Below are positions 1-64,000 of a stretch of 64,000 bases of DNA, piece by piece; within the stretch, counting starts at the first letter, position 1; the number at the start of each line of letters is the position of its first letter. The translations under genes and the position numbers were made by a program. The notes under the pieces were generated by a model. It was not told the origin of the DNA and ran no database searches. It was given only the letters and a program-made list of their open reading frames with translations. The stretch is from an uncultured bacterium (GTDB taxonomy: Bacteria > Fidelibacterota > Marinisomatia > Marinisomatales > UBA1611), in the NCBI GenBank assembly GCA_943788175.1, contig CALSPG010000005.1:224001-288000 (forward strand), given 5' to 3'.

Positions 1-113
1 CACATTCATTTTAGAAATATGGAACTGTTTAATTTTCAATTCTTATTTTTTGAGGTGCCTCTAGTCGAGAGAAACTTCAAAACCTGTAAACTTTTTAACT
101 AACACTCTAATAA

Positions 114-129
114 TACAACTACTGTGCCA
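114..129 (-). promoter_or_regulatory. sigma54 (-24/-12) promoter for a gene at or beyond the left window edge
   Basis: Minus strand TGGCACAGTAGTTGTA vs consensus TGGCACGnnnnTTGCW. TGT-N11-ACA sites lie ~90-125 nt upstream. Confidence 0.65.
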
Positions 130-216
130 AACCACTAAACAATTAAAATTTTTATTTACAACCCTCTGAAAATAATTTTTTACGATGTTTATAATTTTTA
201 ACTGTAACATTATGAA

Positions 217-253
217 TGTCCATTTTTGTTACACTGTGTAAAGTTTGATGACA
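217..253. promoter_or_regulatory. Tandem TGT-N11-ACA enhancer (UAS) sites
   Basis: TGTCCATTTTTGTTACA (217-233) and TGTAAAGTTTGATGACA (237-253), 20-nt period. Confidence 0.55.
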
Positions 254-275
254 CCGCTTTTAACCTATAAACGTA

Positions 276-307
276 AAAACGGGTGAATCTTTTTAGACCC
301 GCCCGTT
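276..307 (-). terminator. Intrinsic terminator after the last pilin
   Basis: Imperfect hairpin AACGGGTGAATCT-TTTT-AGACCCGCCCGTT followed by a T-run on the minus strand, 40 nt past the stop at 347. Confidence 0.6.
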
Positions 308-346
308 CTATACACGATGTAAATATGCCTTTAAATAACTATTTTA

Positions 347-862
347 TTACTGTGAGCAATCGCATTCCTCAACTGGATATTCAGAGGACCACCACCCGTC
401 TGGGATGTTTTCAAAAGAACCATATTGATTAAGATCATAACAATAAGAAGCACACCAATCATGATCAACATAAACGGGAGCACTACTAACACCACCAGAA
501 CTTAATTCCCCAGTTGTTGAGTTATAGGTCCAGTTAGCCGAACTGTTATTATTTCTAAGGTGGAATATTGATGTCCCGTCATAACTCCAGGATGTTCCAG
601 TAAGTTTTATCCTACTTTTATTGTCCAGAGCATCAAAAGGATTAGTAGGGTAGCTTTTATTTGAATTAGTAACAACTTGGTCCATTGCATAGACTTCTAA
701 AGCAGACCTTAAGTTTCCTATTACTGCATCTTCAGCTGATTGCTCAGAAGAGTCAATTGTATTTCCTAATCTTGGAACCGCTACGGCTGCTAAAACGCCT
801 AAGATTACCATGATTATTACAAGTTCTATAAGCGTAAAACCACTGTTTAAGTTTTTCTTCAT
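347..862 (-). CDS. Type IV pilin-like protein with Cys-rich C-terminal tail
   Basis: G|FTLIEL prepilin motif, hydrophobic helix, YPTNPFDAL family motif, four C-terminal Cys. Confidence 0.9.
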   Translation of the reverse strand: MKKNLNSGFTLIELVIIMVILGVLAAVAVPRLGNTIDSSEQSAEDAVIGNLRSALEVYAMDQVVTNSNKSYPTNPFDALDNKSRIKLTGTSWSYDGTSIFHLRNNNSSANWTYNSTTGELSSGGVSSAPVYVDHDWCASYCYDLNQYGSFENIPDGWWSSEYPVEECDCSQ

Positions 863-887
863 AGTCGAACCCTAATGTCTACTTTTT

Positions 888-1334
888 TTATTCAAGTTCT
901 TGTCTTGGCTCTAAATATCCAGGCACTGCATTGTCGCCAACCTGTGTCCCAGCCATATAATTCCAGTTATACCTACTATTATCTGCTCTTTGGTGTGTAA
1001 TTTGTCCATTAACTTCATCATAACTAATAAAAGTCCATTCGCCATCAGTGTCCGCTATATCTCCATCTTCAGTATAGCCAGCTGGCTTTTCTGATAATGC
1101 ATCAAAAGGGTTTGAAGGCCAACTTGCCCTGCCGTTAGTATATAATGAGTCATTAGCGGCTTGCTTAAGCCCTGATCTAATTGCTGAGATCACAGCATCT
1201 TCTGCAGATTTTTCTGCATTAGAGATGCTGTCTAAATATCTTGGTACAGCTACTGCTGCCATGATTCCGAGTATGACCATTACAATGATTAACTCAATTA
1301 ATGTAAAACCATTCTTTTTGTTCATTCTCTTCAT
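888..1334 (-). CDS. Type IV pilin-like protein (A)
   Basis: KKNG|FTLIELIIVMVILGIMAAVAVP; WPSNPFDAL, DGEWTF and HQRADNSR motifs. Confidence 0.9.
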   Translation of the reverse strand: MKRMNKKNGFTLIELIIVMVILGIMAAVAVPRYLDSISNAEKSAEDAVISAIRSGLKQAANDSLYTNGRASWPSNPFDALSEKPAGYTEDGDIADTDGEWTFISYDEVNGQITHQRADNSRYNWNYMAGTQVGDNAVPGYLEPRQELE

Positions 1335-1848
1335 GATGTTTCCTTTTTTTAATTGTTATAAATTTTATTTAAAAAGTATTTCAGAACCGCCAGTTCCTAG
1401 ATCTGAACGCTCATAGAGTGTTCCTGTTACGTCATTGTCAGTACCTGTATTTATACCTTTATTATAACTCCATTGAAAACGAGAGTTATCCGCTCTTTGA
1501 TGTGAGATGTAACCGGTAAAAGCGCCATCACTCGCGTCAACAACAAAAGTCCATTCGTTATCTTCATCACATGGCGTACCATCTTGTGAGTACGACTGTG
1601 GTTTTGTAACTAAGGCATCAAAAGGGTTGCTCGGCCAATAGCGTCTACCTTCAGACAACATTTTATTTTGAGCATAATTTTCTAACGCAACAACTATAGT
1701 GTTAACAACAGCATCTTCAGATGCAACTTCTGATTTTTGAATTGTCTCAAGATATCTTGGGATCGCTACTGCAGCCATAATTCCTAAGATAATCATGACC
1801 ATGATCAATTCGATTAATGTAAATCCGTTCTTTTTATTTGTTTTCATT
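1198..1848. repeat. Direct repeat A, copy 1 (~651 bp; copy 2 at 3174-3824)
   Basis: Offset 1976 nt. By eye only 8 mismatches: 1211, 1327 and six within 1695-1707. Confidence 0.9.
1365..1847 (-). CDS. Type IV pilin-like protein (B)
   Basis: G|FTLIELIMVMIILG motif; one aa different from 3341-3823. Confidence 0.9.
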   Translation of the reverse strand: MKTNKKNGFTLIELIMVMIILGIMAAVAIPRYLETIQKSEVASEDAVVNTIVVALENYAQNKMLSEGRRYWPSNPFDALVTKPQSYSQDGTPCDEDNEWTFVVDASDGAFTGYISHQRADNSRFQWSYNKGINTGTDNDVTGTLYERSDLGTGGSEILFK

Positions 1849-1872
1849 TTGTACTCCTATTAATTCTTGTAT

Positions 1873-2604
1873 TTAGTTAAAGCTCTTTATTGTGTGGTAT
1901 TTTGATGGATTGTACGCATCTGCGATAACCATAATGGGGCCACAATCATTACACTGTCTTGTTTTTAAAGAACCATCAACGTCATCGTAATAATATTTTG
2001 TACCACCAGGGATAACAGCAAAAACGTAATGTCCTTGTCTATAGGGGCTTTTAATTGCGCCCTCATCCTTTGATAAATATGCTTTAAACTCATCATGGGC
2101 AAACTGTGTACCTAAGTTTTCATCTGTAACACCACCTAGATAGTTATCGTCGACAACATTTGTCCCAAAAACAGATCTCCATTTAGGTCCAGGGTGACCA
2201 GCGCCGCTAGCGCCTGAATAAGCAGCCCAGCGACTGTAAGACGCCTCTGTCTGAACGCTGCCATCATCTGAATAGACAGGTGTTAAATCCGCCATTAATT
2301 CATCTAAATTGGAATAGCCACCTACTTGAACATCATACTTTGCTTGTCCCGGTAAGCGACCTTGACCTTCTCCAAGACGATTTGTAGTGGAGTAAGGTGC
2401 AGAAGTATTCATAAAAAACTGATTGACCATGCCACCGATTTTGTCCAGGTTTTGCTTTGTTTGATTTGCTTTACCAGCATCACCTACACCAGAAAAACGA
2501 GGGGCAGCTGTTGTGGCAAGTGTCGCCATCATTGCTGCAGTGACAGCAAACTCAGCAAGTGAGTTGCCTTTGTTGTTTCTTAGCTTATTAAACAATCGTT
2601 TCAT
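1873..2604 (-). CDS. Atypical large pilin-like protein (C), G|NSLAE type. Start likely 2604 (MKRLFNK); ORF extends to 2631.
   Basis: Basic leader, KG|NSLAEFAV with Glu+5, hydrophobic helix ending in APRF, CNDC near the C-terminus. AAGGT RBS before 2604. Confidence 0.75.
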   Translation of the reverse strand: MKRLFNKLRNNKGNSLAEFAVTAAMMATLATTAAPRFSGVGDAGKANQTKQNLDKIGGMVNQFFMNTSAPYSTTNRLGEGQGRLPGQAKYDVQVGGYSNLDELMADLTPVYSDDGSVQTEASYSRWAAYSGASGAGHPGPKWRSVFGTNVVDDNYLGGVTDENLGTQFAHDEFKAYLSKDEGAIKSPYRQGHYVFAVIPGGTKYYYDDVDGSLKTRQCNDCGPIMVIADAYNPSKYHTIKSFN

Positions 2605-2645
2605 TTTAATTACCTTGTTAAATTTTTTCATAGTTACTTATATAT

Positions 2646-2661
2646 AACAAACGGCGTGCCA
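2646..2661 (-). promoter_or_regulatory. sigma54 promoter of pilin unit 2604-347
   Basis: Minus strand TGGCACGCCGTTTGTT. Confidence 0.75.
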
Positions 2662-2749
2662 AAAATGACAAAAAATCAAAAAATAATGTTTTTATAGAGG
2701 ATAAATAATTTTAAATAAATTTAGAAGGGAAGAGGGGGAGAAGCAAAAA

Positions 2750-2786
2750 AGTGAAGATTGTTTACAAATTGTAAACTTTTGTTACA
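2750..2786. promoter_or_regulatory. Tandem (T/A)GT-N11-ACA enhancer sites
   Basis: AGTGAAGATTGTTTACA (2750-2766) and TGTAAACTTTTGTTACA (2770-2786), 20-nt period, ~90-125 nt upstream of the -24 box. Confidence 0.55.
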
Positions 2787-2796
2787 GAGTGTACAT

Positions 2797-2830
2797 AAAA
2801 GAGCATCCTTAATTAAGTGGATGCTCTTTT
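2797..2830 (-). terminator. Intrinsic terminator (bidirectional form)
   Basis: AAAAGAGCATCC-N10-GGATGCTCTTTT perfect inverted repeat downstream of pilin 2855-3310. Confidence 0.85.
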
Positions 2831-2854
2831 ATTAACTATGAATGAATAATTGCT

Positions 2855-3310
2855 TTATTCTGGTTGTTGTCCCTGTTGTCCTATTGCAGTTCTATTACCC
2901 AGCGTACCAATTTTAGCGTCATCTCCGCCACCTTGTGTACCTGGCTCATAAGACCACTCAAATCTGCTATTATCGGCTCTCTGATGTGTGATCCTGCCAC
3001 TACTAAAAGTCCATTCGCCATCAGTATCTGCATCAGTTACGTCTGTTGAGTAACCAGCTGGTTTTTCTGAAAGAGCATCAAAAGGGTTCGTAGGCCACTC
3101 TGCTCTACCGCTATCATATAGAGAGTTGTTAGCATATTGTGCAAGGCCTGATCTGACACTAGAGATCATAGCGTCTTCTGCAGATTCTTCTGCATTAGAG
3201 ATGCTGTCTAAATATCTTGGTACAGCTACTGCTGCCATGATTCCGAGTATGACCATTACAATGATTAACTCAATTAATGTAAAACCATTCTTTTTGTTCA
3301 TTTTCTTCAT
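2855..3310 (-). CDS. Type IV pilin-like protein (A')
   Basis: G|FTLIEL motif. First ~45 aa almost identical to 888-1334; remainder diverged. Confidence 0.9.
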   Translation of the reverse strand: MKKMNKKNGFTLIELIIVMVILGIMAAVAVPRYLDSISNAEESAEDAMISSVRSGLAQYANNSLYDSGRAEWPTNPFDALSEKPAGYSTDVTDADTDGEWTFSSGRITHQRADNSRFEWSYEPGTQGGGDDAKIGTLGNRTAIGQQGQQPE

Positions 3311-3824
3311 GATGTTTCCTTTTTTTAATTGTTATAAATTTTATTTAAAAAGTATTTCAGAACCGCCAGTTCCTAGATCTGAACGCTCATAGAGTGTTCC
3401 TGTTACGTCATTGTCAGTACCTGTATTTATACCTTTATTATAACTCCATTGAAAACGAGAGTTATCCGCTCTTTGATGTGAGATGTAACCGGTAAAAGCG
3501 CCATCACTCGCGTCAACAACAAAAGTCCATTCGTTATCTTCATCACATGGCGTACCATCTTGTGAGTACGACTGTGGTTTTGTAACTAAGGCATCAAAAG
3601 GGTTGCTCGGCCAATAGCGTCTACCTTCAGACAACATTTTATTTTGAGCATAATTTTCTAACGCAACAACAATGTTATTGACGACAGCATCTTCAGATGC
3701 AACTTCTGATTTTTGAATTGTCTCAAGATATCTTGGGATCGCTACTGCAGCCATAATTCCTAAGATAATCATGACCATGATCAATTCGATTAATGTAAAT
3801 CCGTTCTTTTTATTTGTTTTCATT
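3174..3824. repeat. Direct repeat A, copy 2
   Basis: See 1198-1848. Confidence 0.9.
3341..3823 (-). CDS. Type IV pilin-like protein (B')
   Basis: G|FTLIEL motif; GGAGG RBS before the ATG at 3823. Confidence 0.9.
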   Translation of the reverse strand: MKTNKKNGFTLIELIMVMIILGIMAAVAIPRYLETIQKSEVASEDAVVNNIVVALENYAQNKMLSEGRRYWPSNPFDALVTKPQSYSQDGTPCDEDNEWTFVVDASDGAFTGYISHQRADNSRFQWSYNKGINTGTDNDVTGTLYERSDLGTGGSEILFK

Positions 3825-3864
3825 ACTTCCTCCAAAAGGCTTTTATTCTATTAAATGTTAAATA

Positions 3865-4329
3865 TTATAATTCTTGACGATTGCTAAGAGTTCCAACAGC
3901 AGCTGCATCGCCAGTTTGCTGACCTTTATCGTAAGCCCAATAAAAGCGAGAGTTGTCAGCGCGCTGATGCGTAATTCGAGAATTACCATAATCAAAAGTC
4001 CATTCACCATCGTCATCTGCTATTCCATCAAGCTGTTCAACTCCTGATTCCATACCATTATCATTAGCATTATATCCTGCAGGTGCTTCACTTAAAACCT
4101 CAAAAGGGTTATCAGGCCAGGTAGCTCTTCCTTCTTTAAAAAGTGAATTACTAGCGTGTTGCTTTAAACCATTTTTTATGGCAGTTATTACTGCATCCTC
4201 AGAAGATTGTTCTGCATTAGAAATGCTATCAAGGTATTTTGGTACAGCTACTGCAGACATTACACCTAAAATGACCATAACGATGATCAATTCGATTAAT
4301 GTAAATCCGTTCTTTTTATTTGTTTTCAT
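3865..4329 (-). CDS. Type IV pilin-like protein (D)
   Basis: G|FTLIEL motif; WPDNPF, DGEWTF, HQRADNSR. First 47 nt identical to B/B'. Confidence 0.9.
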   Translation of the reverse strand: MKTNKKNGFTLIELIIVMVILGVMSAVAVPKYLDSISNAEQSSEDAVITAIKNGLKQHASNSLFKEGRATWPDNPFEVLSEAPAGYNANDNGMESGVEQLDGIADDDGEWTFDYGNSRITHQRADNSRFYWAYDKGQQTGDAAAVGTLSNRQEL

Positions 4330-4354
4330 TTTGTACTCCTATTAATTCTTGTAT

Positions 4355-5086
4355 TTAGTTAAAGCTCTTTATTGTGTGGTATTTTGATGGATTGTACGCA
4401 TCTGCGATAACCATAATGGGGCCACAATCATTACACTGTCTTGTTTTTAAAGAACCATCAACGTCATCGTAATAATATTTTGTACCACCAGGGATAACAG
4501 CAAAAACGTAATGTCCTTGTCTATAGGGGCTTTTAATTGCGCCCTCATCCTTTGATAAATATGCTTTAAACTCATCATGGGCAAACTGTGTACCTAAGTT
4601 TTCATCTGTAACACCACCTAGATAGTTATCGTCGACAACATTTGTCCCAAAAACAGATCTCCATTTAGGTCCAGGGTGACCAGCGCCGCTAGCGCCTGAA
4701 TAAGCAGCCCAGCGACTGTAAGACGCCTCTGTCTGAACGCTGCCATCATCTGAATAGACAGGTGTTAAATCCGCCATTAATTCATCTAAATTGGAATAGC
4801 CACCTACTTGAACATCATACTTTGCTTGTCCCGGTAAGCGACCTTGACCTTCTCCAAGACGATTTGTAGTGGAGTAAGGTGCAGAAGTATTCATAAAAAA
4901 CTGATTGACCATGCCACCGATTTTGTCCAGGTTTTGCTTTGTTTGATTTGCTTTACCAGCATCACCTACACCAGAAAAACGAGGGGCAGCTGTTGTGGCA
5001 AGTGTCGCCATCATTGCTGCAGTGACAGCAAACTCAGCAAGTGAGTTGCCTTTGTTGTTTCTTAGCTTATTAAACAATCGTTTCAT
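4355..5086 (-). CDS. Atypical large pilin-like protein (C'), identical to 1873-2604; ORF extends to 5113
   Basis: Identical translation in the ORF track. Confidence 0.75.
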   Translation of the reverse strand: MKRLFNKLRNNKGNSLAEFAVTAAMMATLATTAAPRFSGVGDAGKANQTKQNLDKIGGMVNQFFMNTSAPYSTTNRLGEGQGRLPGQAKYDVQVGGYSNLDELMADLTPVYSDDGSVQTEASYSRWAAYSGASGAGHPGPKWRSVFGTNVVDDNYLGGVTDENLGTQFAHDEFKAYLSKDEGAIKSPYRQGHYVFAVIPGGTKYYYDDVDGSLKTRQCNDCGPIMVIADAYNPSKYHTIKSFN

Positions 5087-5127
5087 TTTAATTACCTTGT
5101 TAAATTTTTTCATAGTTACTTATATAT

Positions 5128-5143
5128 AACAAACGGCGTGCCA
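5128..5143 (-). promoter_or_regulatory. sigma54 promoter of pilin unit 5086-2855
   Basis: Copy of 2646-2661. UAS copies at 5232-5268, plus an extra TGTAATTTTTTGATACA at 5278-5294. Confidence 0.75.
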
Positions 5144-5318
5144 AAAATGACAAAAAATCAAAAAATAATGTTTTTATAGAGGATAAATAATTTTAAATAA
5201 ATTTAGAAGGGAAGAGGGGGAGAAGCAAAAAAGTGAAGATTGTTTACAAATTGTAAACTTTTGTTACAGAGTGTACATGTAATTTTTTGATACAAATTAA
5301 TAAGTTATATACAATAAA

Positions 5319-5342
5319 AAAGCCCTGACTCATCAGGGCTTT
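5319..5342 (-). terminator. Intrinsic terminator
   Basis: AAAGCCCTGA-CTCA-TCAGGGCTTT with a T-tail on the minus strand, after pilin 5367-6032. Confidence 0.85.
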
Positions 5343-5366
5343 AAAATAATATTATTGATTAATAAA

Positions 5367-6032
5367 CTATGGTTGGTATTTCTTAAATAGTTTAGATGGA
5401 TTCTCGTTATCCGCAACATATAAAATGGGTGAACATTCTAAACATTGCACGGCAACATAAGTCCCATCACCGTCAGGATCAACATAATCAACTCCACCAG
5501 GAAGAACTATATATATATAGTGACCATCCTGGTAAGGACTTTTAATTGCGTTGTTTGCAAATTCAGCCATGTACTCCACGTGTCCTTGTGTTCCTTGATC
5601 ATCAGTAATAGTGCTCTCTATCGCCTTGTTAGCTCCAGAAGCAGTTGTCCCAAATATAGATCTCCATTTGGCACCTTCACTATGGTCGTATGTATTAAAG
5701 GCGGTTGATTCGTCAGCATCTTCACCAATTGCTGATAGAAGCATTATTTCGCTGTCATATCCACCTACAGCAACATTATATTTCTCTTGCCCGGGAAATC
5801 TTCCACGGCCCTCAACAGTAACTCTATTGTTAAAAAAGTTTGAAGAAGCAATAACAATTTTGTCAATTTCAGCTAACGTTTTTTTCTCTTTAGCGCCTTC
5901 TCCAATTCCTGAGAATCTTGGAGCAGCTGTTGTGGCTAGAGTCGCCATCATTGCTGTTGTAACTGCGAATTCAGCTAATGAGTTTCCACTTATACTTTTT
6001 ATTTTTTTTTTAATACTTTTTAATTTTATCAT
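5367..6032 (-). CDS. Atypical large pilin-like protein, G|NSLAE type (paralog of C)
   Basis: SG|NSLAEFAVTTAMMATLATTAAPRF. Shares GRFPGQ, KWRSIFG, IKSPYQDGHY and CxxC with C. Confidence 0.75.
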   Translation of the reverse strand: MIKLKSIKKKIKSISGNSLAEFAVTTAMMATLATTAAPRFSGIGEGAKEKKTLAEIDKIVIASSNFFNNRVTVEGRGRFPGQEKYNVAVGGYDSEIMLLSAIGEDADESTAFNTYDHSEGAKWRSIFGTTASGANKAIESTITDDQGTQGHVEYMAEFANNAIKSPYQDGHYIYIVLPGGVDYVDPDGDGTYVAVQCLECSPILYVADNENPSKLFKKYQP

Positions 6033-6076
6033 AATTTAGTTTCCTAACTGAATGTTTTGTGCACTGTAAATATAAC

Positions 6077-6092
6077 AGCAATATCTATGCCG
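6077..6092 (-). promoter_or_regulatory. sigma54 promoter of pilin 5367-6032
   Basis: Minus strand CGGCATAGATATTGCT; near-palindromic TGTAACACTATGTTACA at 6200-6216. Confidence 0.75.
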
Positions 6093-6240
6093 GAAATAGG
6101 TTTTTATCTTATAAATATTGTTTTTCCTCTTAAAATAATATTTAACTGAAAATAGACTGCTCTATTATTTAATTTTTTTAACAGCATATTAATACATATT
6201 GTAACACTATGTTACAGCTGGTACAATTGGTACATGCTCA

Positions 6241-7251
6241 TTAATCTAAATCCGATGCAATGGTCCAGAATGATTTCAATGGTATTTCGCCAATAATATA
6301 ATTATCTAAATCTTGATAATGTGATAATACTTGATCAATTAAGTCATTTTGGTTCCAAAGTCGAACTTTAAAAAACTCATTTGATCTTTCTTGCTCTACA
6401 TTGCTCTTAAAACCTCCCCACGCTACCAATAATCCGTAATTCGCCCCGACGTCATTCATTGTGCCTAGAAATTTATCTAGTGTAGCAACGGGAACGTCAT
6501 CAGCTCTAACTTGAATACATATCCTTGCATCATCGTCAAAGCCCATTCCGCCTTTGGCAGCAAGAATGTCTAAATCAGAGCCGGACTCATCCGATGAGCC
6601 CATATGGGTGGTATAACCTTTTGCTTCCATAACCGCTTTTACAAGCTTAGCCAATCGATGCCCTTTAAATTTTGTTCTAATTAGCTGAGCGATTTGATCC
6701 CTTGATATTTCTTGGAGCAATGCCACGAGTTCATTCATTTGGTCGTAACTAGTATCGTCATCCTTTGTTGGCGCCCAATCGTTATCCGCCATGGTGTGGA
6801 ATACTTTTTCTACACCATCAGCATTAAACACATCTTTAAAACCACCTAATTGATAAAGAATATCTGTTGGGAAATACCCTCTGGGAATGTCTTTTTCTAT
6901 CCATTTAATTTCTCTAGAATGGTAATAAGGGTCTACACCGCCTTTTTCATAAACGTATCCACCTGTTACCTCGCCAACATGCAATACGGGGCTTAGTTTA
7001 CTAGGAACAATAACCCAATCTTTTTGTTGTACTTCATGCGCAAATGACCATATCTGATCAGACCAACTTGAAAGTTTTGAGGATGGTAGCGTAGGGTAAA
7101 ATTCATCTAGAGAAATTCGAAGCGCTGCTTGTTCTGCGATTTTGTTAAGGTCTGTTTTAAAACCATCCCTTGTTAAATATACTTTACTTTCTTGAAGAAA
7201 ACGGTTTTCATATTCTCCAAATTTTCCACCTCTAACAACCCAAATTGACAT
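6241..7251 (-). CDS. Mrr-superfamily restriction endonuclease-like protein (COG4127-like)
   Basis: N-terminal WVVRGG..GEYE; C-terminal DILA..GFD..RICIQVR, GLLVAWGGF and FFKVRLW, typical of this family. Confidence 0.75.
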   Translation of the reverse strand: MSIWVVRGGKFGEYENRFLQESKVYLTRDGFKTDLNKIAEQAALRISLDEFYPTLPSSKLSSWSDQIWSFAHEVQQKDWVIVPSKLSPVLHVGEVTGGYVYEKGGVDPYYHSREIKWIEKDIPRGYFPTDILYQLGGFKDVFNADGVEKVFHTMADNDWAPTKDDDTSYDQMNELVALLQEISRDQIAQLIRTKFKGHRLAKLVKAVMEAKGYTTHMGSSDESGSDLDILAAKGGMGFDDDARICIQVRADDVPVATLDKFLGTMNDVGANYGLLVAWGGFKSNVEQERSNEFFKVRLWNQNDLIDQVLSHYQDLDNYIIGEIPLKSFWTIASDLD

Positions 7252-7345
7252 ACTTATTCCTTTTTATCTTTATATACTTTGTTAAAATAATTTAATACAA
7301 AACAATGTTATCTATCACGTTTATTTAGTTTTGTAGTCATGCCAT

Positions 7346-8599
7346 TTAGTTGTTGGCAAGAGATTCATACATGTCCCATATTGGTAAAAATATAGAAAGA
7401 GCTAAGACTAAAATCATTGCGCCCATTATTACAGTAATAATAGGCTCTAAAGTAGAGGTAAGCGTGCGCACTCTTGTCTGAGTTTCGTTATCAACCATTA
7501 ATGCGATTTCGACTAGCATATCATCCAAGGAAGCTGCTTCTTCTCCAACTTGAATCATTTTTATTTGTTGTGCTTCAAAAATGTCCGAACCATATTTATC
7601 CAGGGACTTAGCAATTTTATGACCAAGCCCAACATCTGATTTAGTATTTGCGAGTTTGTGTTGTACGTAACTATTTCCAGTACTTCTCGAAGAAATTGTT
7701 AGAGATTCTAAAATTGGGACACCTGTTCTATTTAGCGTTTCAAGTACGTGGCAAAATCTTGAAATAGCCATATTCTTAAAGATTTTTCCAAAAACAGGAG
7801 CGTTAATTTTAAACCTATCCCAAACAATTGCGCCTTTTTTGGTTCTTTTAAAATGAAAAAATAATCCTGCGAGTATTGCAATACCTGTAATAAGATAGAA
7901 AGAATAATTTTGTAAAAAAGTATCAATTCCAAGTAAAATTCTTGTTGGTAGTGGCAATTCAATACCTGTTTGGCTAAAAAGAACAGAAAATCGAGGCAGA
8001 ATAAATGCAACAGCGTAAAAACCAACTGTCACGGTTATTCCGATAACAATCATTGGATATCTTATTGCTTGTTTAATTCCATTCGTCAATTGTAAATCGT
8101 AACTGATAAAATCTGCAAGTTTAAAAAGAACAGTTTCTAAAACGCCTGAGCTTTCTCCAGCTCTGATAATATTAATATACATTGTATCAAAGACTTTTGG
8201 ATGTTTTTCCAATGAATTTGACAGGGTGGCTCCAGCAGAAATATCTTCAATAATTTTTTTAATGGTTTTATTTAAAAGTGGATTAATCGTTTTTGAAAGC
8301 ATTGATTCTAAAGCATCAATAAGAGGTACACCCGCCTTAAGCATTACGGATAATTGTCTAGAAAAATTATATATTGAATCAGGTGGAACGCTGTCGAATA
8401 CGTTTACATCAAGCTTTTCAAAGACGGAGACCTTTTTAACTGTGATTGATATTGGGTCCAGCCCCATTTTCTTGAGTTGCTCTAAAACAATTCTTTCCTC
8501 AATTGCTTTAATTTCACCTTTCACCACAGATGCTTTTTGATCTCTTGCGATGTAGGAAAATATTTCTACAGCATTTTTACTCTTTGCCGCGGAGGCCAT
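7346..8599 (-). CDS. pilC: Type IV pilus platform protein PilC / T2SS F family
   Basis: FSRQLSVMLKAGVP, AGESSG, YP, GEE and LEP motifs; three TM segments. Confidence 0.92.
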   Translation of the reverse strand: MASAAKSKNAVEIFSYIARDQKASVVKGEIKAIEERIVLEQLKKMGLDPISITVKKVSVFEKLDVNVFDSVPPDSIYNFSRQLSVMLKAGVPLIDALESMLSKTINPLLNKTIKKIIEDISAGATLSNSLEKHPKVFDTMYINIIRAGESSGVLETVLFKLADFISYDLQLTNGIKQAIRYPMIVIGITVTVGFYAVAFILPRFSVLFSQTGIELPLPTRILLGIDTFLQNYSFYLITGIAILAGLFFHFKRTKKGAIVWDRFKINAPVFGKIFKNMAISRFCHVLETLNRTGVPILESLTISSRSTGNSYVQHKLANTKSDVGLGHKIAKSLDKYGSDIFEAQQIKMIQVGEEAASLDDMLVEIALMVDNETQTRVRTLTSTLEPIITVIMGAMILVLALSIFLPIWDMYESLANN

Positions 8600-10031
8600 A
8601 TTGTTCCAATTTTCTATAAAGTGTCATTCTACTAATACCCAATTCTTCTGCTGTTGAAGTCATGTTCCATTTATTTCTTTCAACACTTGATTTGATTGCT
8701 TCCATTTCAATTTCTTTGAGAGTCGCAATTTTAAGTACAGGGTTTGAATCTGTTATTGTTCCTATAACTAGATCGCTATTTGGAGAAGAACCTTTTTCTG
8801 GTTTTTTTTCTAATTCAGGTTCAATCGTGTCTGGTGCTTTTTGAGCTTCAATAATTGTTTCTTTTTCATCTAATACCGAACCTAAATCTTTTTCAGTTAA
8901 GTATTTATTACTGCAAATCAAAAGAGCCCTCTCTAAAGTATTTTCAAGCTCTCGAACATTTCCTGGCCATGAATAGTCAATTAATCTATCAATTGCTTTT
9001 GGTTCGATGTAGGCAACATTAAGATTATGCTTCTTTTTAAGAGATTTAAAGATAGCATAAGTTAAAAGAGGAATATCAACTTTTCGTTCTCTTAAAGGAG
9101 GAAGAGTGACAGGGAAAACATTTATACGATGAAATAGGTCCTCTCTAAACTCCCCATCTTTAATCTTCTCATTTAGGTCTTGGTTTGTTGCAGAAATAAC
9201 TCGCACATCTACTGTATGAGTCTCCGCTCCACCAACCCTTTCTATTTCACCACTTTCCAAGACTCTTAATATTTTTGCCTGAAGAGAAGTACTCATATCT
9301 CCTATCTCATCTAAGAAAATAGTTCCACCATTAGCAACCAAAAATTTTCCATCTTTTTTCTCATCTGCCCCAGTGAAAGAACCTTTTTCATGTCCGAATA
9401 ATTCACTTTCAAGAAGTTCTGAAGGAATGGCTGGACAGTTAACCGACACTAACGACTTTTTACTTCTTTTGCTGGTGTCATGCATAAATTTTGCAGTTAA
9501 ATTTTTTCCTGTTCCACTTTCACCATAAAGAATTGTTATAACATCTTTTTCTTGAATTTGAAGAAGTAATGTATAAATTTTTTGCATGGAATCTGAAACA
9601 CCCAAAATAGTGCTTAAGCCATGCGAGTTTATTTGTTTTCGCTGATTTTTATTTAACCCTCTGCTAAAATTGATAAACGTGGAGCAATTATCAATTAGTT
9701 CATTAAAGTGTTCAACCGAAGAACCTTTTGGTTCAAACCAACCAGACAAACCATTGTCAAAATCAGTTAAAATTTCAGATCTTCTTTTATCGGACCTCAC
9801 AATTGCGATAATAGGTGTTTTGCTATAATGCTCTAATTGTTTAATCAAATTACTTGGGTCCATTAAAGGTAGTTGGTCTTCAATAATTACAGCGCTATAT
9901 CTATTCTCGCTATCAGCCAAGGCATTTAATGCGATCATTCCATTTTGTACTGCATCGATTTTTTTATCAGAATCATTCAATATCTGTTTAACATCAAATG
10001 AGTCACCTACATATAAAATTGGGTCTATCAT
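8577..10031 (-). CDS. sigma54-dependent enhancer-binding activator (PilR/NtrC-like) with degenerate receiver
   Basis: GESGTGK Walker A, ESELFGHEKGSFTGA, FLDEIG, WPGNVREL, Fis HTH LGISRMTLYRKL. Confidence 0.92.
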   Translation of the reverse strand: MIDPILYVGDSFDVKQILNDSDKKIDAVQNGMIALNALADSENRYSAVIIEDQLPLMDPSNLIKQLEHYSKTPIIAIVRSDKRRSEILTDFDNGLSGWFEPKGSSVEHFNELIDNCSTFINFSRGLNKNQRKQINSHGLSTILGVSDSMQKIYTLLLQIQEKDVITILYGESGTGKNLTAKFMHDTSKRSKKSLVSVNCPAIPSELLESELFGHEKGSFTGADEKKDGKFLVANGGTIFLDEIGDMSTSLQAKILRVLESGEIERVGGAETHTVDVRVISATNQDLNEKIKDGEFREDLFHRINVFPVTLPPLRERKVDIPLLTYAIFKSLKKKHNLNVAYIEPKAIDRLIDYSWPGNVRELENTLERALLICSNKYLTEKDLGSVLDEKETIIEAQKAPDTIEPELEKKPEKGSSPNSDLVIGTITDSNPVLKIATLKEIEMEAIKSSVERNKWNMTSTAEELGISRMTLYRKLEQYGLRGKE

Positions 10032-11686
10032 CAAATAGTATCCGTTCCAAGTGTTTCTACAATTTCTTGTAAGGATGTTTCTCCACGTTGTGCTTTTATT
10101 AAGCCATCATGTAGTAGCGAAAACATTCCATACTCTATTGCTTTTTGTCTTATAACATGACCCGGTTTTTGTTCCATTACTAAATCAGCAATGTCATTAT
10201 TCATTCTAATGAGCTCAAAAAGCCCAACCCTACCTTGATATCCTGTATTTCTACAGCTCAAACAACCAACGCCTTTGTAAAACTCAATTGGTTCATCGAC
10301 TTCGAGACCAAATTTTATTAGCTCTGAAGGTTCAACCATATGTTTTTCGCGACATTCTTTGCATAATTTTCTAACGAGCCTTTGGGATAATATTCCTTTT
10401 ACTGTAGAAGTAATCAAAAAAGGTTCCATTCCCCAGTTTAATAGTCGAGTGAATCCCGAGGCTGAATCATTTGTGTGTATTGTACTAAATACTAGATGGC
10501 CAGTTAAGGCAGCTCTAATAGCAAGTTCTACCGTTTCTTCATCTCGAACCTCCCCTACCATGATTATGTCAGGATCTTGTCTCAAAATTGCTCTTAATGC
10601 TGAGGCAAAAGTGACACCTGATCTACGGTTTACTTGCGCCTGATTTATGTTATCTAGATCATATTCAATAGGGTCTTCGATTGTTACAATATTTACATCT
10701 GGGTTATCCATCTTATTTAAGGTGGAATAAAGAGTTGTCGTTTTCCCACTACCTGTTGGTCCTGAAACGAGAATGATTCCCTCTCCTCCAATAAGCATAT
10801 CTTCAAATCGGTTAAGGATGTCTTTTTCAAATCCTAAGCCATCAAGGTCGTGCATCGCATCGGATATGTTTAATAGTCGAAGTACTGACTTTTCTCCATA
10901 AAGAGTTGGGTATGTTGAAACACGAAGGTCGAGCCTATCATTATTCATATCAAATAATATTCTACCATCCTGTGGCCTTCTTGATTCTGCAATATCCATA
11001 TTGCCCATGATTTTTATTCTAGATGTTAATGGCGTGGCAATGGAAACAGGGAGTGTTTGAAAGTCTACTAGTTTTCCATCTATCCTGAATCTCACTCGAA
11101 TATCCGTTTCTCTAGTTTCTATGTGTATATCACTGGCTCGGTATTTCGCACTGTTTTCAATGATGCTATCGACCAGTTGAACAATTCGTGTATCATCAAT
11201 ATCATCAATACTAATATTTTCATCTTCAAAACCACTCATGGTTGACATGCCATAATAAATATCTATAGCAGCCTGCAGTTCGTTTGCAGTCACTATTATT
11301 GGCTCAGCTTTAAGGCCAGATGCATTTCTAGCTGCATTTATTGGGTCAGGATCTATTGGGTCGAGAATAGCAACATTTATTGTATTATTAAGATTAAAGA
11401 TTGGTAAAACGTTGTATTCTCTAACTATCCTTTCAGGTATCATGCCTAAGACTGATTTATCAACTTCAAAATGCCCAAGTTCAACAGCTGGGATATGGAG
11501 TTGTTGGCTTAAAAATCGATTTCTTGTTTTTTCATCAATAAGCCCAGCACCGATTAAAACTTCACCAATGTAGCCACTATTTACTTCTTTAGCTTGTTTG
11601 AGTAAGGCTTGTTCAAGCTGCTCAGGTTCAATTATACCTGCTTCGATCAACAAGAGCCCTAGATTCTTTTTTCTAGTAATAGCCAT
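10031..11686 (-). CDS. pilB: Type IV pilus assembly ATPase PilB / GspE family
   Basis: GPTGSGKT, TIEDPIEY, LRQDPDIIMVGE, TGHLVFSTIH, two CxxC pairs, MshEN-like N-terminus. Start at 11686 overlaps the pilD stop (TAATG). Confidence 0.92.
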   Translation of the reverse strand: MAITRKKNLGLLLIEAGIIEPEQLEQALLKQAKEVNSGYIGEVLIGAGLIDEKTRNRFLSQQLHIPAVELGHFEVDKSVLGMIPERIVREYNVLPIFNLNNTINVAILDPIDPDPINAARNASGLKAEPIIVTANELQAAIDIYYGMSTMSGFEDENISIDDIDDTRIVQLVDSIIENSAKYRASDIHIETRETDIRVRFRIDGKLVDFQTLPVSIATPLTSRIKIMGNMDIAESRRPQDGRILFDMNNDRLDLRVSTYPTLYGEKSVLRLLNISDAMHDLDGLGFEKDILNRFEDMLIGGEGIILVSGPTGSGKTTTLYSTLNKMDNPDVNIVTIEDPIEYDLDNINQAQVNRRSGVTFASALRAILRQDPDIIMVGEVRDEETVELAIRAALTGHLVFSTIHTNDSASGFTRLLNWGMEPFLITSTVKGILSQRLVRKLCKECREKHMVEPSELIKFGLEVDEPIEFYKGVGCLSCRNTGYQGRVGLFELIRMNNDIADLVMEQKPGHVIRQKAIEYGMFSLLHDGLIKAQRGETSLQEIVETLGTDTI

Positions 11687-12507
11687 TAAAAGAAATACTC
11701 TCCGTTCCACATATTTGTGAAATACCAATTAATAATATAATTTCCACCACCAACAGTTTTTGTGAGAATTGTTAGGAGGGTCCCGGCGGCGATTGCTGGG
11801 CCAAATGGAACCATGTGATCATCGCTTACTTCTTTAGCAATTAATAGAATTAAACTCATAAACCCGCCAAAAACAAAGCTAAGAAACAAGGCTAAAAGAG
11901 ACAACTCTGAACCAAGAAAAGAGCCTAATACAAACCCAAGTTTTACATCTCCAAAACCCATTGCCTCTTTTTTAAAAATAAAGGTACCCATTGCACCCAT
12001 TATAAATAAAGTCCCCCCAAACGTAAGGAAACCGTATATGCCATCCATTATTGATATGGGTAATAAATTAAATGTGTGAGAGATTATAGAAATTATAAAT
12101 CCAAAAATGATAAACTCATTTGGAATAACAAAGTGATCTACGTCAATGAATGTTATAGCGATTAACATGAAACACAATAATACAACCACCAAAAATTCAT
12201 ACGATGGGCCATAAATATTTAACAACATTAATGCCATCATTCCACAAATGAATTCAACTAAAGGATATCTAATGCTAATTGGCGATTTACAATTTCTACA
12301 TTTAGCTAAAAGTGCTATATAGCTCAATACTGGAATATTATCGTACCAGGCAATCTGTTTCCCGCATCCATTACATTTAGAGCGGGGCTTAATAATAGAC
12401 TTATTATTAGGTAGGCGATAAATAATTACGTTTAAAAAACTACCAACCACTAGGCCAACAATAACTGCATATATTTGCATGAACGGATAAAGCTCCTTAG
12501 CTATCAT
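11686..12507 (-). CDS. pilD: Prepilin peptidase / N-methyltransferase
   Basis: GSFLNVIIYRLP, two CxxC, YPLVE, ID...IP, MGFGDVKL, PFGP. Confidence 0.92.
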   Translation of the reverse strand: MIAKELYPFMQIYAVIVGLVVGSFLNVIIYRLPNNKSIIKPRSKCNGCGKQIAWYDNIPVLSYIALLAKCRNCKSPISIRYPLVEFICGMMALMLLNIYGPSYEFLVVVLLCFMLIAITFIDVDHFVIPNEFIIFGFIISIISHTFNLLPISIMDGIYGFLTFGGTLFIMGAMGTFIFKKEAMGFGDVKLGFVLGSFLGSELSLLALFLSFVFGGFMSLILLIAKEVSDDHMVPFGPAIAAGTLLTILTKTVGGGNYIINWYFTNMWNGEYFF

Positions 12508-12892
12508 GTCCGATATCCTCATTATTTTTTTCCAGCAATGTAATTATATCTTTTAGCTGAAAAGGTTTTTCAATCATATTATCTGCATTGCTTTGCTTAA
12601 ACATTTTATCAATTGCCGGGCCAGTAGTATTACTCATTATGATAATTTTTGTATCAGTATGTCTATCGTCACTTTTAATTAATTTAGATAGTTTAAATCC
12701 GCTTACGTAAGGAAGAAGGTCATTAACAATTATGACTTTAGGAGCTTCATTTTTTGCTCGAACGTAACCGTCGTAACCATCTGGCGCTGTTATGACTAAA
12801 AAGCCTTTATCCTTCAGTCCAGAAGATATATGGTCAATCGACTGTTCGTCACTATCAACAATTAGGATTGGTTGTGGCAATGATTCAGGCAT
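12497..12892 (-). CDS. Stand-alone receiver-domain protein (atypical)
   Basis: ILIVD, DGYDG, IIVNDLLP..SG and KPF receiver-fold motifs. Confidence 0.8.
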   Translation of the reverse strand: MPESLPQPILIVDSDEQSIDHISSGLKDKGFLVITAPDGYDGYVRAKNEAPKVIIVNDLLPYVSGFKLSKLIKSDDRHTDTKIIIMSNTTGPAIDKMFKQSNADNMIEKPFQLKDIITLLEKNNEDIGHDS

Positions 12893-12980
12893 AATAACTT
12901 AACCCGTCTTTATTTTATTTTGTTTTTGCGCATAGTTCCGCTACTATGCTACTTACCTCGGTTACCTTGAATATAATCAC

Positions 12981-13248
12981 AAAATGATACATGGCAACAA
13001 CAAAATGTATCATTTTATTACACCCTTAATTTTGTAACATAATTAGATGTTACATAATGTTACATTCAACATTTAATCGACTTAAAACTATAATAATATT
13101 TTATGAATTTTATTTTTTGATAAATAAATTTGTTACAAATAAACTATGTATATATTTTTAATAAGAGCCCCTGATTTAAATAAGAGAGTTTTAAAAGGTA
13201 CAGTTTTAAGGCTATATAAAAAGAGCATAAGTGTAACGTTTTTAGACA
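12981..13248. promoter_or_regulatory. Divergent intergenic region with TGT-N11-ACA sites
   Basis: TGTATCATTTTATTACA (13006-13022), TGTTACATAATGTTACA (13048-13064), TGTAACGTTTTTAGACA (13232-13248); 11-bp inverted repeat 12981-12991/13006-13016. Confidence 0.5.
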
Positions 13249-13341
13249 ATGGTATAAGTCAACTTTAAATAATTGTGATAGTACCAAATATTATGATATT
13301 CGATAATATATTATATGAATGGTTTAACGAACTATTAGAAC

Positions 13342-17825
<4,484 letters not shown>

Positions 17826-17839
17826 AAAGAGGCATTAGT

Positions 17840-19435
17840 ATGAACACAATTTCATTAGTTACATTTTTTGTAGCAACAATATCCGTAGCAATTTTTACTT
17901 ATTATATAGTTTCAAAAATGAAAAAATCAGATAACGAAACTGAAGAATATTTTACAGGTGGAAGAGCTTTGGGATGGCCCGTAGTTGCTGGTTCATTATT
18001 GTTAACAAACCTTTCTACAGAACAATTAGTGGGCTTAAATGGTGATGTTTTTGGAGATAAGGCGCTTGTTGGGATTGCATGGGAGGCCTTGGCTGCTTTT
18101 GCAATGATTGCTACGGCACTATTATTTTTGCCTACTTATTTAGCGAGTGGGTTTACAACTACACCAGCTTTTTTAGAAAAACGGTTTGATAAAATGACTA
18201 GAAGTATGGTCTCAGGGTTATTTTTATTTGGTTATATAACAGTTTTATTGCCTGTGGTTCTTTATACTGGCTCACTAGCATTAATAACAATGTTTGATTT
18301 AGCGCTTCCTATTTGGGTTGTTGCTGTAGCAATAGGTCTTTTGGGCAGCTCATATGCAATTTTTGGAGGACTTAAATCTGTGGCGGTTAGTGATACTTTA
18401 AATGGGATAGGATTATTGATAGGAGGCCTAATGATTCCAGTGCTAGCATTAATAGCATTGGGAAATGGTTCTTTTTTTGAAGGAATATCTATTCTTGGTA
18501 CTGAGAAACCAGAGTATTTAAAGGTATTAACCCAGCAAAACTTGGATGGAAAACAAGTCTCGGTTCCTTGGCCAACTCTTTTAACGGGTATGATGTTCAT
18601 ACAAATATTTTATTGGTCAACTAATCAGGTAATCGTGCAAAGAGCAATGGCGGCAAAAAGTCTAGCGGAAGGCCAAAAAGGTGTTCTTTTTGCCTCCGCA
18701 ATGAAATTAGTAGGGCCGCTTATGCTATGTCTACCAGGGATAATTGCTTTGCATATGCCTGATTTATTAATTGAAAAGCAAGATCAAGTGTATGGCGCAG
18801 TAGTAAGGCATGTTCTGCCAGATTGGTCATTAGGTCTTTTTGCTGCAGTACTGATGGGCTCTATTTTAAGTTCTTTCAATAGCGCTCTGAATAGTGCTTC
18901 GACATTGTTTTCTTTACAGTTTTATAAAGGGTATATCAATAAAAAAGCAAAGGGCTTTGAGATTGTTTCTGTAGGAAAAAAGTTTGGGATAGCTCTTGCA
19001 TTAATATCAATGTTAATTGCGCCCCTACTTTCGCAATTGGATTCTGTTTTTCAATACCTTCAAAAAGTAAATGGTATTTACAGCGTTCCAATTATTGCTA
19101 TCTTTTTATTAGGTATACTAACAAAACATATCCCTGCGATTGGTGCAAAGTTTGGTATGCTTGTTGGGTTTGTTTCATATGCTTATTTTGTATTTTTTCC
19201 TGTAGAGGGCTTACATTGGCTCCATATGTACTTTATCAGTTTTACATGGTCGGTTATGGTGATGTTACTTATTGGTTATTTAAGACCTAAAACACAAAAA
19301 GAAATTGAAAAAAGTGATGAGCGTGATCCTGCACCGGTGGATATGACACCTTGGCCAAGAGCAAAAGAGGCTTCTGTTGGAATATTATCAACTACTGTAA
19401 TTATTTACTTACTGCTGTCCTTAGCATCTGCTTAA
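17840..19435 (+). CDS. Sodium:solute symporter (SSS family, YidK-like)
   Basis: YFTGGR, SLLLTNLSTEQLVGLNG, GGLKSVAVSD, NQVIVQR; many TM helices. Confidence 0.9.
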   Translation: MNTISLVTFFVATISVAIFTYYIVSKMKKSDNETEEYFTGGRALGWPVVAGSLLLTNLSTEQLVGLNGDVFGDKALVGIAWEALAAFAMIATALLFLPTYLASGFTTTPAFLEKRFDKMTRSMVSGLFLFGYITVLLPVVLYTGSLALITMFDLALPIWVVAVAIGLLGSSYAIFGGLKSVAVSDTLNGIGLLIGGLMIPVLALIALGNGSFFEGISILGTEKPEYLKVLTQQNLDGKQVSVPWPTLLTGMMFIQIFYWSTNQVIVQRAMAAKSLAEGQKGVLFASAMKLVGPLMLCLPGIIALHMPDLLIEKQDQVYGAVVRHVLPDWSLGLFAAVLMGSILSSFNSALNSASTLFSLQFYKGYINKKAKGFEIVSVGKKFGIALALISMLIAPLLSQLDSVFQYLQKVNGIYSVPIIAIFLLGILTKHIPAIGAKFGMLVGFVSYAYFVFFPVEGLHWLHMYFISFTWSVMVMLLIGYLRPKTQKEIEKSDERDPAPVDMTPWPRAKEASVGILSTTVIIYLLLSLASA

Positions 19436-19442
19436 TTATATA

Positions 19443-20486
19443 ATGATTAATTTCTCAAAAATATCAAGTTGGGAACCATCAAAAGATGTTCTAGAAATCA
19501 AGACAATTGATGCGCATACCGAAGGGGAACCACTTAGAGTCGTAATTAAGGGTTTTCCAAGTTTAAAAGGGAATACAATTTTAGAAAAACGTAATCATAT
19601 CATAAAAAATTATGATCATATTAGAAAAGCAATAATGTTAGAACCTCGTGGTCATGCTGATATGTATGGCGCTGTAATAACAGAACCCGAAAAAAAGAGT
19701 TCTGACTTTGGGGTTATTTTTATGCATAATGATGGCTATTCTACAGGTTGTGGGCACGCAGTTATAGCTATTTCAAAAATTCTTGCAGAAACTGGCGCTA
19801 TTAAAATAACTGAGCCTGAGACTGAAATAAATATGGATGTTCCTTCTGGGACAATTAAGTCTTTTGTAGAAATAAGAAACAAAGTTGCTCATTCGATTAG
19901 GTTTATCAATGTTCCTTCATTCGTTGAAAAAATGAATGCAAAAATTTTAATCCCTAATTTAGGTGATATTAATTATGATTTGGCATTCGGGGGTGCATAT
20001 TACGCTATTGTTAACGCTGATGAAGTTGGCTTAGATAGCCAAGATTTAAAAACTAGCAGTGTTATCGATTTAGGAATGAAAATTAAAAATGCAATAGCTA
20101 AAGAAGTAAAAATTAAACATCCAAACATAGTCGAAATGAATTTTTTATATGGAACCATATTTACGTTTCCTCCAATCAATAAAAAAAATCATAGCAAAAA
20201 TATTTGTGTGTTTGCTAACGGCGAAGTTGATAGAAGTCCAACTGGAACTGGAGTAAGCGCTAGGGCCGCTGTACATTTTGCGAAAAATGAAATAAAGCTT
20301 AATGAGACAATTAAAATTGAGAGTATTATTGGTTCTACTTTTGAGGTTAAGGTAATTGAAAAAATAAAAATTGGTCCATTGAATGGAGTCATACCAGAAG
20401 TAAAAGGGACCGCGAATATCACGGGTAAAAATACTTTTTGGATTGATTCATCAGATACTATAGGAGAAGGGTTCATGTTAAGGTAA
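19443..20486 (+). CDS. Proline racemase family, likely trans-3-hydroxy-L-proline dehydratase
   Basis: DAHTEGEPLR, EPRGHADMYGA, STGCGH (Cys) and DRSPTGTG (Thr), i.e. a Cys/Thr catalytic pair. Confidence 0.85.
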   Translation: MINFSKISSWEPSKDVLEIKTIDAHTEGEPLRVVIKGFPSLKGNTILEKRNHIIKNYDHIRKAIMLEPRGHADMYGAVITEPEKKSSDFGVIFMHNDGYSTGCGHAVIAISKILAETGAIKITEPETEINMDVPSGTIKSFVEIRNKVAHSIRFINVPSFVEKMNAKILIPNLGDINYDLAFGGAYYAIVNADEVGLDSQDLKTSSVIDLGMKIKNAIAKEVKIKHPNIVEMNFLYGTIFTFPPINKKNHSKNICVFANGEVDRSPTGTGVSARAAVHFAKNEIKLNETIKIESIIGSTFEVKVIEKIKIGPLNGVIPEVKGTANITGKNTFWIDSSDTIGEGFMLR

Positions 20487-20491
20487 TTATT

Positions 20492-21859
20492 TTGTCTGCA
20501 AAAAAAATAAATCGTAGAAATTTTATTAAAAAATCTGCTTTGGTAGGAGCATCGACTGCTTTTCTTTCGTCTCGAAAACTTGGTGCTAGCCAAAAGACTT
20601 CAAACTTAAGCTTGGGCATTATTGGAACAGGCTTAAGAGGGCAGTGGATTTCAAATTTATGCTTAAAGAGAAGAGATGTTGATATAAAAGCTATTTGTGA
20701 TATTGATTCTGGAATGATTAATAACACGCTAAACATAATTAAAAAAGCAGGTGGTAAGCCTCCAGACGTTTATAAAAATGGGCAGCATGATTTCTTAAAC
20801 TTGCTTCAAAGAGATGATTTAGATGCTGTTTATATTGCTACTCCTTGGGAATGGCATCACCCAATGGCAGTCGAGGCGATGAAGCAAGGCATGCATGTAG
20901 GTGTTGAATGTCCTGCTGCTCTAAAAGTCTCTGAACTCTGGGATTTAGTAAAGACCAGTGAAAAAACAAATAAGCACTGCATGCTTATGGAAAATGTTTG
21001 CTATCGACGAGATATGATGGCTGTTTTAAATATGGTTCGGAAAGGTTTATTCGGAGAACTTTTGCACTGCCAAGGTGGTTATCAACATGACCTGCGAGAT
21101 GTAAAGTTTAATAATGGACGGCAACCATATGGGGGGGGAGTTGAATTTAATAATAAGGGCTTCAGTGAAGCTAAATGGAGAACGCAACATTCTGTTGACA
21201 GAAATGGAGATTTATATCCAACGCATGGAGTAGGCCCAATAAGTGCAATGTTAAATATAAATAGAGGGAATAGATTCCTTCATATGACTTCTACGTCTTC
21301 TCAATCAAGGGGCTTGCATAAGCATATTGTTGATCAAGGAGGCATACATCACCAAAATGCTGACATAAACTTTAACCTTGGTGACATTGTAACATCTGTT
21401 ATTAAATGTTCCAACGGTGAGACCATAGTATTGAACCACGATACGAGCTCGCCTCGCCCTTACAGTTTGAATTTTCGAGTCCAGGGTACAGAGGGTTTAT
21501 GGATGGTTGATAATAATTCTATATATATACAAGGTTTAAGTAAGGAAGAACATCAATGGGAGTCCGATGCAGAATACTTAAAAAAATATGATCATCCAAT
21601 ATGGAAAAAGTATGAAAATCAAGCAGCTGGCTCTGGGCATGGAGGTATGGATTTTTTCATTTTAAATGCTTTTATTGAACCTTTAAAAAAGGGCCTTGCT
21701 CCTCCAATAGATGTTTACGATGCGGCTAGCATGAGTGTTATTAGTCCCCTTTCTGAAAAATCAATTAAACTTGGAAGTGCTCCCGTTAAATTTCCTGACT
21801 TTACGAGGGGAAGATGGGAAAAGAACCAACCGATTTTTGGTGTAAATGAAAACTATTAA
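20492..21859 (+). CDS. GH109 NAD-dependent alpha-N-acetylgalactosaminidase-like, Tat-exported
   Basis: NRRNFIK twin-Arg signal; IATPWEWH, MLMENVCY, YPTHG, GHGGMD. Confidence 0.85.
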   Translation: MSAKKINRRNFIKKSALVGASTAFLSSRKLGASQKTSNLSLGIIGTGLRGQWISNLCLKRRDVDIKAICDIDSGMINNTLNIIKKAGGKPPDVYKNGQHDFLNLLQRDDLDAVYIATPWEWHHPMAVEAMKQGMHVGVECPAALKVSELWDLVKTSEKTNKHCMLMENVCYRRDMMAVLNMVRKGLFGELLHCQGGYQHDLRDVKFNNGRQPYGGGVEFNNKGFSEAKWRTQHSVDRNGDLYPTHGVGPISAMLNINRGNRFLHMTSTSSQSRGLHKHIVDQGGIHHQNADINFNLGDIVTSVIKCSNGETIVLNHDTSSPRPYSLNFRVQGTEGLWMVDNNSIYIQGLSKEEHQWESDAEYLKKYDHPIWKKYENQAAGSGHGGMDFFILNAFIEPLKKGLAPPIDVYDAASMSVISPLSEKSIKLGSAPVKFPDFTRGRWEKNQPIFGVNENY

Positions 21860-21941
21860 AAAATGATTAATCGTGATTTCGTTTTACCTCTTTTAGGTCT
21901 TTTTATTAAAAATTTATAAGATAAATAATTATAAAAAATAA

Positions 21942-23012
21942 ATGGAAATAAAAACGCCAGGAAGAATCTGTCTTTTTGGTGAGCATCAAGATTACCTTGG
22001 GCTTCCAGTAATCGCTCTTGCGATTTCTAGGCATTCAAAAATAGTTGGATTTGCAAGGTCAGATGCTATGGTTGTTATTAACAAACCGGACTTAAATGAA
22101 GTTGAAAAATTTCACATAAATGATAATCAATACACCTCAAATTTTGATTTATTTAAAAGCGGGTTAAATGTTTGCAAACATTATGGCTTTAAATTTTCTA
22201 AGGGTTTTGATGTTGTTTTATCTAGCAATATTCCAATAAAAGCTGGTGCAAGTAGTTCATCTTCAATTTTAGTAGGATGGATTAACTTTTTAAGTAATAA
22301 TGCTGAAAATCCAAGACAGTTGTCGAATCAAAAATTAGCTAGATTAGCTTTTGAGGCAGAAGTTTTAGAATTTAATTCGCCTGGAGGAATGATGGATCAA
22401 TACTCTACTGCAATAGGTGGGCTAATTTATTTAGAAACATCACCAGAATTATCAATGACTAAAATAAATCATGATTTAGGTACGTTTGTTATTGGTGATT
22501 CAATGAATCAAAAAGATACAGTCGGCATTTTATCAAGATGTAAAAATCAGCGTATCGCTATTTTAAATAAAATTAAAAATTATGAATCAGATATTAACTT
22601 TAGTTCAATTTCAAAAGACCAAGTGAAAAAGTTTAAGATTACTGATCATGAAAGAGCTCTATTACTTGGCACTATTAAAAATCGAGATATTTTAATTAAA
22701 GGTAAAAATGAACTAGTTAAAAAACATATTGATAAGCATTACCTAGGTCAATTGATGATTGAGCATCATAAAATTTTAAGTAAAGTTTTAAAAGTAAGTA
22801 CATCTAAGATTGATTTAATGTTAAAATCTGCACTTGACGCAGGCGCATATGGCGGTAAAATAAATGGATCTGGCGGCGGCGGGTGTATGTTCGCCTACTG
22901 CCCTGAAAATCCATTCAAAATTAAACGTGCTATCGAGGATGTGGGGGGGCAAGCTTATGTCGTTCAATCCTCTTTGGGAACAATGATAAATAGTAAGGAA
23001 AAACATTTATGA
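21942..23012 (+). CDS. GHMP sugar kinase (galactokinase-like)
   Basis: PGRICLFGEHQDY, PIKAGASSSS, GMMDQ, KINGSGGGG. Confidence 0.85.
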   Translation: MEIKTPGRICLFGEHQDYLGLPVIALAISRHSKIVGFARSDAMVVINKPDLNEVEKFHINDNQYTSNFDLFKSGLNVCKHYGFKFSKGFDVVLSSNIPIKAGASSSSSILVGWINFLSNNAENPRQLSNQKLARLAFEAEVLEFNSPGGMMDQYSTAIGGLIYLETSPELSMTKINHDLGTFVIGDSMNQKDTVGILSRCKNQRIAILNKIKNYESDINFSSISKDQVKKFKITDHERALLLGTIKNRDILIKGKNELVKKHIDKHYLGQLMIEHHKILSKVLKVSTSKIDLMLKSALDAGAYGGKINGSGGGGCMFAYCPENPFKIKRAIEDVGGQAYVVQSSLGTMINSKEKHL

Positions 23013-23890
23013 AAAATATTACACTTCTTGTTATGGCTGCTGGTATGGGCTCAAGATATGGAGGGCTTAAACAACTTGATGAGGTTGGGCCTAACGGAGA
23101 GACAATTATTGATTTCTCCGTTTTTGATGCAATACACGCTGGGTTTAGTAAAGTCGTTTTTATTATCAGAGAAGATTTTAAGGATCAATTTAAAGAAAAA
23201 GTCTCAAATAAATATGCCAATATGATTGAAGTCGAAATTGTATATCAAGACCTGAAAGATTTACCTTCTGGATATAGTAGCCCTGAAAAAAGATCAAAAC
23301 CTTGGGGTACGGGACATGCTATCTTATCTGCTAGGAATGCTATAACTGGCCCTTTTGCTGCAATTAACGGAGATGATTTTTATGGCAAGGATTCCTTTAA
23401 AATTATTGCAGATTATTATTCTAGCGAAGGGAATCAATTTACAATGGCAGCCTTTCAGCTGGATAAAACTTTATCAGACCATGGGTCAGTATCGCGTGGA
23501 ATTTGTGAACAGAAGCTAGATGAATTAATTACAGTAATTGAAACCCATGATATAAAGAGAGCTCGAGATAAAATAACGTGTGACCGTGATATTAATCTGT
23601 CCGGGAAGGAATTGGTTAGTATGAATATGTGGGGATTTACACCATTAATATTTAGTCATTTAGAAAGTATGTTCAGCAAATTCTTAAATGACAATATCCA
23701 TGATTTAAAGAGTGAGTTTTTGATTCCTTCCGTTGTCAATGCTTTGATAAAAAAGAAAATTGAAGTTGTTAATGTTTTGAAAACTAATTCTAAGTGGTTT
23801 GGTGTTACGTATATTGAGGACAAACCTTTTGTGAAAACTCAAATCAAAAATTTGGTAGAAAAAGATGAATATCCAAAAAAATTATTTTAA
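23009..23890 (+). CDS. Sugar-phosphate nucleotidyltransferase
   Basis: MAAGMGSRYGGLKQ, KPWGTGHA, INGDDFYG. Confidence 0.85.
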   Translation: MKNITLLVMAAGMGSRYGGLKQLDEVGPNGETIIDFSVFDAIHAGFSKVVFIIREDFKDQFKEKVSNKYANMIEVEIVYQDLKDLPSGYSSPEKRSKPWGTGHAILSARNAITGPFAAINGDDFYGKDSFKIIADYYSSEGNQFTMAAFQLDKTLSDHGSVSRGICEQKLDELITVIETHDIKRARDKITCDRDINLSGKELVSMNMWGFTPLIFSHLESMFSKFLNDNIHDLKSEFLIPSVVNALIKKKIEVVNVLKTNSKWFGVTYIEDKPFVKTQIKNLVEKDEYPKKLF

Positions 23891-23908
23891 AATAGTAAGA
23901 TAAGTAAT

Positions 23909-24226
23909 ATGGCTGAAAATAATAGTTTTAAAAAAATTGCATTAAAAGAAGCAAAAAGTCTAATTAAAGATGAAGATCTTTTATTATTTGATATCAGAGA
24001 TAAAAACTCTTTTGATCAATCCCACATTAAAAATGCTATAAATTTGAACAATCATAATATCGACGATATAGTTAAAAAAACTGAGCATAAAAAAAGCATC
24101 CTTATTTACTGCTATAAAGGAATAAGTAGTCAAAATGTAGCTCAACATTTTTGTAATCTTGGGTTTGAGAATGTTTATAGTCTTGATGGTGGTTATGAGA
24201 GTTTTTTTGAAGACGAGAAGCGATAA
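23909..24226 (+). CDS. glpE: Single-domain rhodanese (GlpE-like sulfurtransferase)
   Basis: DIR..SF...HI..A, CYKGISS active loop, YSLDGG. Confidence 0.8.
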   Translation: MAENNSFKKIALKEAKSLIKDEDLLLFDIRDKNSFDQSHIKNAINLNNHNIDDIVKKTEHKKSILIYCYKGISSQNVAQHFCNLGFENVYSLDGGYESFFEDEKR

Positions 24227-24237
24227 CTTTATTTTTA

Positions 24238-25176
24238 ATGTTATCGGTTAAGGATCATGAAATAAGGTCACTCGTTTCGATGAGCGATGTTATTAATTGT
24301 ATGGAGCAGAGTTTTTCAGATTTCTATGATGGCCTTTTTACAATGCCTCAACGTTCTACAATGGAAGTTGAGGGGGGTACAGTTTTATCCATGCCTTGTT
24401 ACAGAAAAAAGGGCAAGTACTTTACAATAAAAGTTGTTTCTGTTTTTCAATCGTTAACAAAAATCCAATCTAAAATGATTCAATCATCAATATTTATCTT
24501 TAATTCACAGGATGGTAGCTTAAAAGCATGCTTCGATGGTGATGAAATTACAGCAATGAGAACTGGCGCAGCCTCTGGAGTAGCTACGAAGTTTTTTGCT
24601 GCTCCAAAAAGTAAGTCTCTTGCAATTTTTGGAACAGGGGCTCAAGCTTTTACTCAAGTTGAAGCAATGATGTGTGTAAGACCAATCGGAAAAATCTTTG
24701 TTTTTAGTAAAAACTTAAAGTCATCAAAAACTTTTTCAAATTCTGTATCAGAAATTTTAACAGTTAATGCAACTCCGGGGATACTTAAAAACCTGAAAGA
24801 AGTAGATATTATTTGCACTGCAACACCTTCAAAAAAAGAATTATTCAATCTAAGTAACTTAAGAGAAGGCGTTCATATCAATGCAATCGGCTCATTCAAG
24901 TCAGATATGATAGAAATTTCAAGTGATATTATCAAAAATTCAAAAATAATTGTTGATTCAGTAATATCTTCTAAAAAAGAGGCAGGAGATTTAATTCAAG
25001 CTGAGAAAAATTCTAGCTGGGAGTATGAAAATATTTTTGCGGAGCTTGGCAGCATTACTAAAAACAAAAAATACCATAAAGAGTACATTGAACAAAACTC
25101 GCTTTTTAAATCTGTAGGTTTAGGTTTTCAAGATTTGGCGTTAACTGAACTACTTTTAAAAAGAATAGATAAATGA
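24238..25176 (+). CDS. Ornithine cyclodeaminase/mu-crystallin family (candidate delta1-pyrroline-2-carboxylate reductase)
   Basis: ITAMRTGAASG, GTGAQA, HINAIGS, FKSVG. Confidence 0.85.
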   Translation: MLSVKDHEIRSLVSMSDVINCMEQSFSDFYDGLFTMPQRSTMEVEGGTVLSMPCYRKKGKYFTIKVVSVFQSLTKIQSKMIQSSIFIFNSQDGSLKACFDGDEITAMRTGAASGVATKFFAAPKSKSLAIFGTGAQAFTQVEAMMCVRPIGKIFVFSKNLKSSKTFSNSVSEILTVNATPGILKNLKEVDIICTATPSKKELFNLSNLREGVHINAIGSFKSDMIEISSDIIKNSKIIVDSVISSKKEAGDLIQAEKNSSWEYENIFAELGSITKNKKYHKEYIEQNSLFKSVGLGFQDLALTELLLKRIDK

Positions 25177-25195
25177 TTATTGCTCGCTCTTAATT

Positions 25196-26026
25196 ATGAA
25201 CATATCTGTAATAATTCCGACCCATAATAGAATTCTTTTTTTAAAGAGATCTATTGATTCTGTTTTAGCTCAAATTCTGCAACCTTACGAAATTATTATT
25301 GTCGATGATGGGTCTTCTGACGGGACATCGGCAATGATAAAAAAAAACTATCCAAATCTCAAATTAATTTATCAAGAAAACAAAGGCGTCAGTGCAGCTA
25401 GAAACATCGGGGTTAAAGCTTCTTCTGGTGATTGGGTTTGTTTTTTAGACTCTGATGACGAATGGAAAAAAAATAAATTAAGTGAGCAGCATATGGCACT
25501 TGAAAAAAATGCTACTTACTCATTTTGCCATTCAAATGAAGAATGGATAAAAAATGGCAAAAAAATTAATCAAAAGAAAAAACATAAAAAGTACGGTGGA
25601 AATATTTTTAAACAGTGTCTTGATATGTGTAGGATTTCTCCTTCTTCTGTTATGATAAATAAAAACGTATTTAAGGATATTGGTCTATTCAATGAAAATC
25701 TTATTATTTGTGAGGATTATGAATTATGGCTAAGAATTTGCTCTCATTATAAAGTCTTATTTATTGACGAACCTCTGATTATAAAGTATGGCGGGCATGA
25801 AGACCAGCTTTCTAGTTCATATGAACCTATTGAGTATTATAGAATTAAGGCTTTAGAATATTTATTATTGACAAAAATGACAGATAATAATAAAAAGGAA
25901 GCGGTAAAAATGTTGCTTTTTAAACTCAATATTTATTTAAATGGTCTTAAAAAAAGGGATAAAAAATCGGATATTATTAAATATGATAAAAAAATAAAGC
26001 TTTGGAATAAGGTTATGTTTGAGTAG
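25196..26026 (+). CDS. GT2 glycosyltransferase
   Basis: ISVIIPTHNR, VDDGSSD, GVSAARN, FLDSDD, EDYELWLR. Confidence 0.9.
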   Translation: MNISVIIPTHNRILFLKRSIDSVLAQILQPYEIIIVDDGSSDGTSAMIKKNYPNLKLIYQENKGVSAARNIGVKASSGDWVCFLDSDDEWKKNKLSEQHMALEKNATYSFCHSNEEWIKNGKKINQKKKHKKYGGNIFKQCLDMCRISPSSVMINKNVFKDIGLFNENLIICEDYELWLRICSHYKVLFIDEPLIIKYGGHEDQLSSSYEPIEYYRIKALEYLLLTKMTDNNKKEAVKMLLFKLNIYLNGLKKRDKKSDIIKYDKKIKLWNKVMFE

Positions 26027-26054
26027 TAAGTTGAGAGTTAACGTATATATTAAT

Positions 26055-29000
26055 ATGATAAAAAATTTCTTAATAATAGTCGTTCTATTTGCATCAAGCA
26101 TACTTTCTGCAAAACAATGGGTTGAAGTCTACTCTGATAGTCCAGTAGAATCATCTTTTTCCTACGAATCAGATGGTTTAGCCTCAACTAGAATTACGTT
26201 TAAACTTTCTGGTTACTTTAAAGATAATTCGAAAAATGGTTTGAAGATTACTTCGCCTGGGTCAGTTTCTCTTCTTGAAAAAGGCGCACCAGATCTTCCA
26301 ATATTTTCCACATCAATTCAGGTGCCAGATTTAGCTGAGATGGAACTTGAAATCATTGAAAGTGATTTTGTTGAAATCAATATAAATGATATTATTCCAT
26401 CTAAAGGTAACGTTACCAGAGATGTTAACATAAGTAGTCTACCTTTTGAAAAAGGATATAGATATGGACAGAATATTTTATACCCAGCAGAAATTTCTTT
26501 CTTAAGGCGTCCTCATATTATTAGGTCAGTAAGGGGGCAAGCAGTCGTTTTTCAGCCTTTTCAATATAATCCTGAGCTAGGCGTTTTACGAATTTATACA
26601 GATATTATAATAGCGATTAAGCAAAATGGTTTAAGCGCTGATAATCCTTTAACGAGGCATCCATCAAAGAAAAGAGGCGTTAAAGAAATGGAAAATATTT
26701 ACAAAAACCATTTCCCTAATTATATGCCGATTAACGATCGGTATACTCCTCTGGATGAAAATGGTTCTATGCTCATAATATGTCATGCTCCATTTATCGA
26801 AGCAATGCAGCCATTTATTGACTGGAAAGTCAAAAAAGGGATTGAAACAACTTTAGTTGATGTTAGCACTTTAGGTGGTGCTGATGACATAAAGGCATTT
26901 GTTGAAGAATATTATTATAACCATGGGATTAATTTTTTACTTCTTGTTGGAGATATAGATCAGATTCCATCACCTCGCTTTTCAGAAGGTGCTGGGTCTA
27001 ATAGTCCTTCAGACACATATTACGGCTTCATACCGACTGAAGATTATTACCCTGATGTATTTGTTGGGAGATTCTCCGCTGAAACTGAGGAGCACGTTAA
27101 CACTATGGTTAATCGAACTATCTCATATGAAAGATATCCTGATACAGAGGATGGTTCTTGGTACGTTGAAGGTGCAGGTTTTGCTTCAAACGAAGGTCCC
27201 GGAGATGATGGTGAATATGATTATGAGCATATGGATATTATCAGGCAAAAACTCCTTGATTACAATTATAATAATGTTGAACAAGTTTACGACCCAAGCG
27301 GGACAGTTGCTGAGGGTGAATTCGCTATTAATGATGGTTTATCTATAATTAATTACACTGGGCATGGCTCCAATGGTTCATGGGGTAATGGTTGCCCAAT
27401 GAACAATACAGATGTAAATAGCTTAACAAACAATGGTATGTGGCCATGGATTTGGTCCGTTGCCTGTGTGAATGGTGAGTTTCACATTGGGACCTGTTTT
27501 GCTGAGACATGGCTTAGAGCAACAGATGTTTCTGGTAATCCCACTGGAGCAATTGCTACCTTAATGTCTACTGTTAACCAAGCTTGGAATCCGCCAATGA
27601 ATGGTCAAGACGAGATGGTAGATATTTTCATTGAATCCTATGAAAATAATATTAAACGTACTTTTGGTGGTTTATCCTACAATGGTTGTATGGAGATGAA
27701 TGATAATTATGGAAGTGAAGGTGAGGCAGAAACTTTATACTGGACAACATTTGGAGATCCTTCTTTCGTTGTTAGATCGAGTTCTCCTGAAGAAATTGTT
27801 GCAACGCATAGTGGGGTAATAATTCTTGGAGGTTCTCAACTTAATGTCCAAACAAATAGTAATGGTTCAGTTGCTGCTTTGAGTAAAAATGGTGTGATAT
27901 TAAGTGTTGCAACAGCAAACGAAGATGGCCTTTGTCAATTAAACCTTGATACACCAATTGATACGCCTGGTACTATAGATTTAGTAGTTACTTCATATAA
28001 TCATGTTCCGTATGAAACTGAAATAAATATAATTGCGCCAGAAGGATCTTATATGCTGTTGAATCATTTTTCTCTCTCATCAGAAAATAGTGAAACAGTT
28101 GACTTTTCTCAGCCAGGGTTTTTATCCGTTTCCTTAGAAAATGTTGGGACTGAAAGTTCTGGCCCAGTTTATGTTTCAGTAACCCCGCAAACAAATAACG
28201 TAAATATTTTAACTGCTCCGATGTACTCTGATTCTGTTTTTGCCGGAGATTTAGTTGAAGTAGGTCCGTTTGAATTTGATGTTTTTATTAATTCACTGAA
28301 CCAAGATGAAGTATTGCTTAATTTGGTCTTAGTGGATGGTATCAACTCGTGGCAGTATCCGATATCATTAAGAGTAAACGCTCCAGCATATAATATTGTT
28401 TCTTCCGCTATTTTTGATGGTGGCAATAACGCTCTAGACCCAGGAGAAAATGTCACTATGAGAATAGTAGTTGAGAATAGTGGGAGTGCTCCGTTGAACT
28501 ATCCAACTTTTGATATTTTTGAGAATGATAATCATATTATAATTGAAGAACTTAGTGCAGACAATGCTTACTATTGGGATGTTGGTTCTTCGGTTGTCTT
28601 AAATGCTGTGGTTTCAATTTCTGAGGATGCTCCTATTGGGCACACTGCAATTGCGTGGATTGATATAGGAAGTCTAAATACTAATTATGAATCCATGATT
28701 TCAATGCCACTAAACATTGGCATGTTGATGGATAATTTTGAAACGGAAGACTTCTCAAACCATGATTGGAACTTCGATGGTCAGAGTGAATGGTTCATTC
28801 AAAGTGAACAAGTGTTTGATGGCAATTATGCTGTCAGAAGTGGTTCTATTACGAATAACCAATTCTCAGAATTATCCGTTGAGTATAATGTGTTAAATCA
28901 AGGTTATATTAAGTTTAATGCAAAAGTTTCTAGTGAGCAAGGCAGCTCTGGTACTATCTATGATTATCTGAGTTTTTATATAGATGATGAACAGTTAGTC

Positions 29001-29351
29001 TTCGTCGGTGGCGAGTCCGATTGGACTGAATATTCGTATTTAGTCAATCCGGGGCAACACATTTTTAAATGGGTCTATGAGAAAGACAATGCAGGATTAT
29101 CTGGAGACGACTGTGCCTGGATTGACAATGTTATTTTCCCGCCTGGGTCTATACCTCCTTTAAACATTGATTTTGGAGATTTAAATCAAGATGAAAATAT
29201 TAATGTTCTTGATGTTGTTTTGACCGTTTCATCTGTTTTAGGATACGGAGTACTAAGCGAAGATCAGAAATTAGCAGCCGATATTAATATGGATGGTGTA
29301 GTAAATATTGTAGATGTTACGCTGATCATTGATATGTTGTTTGCTAATTAA
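26055..29351 (+). CDS. Secreted C25 (gingipain-like) cysteine peptidase with propeptide and C-terminal dockerin-like domain
   Basis: Signal peptide; LLVGD, VGRFS, NYTGHG (His), SVAC (Cys), FGDPS; terminal GDLNQDENINVLD...ADINMDGVVNIVD. Confidence 0.85.
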   Translation: MIKNFLIIVVLFASSILSAKQWVEVYSDSPVESSFSYESDGLASTRITFKLSGYFKDNSKNGLKITSPGSVSLLEKGAPDLPIFSTSIQVPDLAEMELEIIESDFVEININDIIPSKGNVTRDVNISSLPFEKGYRYGQNILYPAEISFLRRPHIIRSVRGQAVVFQPFQYNPELGVLRIYTDIIIAIKQNGLSADNPLTRHPSKKRGVKEMENIYKNHFPNYMPINDRYTPLDENGSMLIICHAPFIEAMQPFIDWKVKKGIETTLVDVSTLGGADDIKAFVEEYYYNHGINFLLLVGDIDQIPSPRFSEGAGSNSPSDTYYGFIPTEDYYPDVFVGRFSAETEEHVNTMVNRTISYERYPDTEDGSWYVEGAGFASNEGPGDDGEYDYEHMDIIRQKLLDYNYNNVEQVYDPSGTVAEGEFAINDGLSIINYTGHGSNGSWGNGCPMNNTDVNSLTNNGMWPWIWSVACVNGEFHIGTCFAETWLRATDVSGNPTGAIATLMSTVNQAWNPPMNGQDEMVDIFIESYENNIKRTFGGLSYNGCMEMNDNYGSEGEAETLYWTTFGDPSFVVRSSSPEEIVATHSGVIILGGSQLNVQTNSNGSVAALSKNGVILSVATANEDGLCQLNLDTPIDTPGTIDLVVTSYNHVPYETEINIIAPEGSYMLLNHFSLSSENSETVDFSQPGFLSVSLENVGTESSGPVYVSVTPQTNNVNILTAPMYSDSVFAGDLVEVGPFEFDVFINSLNQDEVLLNLVLVDGINSWQYPISLRVNAPAYNIVSSAIFDGGNNALDPGENVTMRIVVENSGSAPLNYPTFDIFENDNHIIIEELSADNAYYWDVGSSVVLNAVVSISEDAPIGHTAIAWIDIGSLNTNYESMISMPLNIGMLMDNFETEDFSNHDWNFDGQSEWFIQSEQVFDGNYAVRSGSITNNQFSELSVEYNVLNQGYIKFNAKVSSEQGSSGTIYDYLSFYIDDEQLVFVGGESDWTEYSYLVNPGQHIFKWVYEKDNAGLSGDDCAWIDNVIFPPGSIPPLNIDFGDLNQDENINVLDVVLTVSSVLGYGVLSEDQKLAADINMDGVVNIVDVTLIIDMLFAN

Positions 29352-29424
29352 TTAGCATAACCTATACTATTTAATTTAAATGTCATTTAGCTAAGCTAGC
29401 TGCCTGAGTCCTCTCTTTTTTCTA

Positions 29425-31628
29425 ATGAAATTTTTTTCCACAATTCTAGATCACCCCAAAAAAGTAATTTTCTTTCATTATCATAATCACTTTTATGATG
29501 AGTTATTCTATTCTCAACCTATCATACGATTTTACCATTGAGCAGCTTTTTGCAAAAAACAAACAAGAGACCGAACAATATTTTGAATTTCAAAAAGAAT
29601 TTTCAAGAGAAGATAACGTTTTTTTATTGGTTCATAAAAATGCATCGGATTTTAATCCTCAGTTTTTGGACTCTCTTGAAAATTTAGTAATTCAAATTAA
29701 AGATAGTCCTTACTTTTTAGATGCAATTTCATTAATAGACATAAAAAGTAATTTTTATGATGACGAAAAGAGAAAAGAATCCAATCAGATTTCGTCAAGA
29801 TTATTAAATATGCTTTCTTCAGACTCTACGTATGGTGCAATCTGGCTAAAGTTAAAAGATAGCTCACAATACTTTTGATAAACGATCAATCGTTATCAAA
29901 TTTTTAAAAACAATCACCAAAAAATATGATTGGGATTGGACATTCTCAGGACTACCGATTGTTCGTAATACATATGTTGATTATATGATTCAGGATAATA
30001 TAAAATTTATTCCCCCGGTTGGGCTTATTTTAATAATAGCATTAGCCTTTTTATTTCGGAGGTGGGTATATGTTGTGCTCCCATTAATAACCGTATTAAT
30101 AACCGCTATTTGGATTCTTGGGATTATGTCGATTAGTGGCAAGGGATTAAATGTAATGACTTACATGGTTCCAACTTTATTATTTATTATTGGGGTTAGT
30201 GATTCAATACATTTTCTTTCCAGATTCAACATTTACTTTGATAAAGGAATTGAGTTGAAAAAATCTTTGCGCCTATCAATGGATGACATGGGGATTGCTT
30301 TATTTCTAACTAGTTTGACAACAGCAATAGGGTTCTTGGCCTTGTTATATTCATCAATTGCAATAGTGCAAGAATTTGGAGTCTTTATTGCAAGTGGTGT
30401 TTTCATTGCTTATTTATTGACATTGACTTTTATCCCAAGTATGATGATGATTTTAAAGAGCAGTATAAAGAGTGCGGATAAATCAGAAGAAACTAAAAGA
30501 TTTAAATTATTGAAAAAGTTTTCGACGATTGTAAAGAATAGACCAAAACAAGTTGTGGCATTTTCTTTAATGCTTACAACTTTATTTTTAGGTGGCGCCC
30601 TAAAGGTAAATACCGGTAGTTCTTTATTGTCTGATTTGCATCCTCAAAGTTCACTATACATAGATTTAAAAAATGTTGAAAATTGGTTTGGTGGTATTTT
30701 GCCAATGGAAATTATCATTTCAAAGAACGACTCTGTAGAGAAACCCATGCATGATAAAGATATAATGCGTCATGTGAAAAACCTTCAAAATAAGCTAACA
30801 AATATGTTCCCGAAATCCAATTGGATATCTATGCAGAGAGTTTTAGAAGAAGTTTTATATGAGATGAATCCAACATTAGACTTTCCACCAGATCAAGAGA
30901 CTTTAGATCAATTATATATGATTACACAAGATCAGATAGAAACATTAATTAATTTTGAAGAAAATAAGATTAGAATATCGGGTATGTTACCTGATTTGAA
31001 TTCTGATGAGCTAAAAATTGTTGAAGACACGCTAGAAACATTTATAAAAAATAAATTTCCCAAATGGCTCTCGGTTGTTATAACGGGGACTATGCCAGTG
31101 GCTTTAAATACAAATAATTATCTAGTTTTAGATCTTTTTAGCGGTTTTGGATTGGCATTTATTTTTATAAGTATCATAATGAGCTTGTTGTTTTTATCGT
31201 TTCGTATTGGTTTGATAAGTATGCTGCCAAACTTAATACCCATAATTTTTGCGGCTGGTTATCTTGGTTTTATGGGCATACCAATAAGGCCACCAATCGC
31301 CATAACTTTTTCGATTTGCTTGGGTATTGCTGTTGATGACTCATTGCATTTCCTCTTTAGGTTTTGGCAGGAGCGTAAAAACAATTCTAATTTAGAAACA
31401 GCGATATCAAACACTATTGAAACAACGGGTCTGGCAATGCTGACTTCTACAATTGTGCTTGTATCAGGATTCTTAGTTATAACTGTATCTAATTTTATAC
31501 CGACTTCTCAATTTGGAGTTATATCTGCGATTACTTTAACTGTTGCTTTTATTACTGATGTAACTCTTTTGCCTTCACTATTATATTTGTTCCCTATCAA
31601 ATCATCGAAAAAAAATAACAATGATTAG
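29425..31628 (+). CDS. MMPL/RND-family lipid exporter; two +1 frameshifts (~29470, ~29862)
   Basis: IGVSDSIHF, TSLTTAIGF, GIAVDDSLHF. Upstream pieces MKFFSTILDHPKKV and HNTFDKR...FSGLPIVRNTYVDY join after one-base deletions. Confidence 0.8.
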
Positions 31629-32613
31629 GTGGCTCAAAGGGCTATATCATCCCGAAGCTTTTCATGGGGTACGGTCGCGTTCGCCATATTTTGAAGGTTG
31701 GTATCATAAAATTGTTTCAAAAGATAAAAGGTCCATTGTTATTATACCTGGCATGTACAGGAGTGGAGTCGTTAAAAACGAGTTTTCTTTTATTATGGTT
31801 TTTGAAGGTGCTACTGGGCATGTGCATTTTGAGAGGTTTCCCATTTCTGAATTTTCATCAGAAATTGATAAATATGATACTAGGATTGGGAAAAACCACT
31901 TCTTTGAAAATGGAATTGACTTAAATATTAAAACCTCGAATTTCTCATTAAAGGGCTCTATCAATTTTGAAAATCAAAATCCTTGGCCTGTAACATTCAC
32001 AGAACCTGGTTGTATGGGTTGGTATAATTATTTGCCAATTATGGAGTGTTATCATGGAATACTTAGTATGCATCATTCATTATCTGGTAGTCTTTCTTTA
32101 AATAATCAGCAAGTAGATTTTAATGATGGCATTGGTTATACAGAAAAAGATTGGGGAAAAAATTTCCCTCAGAGTTGGGTTTGGGTACAAGCGAATCATT
32201 TTAGAAAAAATAAAATAAGTTTATCTGCTTCTATAGCTAGAATACCATTACTTGGAACACAATTTGCGGGTTTTATTATTGGCCTGTTAATTGAAGATAA
32301 GTTTTATCGATTTACTACATATCATTCTTCAAAGATTAAAAACTTATCATTAAAAGAGGATAAAATAGAATGGGTAGTAAAGCAGAAAGAATTAACTCTT
32401 AAAATTTTTATATCACTTGGGAAAAAAACTGGTCTTCTTTTTGCTCCTGATTCAGAAGACATGATTGAAAAAGTTGAAGAGCATTTAGATTCAAAAGTTA
32501 GGTTTGTATTAGAAAAAAATAGTAAAATTATTTTTGAAGATGACTCCGATTTTGCAGCAAGTGAAGTGGTTGGTGATATTGAAGCTTTGCTTAAATTGGC
32601 TAACGATAACTAA
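31621..32613 (+). CDS. Tocopherol cyclase family protein
   Basis: YFEGWYHK, PGCMGWY, MECYHG, GYTEKDWGKNFP.W.W.Q. Confidence 0.8.
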   Translation: MIRWLKGLYHPEAFHGVRSRSPYFEGWYHKIVSKDKRSIVIIPGMYRSGVVKNEFSFIMVFEGATGHVHFERFPISEFSSEIDKYDTRIGKNHFFENGIDLNIKTSNFSLKGSINFENQNPWPVTFTEPGCMGWYNYLPIMECYHGILSMHHSLSGSLSLNNQQVDFNDGIGYTEKDWGKNFPQSWVWVQANHFRKNKISLSASIARIPLLGTQFAGFIIGLLIEDKFYRFTTYHSSKIKNLSLKEDKIEWVVKQKELTLKIFISLGKKTGLLFAPDSEDMIEKVEEHLDSKVRFVLEKNSKIIFEDDSDFAASEVVGDIEALLKLANDN

Positions 32614-32624
32614 ATTATAAATAT

Positions 32625-33224
32625 ATGAATAAAACAGTAATAATTTTTGTTGTAGTAATTTTAGGATTAATTTGCTTCAACATGGTTTGGGGTTTGTCAA
32701 ACTCAATGCTAGAGACACCTAAATATAAATTAATTAAAAAATCTGGATCTTTTGAAATAAGGCAGTATGACCCGGTGGTAATTGCGAAAACGCAAGTACA
32801 ATCAGCTTATAAAGAAGCTACTTCAACGGGTTTTCGAAGAATCGCAAATTACATTTTTGGCGGGAATGACAAAAATGTTGAAATTGCAATGACTGCCCCA
32901 GTAATAACAGATAGCCCAGAAGATGCGAATGGTTCTTATGAGGTTCTATTCATTATGCCTAGTGCTTATGATACAAATAAGTTGCCAAAGCCAAATAGTC
33001 CGAATGTCGAAATTCTCGAAAGAGAATTGGGTCGGGTAGCTTCGATATCTTTCGGAGGCTGGGCAACGAGTGCAAAAATAAAAACTTACCAGCAAAAGCT
33101 TAGCAAGTGGATATCTAATCAACAGTTGCAAACTCTAGGGAACTTTAAGGTTGCTCAGTATAATTCCCCTTGGGCTTTACCGCCATTTAGACATAATGAA
33201 ATTTTGATTAAGATTGTTCAATGA
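32625..33224 (+). CDS. SOUL heme-binding protein
   Basis: ETPKY, FEIRQY, GFRRIANYIFG, IAMTAPV, YNSPW..PFRHNEI. Confidence 0.9.
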   Translation: MNKTVIIFVVVILGLICFNMVWGLSNSMLETPKYKLIKKSGSFEIRQYDPVVIAKTQVQSAYKEATSTGFRRIANYIFGGNDKNVEIAMTAPVITDSPEDANGSYEVLFIMPSAYDTNKLPKPNSPNVEILERELGRVASISFGGWATSAKIKTYQQKLSKWISNQQLQTLGNFKVAQYNSPWALPPFRHNEILIKIVQ

Positions 33225-34051
33225 TTAGAGAACTTTTGAAAGTTGTTGAAGGTGTTGAAACATCTGATGGCGCTGGAGTAAAGCTGAGAAGAATCATTGG
33301 TGGTCCCGAGTTAAATATGTTTGACCCTTTTTTACTTTTTGATGAATTTGGAAGTGACAACCCAGATGATTACATGGCCGGATTCCCCGCTCACCCGCAC
33401 CGCGGATTTGAAACAGTTACCTATATGTTAAATGGTAAATTTAAACATAAAGATTCTTCTGGGAACGAAGGTATCCTAACTGATGGTTCAGTGCAGTGGA
33501 TGACTGCAGGAAGAGGGGTTATACATAGCGAAATGCCTGAAAAAACAGATGGTTTAGCAAGAGGGTTTCAATTATGGTTAAATCTTCCAAAAAATTTAAA
33601 AATGATAGATCCAGCATATAATGATATTCATCCTGACGATATCCCTTGTGTATTAATTAAGCAAGGTGAAGTAAAAGTAATCTCAGGTATTTTTGATGGT
33701 GTTGAGGGTCCTGGTCGGCCTCATACTGGAATGTTTTACTTCGATATAAAACTTAATGCAGGGGGCTTTATCGAGTTTCCGGTAGATGACCTTTGGAATA
33801 CCTTTATTTATGTTTATTCTGGCAGTGCAAATATTGAAAATAGAAGAGTTTATAAAGGTCAGTTAGGTCTTTTTAAAGACAGTGGAATGATTAAATTTAG
33901 CGCCGAAGATTCATCGAATTTACGATGTGTTGTTATCGGCGGTGAGCCTCTCAATGAGCCGGTGGCAAGAGGGGGTCCATTTGTCATGAATACTAAGGCT
34001 GAAATAATGAAAGCATTTAGTGATTATCAAGAAGGAGTATTAACAAAATAA
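33221..34051 (+). CDS. Pirin family protein
   Basis: DPFLLFDEF, HPHRGFETVTY, QWMTAGRGVIHSE, GPFVMN. Confidence 0.92.
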   Translation: MIRELLKVVEGVETSDGAGVKLRRIIGGPELNMFDPFLLFDEFGSDNPDDYMAGFPAHPHRGFETVTYMLNGKFKHKDSSGNEGILTDGSVQWMTAGRGVIHSEMPEKTDGLARGFQLWLNLPKNLKMIDPAYNDIHPDDIPCVLIKQGEVKVISGIFDGVEGPGRPHTGMFYFDIKLNAGGFIEFPVDDLWNTFIYVYSGSANIENRRVYKGQLGLFKDSGMIKFSAEDSSNLRCVVIGGEPLNEPVARGGPFVMNTKAEIMKAFSDYQEGVLTK

Positions 34052-34052
34052 T

Positions 34053-34733
34053 ATGAATAAAATTTATAGATACAGTTATTTGACCTTAGTTACTGCTTCG
34101 TTTTTTGTGCTGCCTAATTGTTCTGGTAAAAAGAAACTGGATGATAGCTATAAGAAACCTATTAATACTCTATCTGAAAACTCTATAAGCTTAGCTTCTG
34201 GACAATACGAATTTGCCAAAACTTCTAGTGAAGTGCTCTGGGAATGTATGTGGCTAGGAGGAGCAAAGCACAATGGCAGTGTTCAGCTTATTGAGGGAGC
34301 TTTGGATATTTCCAAGAGCGGTCAAATAAGCGGTGCTTTTGTTGTTAGTTTAGATTCTATTAAGTGTTTTGATTTAAAAAATAAAGGTACAAATCAAAAA
34401 CTTATCAGTCACCTTAAAAGTGATGATTTTTTTGATGTTGAAAACTATCCAAAAGCGACTATTCAATTATTAAATGCTGAGCCTACAGGCGGTAATAATT
34501 TTAGATTTGAGGGCGACCTTATGATAAAGGGGAAATCTCACCCAATAGTATTTAATGGTCAAGTAATAGATCATCAAACTTATTATGAAGCTAGTTTAGA
34601 TCTGGTTTTTGATAGATCAAAATATGATGTCAGATACCGATCTGCTAGCTTATTTTCTGACCTCGGGGATAGAATAATCGCAGATGATGTCAAATTAAGT
34701 ATAAATGTGAATCTCAATAGATTAGAAAGATAA
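34053..34733 (+). CDS. YceI-family lipid/isoprenoid-binding lipoprotein
   Basis: Lipobox-like Cys; HNG, HLKSDDFFDVENYP, GDLMIKG, FDRSKYD. Confidence 0.85.
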   Translation: MNKIYRYSYLTLVTASFFVLPNCSGKKKLDDSYKKPINTLSENSISLASGQYEFAKTSSEVLWECMWLGGAKHNGSVQLIEGALDISKSGQISGAFVVSLDSIKCFDLKNKGTNQKLISHLKSDDFFDVENYPKATIQLLNAEPTGGNNFRFEGDLMIKGKSHPIVFNGQVIDHQTYYEASLDLVFDRSKYDVRYRSASLFSDLGDRIIADDVKLSINVNLNRLER

Positions 34734-34736
34734 AAG

Positions 34737-35270
34737 GTGATGAATACCAAAATTAAAATAATCATCAATATCGTGGGCTTTTATATTGGGTGGTGGGGTT
34801 GTATTCTTGGGTCTTCAAACGGGTATCCATACATAGGTCCGCTTTTAATGCTTGTCTTTATAATTATTCATGGAAAATATTTTATTGGTAATGCAAAAGA
34901 ATTACAATTAATAGTCATAATGGGGTTAGTTGGTACTCTCGTTGACAGCTGTCTTTTCTTTTCACAATCTTTTGTATATGCGGGAGCTTATTCAGAAAAT
35001 CTATTTATTGCGCCTTTATGGATTACGGCAATGTGGGCAGGTTTTGCCGCTACGGTTAACCATTCAATGACTTTTTTTAAAGGTAAATGGATCCTTATGA
35101 TTGTCGCTGGTGCAATATTTGGGCCAGCAGCCTACTACACAGGCGAAGGCTTTGGCGCCATAACATTTCAATTGTCTCCTTTGTTATCAACTTTAATTAT
35201 TGGTGCTGTTTGGGCTGTTGCTATGCCATTGGTATTTTTTATAAATGAGAAGCTAGGATTAGGTGGTTAA
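34737..35270 (+). CDS. DUF2878-like membrane protein
   Basis: N..GFYIGWWGC, PLWITAMW..F..T.NHS, GP.AY; usual neighbour of DUF1365/cfa clusters. Confidence 0.75.
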   Translation: MMNTKIKIIINIVGFYIGWWGCILGSSNGYPYIGPLLMLVFIIIHGKYFIGNAKELQLIVIMGLVGTLVDSCLFFSQSFVYAGAYSENLFIAPLWITAMWAGFAATVNHSMTFFKGKWILMIVAGAIFGPAAYYTGEGFGAITFQLSPLLSTLIIGAVWAVAMPLVFFINEKLGLGG

Positions 35271-35820
35271 TATTTTGAAAAAGTACACACTCACACTGGT
35301 TCTTTCTCTTTTAATTTATTCTAATTGTGAGGGTTTTATGAGCGATAATAAGAAATTTGGAGAATTAGAGACAGTTGACTATGTTGACTTAAAAAGATTT
35401 ATGGGAGATTGGTATGTAATTGCAAATATACCTACCTTCATTGAAAAAGGAGCTGTAAATGCTATTGAGTCGTACAGGCTTGACTCTAAAGGTAGGGTTC
35501 AAACTACTTTTACTTTCAGAAAAGACTCTCTAACTGGTCCTCAAAAAAAGTATAATCCAACAGGCTTCATTTACAATAAAGAAACAAACTCTGAATGGAG
35601 AATGCAGTTCCTATGGCCATTTAAATCACCTTTTTTGATTATTGACCTCGATGAAAAATACAATTACACTGTTATAGGTGTACCGAATAGAAAGTATGTT
35701 TGGATAATGGCGAGAAACCATGTTCTAGATGATAAGGTTTATAATGAAATAATTTCTAAACTTGAAAAAGTTGGTTATGACATCACCCAAATTCAAAAAA
35801 TTGAGCAGAATTGGGACTAG
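35263..35820 (+). CDS. blc: Bacterial lipocalin
   Basis: VDLKRFMGDWYVIA, QFLWPF, YVWIMAR. Confidence 0.85.
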   Translation: MVNILKKYTLTLVLSLLIYSNCEGFMSDNKKFGELETVDYVDLKRFMGDWYVIANIPTFIEKGAVNAIESYRLDSKGRVQTTFTFRKDSLTGPQKKYNPTGFIYNKETNSEWRMQFLWPFKSPFLIIDLDEKYNYTVIGVPNRKYVWIMARNHVLDDKVYNEIISKLEKVGYDITQIQKIEQNWD

Positions 35821-35851
35821 TCTTTTCTATGCCTAAAGTTTAGTCCATTTA

Positions 35852-37099
35852 ATGAAATTAGCAATAATAGGTTCTGGTATCTCTGGATTGACAGCTGGCC
35901 ATTTGTTAAATAGAAAACATGACATATCTATTTTTGAAGCAAATGATTACATCGGTGGACACACACATACGCATAATTTAAAGGTTAGAAATAAAGACTA
36001 TTTAATTGACACTGGGTTTATCGTATATAATGAAAGAACATATCCTAGTTTTATAAATTTATTAGACAAATTGGGTGTCGAACGACAGCTTTCTACGATG
36101 GGCTTTAGCGTGAAGTCTACTAGCGAAGATTATGAATATTCAGGTGAGTCAATAAATAGCCTGTTTGCGAAAAGATCAAATATTTTTCGTTTAAGCTTTT
36201 TAAAGATGCTCTATGAAATGTATAAATTTGGTAAGGAAGCAGATTCAAGTGGTTTAGGCTTAAATGCTTCGACCACTCTAGGTGAATATTTAAAAGAAAA
36301 AAAGTATTCAAAAGAGTTTATTCATTATTTTATTACGCCAATGGGTGCGGCAATCTGGTCAACACCAGCAAACAAAGTACTAGACATGCCTGCATATTTT
36401 TTCATTAAATTTTTTTACAACCATGGCATGCTCGAAATATCTAATCGGCCTAATTGGTGGGTTATAAAAAATGGCTCTTCTCAGTACATAAGTAAAATCA
36501 TTAAAGGCTTTGAAGAAAAAATTTATTTATCATCACCAATCAAAAAGGTTGTAAGAACAGGTGATGGCATTGAATTATTTTTAGTTAAAAATGATAAAAA
36601 ATTAAACTTTGACGCTGTTATTTTTGCTACGCATAGTGACCAAGCTCTTAGTCTATTAGAGTCTCCATCTGATTTAGAAGAGGAAATACTTAAATCATTT
36701 CCTTATCAAAAAAATGAAGTTCTTTTGCATACAGATGCTACGGTTTTACCTAAGAGAAAATTAGCTTGGGCCAGTTGGAACTATCAGCTTGATGCTGATC
36801 CAAGTGCACCAGTAATTTTAACGTATAATATGAATATTCTACAATCAATTCAAAGTGATCAAACTTTTTGCGTGACTCTAAATGACCATGATTCAGTCGA
36901 TCAAAGTAAAGTAATCAAGAAGTTAAGCTATGATCACCCCTTGTTTACGGTGGACGCTGTAGCAGCGCAAAAAAGGAAACATGAAATTAGCGGTATAAAT
37001 AATACTTACTATTGCGGGGCATATTGGAGAAATGGTTTTCATGAAGACGGCGTAGTTAGTGCGTTGGATGTTTGTGAACAGTTCGGGGAAATATTGTGA
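35852..37099 (+). CDS. FAD-dependent oxidoreductase (amine-oxidase family, UfaD-like)
   Basis: GSGISG, GGHTHT, DTGFIVYNERTYP, AWASWNY, CGAYWRNGFHEDG. Confidence 0.85.
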   Translation: MKLAIIGSGISGLTAGHLLNRKHDISIFEANDYIGGHTHTHNLKVRNKDYLIDTGFIVYNERTYPSFINLLDKLGVERQLSTMGFSVKSTSEDYEYSGESINSLFAKRSNIFRLSFLKMLYEMYKFGKEADSSGLGLNASTTLGEYLKEKKYSKEFIHYFITPMGAAIWSTPANKVLDMPAYFFIKFFYNHGMLEISNRPNWWVIKNGSSQYISKIIKGFEEKIYLSSPIKKVVRTGDGIELFLVKNDKKLNFDAVIFATHSDQALSLLESPSDLEEEILKSFPYQKNEVLLHTDATVLPKRKLAWASWNYQLDADPSAPVILTYNMNILQSIQSDQTFCVTLNDHDSVDQSKVIKKLSYDHPLFTVDAVAAQKRKHEISGINNTYYCGAYWRNGFHEDGVVSALDVCEQFGEIL

Positions 37100-37860
37100 A
37101 TTTATCAACCGAACATTTTCTATATACGGGTATTGTTAAGCATCGTAGATATACCCCATTCAATAGAGAGTTTTCTTATCCTATTTTTATGCTTTATCTT
37201 GATATAAATGATTTAAATAATGTAATGGAAAAATCAATTTTGTGGAATGTTAATAAAGCAGCAATGGTTTCATTTAATAGGAATGATTATCATAATGCAA
37301 AGACAAAATCTCTTGACCAGGCTGTCCGAGATACAGTTCAAAAAAAAGTTGGAGACAGACCTACCGGTAAAATCAGAATGCTGGCCCACCTCCGATATTT
37401 TGGTTATTGTTTTAATCCTGTAACTTTTTATTATTGTTTCAATCTCGAAGATAATAAGGTTGATTTTATTTTAGCGGAGGTTACAAATACACCGTGGGGA
37501 GAGAGGCACTCATACGTCTTAAGTGCTTCAAAAGATTCAAAGGAAAAAATCAAATCAACAATGAAGAAAGAACTTCATGTATCGCCTTTTTGGGACATGG
37601 ACCATCTGTATGACTGGAGTTTTAGCAGTCCGACAGAAAAGCTAGGTGTTTATATGAAAAATTTTAAAGAAGGGGAAAAAGTTTTTGATGCTACGCTTAA
37701 TTTGAAGAGACTTATTTTAAGTAAGAAGAGTTTATTGGTTACGATTTTTAAATTTCCATTTATGACGATAAAAGTCGTCTTTTGGATACATCTTCAAGCT
37801 TTTTTTTTATGGCTTCGTGGCGCAACTTTCTTTATCCATCCAAGCAAAACTAACAACTAA
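37096..37860 (+). CDS. DUF1365 family protein (UfaO-like)
   Basis: HRR..P, GYCFNPVTFYYC, EVTNTPWGERHSY, HVSPF, IHLQA..LW. Confidence 0.88.
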   Translation: MNLSTEHFLYTGIVKHRRYTPFNREFSYPIFMLYLDINDLNNVMEKSILWNVNKAAMVSFNRNDYHNAKTKSLDQAVRDTVQKKVGDRPTGKIRMLAHLRYFGYCFNPVTFYYCFNLEDNKVDFILAEVTNTPWGERHSYVLSASKDSKEKIKSTMKKELHVSPFWDMDHLYDWSFSSPTEKLGVYMKNFKEGEKVFDATLNLKRLILSKKSLLVTIFKFPFMTIKVVFWIHLQAFFLWLRGATFFIHPSKTNN

Positions 37861-37878
37861 TTTATAGAGAGATTTTAA

Positions 37879-39150
37879 ATGGCGAAAAAATTTTCAATTG
37901 AACAAGCTGCGTCTAGTACAACAATAAAAAGTAAGCCGAGTATTTTGGCGAAAATTTTTAAAAATTTAATATTATCACAATTTAGAAAAATTAATCATGG
38001 ATGTATTATTTTAAACGAAGGTAATAAAAAGATTATATTTGGTGACCAAGGGTCATCTTTAAAAGCAGAGGTAAATATTTATTCAGATGAATTTTACATT
38101 TTGGCTGGTAGCGGCGGGGACCTTGGAATTGCAGAGGCTTATGCTGCGGGTTACTGGGACGCAGATGATATGGTAAAACTAATTCAAATTGTAATTAAAA
38201 ATCAGGAAGTACAAAAAAGCTTAGAAGGGGGCCTAGCAAAATTAATTAGTCCAATTAATAGGTATATCCATAGGTCTCGTAGAAATACAGTTTCAGGTAG
38301 TAAAGAAAATATTGTAGCGCATTATGATTTAAGCAATGAGTTTTTTCAGACATGGTTAGATAAAAGCATGACTTACTCATGTGCTATTTTTGAACCAGAA
38401 GATTTATCCTTATTTGATGCTTCAAAAGAAAAGTTAGATCGTATTTGCCGCAAATTAGATATCCAAGCTGAAGATCATGTTGTTGAAATAGGAACCGGTT
38501 GGGGTAGCTTTGCTGTACATGCTGCGAAACAATATGGTTGTCGAGTAACAACAACTACGATTTCCAACGAGCAGCACGCTTATGTTTCTAATTTAATTGA
38601 AAAGGAAGGTCTGAGAGATAAAATAACATTGCTAAAAAATGATTACAGAGAGATTAAAGGACAATATGATAAACTTGTTTCTATTGAAATGATTGAGGCA
38701 GTTGGTTATAATTTTATACAGCAATTTTTTCAAACATGTTCAGATTTGCTTAAGCCCAATGGCTTGATGGCAATACAAGGGATTACTTATCACGAGCAGG
38801 GATTTGATAATCATCTTAATTCTGTTGATTTTATCAAAAAATATATTTTCCCGGGTTCAAATCTTATTTCAGTTAATCATGTTCTATCAGTTATTAAAGA
38901 TTTTACTGATCTTTCTTTAGTTCATTTAGAGGATATAACAAAATATTATGCTGAGACTTTAAAATTATGGAGGGAAAAATATAAAAAGGAGATGAGCAAA
39001 ATAAAAAAAATGGGATATAGTGATGAGTTTTTGAGAATGTGGGATTACTATTTTATTTATTGTGAGGCTGGGTTTAGGGAAAGATTTATTGGTGATGTTC
39101 AGCTTGTTATGGCGAAACCAAAAAACAAAAATATTCAAATAAACTATTAA
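37879..39150 (+). CDS. Cyclopropane-fatty-acyl synthase family methyltransferase (UfaM-like)
   Basis: HYDLSNEFF, MTYSCA, EIGTGWG, SIEMIEAVG, YIFPG, YCEAGF. Confidence 0.9.
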   Translation: MAKKFSIEQAASSTTIKSKPSILAKIFKNLILSQFRKINHGCIILNEGNKKIIFGDQGSSLKAEVNIYSDEFYILAGSGGDLGIAEAYAAGYWDADDMVKLIQIVIKNQEVQKSLEGGLAKLISPINRYIHRSRRNTVSGSKENIVAHYDLSNEFFQTWLDKSMTYSCAIFEPEDLSLFDASKEKLDRICRKLDIQAEDHVVEIGTGWGSFAVHAAKQYGCRVTTTTISNEQHAYVSNLIEKEGLRDKITLLKNDYREIKGQYDKLVSIEMIEAVGYNFIQQFFQTCSDLLKPNGLMAIQGITYHEQGFDNHLNSVDFIKKYIFPGSNLISVNHVLSVIKDFTDLSLVHLEDITKYYAETLKLWREKYKKEMSKIKKMGYSDEFLRMWDYYFIYCEAGFRERFIGDVQLVMAKPKNKNIQINY

Positions 39151-39157
39151 AAAAACT

Positions 39158-40198
39158 ATGATAAAAAATTTAATTGATTTAGCAGAGAAAGGCATTTTAC
39201 CGGACTTTTTAATTCGTAGCGGAATTAGAAGAATGCAAAAAGAAAGAATTTTATGGTCGAAGTCTAAGACTGTTTCGGAGGTTGAAAAGCATCATCAGAA
39301 TTGGGTTGATGAGATGAAAAAAAGCTCAATTGCTTATGTTCCTGAGAAAGCAAATTCGCAGCATTATGAAGTGCCTCCAGCTTTTTTTGAAAATGCTCTT
39401 GGGGTCCACCTTAAGTACAGTTCTGGTTATTGGCCAGAGGGTATTAGTACGCTTGATGATTCTGAGTTGGCGATGTTAGAGTTAAGCGCTGAACGTGCAG
39501 AAATTTCAAATGGGGATCAAATTCTTGAATTGGGTTGTGGTTGGGGTTCTTTGACTATGTATATGGCAAAAAAATATCCTGACAGCTCAATTACGGCTGT
39601 TAGCAATTCTAGAGATCAAAGAAAATTCATAGAGGCGAAGTGTAAAAAGAGATCTATAAATAATGTAAAAGTAATTACAAAAGACATGAATGACTTCACA
39701 ATTGAAGAAAAATTTGATAAAATTGTTTCAATTGAAATGTTTGAGCACATGAGAAATTATGAGCAATTATTAGATAAGGTTGCTAGCTGGTTAAAACCAG
39801 GTGGAAAATTATTCATTCATATTTTTACACATAAAACATTAGTATATCCTTTCACTGAAGATGGTGAGGGTGATTGGATGGGGAGGAATTTTTTCAGCGG
39901 CGGCATTATGCCATCGCATCAGCTTCTATTATATTTTCAAAATAAATTGAATATTGAAGAGAGCTGGCGTTTTAATGGCTCACATTATGAGCAGACATCA
40001 CTTGCCTGGCTTAAAAAAATGGATAGTAATAAAAAAGAAATTATGAGCATTTTTGAAAATACTTATGGAGCAGGAGATGCTAAAATATGGTTTCAAAGAT
40101 GGAGAATTTTCTTTATGGCTTGCGAAGTCTTATTTGGTTATGATGGTGGCAAAGAATGGGGAGTTTCACATTACAGGTTTGTAAAATCTGGCAAATAG
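39158..40198 (+). CDS. Second cfa/CNMT-like SAM methyltransferase
   Basis: ANSQHYEVP, LKYSS, ELGCGWGS, SIEMFEHMRNY, QRWRIFFMAC. Confidence 0.88.
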   Translation: MIKNLIDLAEKGILPDFLIRSGIRRMQKERILWSKSKTVSEVEKHHQNWVDEMKKSSIAYVPEKANSQHYEVPPAFFENALGVHLKYSSGYWPEGISTLDDSELAMLELSAERAEISNGDQILELGCGWGSLTMYMAKKYPDSSITAVSNSRDQRKFIEAKCKKRSINNVKVITKDMNDFTIEEKFDKIVSIEMFEHMRNYEQLLDKVASWLKPGGKLFIHIFTHKTLVYPFTEDGEGDWMGRNFFSGGIMPSHQLLLYFQNKLNIEESWRFNGSHYEQTSLAWLKKMDSNKKEIMSIFENTYGAGDAKIWFQRWRIFFMACEVLFGYDGGKEWGVSHYRFVKSGK

Positions 40199-40213
40199 CT
40201 TGTATAATTAAAT

Positions 40214-40942
40214 ATGACGATTATAATATTATTTATTTTACATTGGTATTCTTCGCTGTTTTTTCAAACAGTGTTCTTGCACCGTTATGCTTCCCATCAA
40301 ATGTTTACTATGTCAAAAACATGGGAGCGAATATTTTTTTTCTGTACGTTTTTAACGCAAGGTTCCTCTTTTCTTAATCCTAGAGCTTATGCAATACTCC
40401 ATAGGCTTCACCATAAATATAGTGACACAAAAAATGATCCGCATTCCCCTATATTTTCAAAAAATATTATAAAACTAAATCTTAATACCATAAAGCACTA
40501 TGAGTCCGTAAGACTCAATAAAAAAGACTATTCAAAATATGACACTGATGTTCCGAGGTGGCCATCTTTAGAAAAGATATCTGACCACTGGATAACAAGA
40601 TTATCTTTTGTAGTTTTTTACAGTCTAATCTATTTAAAGTTTACCACTGCAAATTGGCAGTATGCTCTGCTACCTATTCATTTTATCATGGGGCCTCTTC
40701 ATGGTTCTATAGTCAATTGGTGTGGGCACCGATACGGGTATACAAATGATAAAAAAACAAAAGACAATTCAAAAAATACACTACCTGTCGATTTTTTAAT
40801 GATGGGTGAACTTTTTCAAAATAATCACCACAGTAATCCATCTAAAATGAAATTTTCGCGACGATGGTTTGAGTTAGATCCCGGATACATTGCTGCGAAG
40901 ATACTTTCAAAAATAAATATACTCAGAATAAAAAACGCTTAA
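40214..40942 (+). CDS. Membrane fatty-acid (acyl-CoA) desaturase
   Basis: His boxes HRYASH, HRLHH, QNNHH. Confidence 0.88.
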   Translation: MTIIILFILHWYSSLFFQTVFLHRYASHQMFTMSKTWERIFFFCTFLTQGSSFLNPRAYAILHRLHHKYSDTKNDPHSPIFSKNIIKLNLNTIKHYESVRLNKKDYSKYDTDVPRWPSLEKISDHWITRLSFVVFYSLIYLKFTTANWQYALLPIHFIMGPLHGSIVNWCGHRYGYTNDKKTKDNSKNTLPVDFLMMGELFQNNHHSNPSKMKFSRRWFELDPGYIAAKILSKINILRIKNA

Positions 40943-40987
40943 AACGCTCAAAAGTACTTGACATTTACCATTTAGGCTAAATAATAT
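40932..40987 (+). promoter_or_regulatory. 9-bp tandem repeat site plus sigma70 promoter
   Basis: AAAACGCTT-AAAACGCTC-A (40932-40950), 7 nt, TTGACA (40958-40963), 18 nt, TAATAT. The ATG at 40993 follows 5 nt later. Confidence 0.65.
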
Positions 40988-40992
40988 ATGCC

Positions 40993-41247
40993 ATGGCAAA
41001 TAACGTTCAAAGTATTGAAAACAACATAACGGTTAAAAAGTATGGTAGTCATGTTAAGATTAGCATGGGAGCTACATATTGTATCATTTCTTGTTCAATT
41101 CATAAGATATCTGAATTCGTCAAAGTTGTAGATAACATGTTCTTAGACGGATGGGATGCTACTTCTGGAATTACATCAGAAGACGGTATGGTGTTTCAAT
41201 CGATGACAAAAATGTCAATAAATAATAACCAATCAAACAGTAATTAA
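40993..41247 (+). CDS. Hypothetical protein (84 aa)
   Basis: ORF fills the gap between the promoter and the next RBS; no family recognised. Confidence 0.6.
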   Translation: MANNVQSIENNITVKKYGSHVKISMGATYCIISCSIHKISEFVKVVDNMFLDGWDATSGITSEDGMVFQSMTKMSINNNQSNSN

Positions 41248-41258
41248 GGAGTTTTGTT

Positions 41259-41501
41259 ATGACAATATTACAAGCTGTCGCTGCTGGGTTAGAAAACACA
41301 GAAAAGCGCAAAGAGCCAAAGAAAAAAGCAGATAGGTATTTTCTAGACGGAAAAGTTGCCGACAGAGAGTTAAAAGCTTGCAACCTATGTAAAATCGTAT
41401 GGCAAAAGCACGTTTTCAATGGTAAAACAACAATCAAGTATTATGATGAAGTTCCAAGATATGGAAAATCTCAGCAAATATGCCCAAGTTGTAGTCAATA
41501 A
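41259..41501 (+). CDS. Small hypothetical zinc-ribbon-like protein
   Basis: AAGGAG RBS; CNLC and CPSC pairs. Confidence 0.7.
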   Translation: MTILQAVAAGLENTEKRKEPKKKADRYFLDGKVADRELKACNLCKIVWQKHVFNGKTTIKYYDEVPRYGKSQQICPSCSQ

Positions 41502-42213
41502 TTGAATATTTTAATAGTAAATGGATCTGGGGCCATTGGGTCCTCCATTATCAAGGGCTTGAATGATAAGTCTGTAAACCTAATCATCACTTCAAGCACA
41601 GGCGAAGATGTGCATGGCAACAAGACAATGCATTGGAAATATTCAGGTAGTGATTCTGTTGAATCGCTCTTCGAATCCATCAAAAACGAGCATAGTCAAC
41701 TTGATTCAGTTGTAAATTGTCTAGGATCAATTTTCTCTAAAGCCAGCTCACTTAACGAGTGTACAAGATTTTGATGAAGTTTTGGATATTAATTTAAAGT
41801 CTTCCTTTCTTATACTGAAAAACTCAGTACCAATGATGAGGAAAAATGGTGGAAATCTTCTTTTTTTCTCATCAGCAGCATCAAGCATAGGAATGGCTAA
41901 TCATGAAGCCATCTCTGCAGCCAAAGGAGGTATAGAGGCTATGGTAAGGTCCGCGGCTGCAACATATGCTAAGAATAATATTAAAGTAAATGCTATTGCT
42001 CCGGGTCTAGTTGATTCTAATTTATCAAAAAATATAGTTTCTAATGAAGCGGCATTAAATGTGTCAAAGAGAATGCACAGTGTTGGGAGAATTGGGACGC
42101 CTGATGATATTTCCAAATTTGCTATTCCATTAATTGTCGATAATAGTAGTTGGGTAACTGGTTCAATCATTAATATTGATGGAGGACTTTCAACTACTAA
42201 AATAGCGAGTTAA
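41502..42213 (+). CDS. Short-chain dehydrogenase (SDR); +1 frameshift at ~41735
   Basis: GSGAIG. Removing one base gives GSIFLKPAHLTSVQDFDEVLDINL, joining HEAISAAKGG, VNAIAPG, IDGG. Confidence 0.85.
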
Positions 42214-42216
42214 TAA

Positions 42217-42513
42217 ATGGATAGTATAGATCATATTGCAGTACAGACAGATTCAATAATTGATTCTGTAAAATGGTATAAAGAGATGTTTTCATGTGAA
42301 GTTGAATATGAAGATGATTCTTGGGCATTATTAAAATTTGAAAACACAAAGCTGGCCCTAGTCATTCCGAACCAGCACCCACCACACATTGCTGTTAAAA
42401 GGGATAACTTAGAGAGCTTTGGCTCTCCAGTCAAACATAGAGATGGTTCAGAATCAGTGTACGTAAAATCCCCAGACAACAATACATTCGAGTTGATTAG
42501 ATATCCTAAATAA
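42217..42513 (+). CDS. VOC/glyoxalase family protein
   Basis: IDHIAV, HIAV, YVKSPDNNTFEL. Confidence 0.8.
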   Translation: MDSIDHIAVQTDSIIDSVKWYKEMFSCEVEYEDDSWALLKFENTKLALVIPNQHPPHIAVKRDNLESFGSPVKHRDGSESVYVKSPDNNTFELIRYPK

Positions 42514-43053
42514 ATGAAGCGTTACACAGTAATATTCCTAATTTTTATTGCAAACTTAATTTTTGCAGGAAGTCAAAACATGACGGAAAACATTTATAAC
42601 ATTAAAATAAAAAATGTTTATGGAGAAGAAACATCATTAAAAGTTTATCAGGGAAAGAAAATTCTAATTGTTAACGTTGCTTCAAACTGCGGATATACTA
42701 GTCAATATAAAGGCCTTCAACAGTTACAAGATCAGTACGGAGATAAGCTACAAGTCATTGCTTTCCCTTGTAATGATTTCGGTTCTCAAGAACCTGGAAC
42801 AGACAAACAAATTGCTCAGTTTTGCGAATCTAATTACAATGTAAAATTTCCAGTAATGAGCAAAATAAACATTAAAAGCAAGCCTATCCATCCAATTTAT
42901 GAATGGTTGTCAACCAGTGAGCTAAATGGGTGGAATGATTCAAAACCTAGGTGGAACTTTTACAAATACCTAATTGATGAAAATGGAAATTTAATCAAAT
43001 CCTTTGGAAGCAATACTAGTCCTTTAAGTTCTGAAATTATTCAAAGTTTATAG
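42514..43053 (+). CDS. Glutathione peroxidase (Cys form) with signal peptide
   Basis: VNVASNCGYT, AFPCNDFGSQEPG, WNFYKYL. Confidence 0.92.
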   Translation: MKRYTVIFLIFIANLIFAGSQNMTENIYNIKIKNVYGEETSLKVYQGKKILIVNVASNCGYTSQYKGLQQLQDQYGDKLQVIAFPCNDFGSQEPGTDKQIAQFCESNYNVKFPVMSKINIKSKPIHPIYEWLSTSELNGWNDSKPRWNFYKYLIDENGNLIKSFGSNTSPLSSEIIQSL

Positions 43054-43079
43054 TAATTAATACTTAAAGGTATTGAATT

Positions 43080-44564
43080 TTGGATGCTACAATTATTTTT
43101 CCTCATCAGTTATTTTCGAGCTCAAGTGCATTAAAAAGAAGTCGTAAGACTTTTATTATCAGAGACCCTTTATTTTTTAATGATAAAAAATATCCAGTTC
43201 GGTTTCATAAAAATAAAATTCTTCTTCATATTCTTTCCACAGATTACTATAGAAGTGAGTTGGTTGAAAGGGGATATGATGTCCAATTAGTTACTGAAAA
43301 AGAATTAATTGGAGAGAACTATTTTGATTCATTTTTTAAAAAAAACAATATCAATGAAGTTCATTATTGTGACCCAGTTGATTACACAATTACTAAAAGA
43401 CTAGACCACTCGATTAATAGTCTATCCATTAAATCATATAAATATGATACACCAGGTTTTATGCTAGAAGAATCAGACGTCTTTGATCATTTTACCAATA
43501 AGAAGTCACATTTTATGGCTGCCTTTTATAAGAAACAGCGTAAAAGATATAACATTCTAATGAATGATGATGGAACTCCTGTTGGCGGAAAGTGGAGTTT
43601 TGATCATGAGAACAGGAAGCGTTTTCCAAAAACAATGGAATCGCCAAAAATTTCTCAGATTATGTATCAAAATGATAAGTTTGTGCAGGCTGAAGACTCG
43701 GTCAGTGCATTTTATAATGACAATCTTGGTAATATGGATAATTTTAACTATCCTGTTACAAGAAGTCAGGCATTGAATTCTTTTCATTCATTCCTGGAAG
43801 AACGTTTAATTAACTTTGGCGCTTATGAAGATGCTATTGTCAAAGATGAATCGACCCTATTTCATAGTATCATTACTCCTTATTTAAATATCGGATTGAT
43901 AACTCCAAATGAGATTATACAACAAGTTTTAGATTTTTCATCCAATAATTCTATTCCACTGAATTCTCTGGAAGGTTTCATTAGGCAAATAATTGGTTGG
44001 AGAGAATTTATGCGAGGTATATATGTCGCTGATGGTGTCAAGCAGCGGAATTCAAATTTTTGGAATTACAATAGAGCAATGCCAAAGTCATTTTATGATG
44101 GAACAACAGGCATAGAGCCCTTAGATGACACTATCAAGAAATGTTTAAACAGTGGTTATGCTCATCATATTGAGCGGTTAATGATTTTAGGGAATATGAT
44201 GTTATTAATAGGTATTAAGCCAAATGCTGTGTACAAATGGTTTATGGAAATGTTTGTTGATTCTTATGATTGGGTTATGGTCCCCAATGTATATGGGATG
44301 AGTCAATTTGCTGATGGTGGTTTATTAGCCACAAAACCATATATAAGTGGAAGTAATTACATTTTAAAAATGAGTGATTATAAAAAAGGCGACTGGTGTC
44401 CCATTTGGGATTCTCTTTATTGGGGATTTGTTGATCGTAATAGAGAATTTTTTAGAAAAAACCCTCGCATGAGTATGATGGTTTCAATGTTTGATAAAAA
44501 AGATGATGCCTCAAAAAAGAGGCTATTCGAAACATCTCAAAATTTTATTGAAAGTTTATTTTAA
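43080..44564 (+). CDS. Bacterial (6-4) photolyase / CryPro-PhrB family
   Basis: FPHQLF, GGKWSFDHENR, FGAYEDA, RQIIGWREF, YAHHIERLM, WVMVPNVYG, TKPYISGSNY. Confidence 0.88.
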   Translation: MDATIIFPHQLFSSSSALKRSRKTFIIRDPLFFNDKKYPVRFHKNKILLHILSTDYYRSELVERGYDVQLVTEKELIGENYFDSFFKKNNINEVHYCDPVDYTITKRLDHSINSLSIKSYKYDTPGFMLEESDVFDHFTNKKSHFMAAFYKKQRKRYNILMNDDGTPVGGKWSFDHENRKRFPKTMESPKISQIMYQNDKFVQAEDSVSAFYNDNLGNMDNFNYPVTRSQALNSFHSFLEERLINFGAYEDAIVKDESTLFHSIITPYLNIGLITPNEIIQQVLDFSSNNSIPLNSLEGFIRQIIGWREFMRGIYVADGVKQRNSNFWNYNRAMPKSFYDGTTGIEPLDDTIKKCLNSGYAHHIERLMILGNMMLLIGIKPNAVYKWFMEMFVDSYDWVMVPNVYGMSQFADGGLLATKPYISGSNYILKMSDYKKGDWCPIWDSLYWGFVDRNREFFRKNPRMSMMVSMFDKKDDASKKRLFETSQNFIESLF

Positions 44565-44690
44565 CAACACTGTAAAAAGATAAAAGGGTATAACAATCAC
44601 TCCAATTAAAATAAGTGAAACTACAGACCATTTAAAAAACGTTATAAAAAAGTATTTAATAGCAAAAAAAATTTTATTTTTTATTTTCAC
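44556..44690 (-). CDS. Putative 44-aa single-TM protein (below the ORF-track cutoff)
   Basis: GTG start overlaps the TGA of 44687-45178 (GTGA coupling); MKIKNKIFFAIKYFFITFFKWSVVSLILIGVIVIPFYLFTVLLK. Confidence 0.45.
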   Translation of the reverse strand: MKIKNKIFFAIKYFFITFFKWSVVSLILIGVIVIPFYLFTVLLK

Positions 44691-45178
44691 TTATACTTTC
44701 TATATCTGGAAATCACATCAATTATAATTGTATCATAATCTTTAATTTTAAGATGCAACTTATCATTGACAACTTTCGCTGAACCACTTAGAAGTTTGTC
44801 CTTGTAAGTCCAATTTTGATCTCTGTCGACGGCCCAGTTGAAAGTGTTGATTTTGCTATCAGACCAATCTTGTTCACCGGTCCATTCAATGTTACCTAGT
44901 AATTGAGTGAACGTAGGCCTTGTTAAATCTTTCGCGTTCGAATAATTTTTTTCAAAATCAGTTTTGGCATATGGGTGCTTCTCAATCAATACAGTACCGC
45001 TAGTAGATTTTATAAATAATCTCATATAATCTGTCCAATCTTGGAACCAGATTTCTGCAGGTCCTATATTAGAAGAGTCTGAATCCCAAACATAATGAGG
45101 TATGTTTTTATAGTCACTTTTATCTTCTGCATTTAAAAGTGTTGCTAGGTAGATGAATGTAATTATTATTTTTATCAT
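44687..45178 (-). CDS. Hypothetical secreted protein
   Basis: Signal-peptide-like N-terminus; no family recognised. Confidence 0.65.
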   Translation of the reverse strand: MIKIIITFIYLATLLNAEDKSDYKNIPHYVWDSDSSNIGPAEIWFQDWTDYMRLFIKSTSGTVLIEKHPYAKTDFEKNYSNAKDLTRPTFTQLLGNIEWTGEQDWSDSKINTFNWAVDRDQNWTYKDKLLSGSAKVVNDKLHLKIKDYDTIIIDVISRYRKYK

Positions 45179-45227
45179 GTAATAAATTAACTCACTGTTT
45201 GATAAGTATTCAAATGTTTTATATCAA

Positions 45228-45284
45228 AAAAAGTTCAAAACGCTCAAAAAAACCTTTACCTTTTGTCCATTTTTTTATTACTAT
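45228..45284 (+). promoter_or_regulatory. 9-bp tandem repeat site plus promoter of the regulator gene
   Basis: AAAAAGTTC-AAAACGCTC-A (45228-45246), 8 nt, TTTACC, 18 nt, TACTAT. The ATG at 45290 follows 5 nt later. Confidence 0.55.
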
Positions 45285-45289
45285 CTGAA

Positions 45290-46172
45290 ATGAAATATTT
45301 AAATTCTAAGGAAGTATCAGACATAATAGGTAGTAAACATCTCTACTTTAAAGAGGTGGACTGACAATGGCACTATTGGTTGCCATAAAACTGCAGGAGG
45401 TCACAGAAAATTCACTATGCAAAATGTTAGAGAATACTACAGCTCTAACAAAAAAGCTTCTAAAAGTGAAAATGTTGTATTAGAAAACTTCGAGCATAAA
45501 AAGATTTTTGAATTAATTAAAAAAGGTAATTTATCTGAACTGAGCTACAAGCTTGCAGATGCAAGTATAGAATCTGATGAAGCGACTGTTAAAACCATTA
45601 TTTCTGGTTCCTACATGAATAATATTGATGTAGAAACTTTATTTGATCAAGTTGTTGATCCTGGTAGTATGATTGTAGAAAAAGCACTACATGAAGGTTA
45701 CTTATCTCACACTGAAGCTTTTATTAGTAGAAAAATTATTACACGGGCTACAGAATCTCTAAATGATCACAAGCCAAATGGTTCACTTAATGGTAAGTAT
45801 GCTCTATGTGTTAATTTTGAAGATAATCTACCTGATTTAGGAGTGGTCATGTCAGAAGTCATTTTGAGGCATAAGGGTTATAATGTTTTTAATACAGGTT
45901 CGCATGCTGAGCTTGGAGACCTTGAAAAAGTGATTAAAAATAAAAAGATAGATCTTGTTGTTTTTTATCTCTGCAATATGCAATGCTGTATGTCAATTGT
46001 TGGGGACAACATTAATAAGACTGCAAAACAAGTGACTTCTATTTTTGAAATATCCGAAAAAATGAAAGTTGATGTAATATTTGGTGGGTTAGGCATAGAG
46101 CTTTTGCCAAATATTTCTAATACAATATCTAAAACATTTATTACGTTCAAAGAGCTAAACAAACTAGTTTAG
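45290..46172 (+). CDS. Excisionase/BldC-type HTH regulator fused to a degenerate cobalamin-binding-like domain (CarH/LitR architecture); +1 frameshift at ~45332
   Basis: MKYLNSKEVSDIIG/VNISTLKRWTDNGTIGCHKTAGGHRKFT joins ORF 45417-46172 after deleting one A; helical cap plus Rossmann-like domain (LG...LR.KGYNV...G, VIFGG). Confidence 0.75.
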
Positions 46173-46191
46173 TTTACTTCCTCAATTAATT

Positions 46192-47544
46192 ATGGGTGAA
46201 AATATGGGAAGAATGCGTCAAATTAGAACTGGGCCATTTAATGGCAAGTGCGTTCTCTACTGGATGGTAAGAGACAAAAGAGTTTGTGATAATTGGGCTC
46301 TATTAGAAGCTCAAAAAAAAGCAATTGAGAATAAAGTTCCCTTAATAGTAGTTTTTAATTATCACAATTCATATCAAGATGCGAATGTAAGGCAATATAG
46401 TTTTTCATTTTATGGGCTTCAAGAAGTGGATAAAGATTTGAAAAAACTCAATATCCAATTCTTTTTATTAAGTGGGCCAGCCAATGAGACTATTTCTAAG
46501 TTTATTGAGGATTACAAAGTAGGTTTTTTAATTACAGATTTTAGCCCGCTTAAAGTTTATACAAAAAGATTAAGAACTGTAGTTAAGAATACCACTATTC
46601 CCATTACCCAGGTTGATACCCATAATATAATTCCAGTTTGGAATGCATCTCCAAAAAAAGAATATGCAGCTTATACAATAAGGCCCAAAATAAAAAAATT
46701 ACTGCCGATATATTTAACAGATATCCCTCAATTAAAGAGACATCCTGTACAAAGTGATTTTTCAAGCGTTGAAATAAATTGGAAACAAGTTGTAGAGTCA
46801 ATGAACATAGATAGAAGCGTGAAGTCTGTAGACTGGATAAATCCGGGTGAAAAAAATGCAAGAAACCTTCTAGGAAAATTGAAAACACAATTAATTGATT
46901 ATAATGAAAAAAGGAATAATCCAAATCTGCACAAATTGTCAAATATGAGTCCGTATTTTCATTTTGGTCAAATTTCGCCTCAGCGTGTAGCTTTTGAAAT
47001 AAAAAATTCAAACCTCTCTGATGTCGATAAAGAAGCTTTTTTGGAGGAGATGATTGTTAGAAGAGAATTAGCGGACAACTTTTGTTTTTATGAAGAAAAT
47101 TATGACTTTTTTGAGGGCTTTCATGCTTGGTCACAAAAGACATTAAATGAACATAGAAATGATGAAAGAGAATATGTTTATTCCCCGCAAGAGTTTGAGG
47201 CATCAACAACGCATGATGAATTATGGAATGCAGCACAAGATGAAATGAAGACTAGGGGTAAAATGCATGGTTTTATGCGGATGTATTGGGCAAAAAAAAT
47301 TCTGGAGTGGAGCCCGAGTCCTGAGTTAGCGCAGCAAACGGCAATAGATCTAAACGATAAATACCAACTTGATGGAAGAGACCCTAATGGTTACACCGGC
47401 ATAGCATGGAGCATTGGAGGCATTCATGATAGAGCCTGGTTTGAAAGACCTGTCTTTGGAAAAGTTCGATACATGAATTATAATGGATGCAAAAGAAAGT
47501 TCAATGTGGATCAATACATAGAAAGCAATAAAATAATTAGTTGA
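46192..47544 (+). CDS. Class II CPD photolyase
   Basis: YWMVRDKR..DNWAL, SPYFHFGQ, RRELADNF, MHGFMRMYWAKKILEW, DGRDPNGY. Confidence 0.92.
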   Translation: MGENMGRMRQIRTGPFNGKCVLYWMVRDKRVCDNWALLEAQKKAIENKVPLIVVFNYHNSYQDANVRQYSFSFYGLQEVDKDLKKLNIQFFLLSGPANETISKFIEDYKVGFLITDFSPLKVYTKRLRTVVKNTTIPITQVDTHNIIPVWNASPKKEYAAYTIRPKIKKLLPIYLTDIPQLKRHPVQSDFSSVEINWKQVVESMNIDRSVKSVDWINPGEKNARNLLGKLKTQLIDYNEKRNNPNLHKLSNMSPYFHFGQISPQRVAFEIKNSNLSDVDKEAFLEEMIVRRELADNFCFYEENYDFFEGFHAWSQKTLNEHRNDEREYVYSPQEFEASTTHDELWNAAQDEMKTRGKMHGFMRMYWAKKILEWSPSPELAQQTAIDLNDKYQLDGRDPNGYTGIAWSIGGIHDRAWFERPVFGKVRYMNYNGCKRKFNVDQYIESNKIIS

Positions 47545-47576
47545 ATGTGCAACGATTTCATATTTAACTTTATGAT

Positions 47577-48038
47577 GTGTCTAATAATCAAAAATTGAAA
47601 AGTGATATCGATATAGGCATGTTGATGTCTCAAGTTGATAGGCTTTGCACTAAGCACTTTAGTCAAAACGCTCAAAATGCTGGTATAAATATCTCCCAAG
47701 ACCAATGGCTGGTTCTAGGTCCAGTTTGGAAGGTTGAGGGGATAGCACAGAAAGACATTGCTGAATATTGTGGTAAGGACAAAACAAGTGTAACAAAGAT
47801 AATTGACACGCTTGAGAAAAAAAATTTAATGGTGCGAGTTCCTGATCAGTTAGATCAAAGGATTAAGAGGGTATTCCTCAGTAACAAGGGCAAAGAGCTA
47901 ATGGAAAGTACAATGCCCATAATGGAACAGACTCGAAATGAAGTGCGTGAAGGTATTCCTGATGAAGAAATTGATTTATTTAAAACTGTATTAATTAAAA
48001 TATATAAAAACTTAACAGCGAATAAAAACTCCAACTAG
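47577..48038 (+). CDS. MarR family regulator
   Basis: QWLVL, QKDIA, VTKIIDTLEKK, D..DQR...V.LS.KG. Confidence 0.9.
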   Translation: MSNNQKLKSDIDIGMLMSQVDRLCTKHFSQNAQNAGINISQDQWLVLGPVWKVEGIAQKDIAEYCGKDKTSVTKIIDTLEKKNLMVRVPDQLDQRIKRVFLSNKGKELMESTMPIMEQTRNEVREGIPDEEIDLFKTVLIKIYKNLTANKNSN

Positions 48039-48060
48039 TTGAATCAGCAACTAATAATCT

Positions 48061-49491
48061 ATGAAAATATACGTTACTATTATATCTATCTTTCTGTCAT
48101 CGTGTGCAGAAAAATTTTCCTCGAATGATTTATTGATTTCAAAATCCATTCCTAGCGTATGGAATCATCCTTTCCCGGATACATCTAAGGTCATTGGAGA
48201 TTGGTGGGAATCATTTCAAGACACATCACTCAATAAAATCTTATCCGATTTTGATGAAAATAGTCCTGATTTAAAAACTGTAGCATCAAGACTTAAAATT
48301 GCAAAGCAGGTTTTGAGAATTAACAATGCGGTTCGCTTACCATCTGCATCACTTAGTTTGAATGGTTCAAGCAGGCAACAAAACTTGACTGCTTTTGGGT
48401 TATCTGGTGATTTTTTTGGAGGAGGGCAGGATTCAAATCAATCTAATACTGATAATAATAGTGTTACTAGCTTTGCTTCTAATAACTTTGGTATGAATTT
48501 ATCGATGCAGTGGGAATTAGATTTATGGGGTAAAATTTTTAATCGTTCTAAAGCAGCTTTTAAAGATTTCGAGTCTATATCCTACGATTTATCCTTCTTA
48601 AATTTTTCATTAAGAGTGCAATTGGCAAAATTATATTTTTCTACTTTAGAAGCTTTAAAGCAATATGAACTTTCGAAGGAGACTTTTAACAGTGTAGATG
48701 AGTTAGCAAATATGGTCTCTGCTAGGTATGACAAAGGATTGCGTTCATCATTAGATGTTAGGCTTACCCAATCATCTGTTTCATCTTCGCGAGCTCAGAT
48801 GGAAACTCGAAAGCAAATTTATATTAATTTAGTCAGAAGGCTGGAGTCAATGCTTGGAAAGTACCCAAGTGGAACATATAAAATTGCAAATGATATATCT
48901 TCTAAACTTCCAATTGTTAATGCGGGATTGCCTTCATCTATTTTAACCAGAAGACCCGATGTGAAATCTGCATTATCTAAATTACAAGCGGCTAGTTATA
49001 GAAAATCTGAGTCTATTAGTTCCTCTTTGCCAAGTTTCATTTTAACAAGCTCATTAGGTACTTCATCTAGCGAGCTTAGTGATATCCTGAACGATGACTA
49101 CCAGGTTTGGTCACAAGGATTGGCAATTGGGTTACCAGTTTTTCAAGGTGGTAGTGTTAGGGCAAATAAACTTATTGCTCAGGAAAATTTAGAAATTGCG
49201 AAGCAAGATTTAATCAAAGTCATTCTTAACGCATATTCGGAAGTTGAACAAACTCTTTTTGCTGAAAACTCAAATGATATTTTGCTTAACGCCTATATGG
49301 ATGCAGCAGAACAAGCTGAGGCGGCTTATAAGTTATCCAGAGAAAGATATGATTCTGGTTTGGTTAGTCTTATCGCGGTTATGGACAGTCAACAGCGGTG
49401 GTTTTTAGCAAGGTCGCAAGTATTAATCGCTAAAAAAAGTAAAATAGATACGCGTCTCAATTTGCTACTAGCGTTCGGGGGTAATTTTTAA
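48061..49491 (+). CDS. Outer-membrane efflux lipoprotein (NodT/OprM family)
   Basis: LSSC lipobox, WWESFQD, WELDLWGK, RRPDV, LAFGG. Confidence 0.9.
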   Translation: MKIYVTIISIFLSSCAEKFSSNDLLISKSIPSVWNHPFPDTSKVIGDWWESFQDTSLNKILSDFDENSPDLKTVASRLKIAKQVLRINNAVRLPSASLSLNGSSRQQNLTAFGLSGDFFGGGQDSNQSNTDNNSVTSFASNNFGMNLSMQWELDLWGKIFNRSKAAFKDFESISYDLSFLNFSLRVQLAKLYFSTLEALKQYELSKETFNSVDELANMVSARYDKGLRSSLDVRLTQSSVSSSRAQMETRKQIYINLVRRLESMLGKYPSGTYKIANDISSKLPIVNAGLPSSILTRRPDVKSALSKLQAASYRKSESISSSLPSFILTSSLGTSSSELSDILNDDYQVWSQGLAIGLPVFQGGSVRANKLIAQENLEIAKQDLIKVILNAYSEVEQTLFAENSNDILLNAYMDAAEQAEAAYKLSRERYDSGLVSLIAVMDSQQRWFLARSQVLIAKKSKIDTRLNLLLAFGGNF

Positions 49492-49508
49492 CATGAAGCG
49501 AGAAAAAA

Positions 49509-50639
49509 ATGAAAATTAATTTTAAAAAACTTAGTCCATTCATTATCATAATTACGAGTATTGTTGTGGTTAATTTAATGGTGAAACTAAAGCCCGAAGC
49601 TGAGTTTCAAAAACCAAAAATCATTCCGCAGGTCGTAGAAACTTTGTCGGCTTATCCAACTGAAGTACAAGCCAAAATAAATTCACAGGGTACAATTAGG
49701 CCGCAGCATGAGATTTTTGTGACATCTGAAGTGAGTGGAAAAGTAGAATGGATTTCTTCAAATTTCCTGGATGGTGCAGGATTTAATTTGAGTGATACTC
49801 TAATGAAAATTGAAAAAAGAGATTATGAGCTTGCTTTAATATCATCAGAGTCTAACTTATTCCAAGCAAGGCTTGCTCTACAAAGAGAAGATGCTGAATC
49901 TAAGCTAGCTAATATAGAATGGAAAAGAGTCGGTAAAGGCGATGCTTCGAGTTTGACGTTGAGAGAGCCTCAGCTTGCGCAGGCTAGAGCAGTTTTAGCA
50001 GCAGCTGAAGCAGCGTATGAGCAGGCAAAACGAAATTTAAAAAGAACTTATATTGTTGCTCCTTTTGACGGGAGAGTTAGAAAAAAAATGGTTGATATTG
50101 GAGCTAATCTGATTCCTGGCTCTCGAATAGCAGATATTTATAATACAATGAATTATGAAGTAAGGTTGCCGATTGCAGATAAAGATATCCCTTTTCTTGG
50201 TGTTCCATTAGATGGTACGACCATCAATGAAAACAATAGACCTAATGTCAGACTGACAACTAGTTATGGTGGTGATACATTTCAAGCTAATGGTTTTATT
50301 GTAAGGTCAGAGTCTCAAATTGACCCCAGGACAAGGATGATTTCAGTTATTGCTACAATCCCAGTTAAGAATGAAAACCAAAAATTAAAAGTTGGTATGT
50401 TTGTTAATGCTGAAATTGATGGTCTTAAATATAAAAATATTACCATAGTCCCTCGAAGTTCAGTCAAAAATGATATGATTTGGGTCGTTGAGAAATTTGT
50501 CCTTCGTAAAAAATCAGTTGAAGTTATTAGACTAGAAAATGATTTCGCTTTTATAGCAGATGGCTTGGAAAAAAACGATCGAATACTTACTACTAGATTA
50601 GACTCGTATGTCGATGGTATGCCCGTAAAAGAGAACTAG
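49509..50639 (+). CDS. RND periplasmic adaptor (MFP)
   Basis: SEVSGKV, coiled coil, IVAPFDGRV, IDPRTR, GMFV. Confidence 0.9.
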   Translation: MKINFKKLSPFIIIITSIVVVNLMVKLKPEAEFQKPKIIPQVVETLSAYPTEVQAKINSQGTIRPQHEIFVTSEVSGKVEWISSNFLDGAGFNLSDTLMKIEKRDYELALISSESNLFQARLALQREDAESKLANIEWKRVGKGDASSLTLREPQLAQARAVLAAAEAAYEQAKRNLKRTYIVAPFDGRVRKKMVDIGANLIPGSRIADIYNTMNYEVRLPIADKDIPFLGVPLDGTTINENNRPNVRLTTSYGGDTFQANGFIVRSESQIDPRTRMISVIATIPVKNENQKLKVGMFVNAEIDGLKYKNITIVPRSSVKNDMIWVVEKFVLRKKSVEVIRLENDFAFIADGLEKNDRILTTRLDSYVDGMPVKEN

Positions 50640-50643
50640 ATTT

Positions 50644-53600
50644 ATGAAAAACATCATTCGTTGGTTCATTCTAAATACCGTAGCGGCAAATCTGCTAATG
50701 ATATTTATCATCATTGCAGGGCTTTTTACCTTGTCGAGATTGAGAATGGAAGTCTTTCCAGATATAACAATTCCTATTATAAATGTTTCTGTTTTATATC
50801 CTGGCGCTTCTCCTGAGGATATTGAAGAATCTATTTGTGTAAAAGTTGAGGAGCAAGTTCAGGGAATTAATGGATTAAAACGCATTACTAGCTCATCTAA
50901 TGAAAGTTATGGCTCAATTAATATCGAGGTTGAAAATGGTTATGACATAGATGAAGTGAAAGATGAAGTCAAATCCTTAGTCGATGCGATCACATCTTTT
51001 CCTGATGATGCGGAAAAGCCTACCGTTAAGAGTTTTGATGGACAGCCTGAGGTTATAACAATTGCAGTTCATGGAAATGTTGATGAAGTAAGTTTGTTAA
51101 ATATTGCAGAAAAAGTTCGAGATGAAGTAAGTGATTTGCCAAGTATAACCCAAACAAGGTTAGGGAAAAAGCCCAAAGAAATATCGATTGAAATATCAGA
51201 GAACACGCTTCAAAAATATGGTCTTTCCTTTGATTATGTAGCCAGCAAGATTCGATCTTCTTCAATGGATGTCCCAGGAGGAGCGATTGAAACATACGAT
51301 GGTGAAATTTTAATACGTTCGAAAGGGCAGGCATATTCGGGAGATGAATTTGGGGCTATCCCAGTATTATCATTATCGGATGGATCAACTGTTTTGCTTA
51401 GAGATATAGCAAATATTGTTGATGGATTCCAAGATGTTGAATATGATATTAAGTTTAATAGTGAGCCTGCTTTATTGATTAGAGTATACAGAACAGGGGA
51501 GCAGAATGCCTTAGATATAGCAGATGAAGTTCATAAGTATATAATAAAGAAAAACCCGACTATGCCGCCTGGTATCTCTTTAACTACAATGAAAGATGAG
51601 TCTGTCATCTTACGGGGTCGAATTGAGCTCTTAACTGAAAACGCATACTTGGGCTTAGTCCTTGTTTTAATTGTTCTAGCTTTATTTCTTAAACCTAAAT
51701 TAGCCGCTTGGGTTTCTTTAGGTATTCCAATCTCTTTTATGGGCGGTTTCTGGCTTCTCCCTCTTTTTGACGTTTCAATAAATATGATTTCTCTTTTTAC
51801 TTTTATACTTGTACTTGGAATTGTTGTTGATGATGCAGTAGTCGTTGGTGAGAATATCCATATTTTTAGGAAGAGGGGTTTGAATGCTGTTGATGCCGCT
51901 CTTGAGGGTGCCTATCAAGTTGCAAAGCCCGTAATATTTGCAGTTCTGACTACAATGGTTACCTTCTCCCCGATGATTCTCGTAGAGGGTGCAATGGGGA
52001 AAATATGGAGAATTATTCCGGTTGTAACAATTGTTGTTTTAATATTTTCATTAATTGAGTCTTTAACTATACTCCCTGCTCATTTAGCACATATGAAAGA
52101 TGATGATGAAGAAGAACAAAACAGGTTTCTATCCTGGTGGTCAAAAGTTCAACTTGTTATCCACAATGGATTGCAAAGCTTTATAAAAAATCAATATAAC
52201 CCTCTATTAAGGTTAGCATTAAAAAATAGAGGAAATACAATCGCAATTTCTATTTCCATCCTTATTTTTACAATTGGTTTTGTAGCTAGTGGTTTTATAA
52301 AATTTAATTTTTTTCCTCCGCTCGAAGCTGATATCGTTATTGCTGGCGTAGAATATCCTGAGGGTACTCCTGTTCAAATAACAAAAGTTGGTCTAGAGCA
52401 AGTTGAAAAATCTGCTTACAGGCTCAAAGATTCATTAGAAGTCCTCTACCCAGATAAAGAAATATTCATCAATATGGTTTCTACCGCTGGGGACCAACCA
52501 ATAAAAACTCAATCAGCTAGGGGTCCTGGTAATCTTGATGCCAACTTTTTTGGCTCTCACTTAGCAGAATGTGTTATCGAGCTTGCTCCTGGTGAAGAAA
52601 GGCCAGTAAGTACAATTGAAATTTCAAAAATATGGAGAGAGCTGACAGGGCCCATAGCAGGAGTGAAGCAAGTTACCTTCGATTCGGATCTTTTTAGTTC
52701 TGGCGCACCTATTGAAATACAGCTTTCAAGCATCAGTAGGGGAGATTTAAAGGAAGTCACTTCCATACTCAAGGATAAGTTGCAGACCTATGCTGGGGTT
52801 TTTGATATCAAAGATTCTTTTAGTGCTGGAAAAGATGAGATCAAACTTAGTCTTCGCCCTGAAGCTCAAAACTATGGGATAACCATGGCATCGCTTGCAC
52901 GTCAAGTAAGGCAAGCTTTCTATGGTGAAGAGGTGCAAAGAGTTCAAAGAGGCAGAGACGAAATCAAAGTTTTTTTAAGGTATCCAAAAGAGGAAAGAGC
53001 TAGTCTAAATAATTTAGAACAAATGAATGTAAGAGTGGGTAATGATATTGAAGTGCCTCTTGGGCAAGTTGCTAGCAGCGAATTATCTAGCGGTTATTCA
53101 ACTATTACAAGAACAGATCGAAAAAGGTCAATTAGTGTTACTGCAGATGTAGATCTTAGTGAAGCAAATGCTAATGAAATATTGGCTAAGTTTGAGAAAG
53201 AGCATATCCTTCCAATATTGGAGAGTTATCCTAATGTTATTTATAGTTTTGAAGGAGAGCAAAGAGAGCAAAGAGATACACTGGGTTCGCTATTTAAAAA
53301 TTTTGCACTAGCATTGTTTATTGTTTACGTGCTACTTGCAATTCCTTTTAAATCTTATTCGCAGCCCCTTATAATAATGTCGGCAATACCCTTTGGTTTT
53401 ACTGGAGCAGTTATAGGTCATGTTATTATGGGTATGAACTTGGCAGTGCTATCAATAATTGGAATTGTGGCGCTCTCAGGAGTAGTGGTCAATGACAGTT
53501 TGGTGATGGTAGACTTTATAAATAGATATCGTCAAGAAGATGGAAAGTCTTGCTTGGAAGCCGCATTAGCTGCTGGTCCTCGAAGGTTTAGGCCAATACT

Positions 53601-53808
53601 ACTTACTTCGGTTACCACGTTTGTGGGTTTATTCCCGCTATTAATCGAAAAGAGCGTGCAAGCACAGTTTCTAGTTCCAATGGCGGTTTCACTAGCTTTT
53701 GGTGTATTATTTGCAACTTTTATTACACTAATCTTGGTGCCAACTAGTTATTTAATTATTGAGGATATGAAAGATTTTTCCGCAAAACTATTTAATAAAA
53801 ACGCTTAA
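50644..53808 (+). CDS. RND efflux permease (AcrB family)
   Basis: EVFP, YPGASPEDIE, GIVVDDAVVVGEN, GVVVNDS, RFRPILLTS. Confidence 0.93.
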   Translation: MKNIIRWFILNTVAANLLMIFIIIAGLFTLSRLRMEVFPDITIPIINVSVLYPGASPEDIEESICVKVEEQVQGINGLKRITSSSNESYGSINIEVENGYDIDEVKDEVKSLVDAITSFPDDAEKPTVKSFDGQPEVITIAVHGNVDEVSLLNIAEKVRDEVSDLPSITQTRLGKKPKEISIEISENTLQKYGLSFDYVASKIRSSSMDVPGGAIETYDGEILIRSKGQAYSGDEFGAIPVLSLSDGSTVLLRDIANIVDGFQDVEYDIKFNSEPALLIRVYRTGEQNALDIADEVHKYIIKKNPTMPPGISLTTMKDESVILRGRIELLTENAYLGLVLVLIVLALFLKPKLAAWVSLGIPISFMGGFWLLPLFDVSINMISLFTFILVLGIVVDDAVVVGENIHIFRKRGLNAVDAALEGAYQVAKPVIFAVLTTMVTFSPMILVEGAMGKIWRIIPVVTIVVLIFSLIESLTILPAHLAHMKDDDEEEQNRFLSWWSKVQLVIHNGLQSFIKNQYNPLLRLALKNRGNTIAISISILIFTIGFVASGFIKFNFFPPLEADIVIAGVEYPEGTPVQITKVGLEQVEKSAYRLKDSLEVLYPDKEIFINMVSTAGDQPIKTQSARGPGNLDANFFGSHLAECVIELAPGEERPVSTIEISKIWRELTGPIAGVKQVTFDSDLFSSGAPIEIQLSSISRGDLKEVTSILKDKLQTYAGVFDIKDSFSAGKDEIKLSLRPEAQNYGITMASLARQVRQAFYGEEVQRVQRGRDEIKVFLRYPKEERASLNNLEQMNVRVGNDIEVPLGQVASSELSSGYSTITRTDRKRSISVTADVDLSEANANEILAKFEKEHILPILESYPNVIYSFEGEQREQRDTLGSLFKNFALALFIVYVLLAIPFKSYSQPLIIMSAIPFGFTGAVIGHVIMGMNLAVLSIIGIVALSGVVVNDSLVMVDFINRYRQEDGKSCLEAALAAGPRRFRPILLTSVTTFVGLFPLLIEKSVQAQFLVPMAVSLAFGVLFATFITLILVPTSYLIIEDMKDFSAKLFNKNA

Positions 53809-53853
53809 AACGCTCATTATTGATTGACAAGGTCAGCTGGTTTCAATTAAATT
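53798..53853 (+). promoter_or_regulatory. 9-bp tandem repeat site plus sigma70 promoter
   Basis: AAAACGCTT-AAAACGCTC-A (53798-53816), 7 nt, TTGACA (53824-53829), 18 nt, TAAATT. Confidence 0.65.
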
Positions 53854-53896
53854 ATAAATAATATATTTGTGGCATTTAAATAATAAGGTATAAAAA

Positions 53897-54826
53897 ATGA
53901 AAGTTGCAGTTTTTGGTGGCACTGGGTTCGTAGGTTCATACTTAATAGAGCATCTTCTTGAACAGGGTCATCATCCAAGGCTTCTAGTTCGTAAGGGCTC
54001 AGATAGTAAAGTGATTTCTTCTCAGAATTGTGAGATTATCAACGGTGACATCAATGATAAAAATTCAATTAAAGAAACTATTTCCGGTGTAGAAGCAGTT
54101 ATTTATACGATTGGAATTATTAGAGAGTTCAAATCAAAGGGCGTGACTTTTGAAAATGCCCACTTTGATGGAGCTGTTAAATGTATTGACGCTGCAGAAG
54201 AGGCAGGTGTAAATAAGTTCATTCTCATGAGCGCAAATGGTGTTTGCCCTGATGGGACGGGTTATCAAAAAACAAAATGGATGTCTGAACAATATCTTAA
54301 GAATACGAAATTGAATTGGACAATTTTTAGACCCTCCACAATTTTTGGAGATCCAAGAGGTAGCGGCCGTCCTGAATTTTGTTCGCAACTGAAAAAAGAT
54401 ATGATTGGTTTGCCATTTCCTGCTCCCCTTTTTCATGAGGGTCTTAATCCTTTTGATGCGGGAAATTTTTCTATGTCCCCGATTCATATTAAAGATGTCG
54501 CTAAAAGTTTTATCAGCTCGTTAAACAATAAAAAGCTAGAAAAAAAAACAATAGAGCTCGGGGGACAGGCTTTTACTTGGAAACAAATTATTAAAAATAT
54601 AGGCATAGCTTCTGGTAAAAATAAATTTATGGTTCCTGCGCCAGTATTTGCTGTCAAATTAGTTGCTAATATTTTAGATAGATTTAGTTGGTTTCCAGTT
54701 ACGGCTGACCAGTTAACCATGCTGGTTGAGGGCAATACTTGTGATTCTTCAAAGTTTTTTACTGAAAATGAATTAATACCAATTCCTTTTAATGAAGAAA
54801 ATCTTTCCTATCTAGGTAAAGATTAA
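53897..54826 (+). CDS. NAD(P)-binding epimerase-like protein (NDUFA9 family)
   Basis: GGTGFVG, GIIRE, MSANG, YQKTK, FRPSTIFG. Confidence 0.85.
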   Translation: MKVAVFGGTGFVGSYLIEHLLEQGHHPRLLVRKGSDSKVISSQNCEIINGDINDKNSIKETISGVEAVIYTIGIIREFKSKGVTFENAHFDGAVKCIDAAEEAGVNKFILMSANGVCPDGTGYQKTKWMSEQYLKNTKLNWTIFRPSTIFGDPRGSGRPEFCSQLKKDMIGLPFPAPLFHEGLNPFDAGNFSMSPIHIKDVAKSFISSLNNKKLEKKTIELGGQAFTWKQIIKNIGIASGKNKFMVPAPVFAVKLVANILDRFSWFPVTADQLTMLVEGNTCDSSKFFTENELIPIPFNEENLSYLGKD

Positions 54827-54828
54827 TA

Positions 54829-55338
54829 TTGAAATATTTAATTGGATTAAGTGTACTAGCTATGTTCTCACTAACTATAAATACCTTTTTTTCAAAGAAA
54901 ATTTATTTAGCTGAAGGTGAATTAGCTCCCCATTTTGAGTTGTTGGATCAAGATGAAAATCTTATTTCATCCACAGATTTTAATGGTAGAAGAAGTGTCA
55001 TATATTTTTTCCCTTACGCTGACACTCCTGGTTGAGTAAAAGAAGCTTGCGGGTTCCGCAATATTTATGAAGAATTTGAAAAAAATAATATTTCAGTTTT
55101 TGGAATTAGTTACAATAATCCAAGTGCTTTAAAAAAGTTTAAAGTTAGGTACAACCTGCCTTTTAGCTTTCTTTCAGACACAAAAAAAGTTGTTGCAAAA
55201 AGTTTTGGAGCGGATGGCTTACTTACTCCAAAAAGAATGACTTTTGTCATTGATGAAAACGGTAAAGTTGAAAAAATATATAAGAAAGTGAATATTAATA
55301 CACATGCAGAAACTATACTCAAAGATCTTATTAGCTAA
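54829..55338 (+). CDS. bcp: Selenocysteine-containing peroxiredoxin BCP/PrxQ (UGA at 55033-55035)
   Basis: YFFPYADTPG-UGA-VKEAC. The frame stays open for 100 more codons (GIS, LPFSFLSD, KRMTFVIDENG, HA) to TAA at 55336-55338. Confidence 0.88.
55047..55061 (+). promoter_or_regulatory. Bacterial SECIS-like hairpin
   Basis: TTGCGG-GTT-CCGCAA starting 11 nt after the UGA, with G in the loop. Confidence 0.7.
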
Positions 55339-57664
55339 GATAATTACCATAACCGCTCTGCAGCTAAATATTGCAAGCGCTCAACAAGATGGTTCTGTAT
55401 ACGGTTTTGTTACCGATAGCTCAAATGGTGAAGCACTAATTGGGGCAAACGTATTTATTAATGAACTTGGACTTGGAATGGCAACTGATATTAATGGTTA
55501 TTACGTATTGCAAGGAATAACTCCAGGTACACATGAGATCTTAGTATCATATGTTGGATACGAAATTTTATCTGAAAGAATTGAAATAGTCGATGGTGAT
55601 GCTCTAAAACTTGATTTGGTTTTAAGGGAAGAAATTGTTTCAATTGGTGAGGTTGAAGTAACTGCCGAAAAATTAAAGAGGAAAAACAATATTCAGCCAA
55701 GCACAGTAAACCTTTCGCCCAGAATGCTTAGGTCTGCACCTGCTCTTGCTGAACCCGATTTATTTAGAACAATCCAAGCCCTGCCTGGGGTACTGACTAC
55801 ATCGGAATTTAGCACTGGTCTAGTCATTAGAGGTGGTAATACAGATCAAAACCTCATACTCCTCGATGGTGTGACAGTGTATAACCCCTCACATTTGGGA
55901 GGGATTTTCTCTAATTTTATTGTCGATGGTGTAAAAGAAGCAGAGTTAATTAAAGGTGCCTACAATGCTGAATATGGTGGTCGATTATCTGCAGTATTAA
56001 ATATTATAAGTAGAGAGGGAAACAAAAAGAAAGTTGAAGGAAAAGCGAACCTTTCTTTGTTATCTGCTCAAGCGACATTAGAAGGACCTTTTTACAAAGG
56101 TGCTTGGGTTTTTTCTGGTAGAAGGACATACTTTGACAAGATATTTCAAAATGTTCCTAGTATTCCTCCATATTATTTTTACGATATTCAGAGTCATATA
56201 TATTCTGATTTAACACCTAAAGATAGAATCTCGTTGAGCTTCTACAATGGTGTTGATGATTTAATTTTTGATACGTTTGGTCTTGCTGGGCGTTGGGGTA
56301 ATAGAACGATAAGCACACAATATAGACGAGTTTTTTCTGAAAAACTTATTGGAAATTTTTTACTCGCGAATAGTCTATTTTTTACAGAATTTGGTTTAGG
56401 TGGATCTAATGGATTAAACAGTGATAACGAAATAGATGATGCTACTTTAGCGGCTAATTTTTCATGGTTTAAATCATCTACTTCTGTGATAAAATTCGGT
56501 GCACAGATCAAAAATTTGGGTTTTCTATATACAAACTCCTTTAATGATTCTTTACAGTTTAAAATTAAAACAAAACCAAAAGAGTATGCTGGTTACGCAA
56601 AATTAAAATATTCTCCATCTGAAAAGTTTATTCTTGAGCCAGGAGTGAGAATTAACTTATATAATGTATATAGCGATTCTATTTTTCCTGATTTGCGTTT
56701 TGGTATGAAATATTTATTAACAGAAGATAGGTATATCAATTTCTCTGTCGGTAATTATCATCAATTTATTGCCACTTTTCAAGATGATTACAATCCAACT
56801 ATTTTGGACCAATGGATAGCTGTAGACAATACAGTAGATCCAGCTAAGTCTTCTCAAATCGTTTTAGGCTATGAAGAATACATAAATGATTTGTATAAAC
56901 TACAGATCGAGGGGTATTACAAAGATATTAAAAATTTATTCACCTTTGAAGAATCCAGATCAACTACAGATGAGGCTATTTCTGATACTGCTCTTTCTGA
57001 TATTGTAACGCCTTCGAATGGTTACGCTTACGGCTTAGAGTTGTTTGCACAAAAAATGAGTGGAAGATTAAGCGGTTGGTTAGCATATACATATTCTGTT
57101 TCTAGAAAATCAATGAACAGCATTTTTTATGATAAAAATGAAGAATATTATAATAGTTGGGATAGAACTCATTCTTTTAGTGCGCTGGGCAACTACCAGA
57201 TAAGCAAGAAGTGGGATATGAACTGGAAAATGTCTCTGCAGTCTGGTCAAGCTTATACGCCTATCATTGGATATTATAACCAGATATTGCCCGAGAGTCC
57301 TGATGAGGTTTATAGAACAATTCCCGGGACTAGGAACTCAGCGAGATATTCACCATATAGCAGATTAGATCTAGGTTTTGTATACCACACTAAATTCTTT
57401 GGTTCAAAAATGGATGTATATGTCCAAATAATTAACCTTTTTAATAGAAAAAATACTTTTAGAAAATCATACAATGTAGGAAGTATATATAATGGCATCG
57501 ATGATGATAGAGATTGGGATGAAGAAAAACATGATACCAACGGGAACGGGCAACCAGATGTTGGCGAATATAATGTTGATGAAGAAGATGAAGGCAGACT
57601 CCAAGTCAATGATATCAGCTTATTTCCAATCATTCCTACAATTGGCTTTAGTTGGGAGTTTTAA
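55304..57664 (+). CDS. TonB-dependent receptor with CarboxypepD_reg-like N-domain
   Basis: GFVTDSSNGEALIGANV, LPGV, IRGG..DQN..LLDG, YGGRLS, C-terminal WEF. Confidence 0.9.
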   Translation: MQKLYSKILLAKIITITALQLNIASAQQDGSVYGFVTDSSNGEALIGANVFINELGLGMATDINGYYVLQGITPGTHEILVSYVGYEILSERIEIVDGDALKLDLVLREEIVSIGEVEVTAEKLKRKNNIQPSTVNLSPRMLRSAPALAEPDLFRTIQALPGVLTTSEFSTGLVIRGGNTDQNLILLDGVTVYNPSHLGGIFSNFIVDGVKEAELIKGAYNAEYGGRLSAVLNIISREGNKKKVEGKANLSLLSAQATLEGPFYKGAWVFSGRRTYFDKIFQNVPSIPPYYFYDIQSHIYSDLTPKDRISLSFYNGVDDLIFDTFGLAGRWGNRTISTQYRRVFSEKLIGNFLLANSLFFTEFGLGGSNGLNSDNEIDDATLAANFSWFKSSTSVIKFGAQIKNLGFLYTNSFNDSLQFKIKTKPKEYAGYAKLKYSPSEKFILEPGVRINLYNVYSDSIFPDLRFGMKYLLTEDRYINFSVGNYHQFIATFQDDYNPTILDQWIAVDNTVDPAKSSQIVLGYEEYINDLYKLQIEGYYKDIKNLFTFEESRSTTDEAISDTALSDIVTPSNGYAYGLELFAQKMSGRLSGWLAYTYSVSRKSMNSIFYDKNEEYYNSWDRTHSFSALGNYQISKKWDMNWKMSLQSGQAYTPIIGYYNQILPESPDEVYRTIPGTRNSARYSPYSRLDLGFVYHTKFFGSKMDVYVQIINLFNRKNTFRKSYNVGSIYNGIDDDRDWDEEKHDTNGNGQPDVGEYNVDEEDEGRLQVNDISLFPIIPTIGFSWEF

Positions 57665-58879
57665 ATGATAAATAATATGAAATTAATAATTCAAATCTTT
57701 TTTATATCAACCTTATTTCAATCATGTTCTTTTGATAACAATAATATAGAATATGAAGAACAGCTTGTAGTCTTTGCATCAATAAATGCTGGATTTCCTG
57801 TATTTGATACTGTATTTGTGTCTAGAACGGCAGGTGTTGAAGAGTCAGTAGATGCGGCAAATCTGTATATTGAAAATGCGAACGTAAAATTGATAAATAT
57901 GTCAGATAGTACAGAATTGAATTTTTATTCGATAGGTAACGGAAGATACTATCCAGTAGATATTTCGATGCAAAACGTAGACTCAATTTCAAGATACTGG
58001 CTTGATTACATTATTAAATCTGGAACTTCTTATCGTTTAGTCGTGAGTAGCGGTCAGGATTCTGTGATTGCTCAAACTAATGTACCTGAAAAAATAAGCA
58101 TCACGCCAGCAAATATGCCTGACTACAATTGTCCTGATGGTAGTAATCAGCCAGTGAGCACTATTGATGTAAATAATTTAGACAATTTGACATTTGATCA
58201 AATGCTTTCTCTTTATTTAGACCCATTAGATTACATTGAAAGTAATAGTATAAATGTAGATTCTGTTGAATTTAAAATTGGAGATTGTTACACCAAAAGC
58301 TTCGCAAGTATCCCTATGTTTGCAGTTGATTTTAATCAAGATGATTACAATACAATACAAATTATATCAAATGCTCTAGAGACTGACGCCGTCGGTCTTG
58401 AGCCGTTTAATGATGAAAATGGTAATGGTACCTTTGATGAAGGGGAAAGTTTTTCAGATAGAAACAGTAACAGTGTGCGAGACAGTTGTTACATCAATCT
58501 AATTTATAGTGATGAAAAGGGCCTTTTTGATAATGATAGTTTAGAATATAACAGATTAGCAAATATTTGGAAAAACCCTCTGAAAAAAGGTGGAGCAGAT
58601 GGAACATGGCGTGAAAACAGCCCATATAGAAATAATCCATGGCTATGGAATGCAGATAGAGCGCCATCTCCAATTATGTGGCTTTATTTTGATTATTATG
58701 GTCACTACATGATGACATATAAGTCGACTAGTGATTCATATTTTAATTATTTCAAAGGAGACCCTGTTGGGCAAAACATATACTTGCTTCCAGAATCAAA
58801 TTTTGAAGGCGGTCTTGGCGTATTTTATAGTTCTTCCTCAGCGTCTTTTCTTGTTAAAATAATAGAGCCAAGTAATTGA
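57665..58879 (+). CDS. Lipoprotein partner of the TBDR (DUF4249-like)
   Basis: LFQSC lipobox; C-terminal SNFEGGLGVF. Confidence 0.7.
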   Translation: MINNMKLIIQIFFISTLFQSCSFDNNNIEYEEQLVVFASINAGFPVFDTVFVSRTAGVEESVDAANLYIENANVKLINMSDSTELNFYSIGNGRYYPVDISMQNVDSISRYWLDYIIKSGTSYRLVVSSGQDSVIAQTNVPEKISITPANMPDYNCPDGSNQPVSTIDVNNLDNLTFDQMLSLYLDPLDYIESNSINVDSVEFKIGDCYTKSFASIPMFAVDFNQDDYNTIQIISNALETDAVGLEPFNDENGNGTFDEGESFSDRNSNSVRDSCYINLIYSDEKGLFDNDSLEYNRLANIWKNPLKKGGADGTWRENSPYRNNPWLWNADRAPSPIMWLYFDYYGHYMMTYKSTSDSYFNYFKGDPVGQNIYLLPESNFEGGLGVFYSSSSASFLVKIIEPSN

Positions 58880-58898
58880 GCCGTTGTTAATAAAAGAG

Positions 58899-58970
58899 TA
58901 GCCCGTAGGAGAATCGAACTCCTGTTGCCAGGATGAAAACCTGGAGTCCTAACCACTAGACGAACGGGCC
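58899..58970 (-). tRNA. tRNA-Glu(TTC), CCA not encoded
   Basis: GGCCCGTTCGTCTAGTGGTTAGGACTCCAGGTTTTCATCCTGGCAACAGGAGTTCGATTCTCCTACGGGCTA folds as a cloverleaf with anticodon TTC. Confidence 0.96.
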
Positions 58971-59051
58971 AAATTGTTTAGAATGTCTTGCAGACAGATG
59001 TCAAATTTATTTAAACATCTAAGCGAGGCCAACAACTTTTAACAGTTAAGT

Positions 59052-59366
59052 CTAACTATTTGCTTTGTCGAGTATATCAAGGAGTTGTCCATTCTGATGA
59101 AGCTCATTAGTGATATCAGCTCCTCCAACTAGTTCTCCTTTTACAAATAACTGAGGAATGGTCGGCCAACCAGAATGCTCACTTAATTTTATACGAATGT
59201 TTGGATCTGTTAAAACATTTACATCCTTATAATTTATTCCATAATGGTTGAGAATTTGTACTACATTGTTAGAAAAACCACACTGGGGCATCTCTTTTGT
59301 CCCCTTCATGTAAAGAATGATCGAGTTATTACTTATATCATCAACTATTTGTTCTTTTAAATCCAT
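59052..59366 (-). CDS. grxD: Monothiol glutaredoxin Grx4
   Basis: MKGT...PQCGFS, WPTIPQL, GGAD. Confidence 0.95.
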   Translation of the reverse strand: MDLKEQIVDDISNNSIILYMKGTKEMPQCGFSNNVVQILNHYGINYKDVNVLTDPNIRIKLSEHSGWPTIPQLFVKGELVGGADITNELHQNGQLLDILDKANS

Positions 59367-59443
59367 ATTATAACCTTATTTATAATTTTTTTATTGGTAG
59401 AGTTTAAGAATGTTTTATGATAAACATAAAAACCTATCATAAT

Positions 59444-60319
59444 TTATTTTTTATTAATTAGGTAAACAGCGACGACTGATAAAATACCACCTAAAATAGT
59501 TGTAAATAAAATCTCTTCGCTAAGAATTATTTTTGAAAAAACAATGGCAGTTAATGGAACAATAAAAATAAATGAACTGGCTTTTACAGCTCCAATTTTA
59601 GATGAAGCAAAGAAATACATTGTATTTGCAAATGACATTACAACTATTGAAAGCAGAAAAATATTTATCCAAAAAGGCGAGTCGTAGTTTGTGACTCGGG
59701 AAATAGAATCTAATTCACAAAAAGATAATGAAATTATTGAAGCAAATAAAAAGCTCCAAAAACTGAAAGCAAGAAAATGAATACGGTTTTTAGATTTTTG
59801 AGATGCAATTGTAACAGAAACCCATGAACAAGATGCCAATATATAAAATAGATTTCCAGAACGAATCATTAAATCCAAGTCCATTTCCCACAATCGCATG
59901 ATAATGCCTCCACCAATAAGACCTAAAATTAGGCCCAGTAGTTCTTTTGACTTTGCTGATGATCTATCTAAGAATGAAAAAACAAACAAAGATGTAAGAA
60001 TTGGATTTAAAGTTGTTACTAGTACTCCTCCAACACCTGCAAGTCCCATATGTGTTGATCTAAAATAAAAATAATTGTAAGAACATAATGAAACTGCATT
60101 CCAAAAAATGAAGATAAATCCTTTTTTGTCCACTTTAAATGAGATGTGATACTTTATTAAAATTGGGATTAAGGCAATTGAAGCAAAAAAGAAGCGTAAG
60201 AATATTTTATCAGCAACATTTCCATAGGGTCCAAGTATTTTTGCGCCTACCCAAGAATAACCCCATGTTATCATTGCAAAAATCATAAGCAATGTGAATT
60301 TTTTTTCTTCGTTTTTCAA
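59444..60319 (-). CDS. DMT/EamA family transporter
   Basis: WG.SW, LRF, ~10 TM helices, P...LSE. Confidence 0.85.
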   Translation of the reverse strand: MKNEEKKFTLLMIFAMITWGYSWVGAKILGPYGNVADKIFLRFFFASIALIPILIKYHISFKVDKKGFIFIFWNAVSLCSYNYFYFRSTHMGLAGVGGVLVTTLNPILTSLFVFSFLDRSSAKSKELLGLILGLIGGGIIMRLWEMDLDLMIRSGNLFYILASCSWVSVTIASQKSKNRIHFLAFSFWSFLFASIISLSFCELDSISRVTNYDSPFWINIFLLSIVVMSFANTMYFFASSKIGAVKASSFIFIVPLTAIVFSKIILSEEILFTTILGGILSVVAVYLINKK

Positions 60320-60384
60320 AATATGATTATAAAATAGATTACAAGATACTAGGAAATAAATATGTTCTCCACGTAAAATAAATC

Positions 60385-61275
60385 ATGGAAACTAAATATC
60401 CACTAATAAAAAGAGGTTGGTTAAGGGCACTTTTGTTCTTCTTTACTTTTTTTATATTCATAACGCTATTTGATTTAGTAGGTATAGCTATTGTCGCATA
60501 TTATAGTGAATATGGTTTTGAAGAATTCATTTCAGATCCAGAATTAATAATGGAAAATAAAATGATGTTGTTGATGATGGTATGTCAACTTATTGGCACT
60601 ATTTTCACTGTTGGTCTTTTTCAAAAGTTTATTAATAGAGAAGGTTTTGCTTCCATTGGTTTGAATTTTGTTGGTTTTAAAATTGACTTTTATAAAGGGC
60701 TCTTGGCAGGAACTGTTTTAATTTGCTCTGGTTTCATACTACTAACAGTTTTAAATCTTACGTTAATAGATTTAACTTATTTTTCTTTATATGATCAAAT
60801 ATTTTATTTTTTCCTTTTTGCGATTGTATCGTTAAATGAGGAAATAGCAATAAGAGGATACATTTTACATAATTTGAGTAGCTCCTTTAATAAGTATGTT
60901 GCTTTGATTATATCTTCCTTGGTTTTTATGATTATGCATCTCGGAAATCCAAATATTGGAATTTTGCCTTTAGTAAATTTATTTCTTGCTGGAATATTTT
61001 TAGGAATTTATACAATACATAAAAATAATTTATGGTTTCCCATAGGTGCACATTTAACATGGAATTATCTGCAAGGACCAATATTTGGTTTTGAAGTTAG
61101 TGGAAATAAAATTAATAGTTTATTTGAACAAAAACCAAATGGCCATGAATTATTAACAGGTGGAAACTTTGGATTTGAAGGTTCTATTATTTTGACTCTT
61201 TTTCTCATGATAAGTATTTTTTATATGGATGGATATTTTCAGAAGACTGAGATATTTAAGCCAAGTACTTTATAA
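60385..61275 (+). CDS. CPBP (Abi/CAAX) intramembrane metalloprotease
   Basis: EEIAIRG, F.IMH, H..WN, GGNFGFEGS. Confidence 0.9.
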   Translation: METKYPLIKRGWLRALLFFFTFFIFITLFDLVGIAIVAYYSEYGFEEFISDPELIMENKMMLLMMVCQLIGTIFTVGLFQKFINREGFASIGLNFVGFKIDFYKGLLAGTVLICSGFILLTVLNLTLIDLTYFSLYDQIFYFFLFAIVSLNEEIAIRGYILHNLSSSFNKYVALIISSLVFMIMHLGNPNIGILPLVNLFLAGIFLGIYTIHKNNLWFPIGAHLTWNYLQGPIFGFEVSGNKINSLFEQKPNGHELLTGGNFGFEGSIILTLFLMISIFYMDGYFQKTEIFKPSTL

Positions 61276-61318
61276 TTCAAACGTTCGCTGAACTACTGAT
61301 AATTAATTAAATTTTCCC

Positions 61319-61960
61319 ATGGTGGAATCATACACAAGCACCTTCATAAATAATTTCATACTGATTTTTGTAGCAATAGATCCTTTTGCTCTTATTCCTA
61401 TTTTTGCAGGTATAACTCATGGTCTAAAAAAAAATGAAATAAAACGTATCTATTTAAGAGCTACTGTTATCTCATTCGTGATCTTATTTTTCTTCTCTAT
61501 TCTTGGGCATTCTTTATTGAGTGTCATGGGCATAAATATAAATTCTTTTAAAATTATTGGTGGACTATTTCTCATTTTTATAGCATTTGAAATGGTGTTT
61601 GAAAAAAGAGACGAAAGACGCCAAAATTTAGCAGATACGGCTCTCGATGAAGCCTCAGTTATTTCATTGGCAACATTTCCTTTAGCGATTCCGCTTATCG
61701 CTGGACCTGGGTCAATTACGATAACGATGCTCATTGCAGAAAATTCGGGACCAGATATAATAAGTAAAATGATTAATTTTTTTCCAGTTACCCTTTCTGT
61801 GTTTTTAGCAGGAATATGTATGTGGCTATCCTCTAAACTTGTTGAAACTATAAGTATGTCTTTATTAAGTGTAATTCAAAGAGTATTTGGATTGCTTCTT
61901 GGAGCGCTTGCAATAGAATATGTTATTTCAGGGATTAAGAACACATTTGGATTAGTATAG
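61319..61960 (+). CDS. MarC family membrane protein
   Basis: IDPF..IPIF, FPLAIPLIAGPG, RVFGLLL. Confidence 0.92.
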   Translation: MVESYTSTFINNFILIFVAIDPFALIPIFAGITHGLKKNEIKRIYLRATVISFVILFFFSILGHSLLSVMGININSFKIIGGLFLIFIAFEMVFEKRDERRQNLADTALDEASVISLATFPLAIPLIAGPGSITITMLIAENSGPDIISKMINFFPVTLSVFLAGICMWLSSKLVETISMSLLSVIQRVFGLLLGALAIEYVISGIKNTFGLV

Positions 61961-61991
61961 GTATTTAATAATTAAATAAAGAGGTGTCAAA

Positions 61992-62174
61992 TTGCCAAAC
62001 GTAAGAAAATTAAAGAGTGGAGAAGAAGCTGAAGAATTAAATTCTTCTGTTCAGCTAATAATTAAAACTAAATGTCCAAAAAAATGGATTATTGAAGATC
62101 TTGAAACTGGACAAAGATATAGAGCAAATGGTACTACTGAAGTCGGTACAATGTTTGATCTAATCGACTATTGA
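61992..62174 (+). CDS. Small hypothetical protein
   Basis: GAGG RBS, TTG start; TKCPKKW...DLETGQ.Y. Confidence 0.65.
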   Translation: MPNVRKLKSGEEAEELNSSVQLIIKTKCPKKWIIEDLETGQRYRANGTTEVGTMFDLIDY

Positions 62175-62191
62175 TTTAAAAAGATTATTTT

Positions 62192-63076
62192 TTGTTAAAT
62201 AAAAATATTTTTTACTATTGTCTATTTTTCTTAACCCTCTTTCTAACATCAAGTGGTTTATATTCACAAAATAGGAAATCTTATTTTGATTGTCCCTGCC
62301 CACAAATAATTGCTCACCAGGGATCATCTCTGGAACTGCCTCCAAACACAGTTGAAGCTTTTGAGTTAGCACTAAACCAAGGTGCAGACATAATTGAACT
62401 AGATATTTGGCTAACTAAAGATGAAGAATGGGTAGTTGTGCATGATGAAAACTTATTAAAAATAACGGGAATTAATAAAAATGTTGGTGAATTGACTTTG
62501 TTGGAGATCAATTCTTTAGATGCCGGATATGGTTTTTATAAAAACAATACTGAACGTACAAGCCTCATTGCTAAGCAATATAAAATTCCATCATTAGAAA
62601 AAATTTTTAAAACTTTTTCAGATGAAAGAATTAATATTGAAATCAAAGATTCAAACCTGAGAGGTCTAGTAAGTCTTATTGATTTAATAAATGAATATAA
62701 AATGAGTGATAACATTCTTATTGTATCATCACATTATAACATAATTAAAAAATTTAGAAAGATGACTGCATATCAAATAATTACAGCAGCTTCAAGGAGC
62801 GATATAATAGGTATGATGTATTGGAGTTGGTTACCTTTATATGAACATAAATTTGATGCTTTTCAACTACCATTCTATTCTAAAACTGTGGAAAAATATA
62901 ATATGAATCATGCTTCATGGCTAAAAGACAAACAAGAAAAGCAATTAGAGGTCCATTATTACACATTAGATGATACAACAGATATCAAGCAAGCAATTTT
63001 AATCGGGGCTAATGGGATTATTACTAACAAGCCAAGGGTAGTGTATGATATCCTTAAAAATTTAGGGATGCGTTAG
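62192..63076 (+). CDS. Glycerophosphodiester phosphodiesterase family
   Basis: IAHQG, NT..AF, ELDI..TKD...VVHD, NIEIK, GIITN.P. Confidence 0.85.
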   Translation: MLNKNIFYYCLFFLTLFLTSSGLYSQNRKSYFDCPCPQIIAHQGSSLELPPNTVEAFELALNQGADIIELDIWLTKDEEWVVVHDENLLKITGINKNVGELTLLEINSLDAGYGFYKNNTERTSLIAKQYKIPSLEKIFKTFSDERINIEIKDSNLRGLVSLIDLINEYKMSDNILIVSSHYNIIKKFRKMTAYQIITAASRSDIIGMMYWSWLPLYEHKFDAFQLPFYSKTVEKYNMNHASWLKDKQEKQLEVHYYTLDDTTDIKQAILIGANGIITNKPRVVYDILKNLGMR

Positions 63077-63084
63077 TTAAGCCT

Positions 63085-64000
63085 ATGAATATTAAGTCTA
63101 AGCCTCATGAATCCTACGTTTTCCCTAGAACAAAAAAGGAAATTAGAAATAGATCTGTTTTAGCTGCTATGACAAACAAACAAAGTCACCATGATGGTAC
63201 ATTGTCAGATGAAGAAATTAATTGGCTTACAAGACGAGCAAAAGATGGGTTTGGAATTATAACTACTGCGGCTACGCATGTTTCTAAGAACGGCCAAGGA
63301 TGGGAAGGTGAATTTGGAGTTTATGAAGACTCCTTTATTGATAGGTTAAAAGTTTTAACAGATAGTATTCATGAGCATGATTGTTTGGTTTTCGCTCAAC
63401 TATTTCATGGGGGTATGAGAGCACCAGAAAGATTAACAGGTAATATTCCAATTTCAGCCAGTAAAATTCCTTGTAAGGAATCCTCAACAGGTTATACAAA
63501 ATCTGCTAATCAAAAAGATATAGAAAACATTATATTTGATTTTAAATCTGCTGCAGTCAGGTGTGTGGAAGCAGGATTTGATGGAATCGAACTCCATGGA
63601 GCTCATGGGTATTTGATATCTCAGTTTCTTGGTAAAAAAACTAATCACCGAAATGATATTTGGGGAGGAGACATCCATAATAGATCAAAATTTTTAATAA
63701 ATATTATCGATGAAATTAAAAAATCTGTCCCAGACTCTTTCATTGTTGGAGTCAGAATTTCGCCAGAAGTAAAAGATATGGGAATATTTTTAGACGATAG
63801 TCTAGAGCTTGCGAATATGTTAACAAAGAGTGGAATTGATTTTATTCATTTATCTTGTTGGGATTGTTTTAAAATATCTGATGAATATTCAAAAGACAAA
63901 AAAACAATAACTGAATGGTTTACTCAGACCATTCCAAACTTGCCTACTATAATAAGTACAGGAGGAATTTGGTCATCAAAAGATGCAACTGATGTTATGA
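63085..64000 (+). CDS. NADH:flavin oxidoreductase (Old Yellow Enzyme family), truncated by the window end
   Basis: NRSVLAAMT, QLFHGG, AGFDGIELHGAHGYL, R.D.WGG, VRISP. Absent from the ORF track because there is no stop in the window. Confidence 0.9.
   Translation, partial: MNIKSKPHESYVFPRTKKEIRNRSVLAAMTNKQSHHDGTLSDEEINWLTRRAKDGFGIITTAATHVSKNGQGWEGEFGVYEDSFIDRLKVLTDSIHEHDCLVFAQLFHGGMRAPERLTGNIPISASKIPCKESSTGYTKSANQKDIENIIFDFKSAAVRCVEAGFDGIELHGAHGYLISQFLGKKTNHRNDIWGGDIHNRSKFLINIIDEIKKSVPDSFIVGVRISPEVKDMGIFLDDSLELANMLTKSGIDFIHLSCWDCFKISDEYSKDKKTITEWFTQTIPNLPTIISTGGIWSSKDATDVM

Follow-up and report, generated by a model that had tools for sequence, protein, structure and literature searches.

The locus and its neighbouring genes

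The window (the whole stretch of 64,000 nucleotides that was analysed) carries a gene of a DNA-binding regulator in the midst of genes connected with photo-repair and oxidative stress, and the coordinates of all features discussed below are collected in Table 1. The earlier note placed the regulator between two photolyases in a photo-oxidative gene region, and Pfam searches bear this out: the putative regulon comprises two photolyase-family genes as well as GPx, SDR and VOC genes, where DPRP lies upstream of the regulator, the DNA photolyase downstream, and the minus-strand gene of a 163-aa protein in the interval separating DPRP from the regulator. In L006, L007, L010, L015, L018 and L019 the homologue of the 163-aa protein is instead encoded on the gene strand, with a tandem site in front of it. 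The photolyase follows the regulator directly in 15 of 21 loci and DPRP precedes it in 12 of them; the gene set of the putative operon is also found beside the regulator in relatives. Between the regulator and photolyase genes no terminator-like site was found, and the two genes are probably co-transcribed. Of the words of this region, 0.41-0.90 are present in six runs registered as RNA, where carry-over of DNA is possible.

Table 1. Features of the regulator locus and of its putative regulon (positions in the window)
Feature	Position	Strand	Basis and remarks
Candidate operator site A, AACGCTTAA followed by AACGCTCAA	40934..40951	+	ends 6 nt before TTGACA-16-AATAAT promoter-like site; conserved in L002, L004
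Putative regulated operon	40993..44564	+	84-aa ORF, 80-aa CxxC..CxxC ORF, SDR, VOC/glyoxalase-like, glutathione peroxidase, DPRP; ORFs and Pfam
SDR in operon, split by second assembly indel	near 41735	+	contig comparison
DPRP photolyase-related gene	43080-44564	+	PF04244, 2e-45
163-aa protein, divergent from regulator	44687..45178	-	no Pfam match
Candidate operator site B, AAAGTTCAA followed by AACGCTCAA, tandem 9-bp direct repeats	45230..45247	+	43 nt before regulator ATG; top PWM match of the genome; also faces divergent 44687-45178
Regulator gene	45290..46172	+	ATG at 45290, stop 46170-46172; 293 aa once frame restored
Regulator codons 1-14, MKYLNSKEVSDIIG, HTH start	45290..45331	+	translation; matches N-termini of intact homologues P0001, P0002 and others
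HTH (intact numbering to ~residue 53)	to 45449	+	Pfam, AF2
Extra A breaking frame, assembly or private error	45332	+	absent in L001-L004 and metagenome contigs
Regulator remainder, 279 codons and stop	45333..46172	+	Pfam, AF2 secondary structure, Foldseek
Helical bundle	~45471-45764	+	AF2 secondary structure
ALHEGYLSHTEAF, helix bearing W-x9-EH in B12-type relatives	45684..45722	+	signature positions without Trp or His
Rossmann domain	~45798-46166	+	AF2 secondary structure
NLPDLG loop after strand 1	45825..45842	+	Pro (45831-45833) in place of CarH/CtMerR lower axial His; phmmer to 8JBS, hhalign
YLCNMQCC, Cys-rich insertion after strand 3 of Rossmann domain	45966..45989	+	Cys codons 45972, 45984, 45987
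DNA photolyase gene	46192..47544	+	PF00875, 2.1e-27; 19 nt downstream of regulator
Candidate operator site C, AACGCTTAA followed by AACGCTCAT	53800..53817	+	TTGACA comes next
NmrA-like NAD(P)-binding protein	53897..54826	+	PF13460 6.5e-28, PF05368 4.7e-22; downstream of site C

Integrity of the regulator gene

In the window the regulator appears as a truncated ORF of 251 aa (45417-46172). It was suggested in the earlier note that a frameshift hides an N-terminal HTH, and indeed the start of the HTH is separated from the rest of the gene by one base: the first frame reads MKYLNSKEVSDIIG and then a stop, the frame of the ORF reads VNISTLKRWTDNGTIGCHKTAGGHRKFTMQ from 45333, and one additional A at 45332 (GGT-A-GTA) is the sole offset between them. 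This base is missing from the four closest genomes (L001-L004), and homologues of the regulator are intact with 292-302 aa. It is likewise missing from near-identical (99% or more) contigs in 3/3 DNA metagenome runs of three studies (X1, X2, X4), where the depth of the sequence lacking the base equals the full depth (4.69/4.69, 47.2/47.2 and 28.7/28.7). The contig of RNA run X15 begins at 45342 and says nothing on this position. Since population contigs lack the base at full depth, the frameshift belongs to the window and not to the population; the regulator gene is intact in nature, its frameshift being an error of assembly or a private one. A genuine frameshift in a decaying pseudogene, the possibility of a dead gene which had been raised at the outset, is highly improbable. 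The window does hold the insertion, and a second 1-base insertion (41735/6) splits the SDR gene 3.6 kb upstream of the first, however both are absent from near-identical contigs in every run covering them: the 41735/6 base is missing in all four runs and from every bridging contig in X2, X4 and X15. Neither insertion lies in a long homopolymer, yet the presence of two indels within 6.9 kb, in an assembly of 12 contigs, points to assembly error. Programmed frameshifting at GGT-A-GTA was considered as well and dropped, because the population is without the base. The case is a caution that an apparent pseudogene can be an assembly artefact.

Fold and loss of the B12 signatures

The predicted structure gives the regulator the CarH/CtMerR three-domain fold, i.e. 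a DNA-binding domain, a helical bundle and a Rossmann CBD. The AF2 model (pLDDT 87.6, pTM 0.76) finds its best Foldseek matches in CarH (5c8f/5c8e/5c8d, E 5e-12 to 1e-10) and superimposes on 8jbs with TM 0.82-0.84 and rmsd 2.5-2.7, so the CarH architecture proposed earlier agrees with both references. Sequence comparison points in the same direction, with phmmer matching 8JBS (CtMerR) at E 1.7e-16 over residues 6-209, and hhalign matching B12-type relatives with probability 100 and E 1e-59 over 290 columns, while a protein database search with the entire sequence of the homologue P0053 gave nothing beyond its own family and B12/HTH relatives. The BldC/excisionase-type HTH, also proposed earlier, stands: HTH_17 scores 31.8 bits (cut-off 27) on the intact homologue P0002 and matches 23/23 clade members, and the BldC structures 6AMA/6AMK are weak sequence matches of this domain (E about 0.05). 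PF02310 (B12-binding) reaches 21.6 bits on P0002, under its cut-off of 32.1; at E<=1e-3 it is found in 18/23 Cys-type sequences and in 30/34 of the B12-type relatives. PF02607 (B12-binding_2) matches 0/23 Cys-type sequences versus 34/34 B12-type ones.

AdoCbl photoreceptors are described by four signatures, GxxW, EH, GxxH and GxxxP (PMC11796333), and by phmmer to 8JBS and hhalign none of them is found in the regulator. In hhalign L, A and F stand at the W, E and H columns of the B12-type relatives and P at the H of the lower ligand; in phmmer, CtMerR is aligned with an offset of one residue (W to A, EH to EA), likewise without Trp or His there. The Trp column of GxxW thus holds L (hhalign) or A (phmmer), with no Trp in the helix in 23/23 sequences, and the EH motif aligns to AF or EA respectively. 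In GxxH the lower axial His is replaced by the Pro of NLPDLG, this residue (P180) being invariant in the clade and the P and D of the loop invariant in 23/23 sequences. After strand 2 GxxxP reads G-S-H-A-E/K, the Pro column being E or K. Another histidine, H139 (P0002 numbering), lies on the old EH helix, precedes the old EH position by two residues (phmmer) or four (hhalign) and is 95.5% conserved. The earlier claim of absent B12 ligands thus stands for both His and extends to the Trp, and solely from these lost residues we infer that the regulator may be B12-independent. Corrinoid may still be bound once the His ligand is gone; other B12 proteins have His-off modes of binding.

The cysteine loop and the origin of the clade

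Relative to the B12-type proteins the regulator carries an 8-residue insertion, FYLCxxQC (hhalign), followed by one more Cys. The three Cys and the Gln of this loop are 100% conserved in 134 sequences, and C..QCC occurs in 134/134 sequences with the His-to-Pro loop, whose identity to P0002 extends from 28% to 92%. The cysteine cluster noticed earlier is therefore conserved to a degree well above chance and defines the clade. Around the C-terminal edge of the sheet every loop is near-invariant in the clade, which indicates a conserved functional pocket. Just three Cys are clade-specific; C172 and C232 may be ancestral, Cys being common at these positions in B12-type relatives.

In a quick tree with midpoint root, Cys and intermediate types unite in a single clade (SH-aLRT 98) next to B12-type relatives from their own phylum, and the Cys clade is one branch nested among these; rows L023 (the window itself) and L046 (truncated) were dropped from it, and L036, which contains X, was not added. 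The intermediate group (L037-L039, P0130) keeps EH yet already has the Pro and CDRQCC, and H139 is not conserved in it. It may be proposed that the ancestors of the regulator were AdoCbl-dependent photoreceptors of the CtMerR/CarH type within this phylum, from which fold, type of operator and regulon would have been retained and AdoCbl binding in the CarH manner lost.

Candidate operator

A candidate operator had also been proposed, and a conserved site that is likely to serve as one exists: tandem 9-bp direct repeats AACGCTCAW stand at a fixed 49-52 nt before the regulator start codon in 20/20 loci. This count is without L021, which lacks the 5' end, and L020, in which a tandem pair of the CGTGCA variant lies on the other strand. 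The tandem motif has 21 matches in 215 kb of related loci and three in the 2.27-Mb genome, versus 0 in the backwards control of each. Behind site A the promoter-like site (40958-40985) is an 11/12 promoter match. Related tandem repeats also stand before the regulator genes of intermediate type and before some of B12 type, the half-site being CGTGCA or CGCTCA by clade. In this window the lipid-modification genes 31621-40942 have no motif in front of them with a PWM score above 7. An exact motif match inside a MarR gene (47665-47677) was rejected as an operator, as the codon reads AAT in L001, L003 and L004 and the match is not conserved; the single-unit match C11:2335 and other 1-mismatch matches in the genome were also rejected, as 18 matches against 16 in the backwards control are no excess.

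The regulator probably binds these repeats, a link drawn only from co-occurrence and covariation by clade. It is improbable that the repeats are instead an alternative sigma promoter element or a site of another regulator, of which the present one would be merely a target. The fixed spacing to the start codon does resemble a promoter element, and many ECF -35 boxes share an 'AAC' core. Nevertheless, conservation is confined to a single uninterrupted 14-18-mer of 9-bp periodicity, without a separate conserved -10 box, the repeats at sites A and C lie upstream of an ordinary TTGACA -35 element, and the repeats track the regulator family over B12, intermediate and Cys types with the half-site varying by clade. 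Moreover, a 9-bp direct repeat is the target of a BldC-type HTH, BldC being described as binding such repeats head to tail (PMC5859096).

Possible mechanisms of sensing

The best explanation, offered tentatively and with slightly less than even confidence, is that an intact 293-aa autoregulated factor governs a light/photo-oxidative regulon of epipelagic SAR406 and senses oxidants by means of its Cys loop. Its BldC-like HTH_17 would bind head-to-tail on the tandem AACGCTCAW repeats, which lie on or directly upstream of three promoters, those of the regulator-photolyase operon, the operon of two small ORFs and SDR/VOC/GPx/DPRP, and the NmrA-like gene. The regulator would most likely be a repressor, as CarH and LitR are, and would be released under light stress. 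Repression of the targets is rather likely on this analogy, but the repeats at sites A and C are just upstream of -35, a position typical for activators too. The sensor would be the remodelled cofactor pocket, where the invariant C-x2-Q-C-C loop (plus C172) may react to light-generated oxidants (H2O2, singlet oxygen), either by oxidation of its thiols or by way of a metal or Fe-S centre held by Cys, and this reaction would alter oligomerisation and release the DNA. That the Cys loop senses directly is plausible, at a little under an even chance; the sensing chemistry could be that of a thiol/metal switch or of a cofactor with Cys as ligand, or it could lie with a partner photoreceptor.

A bolder form of this idea, possible and still rather doubtful, is that the CarH scaffold has been re-tooled, so that the C-x2-Q-C-C loop with C172 and/or His139 holds a non-B12 prosthetic group at the old cobalamin site, which could be an Fe-S cluster, a Cys-ligated tetrapyrrole or another chromophore. 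If true, a heterotroph that is among the most abundant in the ocean would perceive light or singlet oxygen by chemistry new to the LitR/CarH family, and the intermediate clade (EH kept, His to Pro, CDRQCC) would record a stepwise swap of cofactors.

It seems unlikely that the regulator is still a direct photoreceptor with a tetrapyrrole-type chromophore (corrinoid in a new mode, heme or bilin) in the old pocket, one axial ligand being a Cys of the loop and His139, or the EH of the intermediate clade, standing on the opposite face. Such a chromophore would fit with the pocket-lining loops as the most conserved parts of the protein, with the GG motif and fold that are retained, with the upper-face EH kept alongside Pro and CDRQCC in the intermediate clade, and with the conservation of H139 on the old EH helix. 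Heme-binding B12-like domains are known as well, namely the SCHIC domain of AppA/PpaA, and B12-domain proteins are present in the genome, so corrinoid should be available in the organism. On the other hand, all four AdoCbl light-sensor signatures and any PF02607 match are missing, the 8-residue insertion occupies the expected site of the nucleotide tail, and H139 is not conserved in the intermediate clade.

There is also a small chance that the regulator itself senses nothing, its degenerate B12 domain being an oligomerisation module, and that a separate light-activated protein strips it from DNA, in the manner of short LOV with class II LitR or CarS with CarA. Candidates for such a partner are a member of the cryptochrome/photolyase family in the regulon and, behind site A, the 80-aa CxxC..CxxC protein. 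As a precedent, PmSB-LOV is described as binding the HTH domain of the repressor PmlR2 and inactivating this protein (PMC9758184). Photolyase-family genes are the most constant neighbours of the regulator, although they are equally well explained as targets of the regulon, and small ORFs of unassigned function come first behind site A. An invariant Cys loop and pocket loops are, however, hard to explain in a mere scaffold. The genome, which is 92% complete, was searched for rival sensors, and in it no BLUF protein and, by regex in six frames, no LOV signature GxNC[RK]xL[QN] were found; two PAS_9 matches are ORFs of 427 and 609 aa elsewhere in the genome. Complex prediction of DPRP with the sensor part of the regulator (residues 58-292) gave 0.00 in two runs without controls, a value that weighs neither for nor against an interaction. 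In the same 92% complete genome neither a canonical CarH nor a ChrR-type cupin was found, and the earlier suggestion that the regulator replaces CarH and sigmaE-ChrR rests only on this.

Relation to known systems and significance

By sequence and fold the best solved relative is CtMerR (PDB 8JBS/8JBT), a CarH-like photoreceptor from Chloracidobacterium thermophilum that depends on AdoCbl, has an alternative DNA-binding domain and carries GxxW, EH, GxxH (His204 ligand) and GxxxP (PMC11796333). The type of HTH (…KRW…GGHR.F) and the order of the three domains are shared with CtMerR, whereas the SAR406 regulator has 0/4 signatures and carries the FYLCxxQC insertion. The class I CarH/LitR of Thermus thermophilus (5C8D/5C8E/5C8F, 3WHP) gives the top Foldseek matches over the full length with an identity of just 14-17%, and it has a classical MerR HTH and the B12 ligands in contrast to the HTH_17/BldC-like domain of the SAR406 regulator. 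T. thermophilus CarH represses light-induced photoprotection genes and binds direct repeats; a complex with DNA is named in the title of the structure entry.

The earlier note regarded the regulator as the strongest candidate for an undescribed system, which was overstated, since B12-free classes II-V of LitR/CarH are already in print, class II being represented e.g. by PplR1 of P. putida and PmlR2 of P. mendocina (PMC9758184). According to this source, class II and classes III-V control photolyase, cryptochrome-like and furan-fatty-acid genes; class II has only the 4-helix-bundle (B12-binding_2) domain, a C-terminus that is not a CBD and an adjacent short LOV, and classes III-V are described as lacking the B12-binding domain. 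The SAR406 regulator is the reverse of class II, as it is without a PF02607 match and keeps the Rossmann CBD fold, and class II works with a short LOV, while no LOV was found in the 92% complete SAR406 genome. Unlike classes III-V it keeps the whole CBD fold, and it is thus set apart from classes II-V by their description. BldC of Streptomyces (6AMA/6AMK) has a similar HTH_17/MerR-like winged HTH and is described as forming cooperative multimers on repeats (PMC5859096). BldC, however, is a protein of 68 aa with no sensor domain and the consensus AATTxxxxC, as compared to AACGCTCAW of the SAR406 motif. Oxidant sensing by clustered Cys is found in SoxR (MerR family, [2Fe-2S]) and AppA (SCHIC and Cys-rich tail); the likeness is one of idea, and the spacing of Cys differs from both. 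In a literature search no paper naming CarH together with Marinimicrobia was found.

SAR406/Marinimicrobia are abundant, uncultured bacteria of the ocean. The putative regulon is compact, with one regulator, a simple operator of 9-bp repeats and photolyase and peroxidase as targets, and the sensor domain may be seen as a natural experiment in which a B12 photoreceptor has lost its ligands and kept its pocket. Identification of the ligand or signal of the Cys loop may also yield a new small optogenetic or redox-responsive switch. It would give the LitR/CarH family a sixth mechanistic type and would explain how surface-ocean heterotrophs control photoprotection without a demand for AdoCbl.

Integrity of the regulator gene

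The regulator (293 aa, CarH-like) was described in an earlier note as a gene hidden by a frameshift and starting with a helix-turn-helix (HTH) domain, and both statements hold. In the window, whose GC content is 34%, translation from the ATG at 45290 gives MKYLNSKEVSDIIG and then a stop, and a different frame from 45333 reads VNISTLKRWTDNGTIGCHKTAGGHRKFTMQ... and runs on into a 251-aa ORF (45417-46172); intact homologues of 292-302 aa have ...DIIGVNISTLKRW.... DNA alignment with the four closest genomes places one surplus A at 45332 (GGT-A-GTA). Contigs from four public runs, of which three are DNA metagenomes, each of a separate study, were aligned to 40800-47700, and in near-identical bridging contigs of 3/3 DNA metagenomes the base is missing at full depth: 4.69/4.69 in X1 (5398 nt, 2 other letters, 1 gap), 47.2/47.2 in X2 (1305 nt, 1 other letter, 1 gap) and 28.7/28.7 in X4 (1374 nt, 3 other letters, 1 gap). 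Position 45332 lies outside the coverage of the fourth run, an RNA library. Because these near-identical contigs are without the base, the frameshift is an error, either private or made in assembly, and the natural gene is intact, so the idea of a dead gene falls away. A second one-base insertion (41735/41736) breaks the SDR gene up into two ORFs (41502-41774, 41782-42213), and this base is absent from bridging contigs in all four runs (3.8/6.5 depth in X1). Two indel errors in 6.9 kb are therefore a reason to distrust other "pseudogenes" of the same 12-contig assembly.

Protein fold and loss of the cobalamin site

In the intact homologue P0002 (90% identical; residue numbers follow it) Pfam recognises HTH_17 (31.8 bits, cut-off 27) and MerR_1 (29.1 bits), and B12-binding reaches 21.6 bits, under its cut-off of 32.1. 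By sequence, the best solved relative of the regulator is 8JBS/8JBT (phmmer, E 1.7e-16). These entries show CtMerR, a photoreceptor of Chloracidobacterium thermophilum that resembles CarH, depends on AdoCbl and has an alternative DNA-binding domain (PMC11796333). In the AlphaFold2 model, which rests on 148 sequences (pLDDT 87.6, pTM 0.76), residues 1-52 form an HTH, 60-157 a helical bundle and 169-291 a Rossmann domain with five strands. As Thermus CarH entries top the Foldseek ranking (5c8f/5c8e/5c8d, E 5e-12 to 1e-10), and the CtMerR CBD is matched with TM 0.82-0.84 and rmsd 2.5-2.7 Å, the CarH architecture proposed for the C-terminal part is confirmed at the level of the predicted structure.

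Light-responsive cobalamin domains are characterised by four signatures: GxxW, EH, GxxH and GxxxP (PMC11796333). Profile-profile alignment of 23 members of the Cys-type clade (C..QCC loop, His replaced by Pro) versus 34 B12-type relatives (probability 100%, E 1e-59, 290 columns) gives L for Trp, AF for EH, Pro for the lower-ligand His and E/K for the Pro of GxxxP. When the regulator is aligned to CtMerR by phmmer, the helix is offset by one residue (A at W, EA at EH) and the conclusion does not change: both cobalamin His ligands are absent, as had been supposed. PF02607 (B12-binding_2) is found in 0/23 clade members versus 34/34 B12-type relatives. With 4/4 signatures missing, the regulator differs from AdoCbl photoreceptors (CarH/CtMerR). 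The loss is not readily explained by corrinoid scarcity, since the genome contains two strong B12-binding-domain ORFs, of 1185 aa (MetH-sized) and 138 aa.

Putative operator and regulon

The element G-n-Y-C-A-W-AACGCTCA is located 5' of the regulator gene and kept in 20/20 loci (the window and L001-L019, related loci in other genomes), its AACGCTC core starting 49-52 nt before the ATG. In relatives it is a tandem 9-bp direct repeat (AACGCTCAT followed by AACGCTCA), occasionally with three units, which is found 1-3 further times per locus, usually 8-9 nt 5' of a CTTGAC -35 box. Across the 215 kb of the 21 related loci, a relaxed two-unit pattern matched 21 times (on the gene strand in 19 cases) versus 0 for the backwards pattern, and in the 2.27-Mb genome 3 times versus 0. 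The repeat element is thus a real, conserved feature and a probable operator. An exact match within the MarR gene was discarded as an operator, as it is not conserved in relatives.

Putative operators and neighbouring features
Feature	Position	Remark
Site A	40934-40951	ahead of the region's best sigma-70-like promoter and the 84-aa ORF/80-aa CxxC..CxxC ORF/SDR/VOC/glutathione peroxidase/DPRP operon
Site B	45230-45247	ahead of regulator and photolyase
Site C	53800-53817	ahead of NmrA-like NAD(P)-binding protein
Fourth tandem site, reversed, with the operon behind it	G000:C5:463969-467151 (outside the window)	28 nt 5' of operon ending in third photolyase-family gene
Regulator gene	45290-46172 (+)	
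84-aa ORF	40993-41247	no Pfam match
80-aa ORF	41259-41501	no Pfam match; CxxC...CxxC, zinc-ribbon-like
DPRP (photolyase-related protein)	43080-44564	
MarR gene	47577-48038	
GTTGAATGTGCAAC	47540-47553	GTTG-N6-CAAC palindrome, just 5' of MarR gene; invariant in 4/4 genomes

The operon behind the fourth site encodes a secreted protein (470 aa), a membrane protein (121 aa) and a protein of 404 aa in which FAD_binding_7 is the sole photolyase part. Sites A and C have a common 23-mer, AATAAAAACGCTTAAAACGCTCA, and their first repeat unit (40934-40942, 53800-53808) holds the upstream gene's stop codon (desaturase and RND pump, both ending in KNA); they look like a duplicated promoter cassette.

Some further features of the region can be mentioned. 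The palindrome is the probable operator of MarR, through which the OMP/HlyD/RND efflux genes downstream would be controlled. The FeS-BCP/CryB group has a four-Cys Fe-S site, which DPRP seems to be without, since none of its Cys is invariant across an alignment of 11 orthologues. Metagenome depth rises 10-30-fold across 43803-44495, within the DPRP gene, and therefore this stretch is conserved in many organisms. A gene run at 35852-40942 (amine oxidase, DUF1365, two cyclopropane-fatty-acyl-synthase-like methyltransferases, fatty-acid desaturase) corresponds to the lipid-modification genes usually seen in singlet-oxygen regulons; ahead of it the window shows no repeat motif. Identical stretches of at least 50 nt, about 2 kb apart (1397-1414 and 3373-3390), suggest a repeated gene or domain.

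Cysteine loop and possible mechanism

FYLCxxQC is an 8-residue insertion relative to the B12 type, immediately after strand 3, presumably where the SxL segment (of the DxHxxG-SxL-GG motif) contacts the nucleotide tail. The Cys cluster noticed earlier in the Rossmann domain is conserved, C..QCC being present in 134/134 full-length sequences with the His to Pro loop, at 28%-92% identity to P0002. Among these 134, C227, Q230, C231 and C232 are 100% conserved, C172 (end of strand 1) 99.3%, H204 97.8% and H139 95.5%. Since every loop at the C-terminal edge of the sheet is near-invariant (EDNLPDLG, NTGSHAELG, YLCxxQCC, FGG), the former cofactor pocket is under strong constraint despite the loss of B12 ligands.

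A Cys/His-ligated tetrapyrrole or corrinoid chromophore is an unlikely explanation. Direct sensing by the Cys-loop pocket, by thiol oxidation or a Cys-bound metal/Fe-S centre with photo-generated oxidants as the signal, is tentatively favoured, because the loop is absolutely conserved, the regulon includes peroxide and photo-damage genes, and no LOV, BLUF or ChrR-type sensors were found in the genome. Control by a partner photoreceptor or a small antirepressor is likewise unlikely; the 84-aa and 80-aa ORFs, first genes behind site A, are candidates for small modulators or antirepressors. Whatever the signal, the regulator may work like a LitR/CarH-type light-stress repressor: by analogy to CarH, CtMerR and class II LitR, itself a repressor (PMC9758184), it would bind the tandem repeats, repress, and let go under light stress.

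Novelty and evolution of the clade

The regulator was put forward in the earlier note as a candidate for an undescribed system. B12-free relatives of CarH are an already established idea, and to this extent the claim is overstated; what stands is the misfit both to class II LitR, which in print has the bundle only and a LOV partner, and to LitR classes III-V, described as having no CBD. Photolyase is mentioned alongside SAR406 in four papers. One of them describes acquisition of photolyase and peroxide-stress genes by epipelagic Marinimicrobia (PMC6143742), and its passages on this mention no regulator. A search for literature pairing CarH with Marinimicrobia found none.

Relatives of the regulator (E<=1e-8) occur in 47/301 genomes of the phylum. 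Among 30 loci retrieved, the full Cys type is represented by 15 genomes (families f1, f5, f20), the intermediate type, with Pro and CDRQCC present and EH kept, by four (f17), and the canonical B12 type by eleven. In a quick ML tree (midpoint root) the Cys and intermediate types form one clade (SH-aLRT 98) adjoining same-phylum B12-type proteins. The Cys-loop clade is narrow, because the loop is present in only three full-length representatives at the 50%-identity level among 1014 matches at E<=1e-3.

Similar tandem repeats are also located ahead of intermediate-type and several B12-type regulator genes. The main Cys clade and some B12 types have CGCTCA as their half-site; the intermediate clade and the related locus L020 have CGTGCA. 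As repeats precede the relatives' genes and the half-site differs by clade, the element travels and co-varies with the regulator family. Head-to-tail binding to 9-bp direct repeats is known for BldC, the founding HTH_17-like regulator (PMC5859096), and BldC structures are weak sequence matches of the regulator HTH. The repeats are probably the regulator's own operator, inherited with the regulon from a B12-dependent ancestor.
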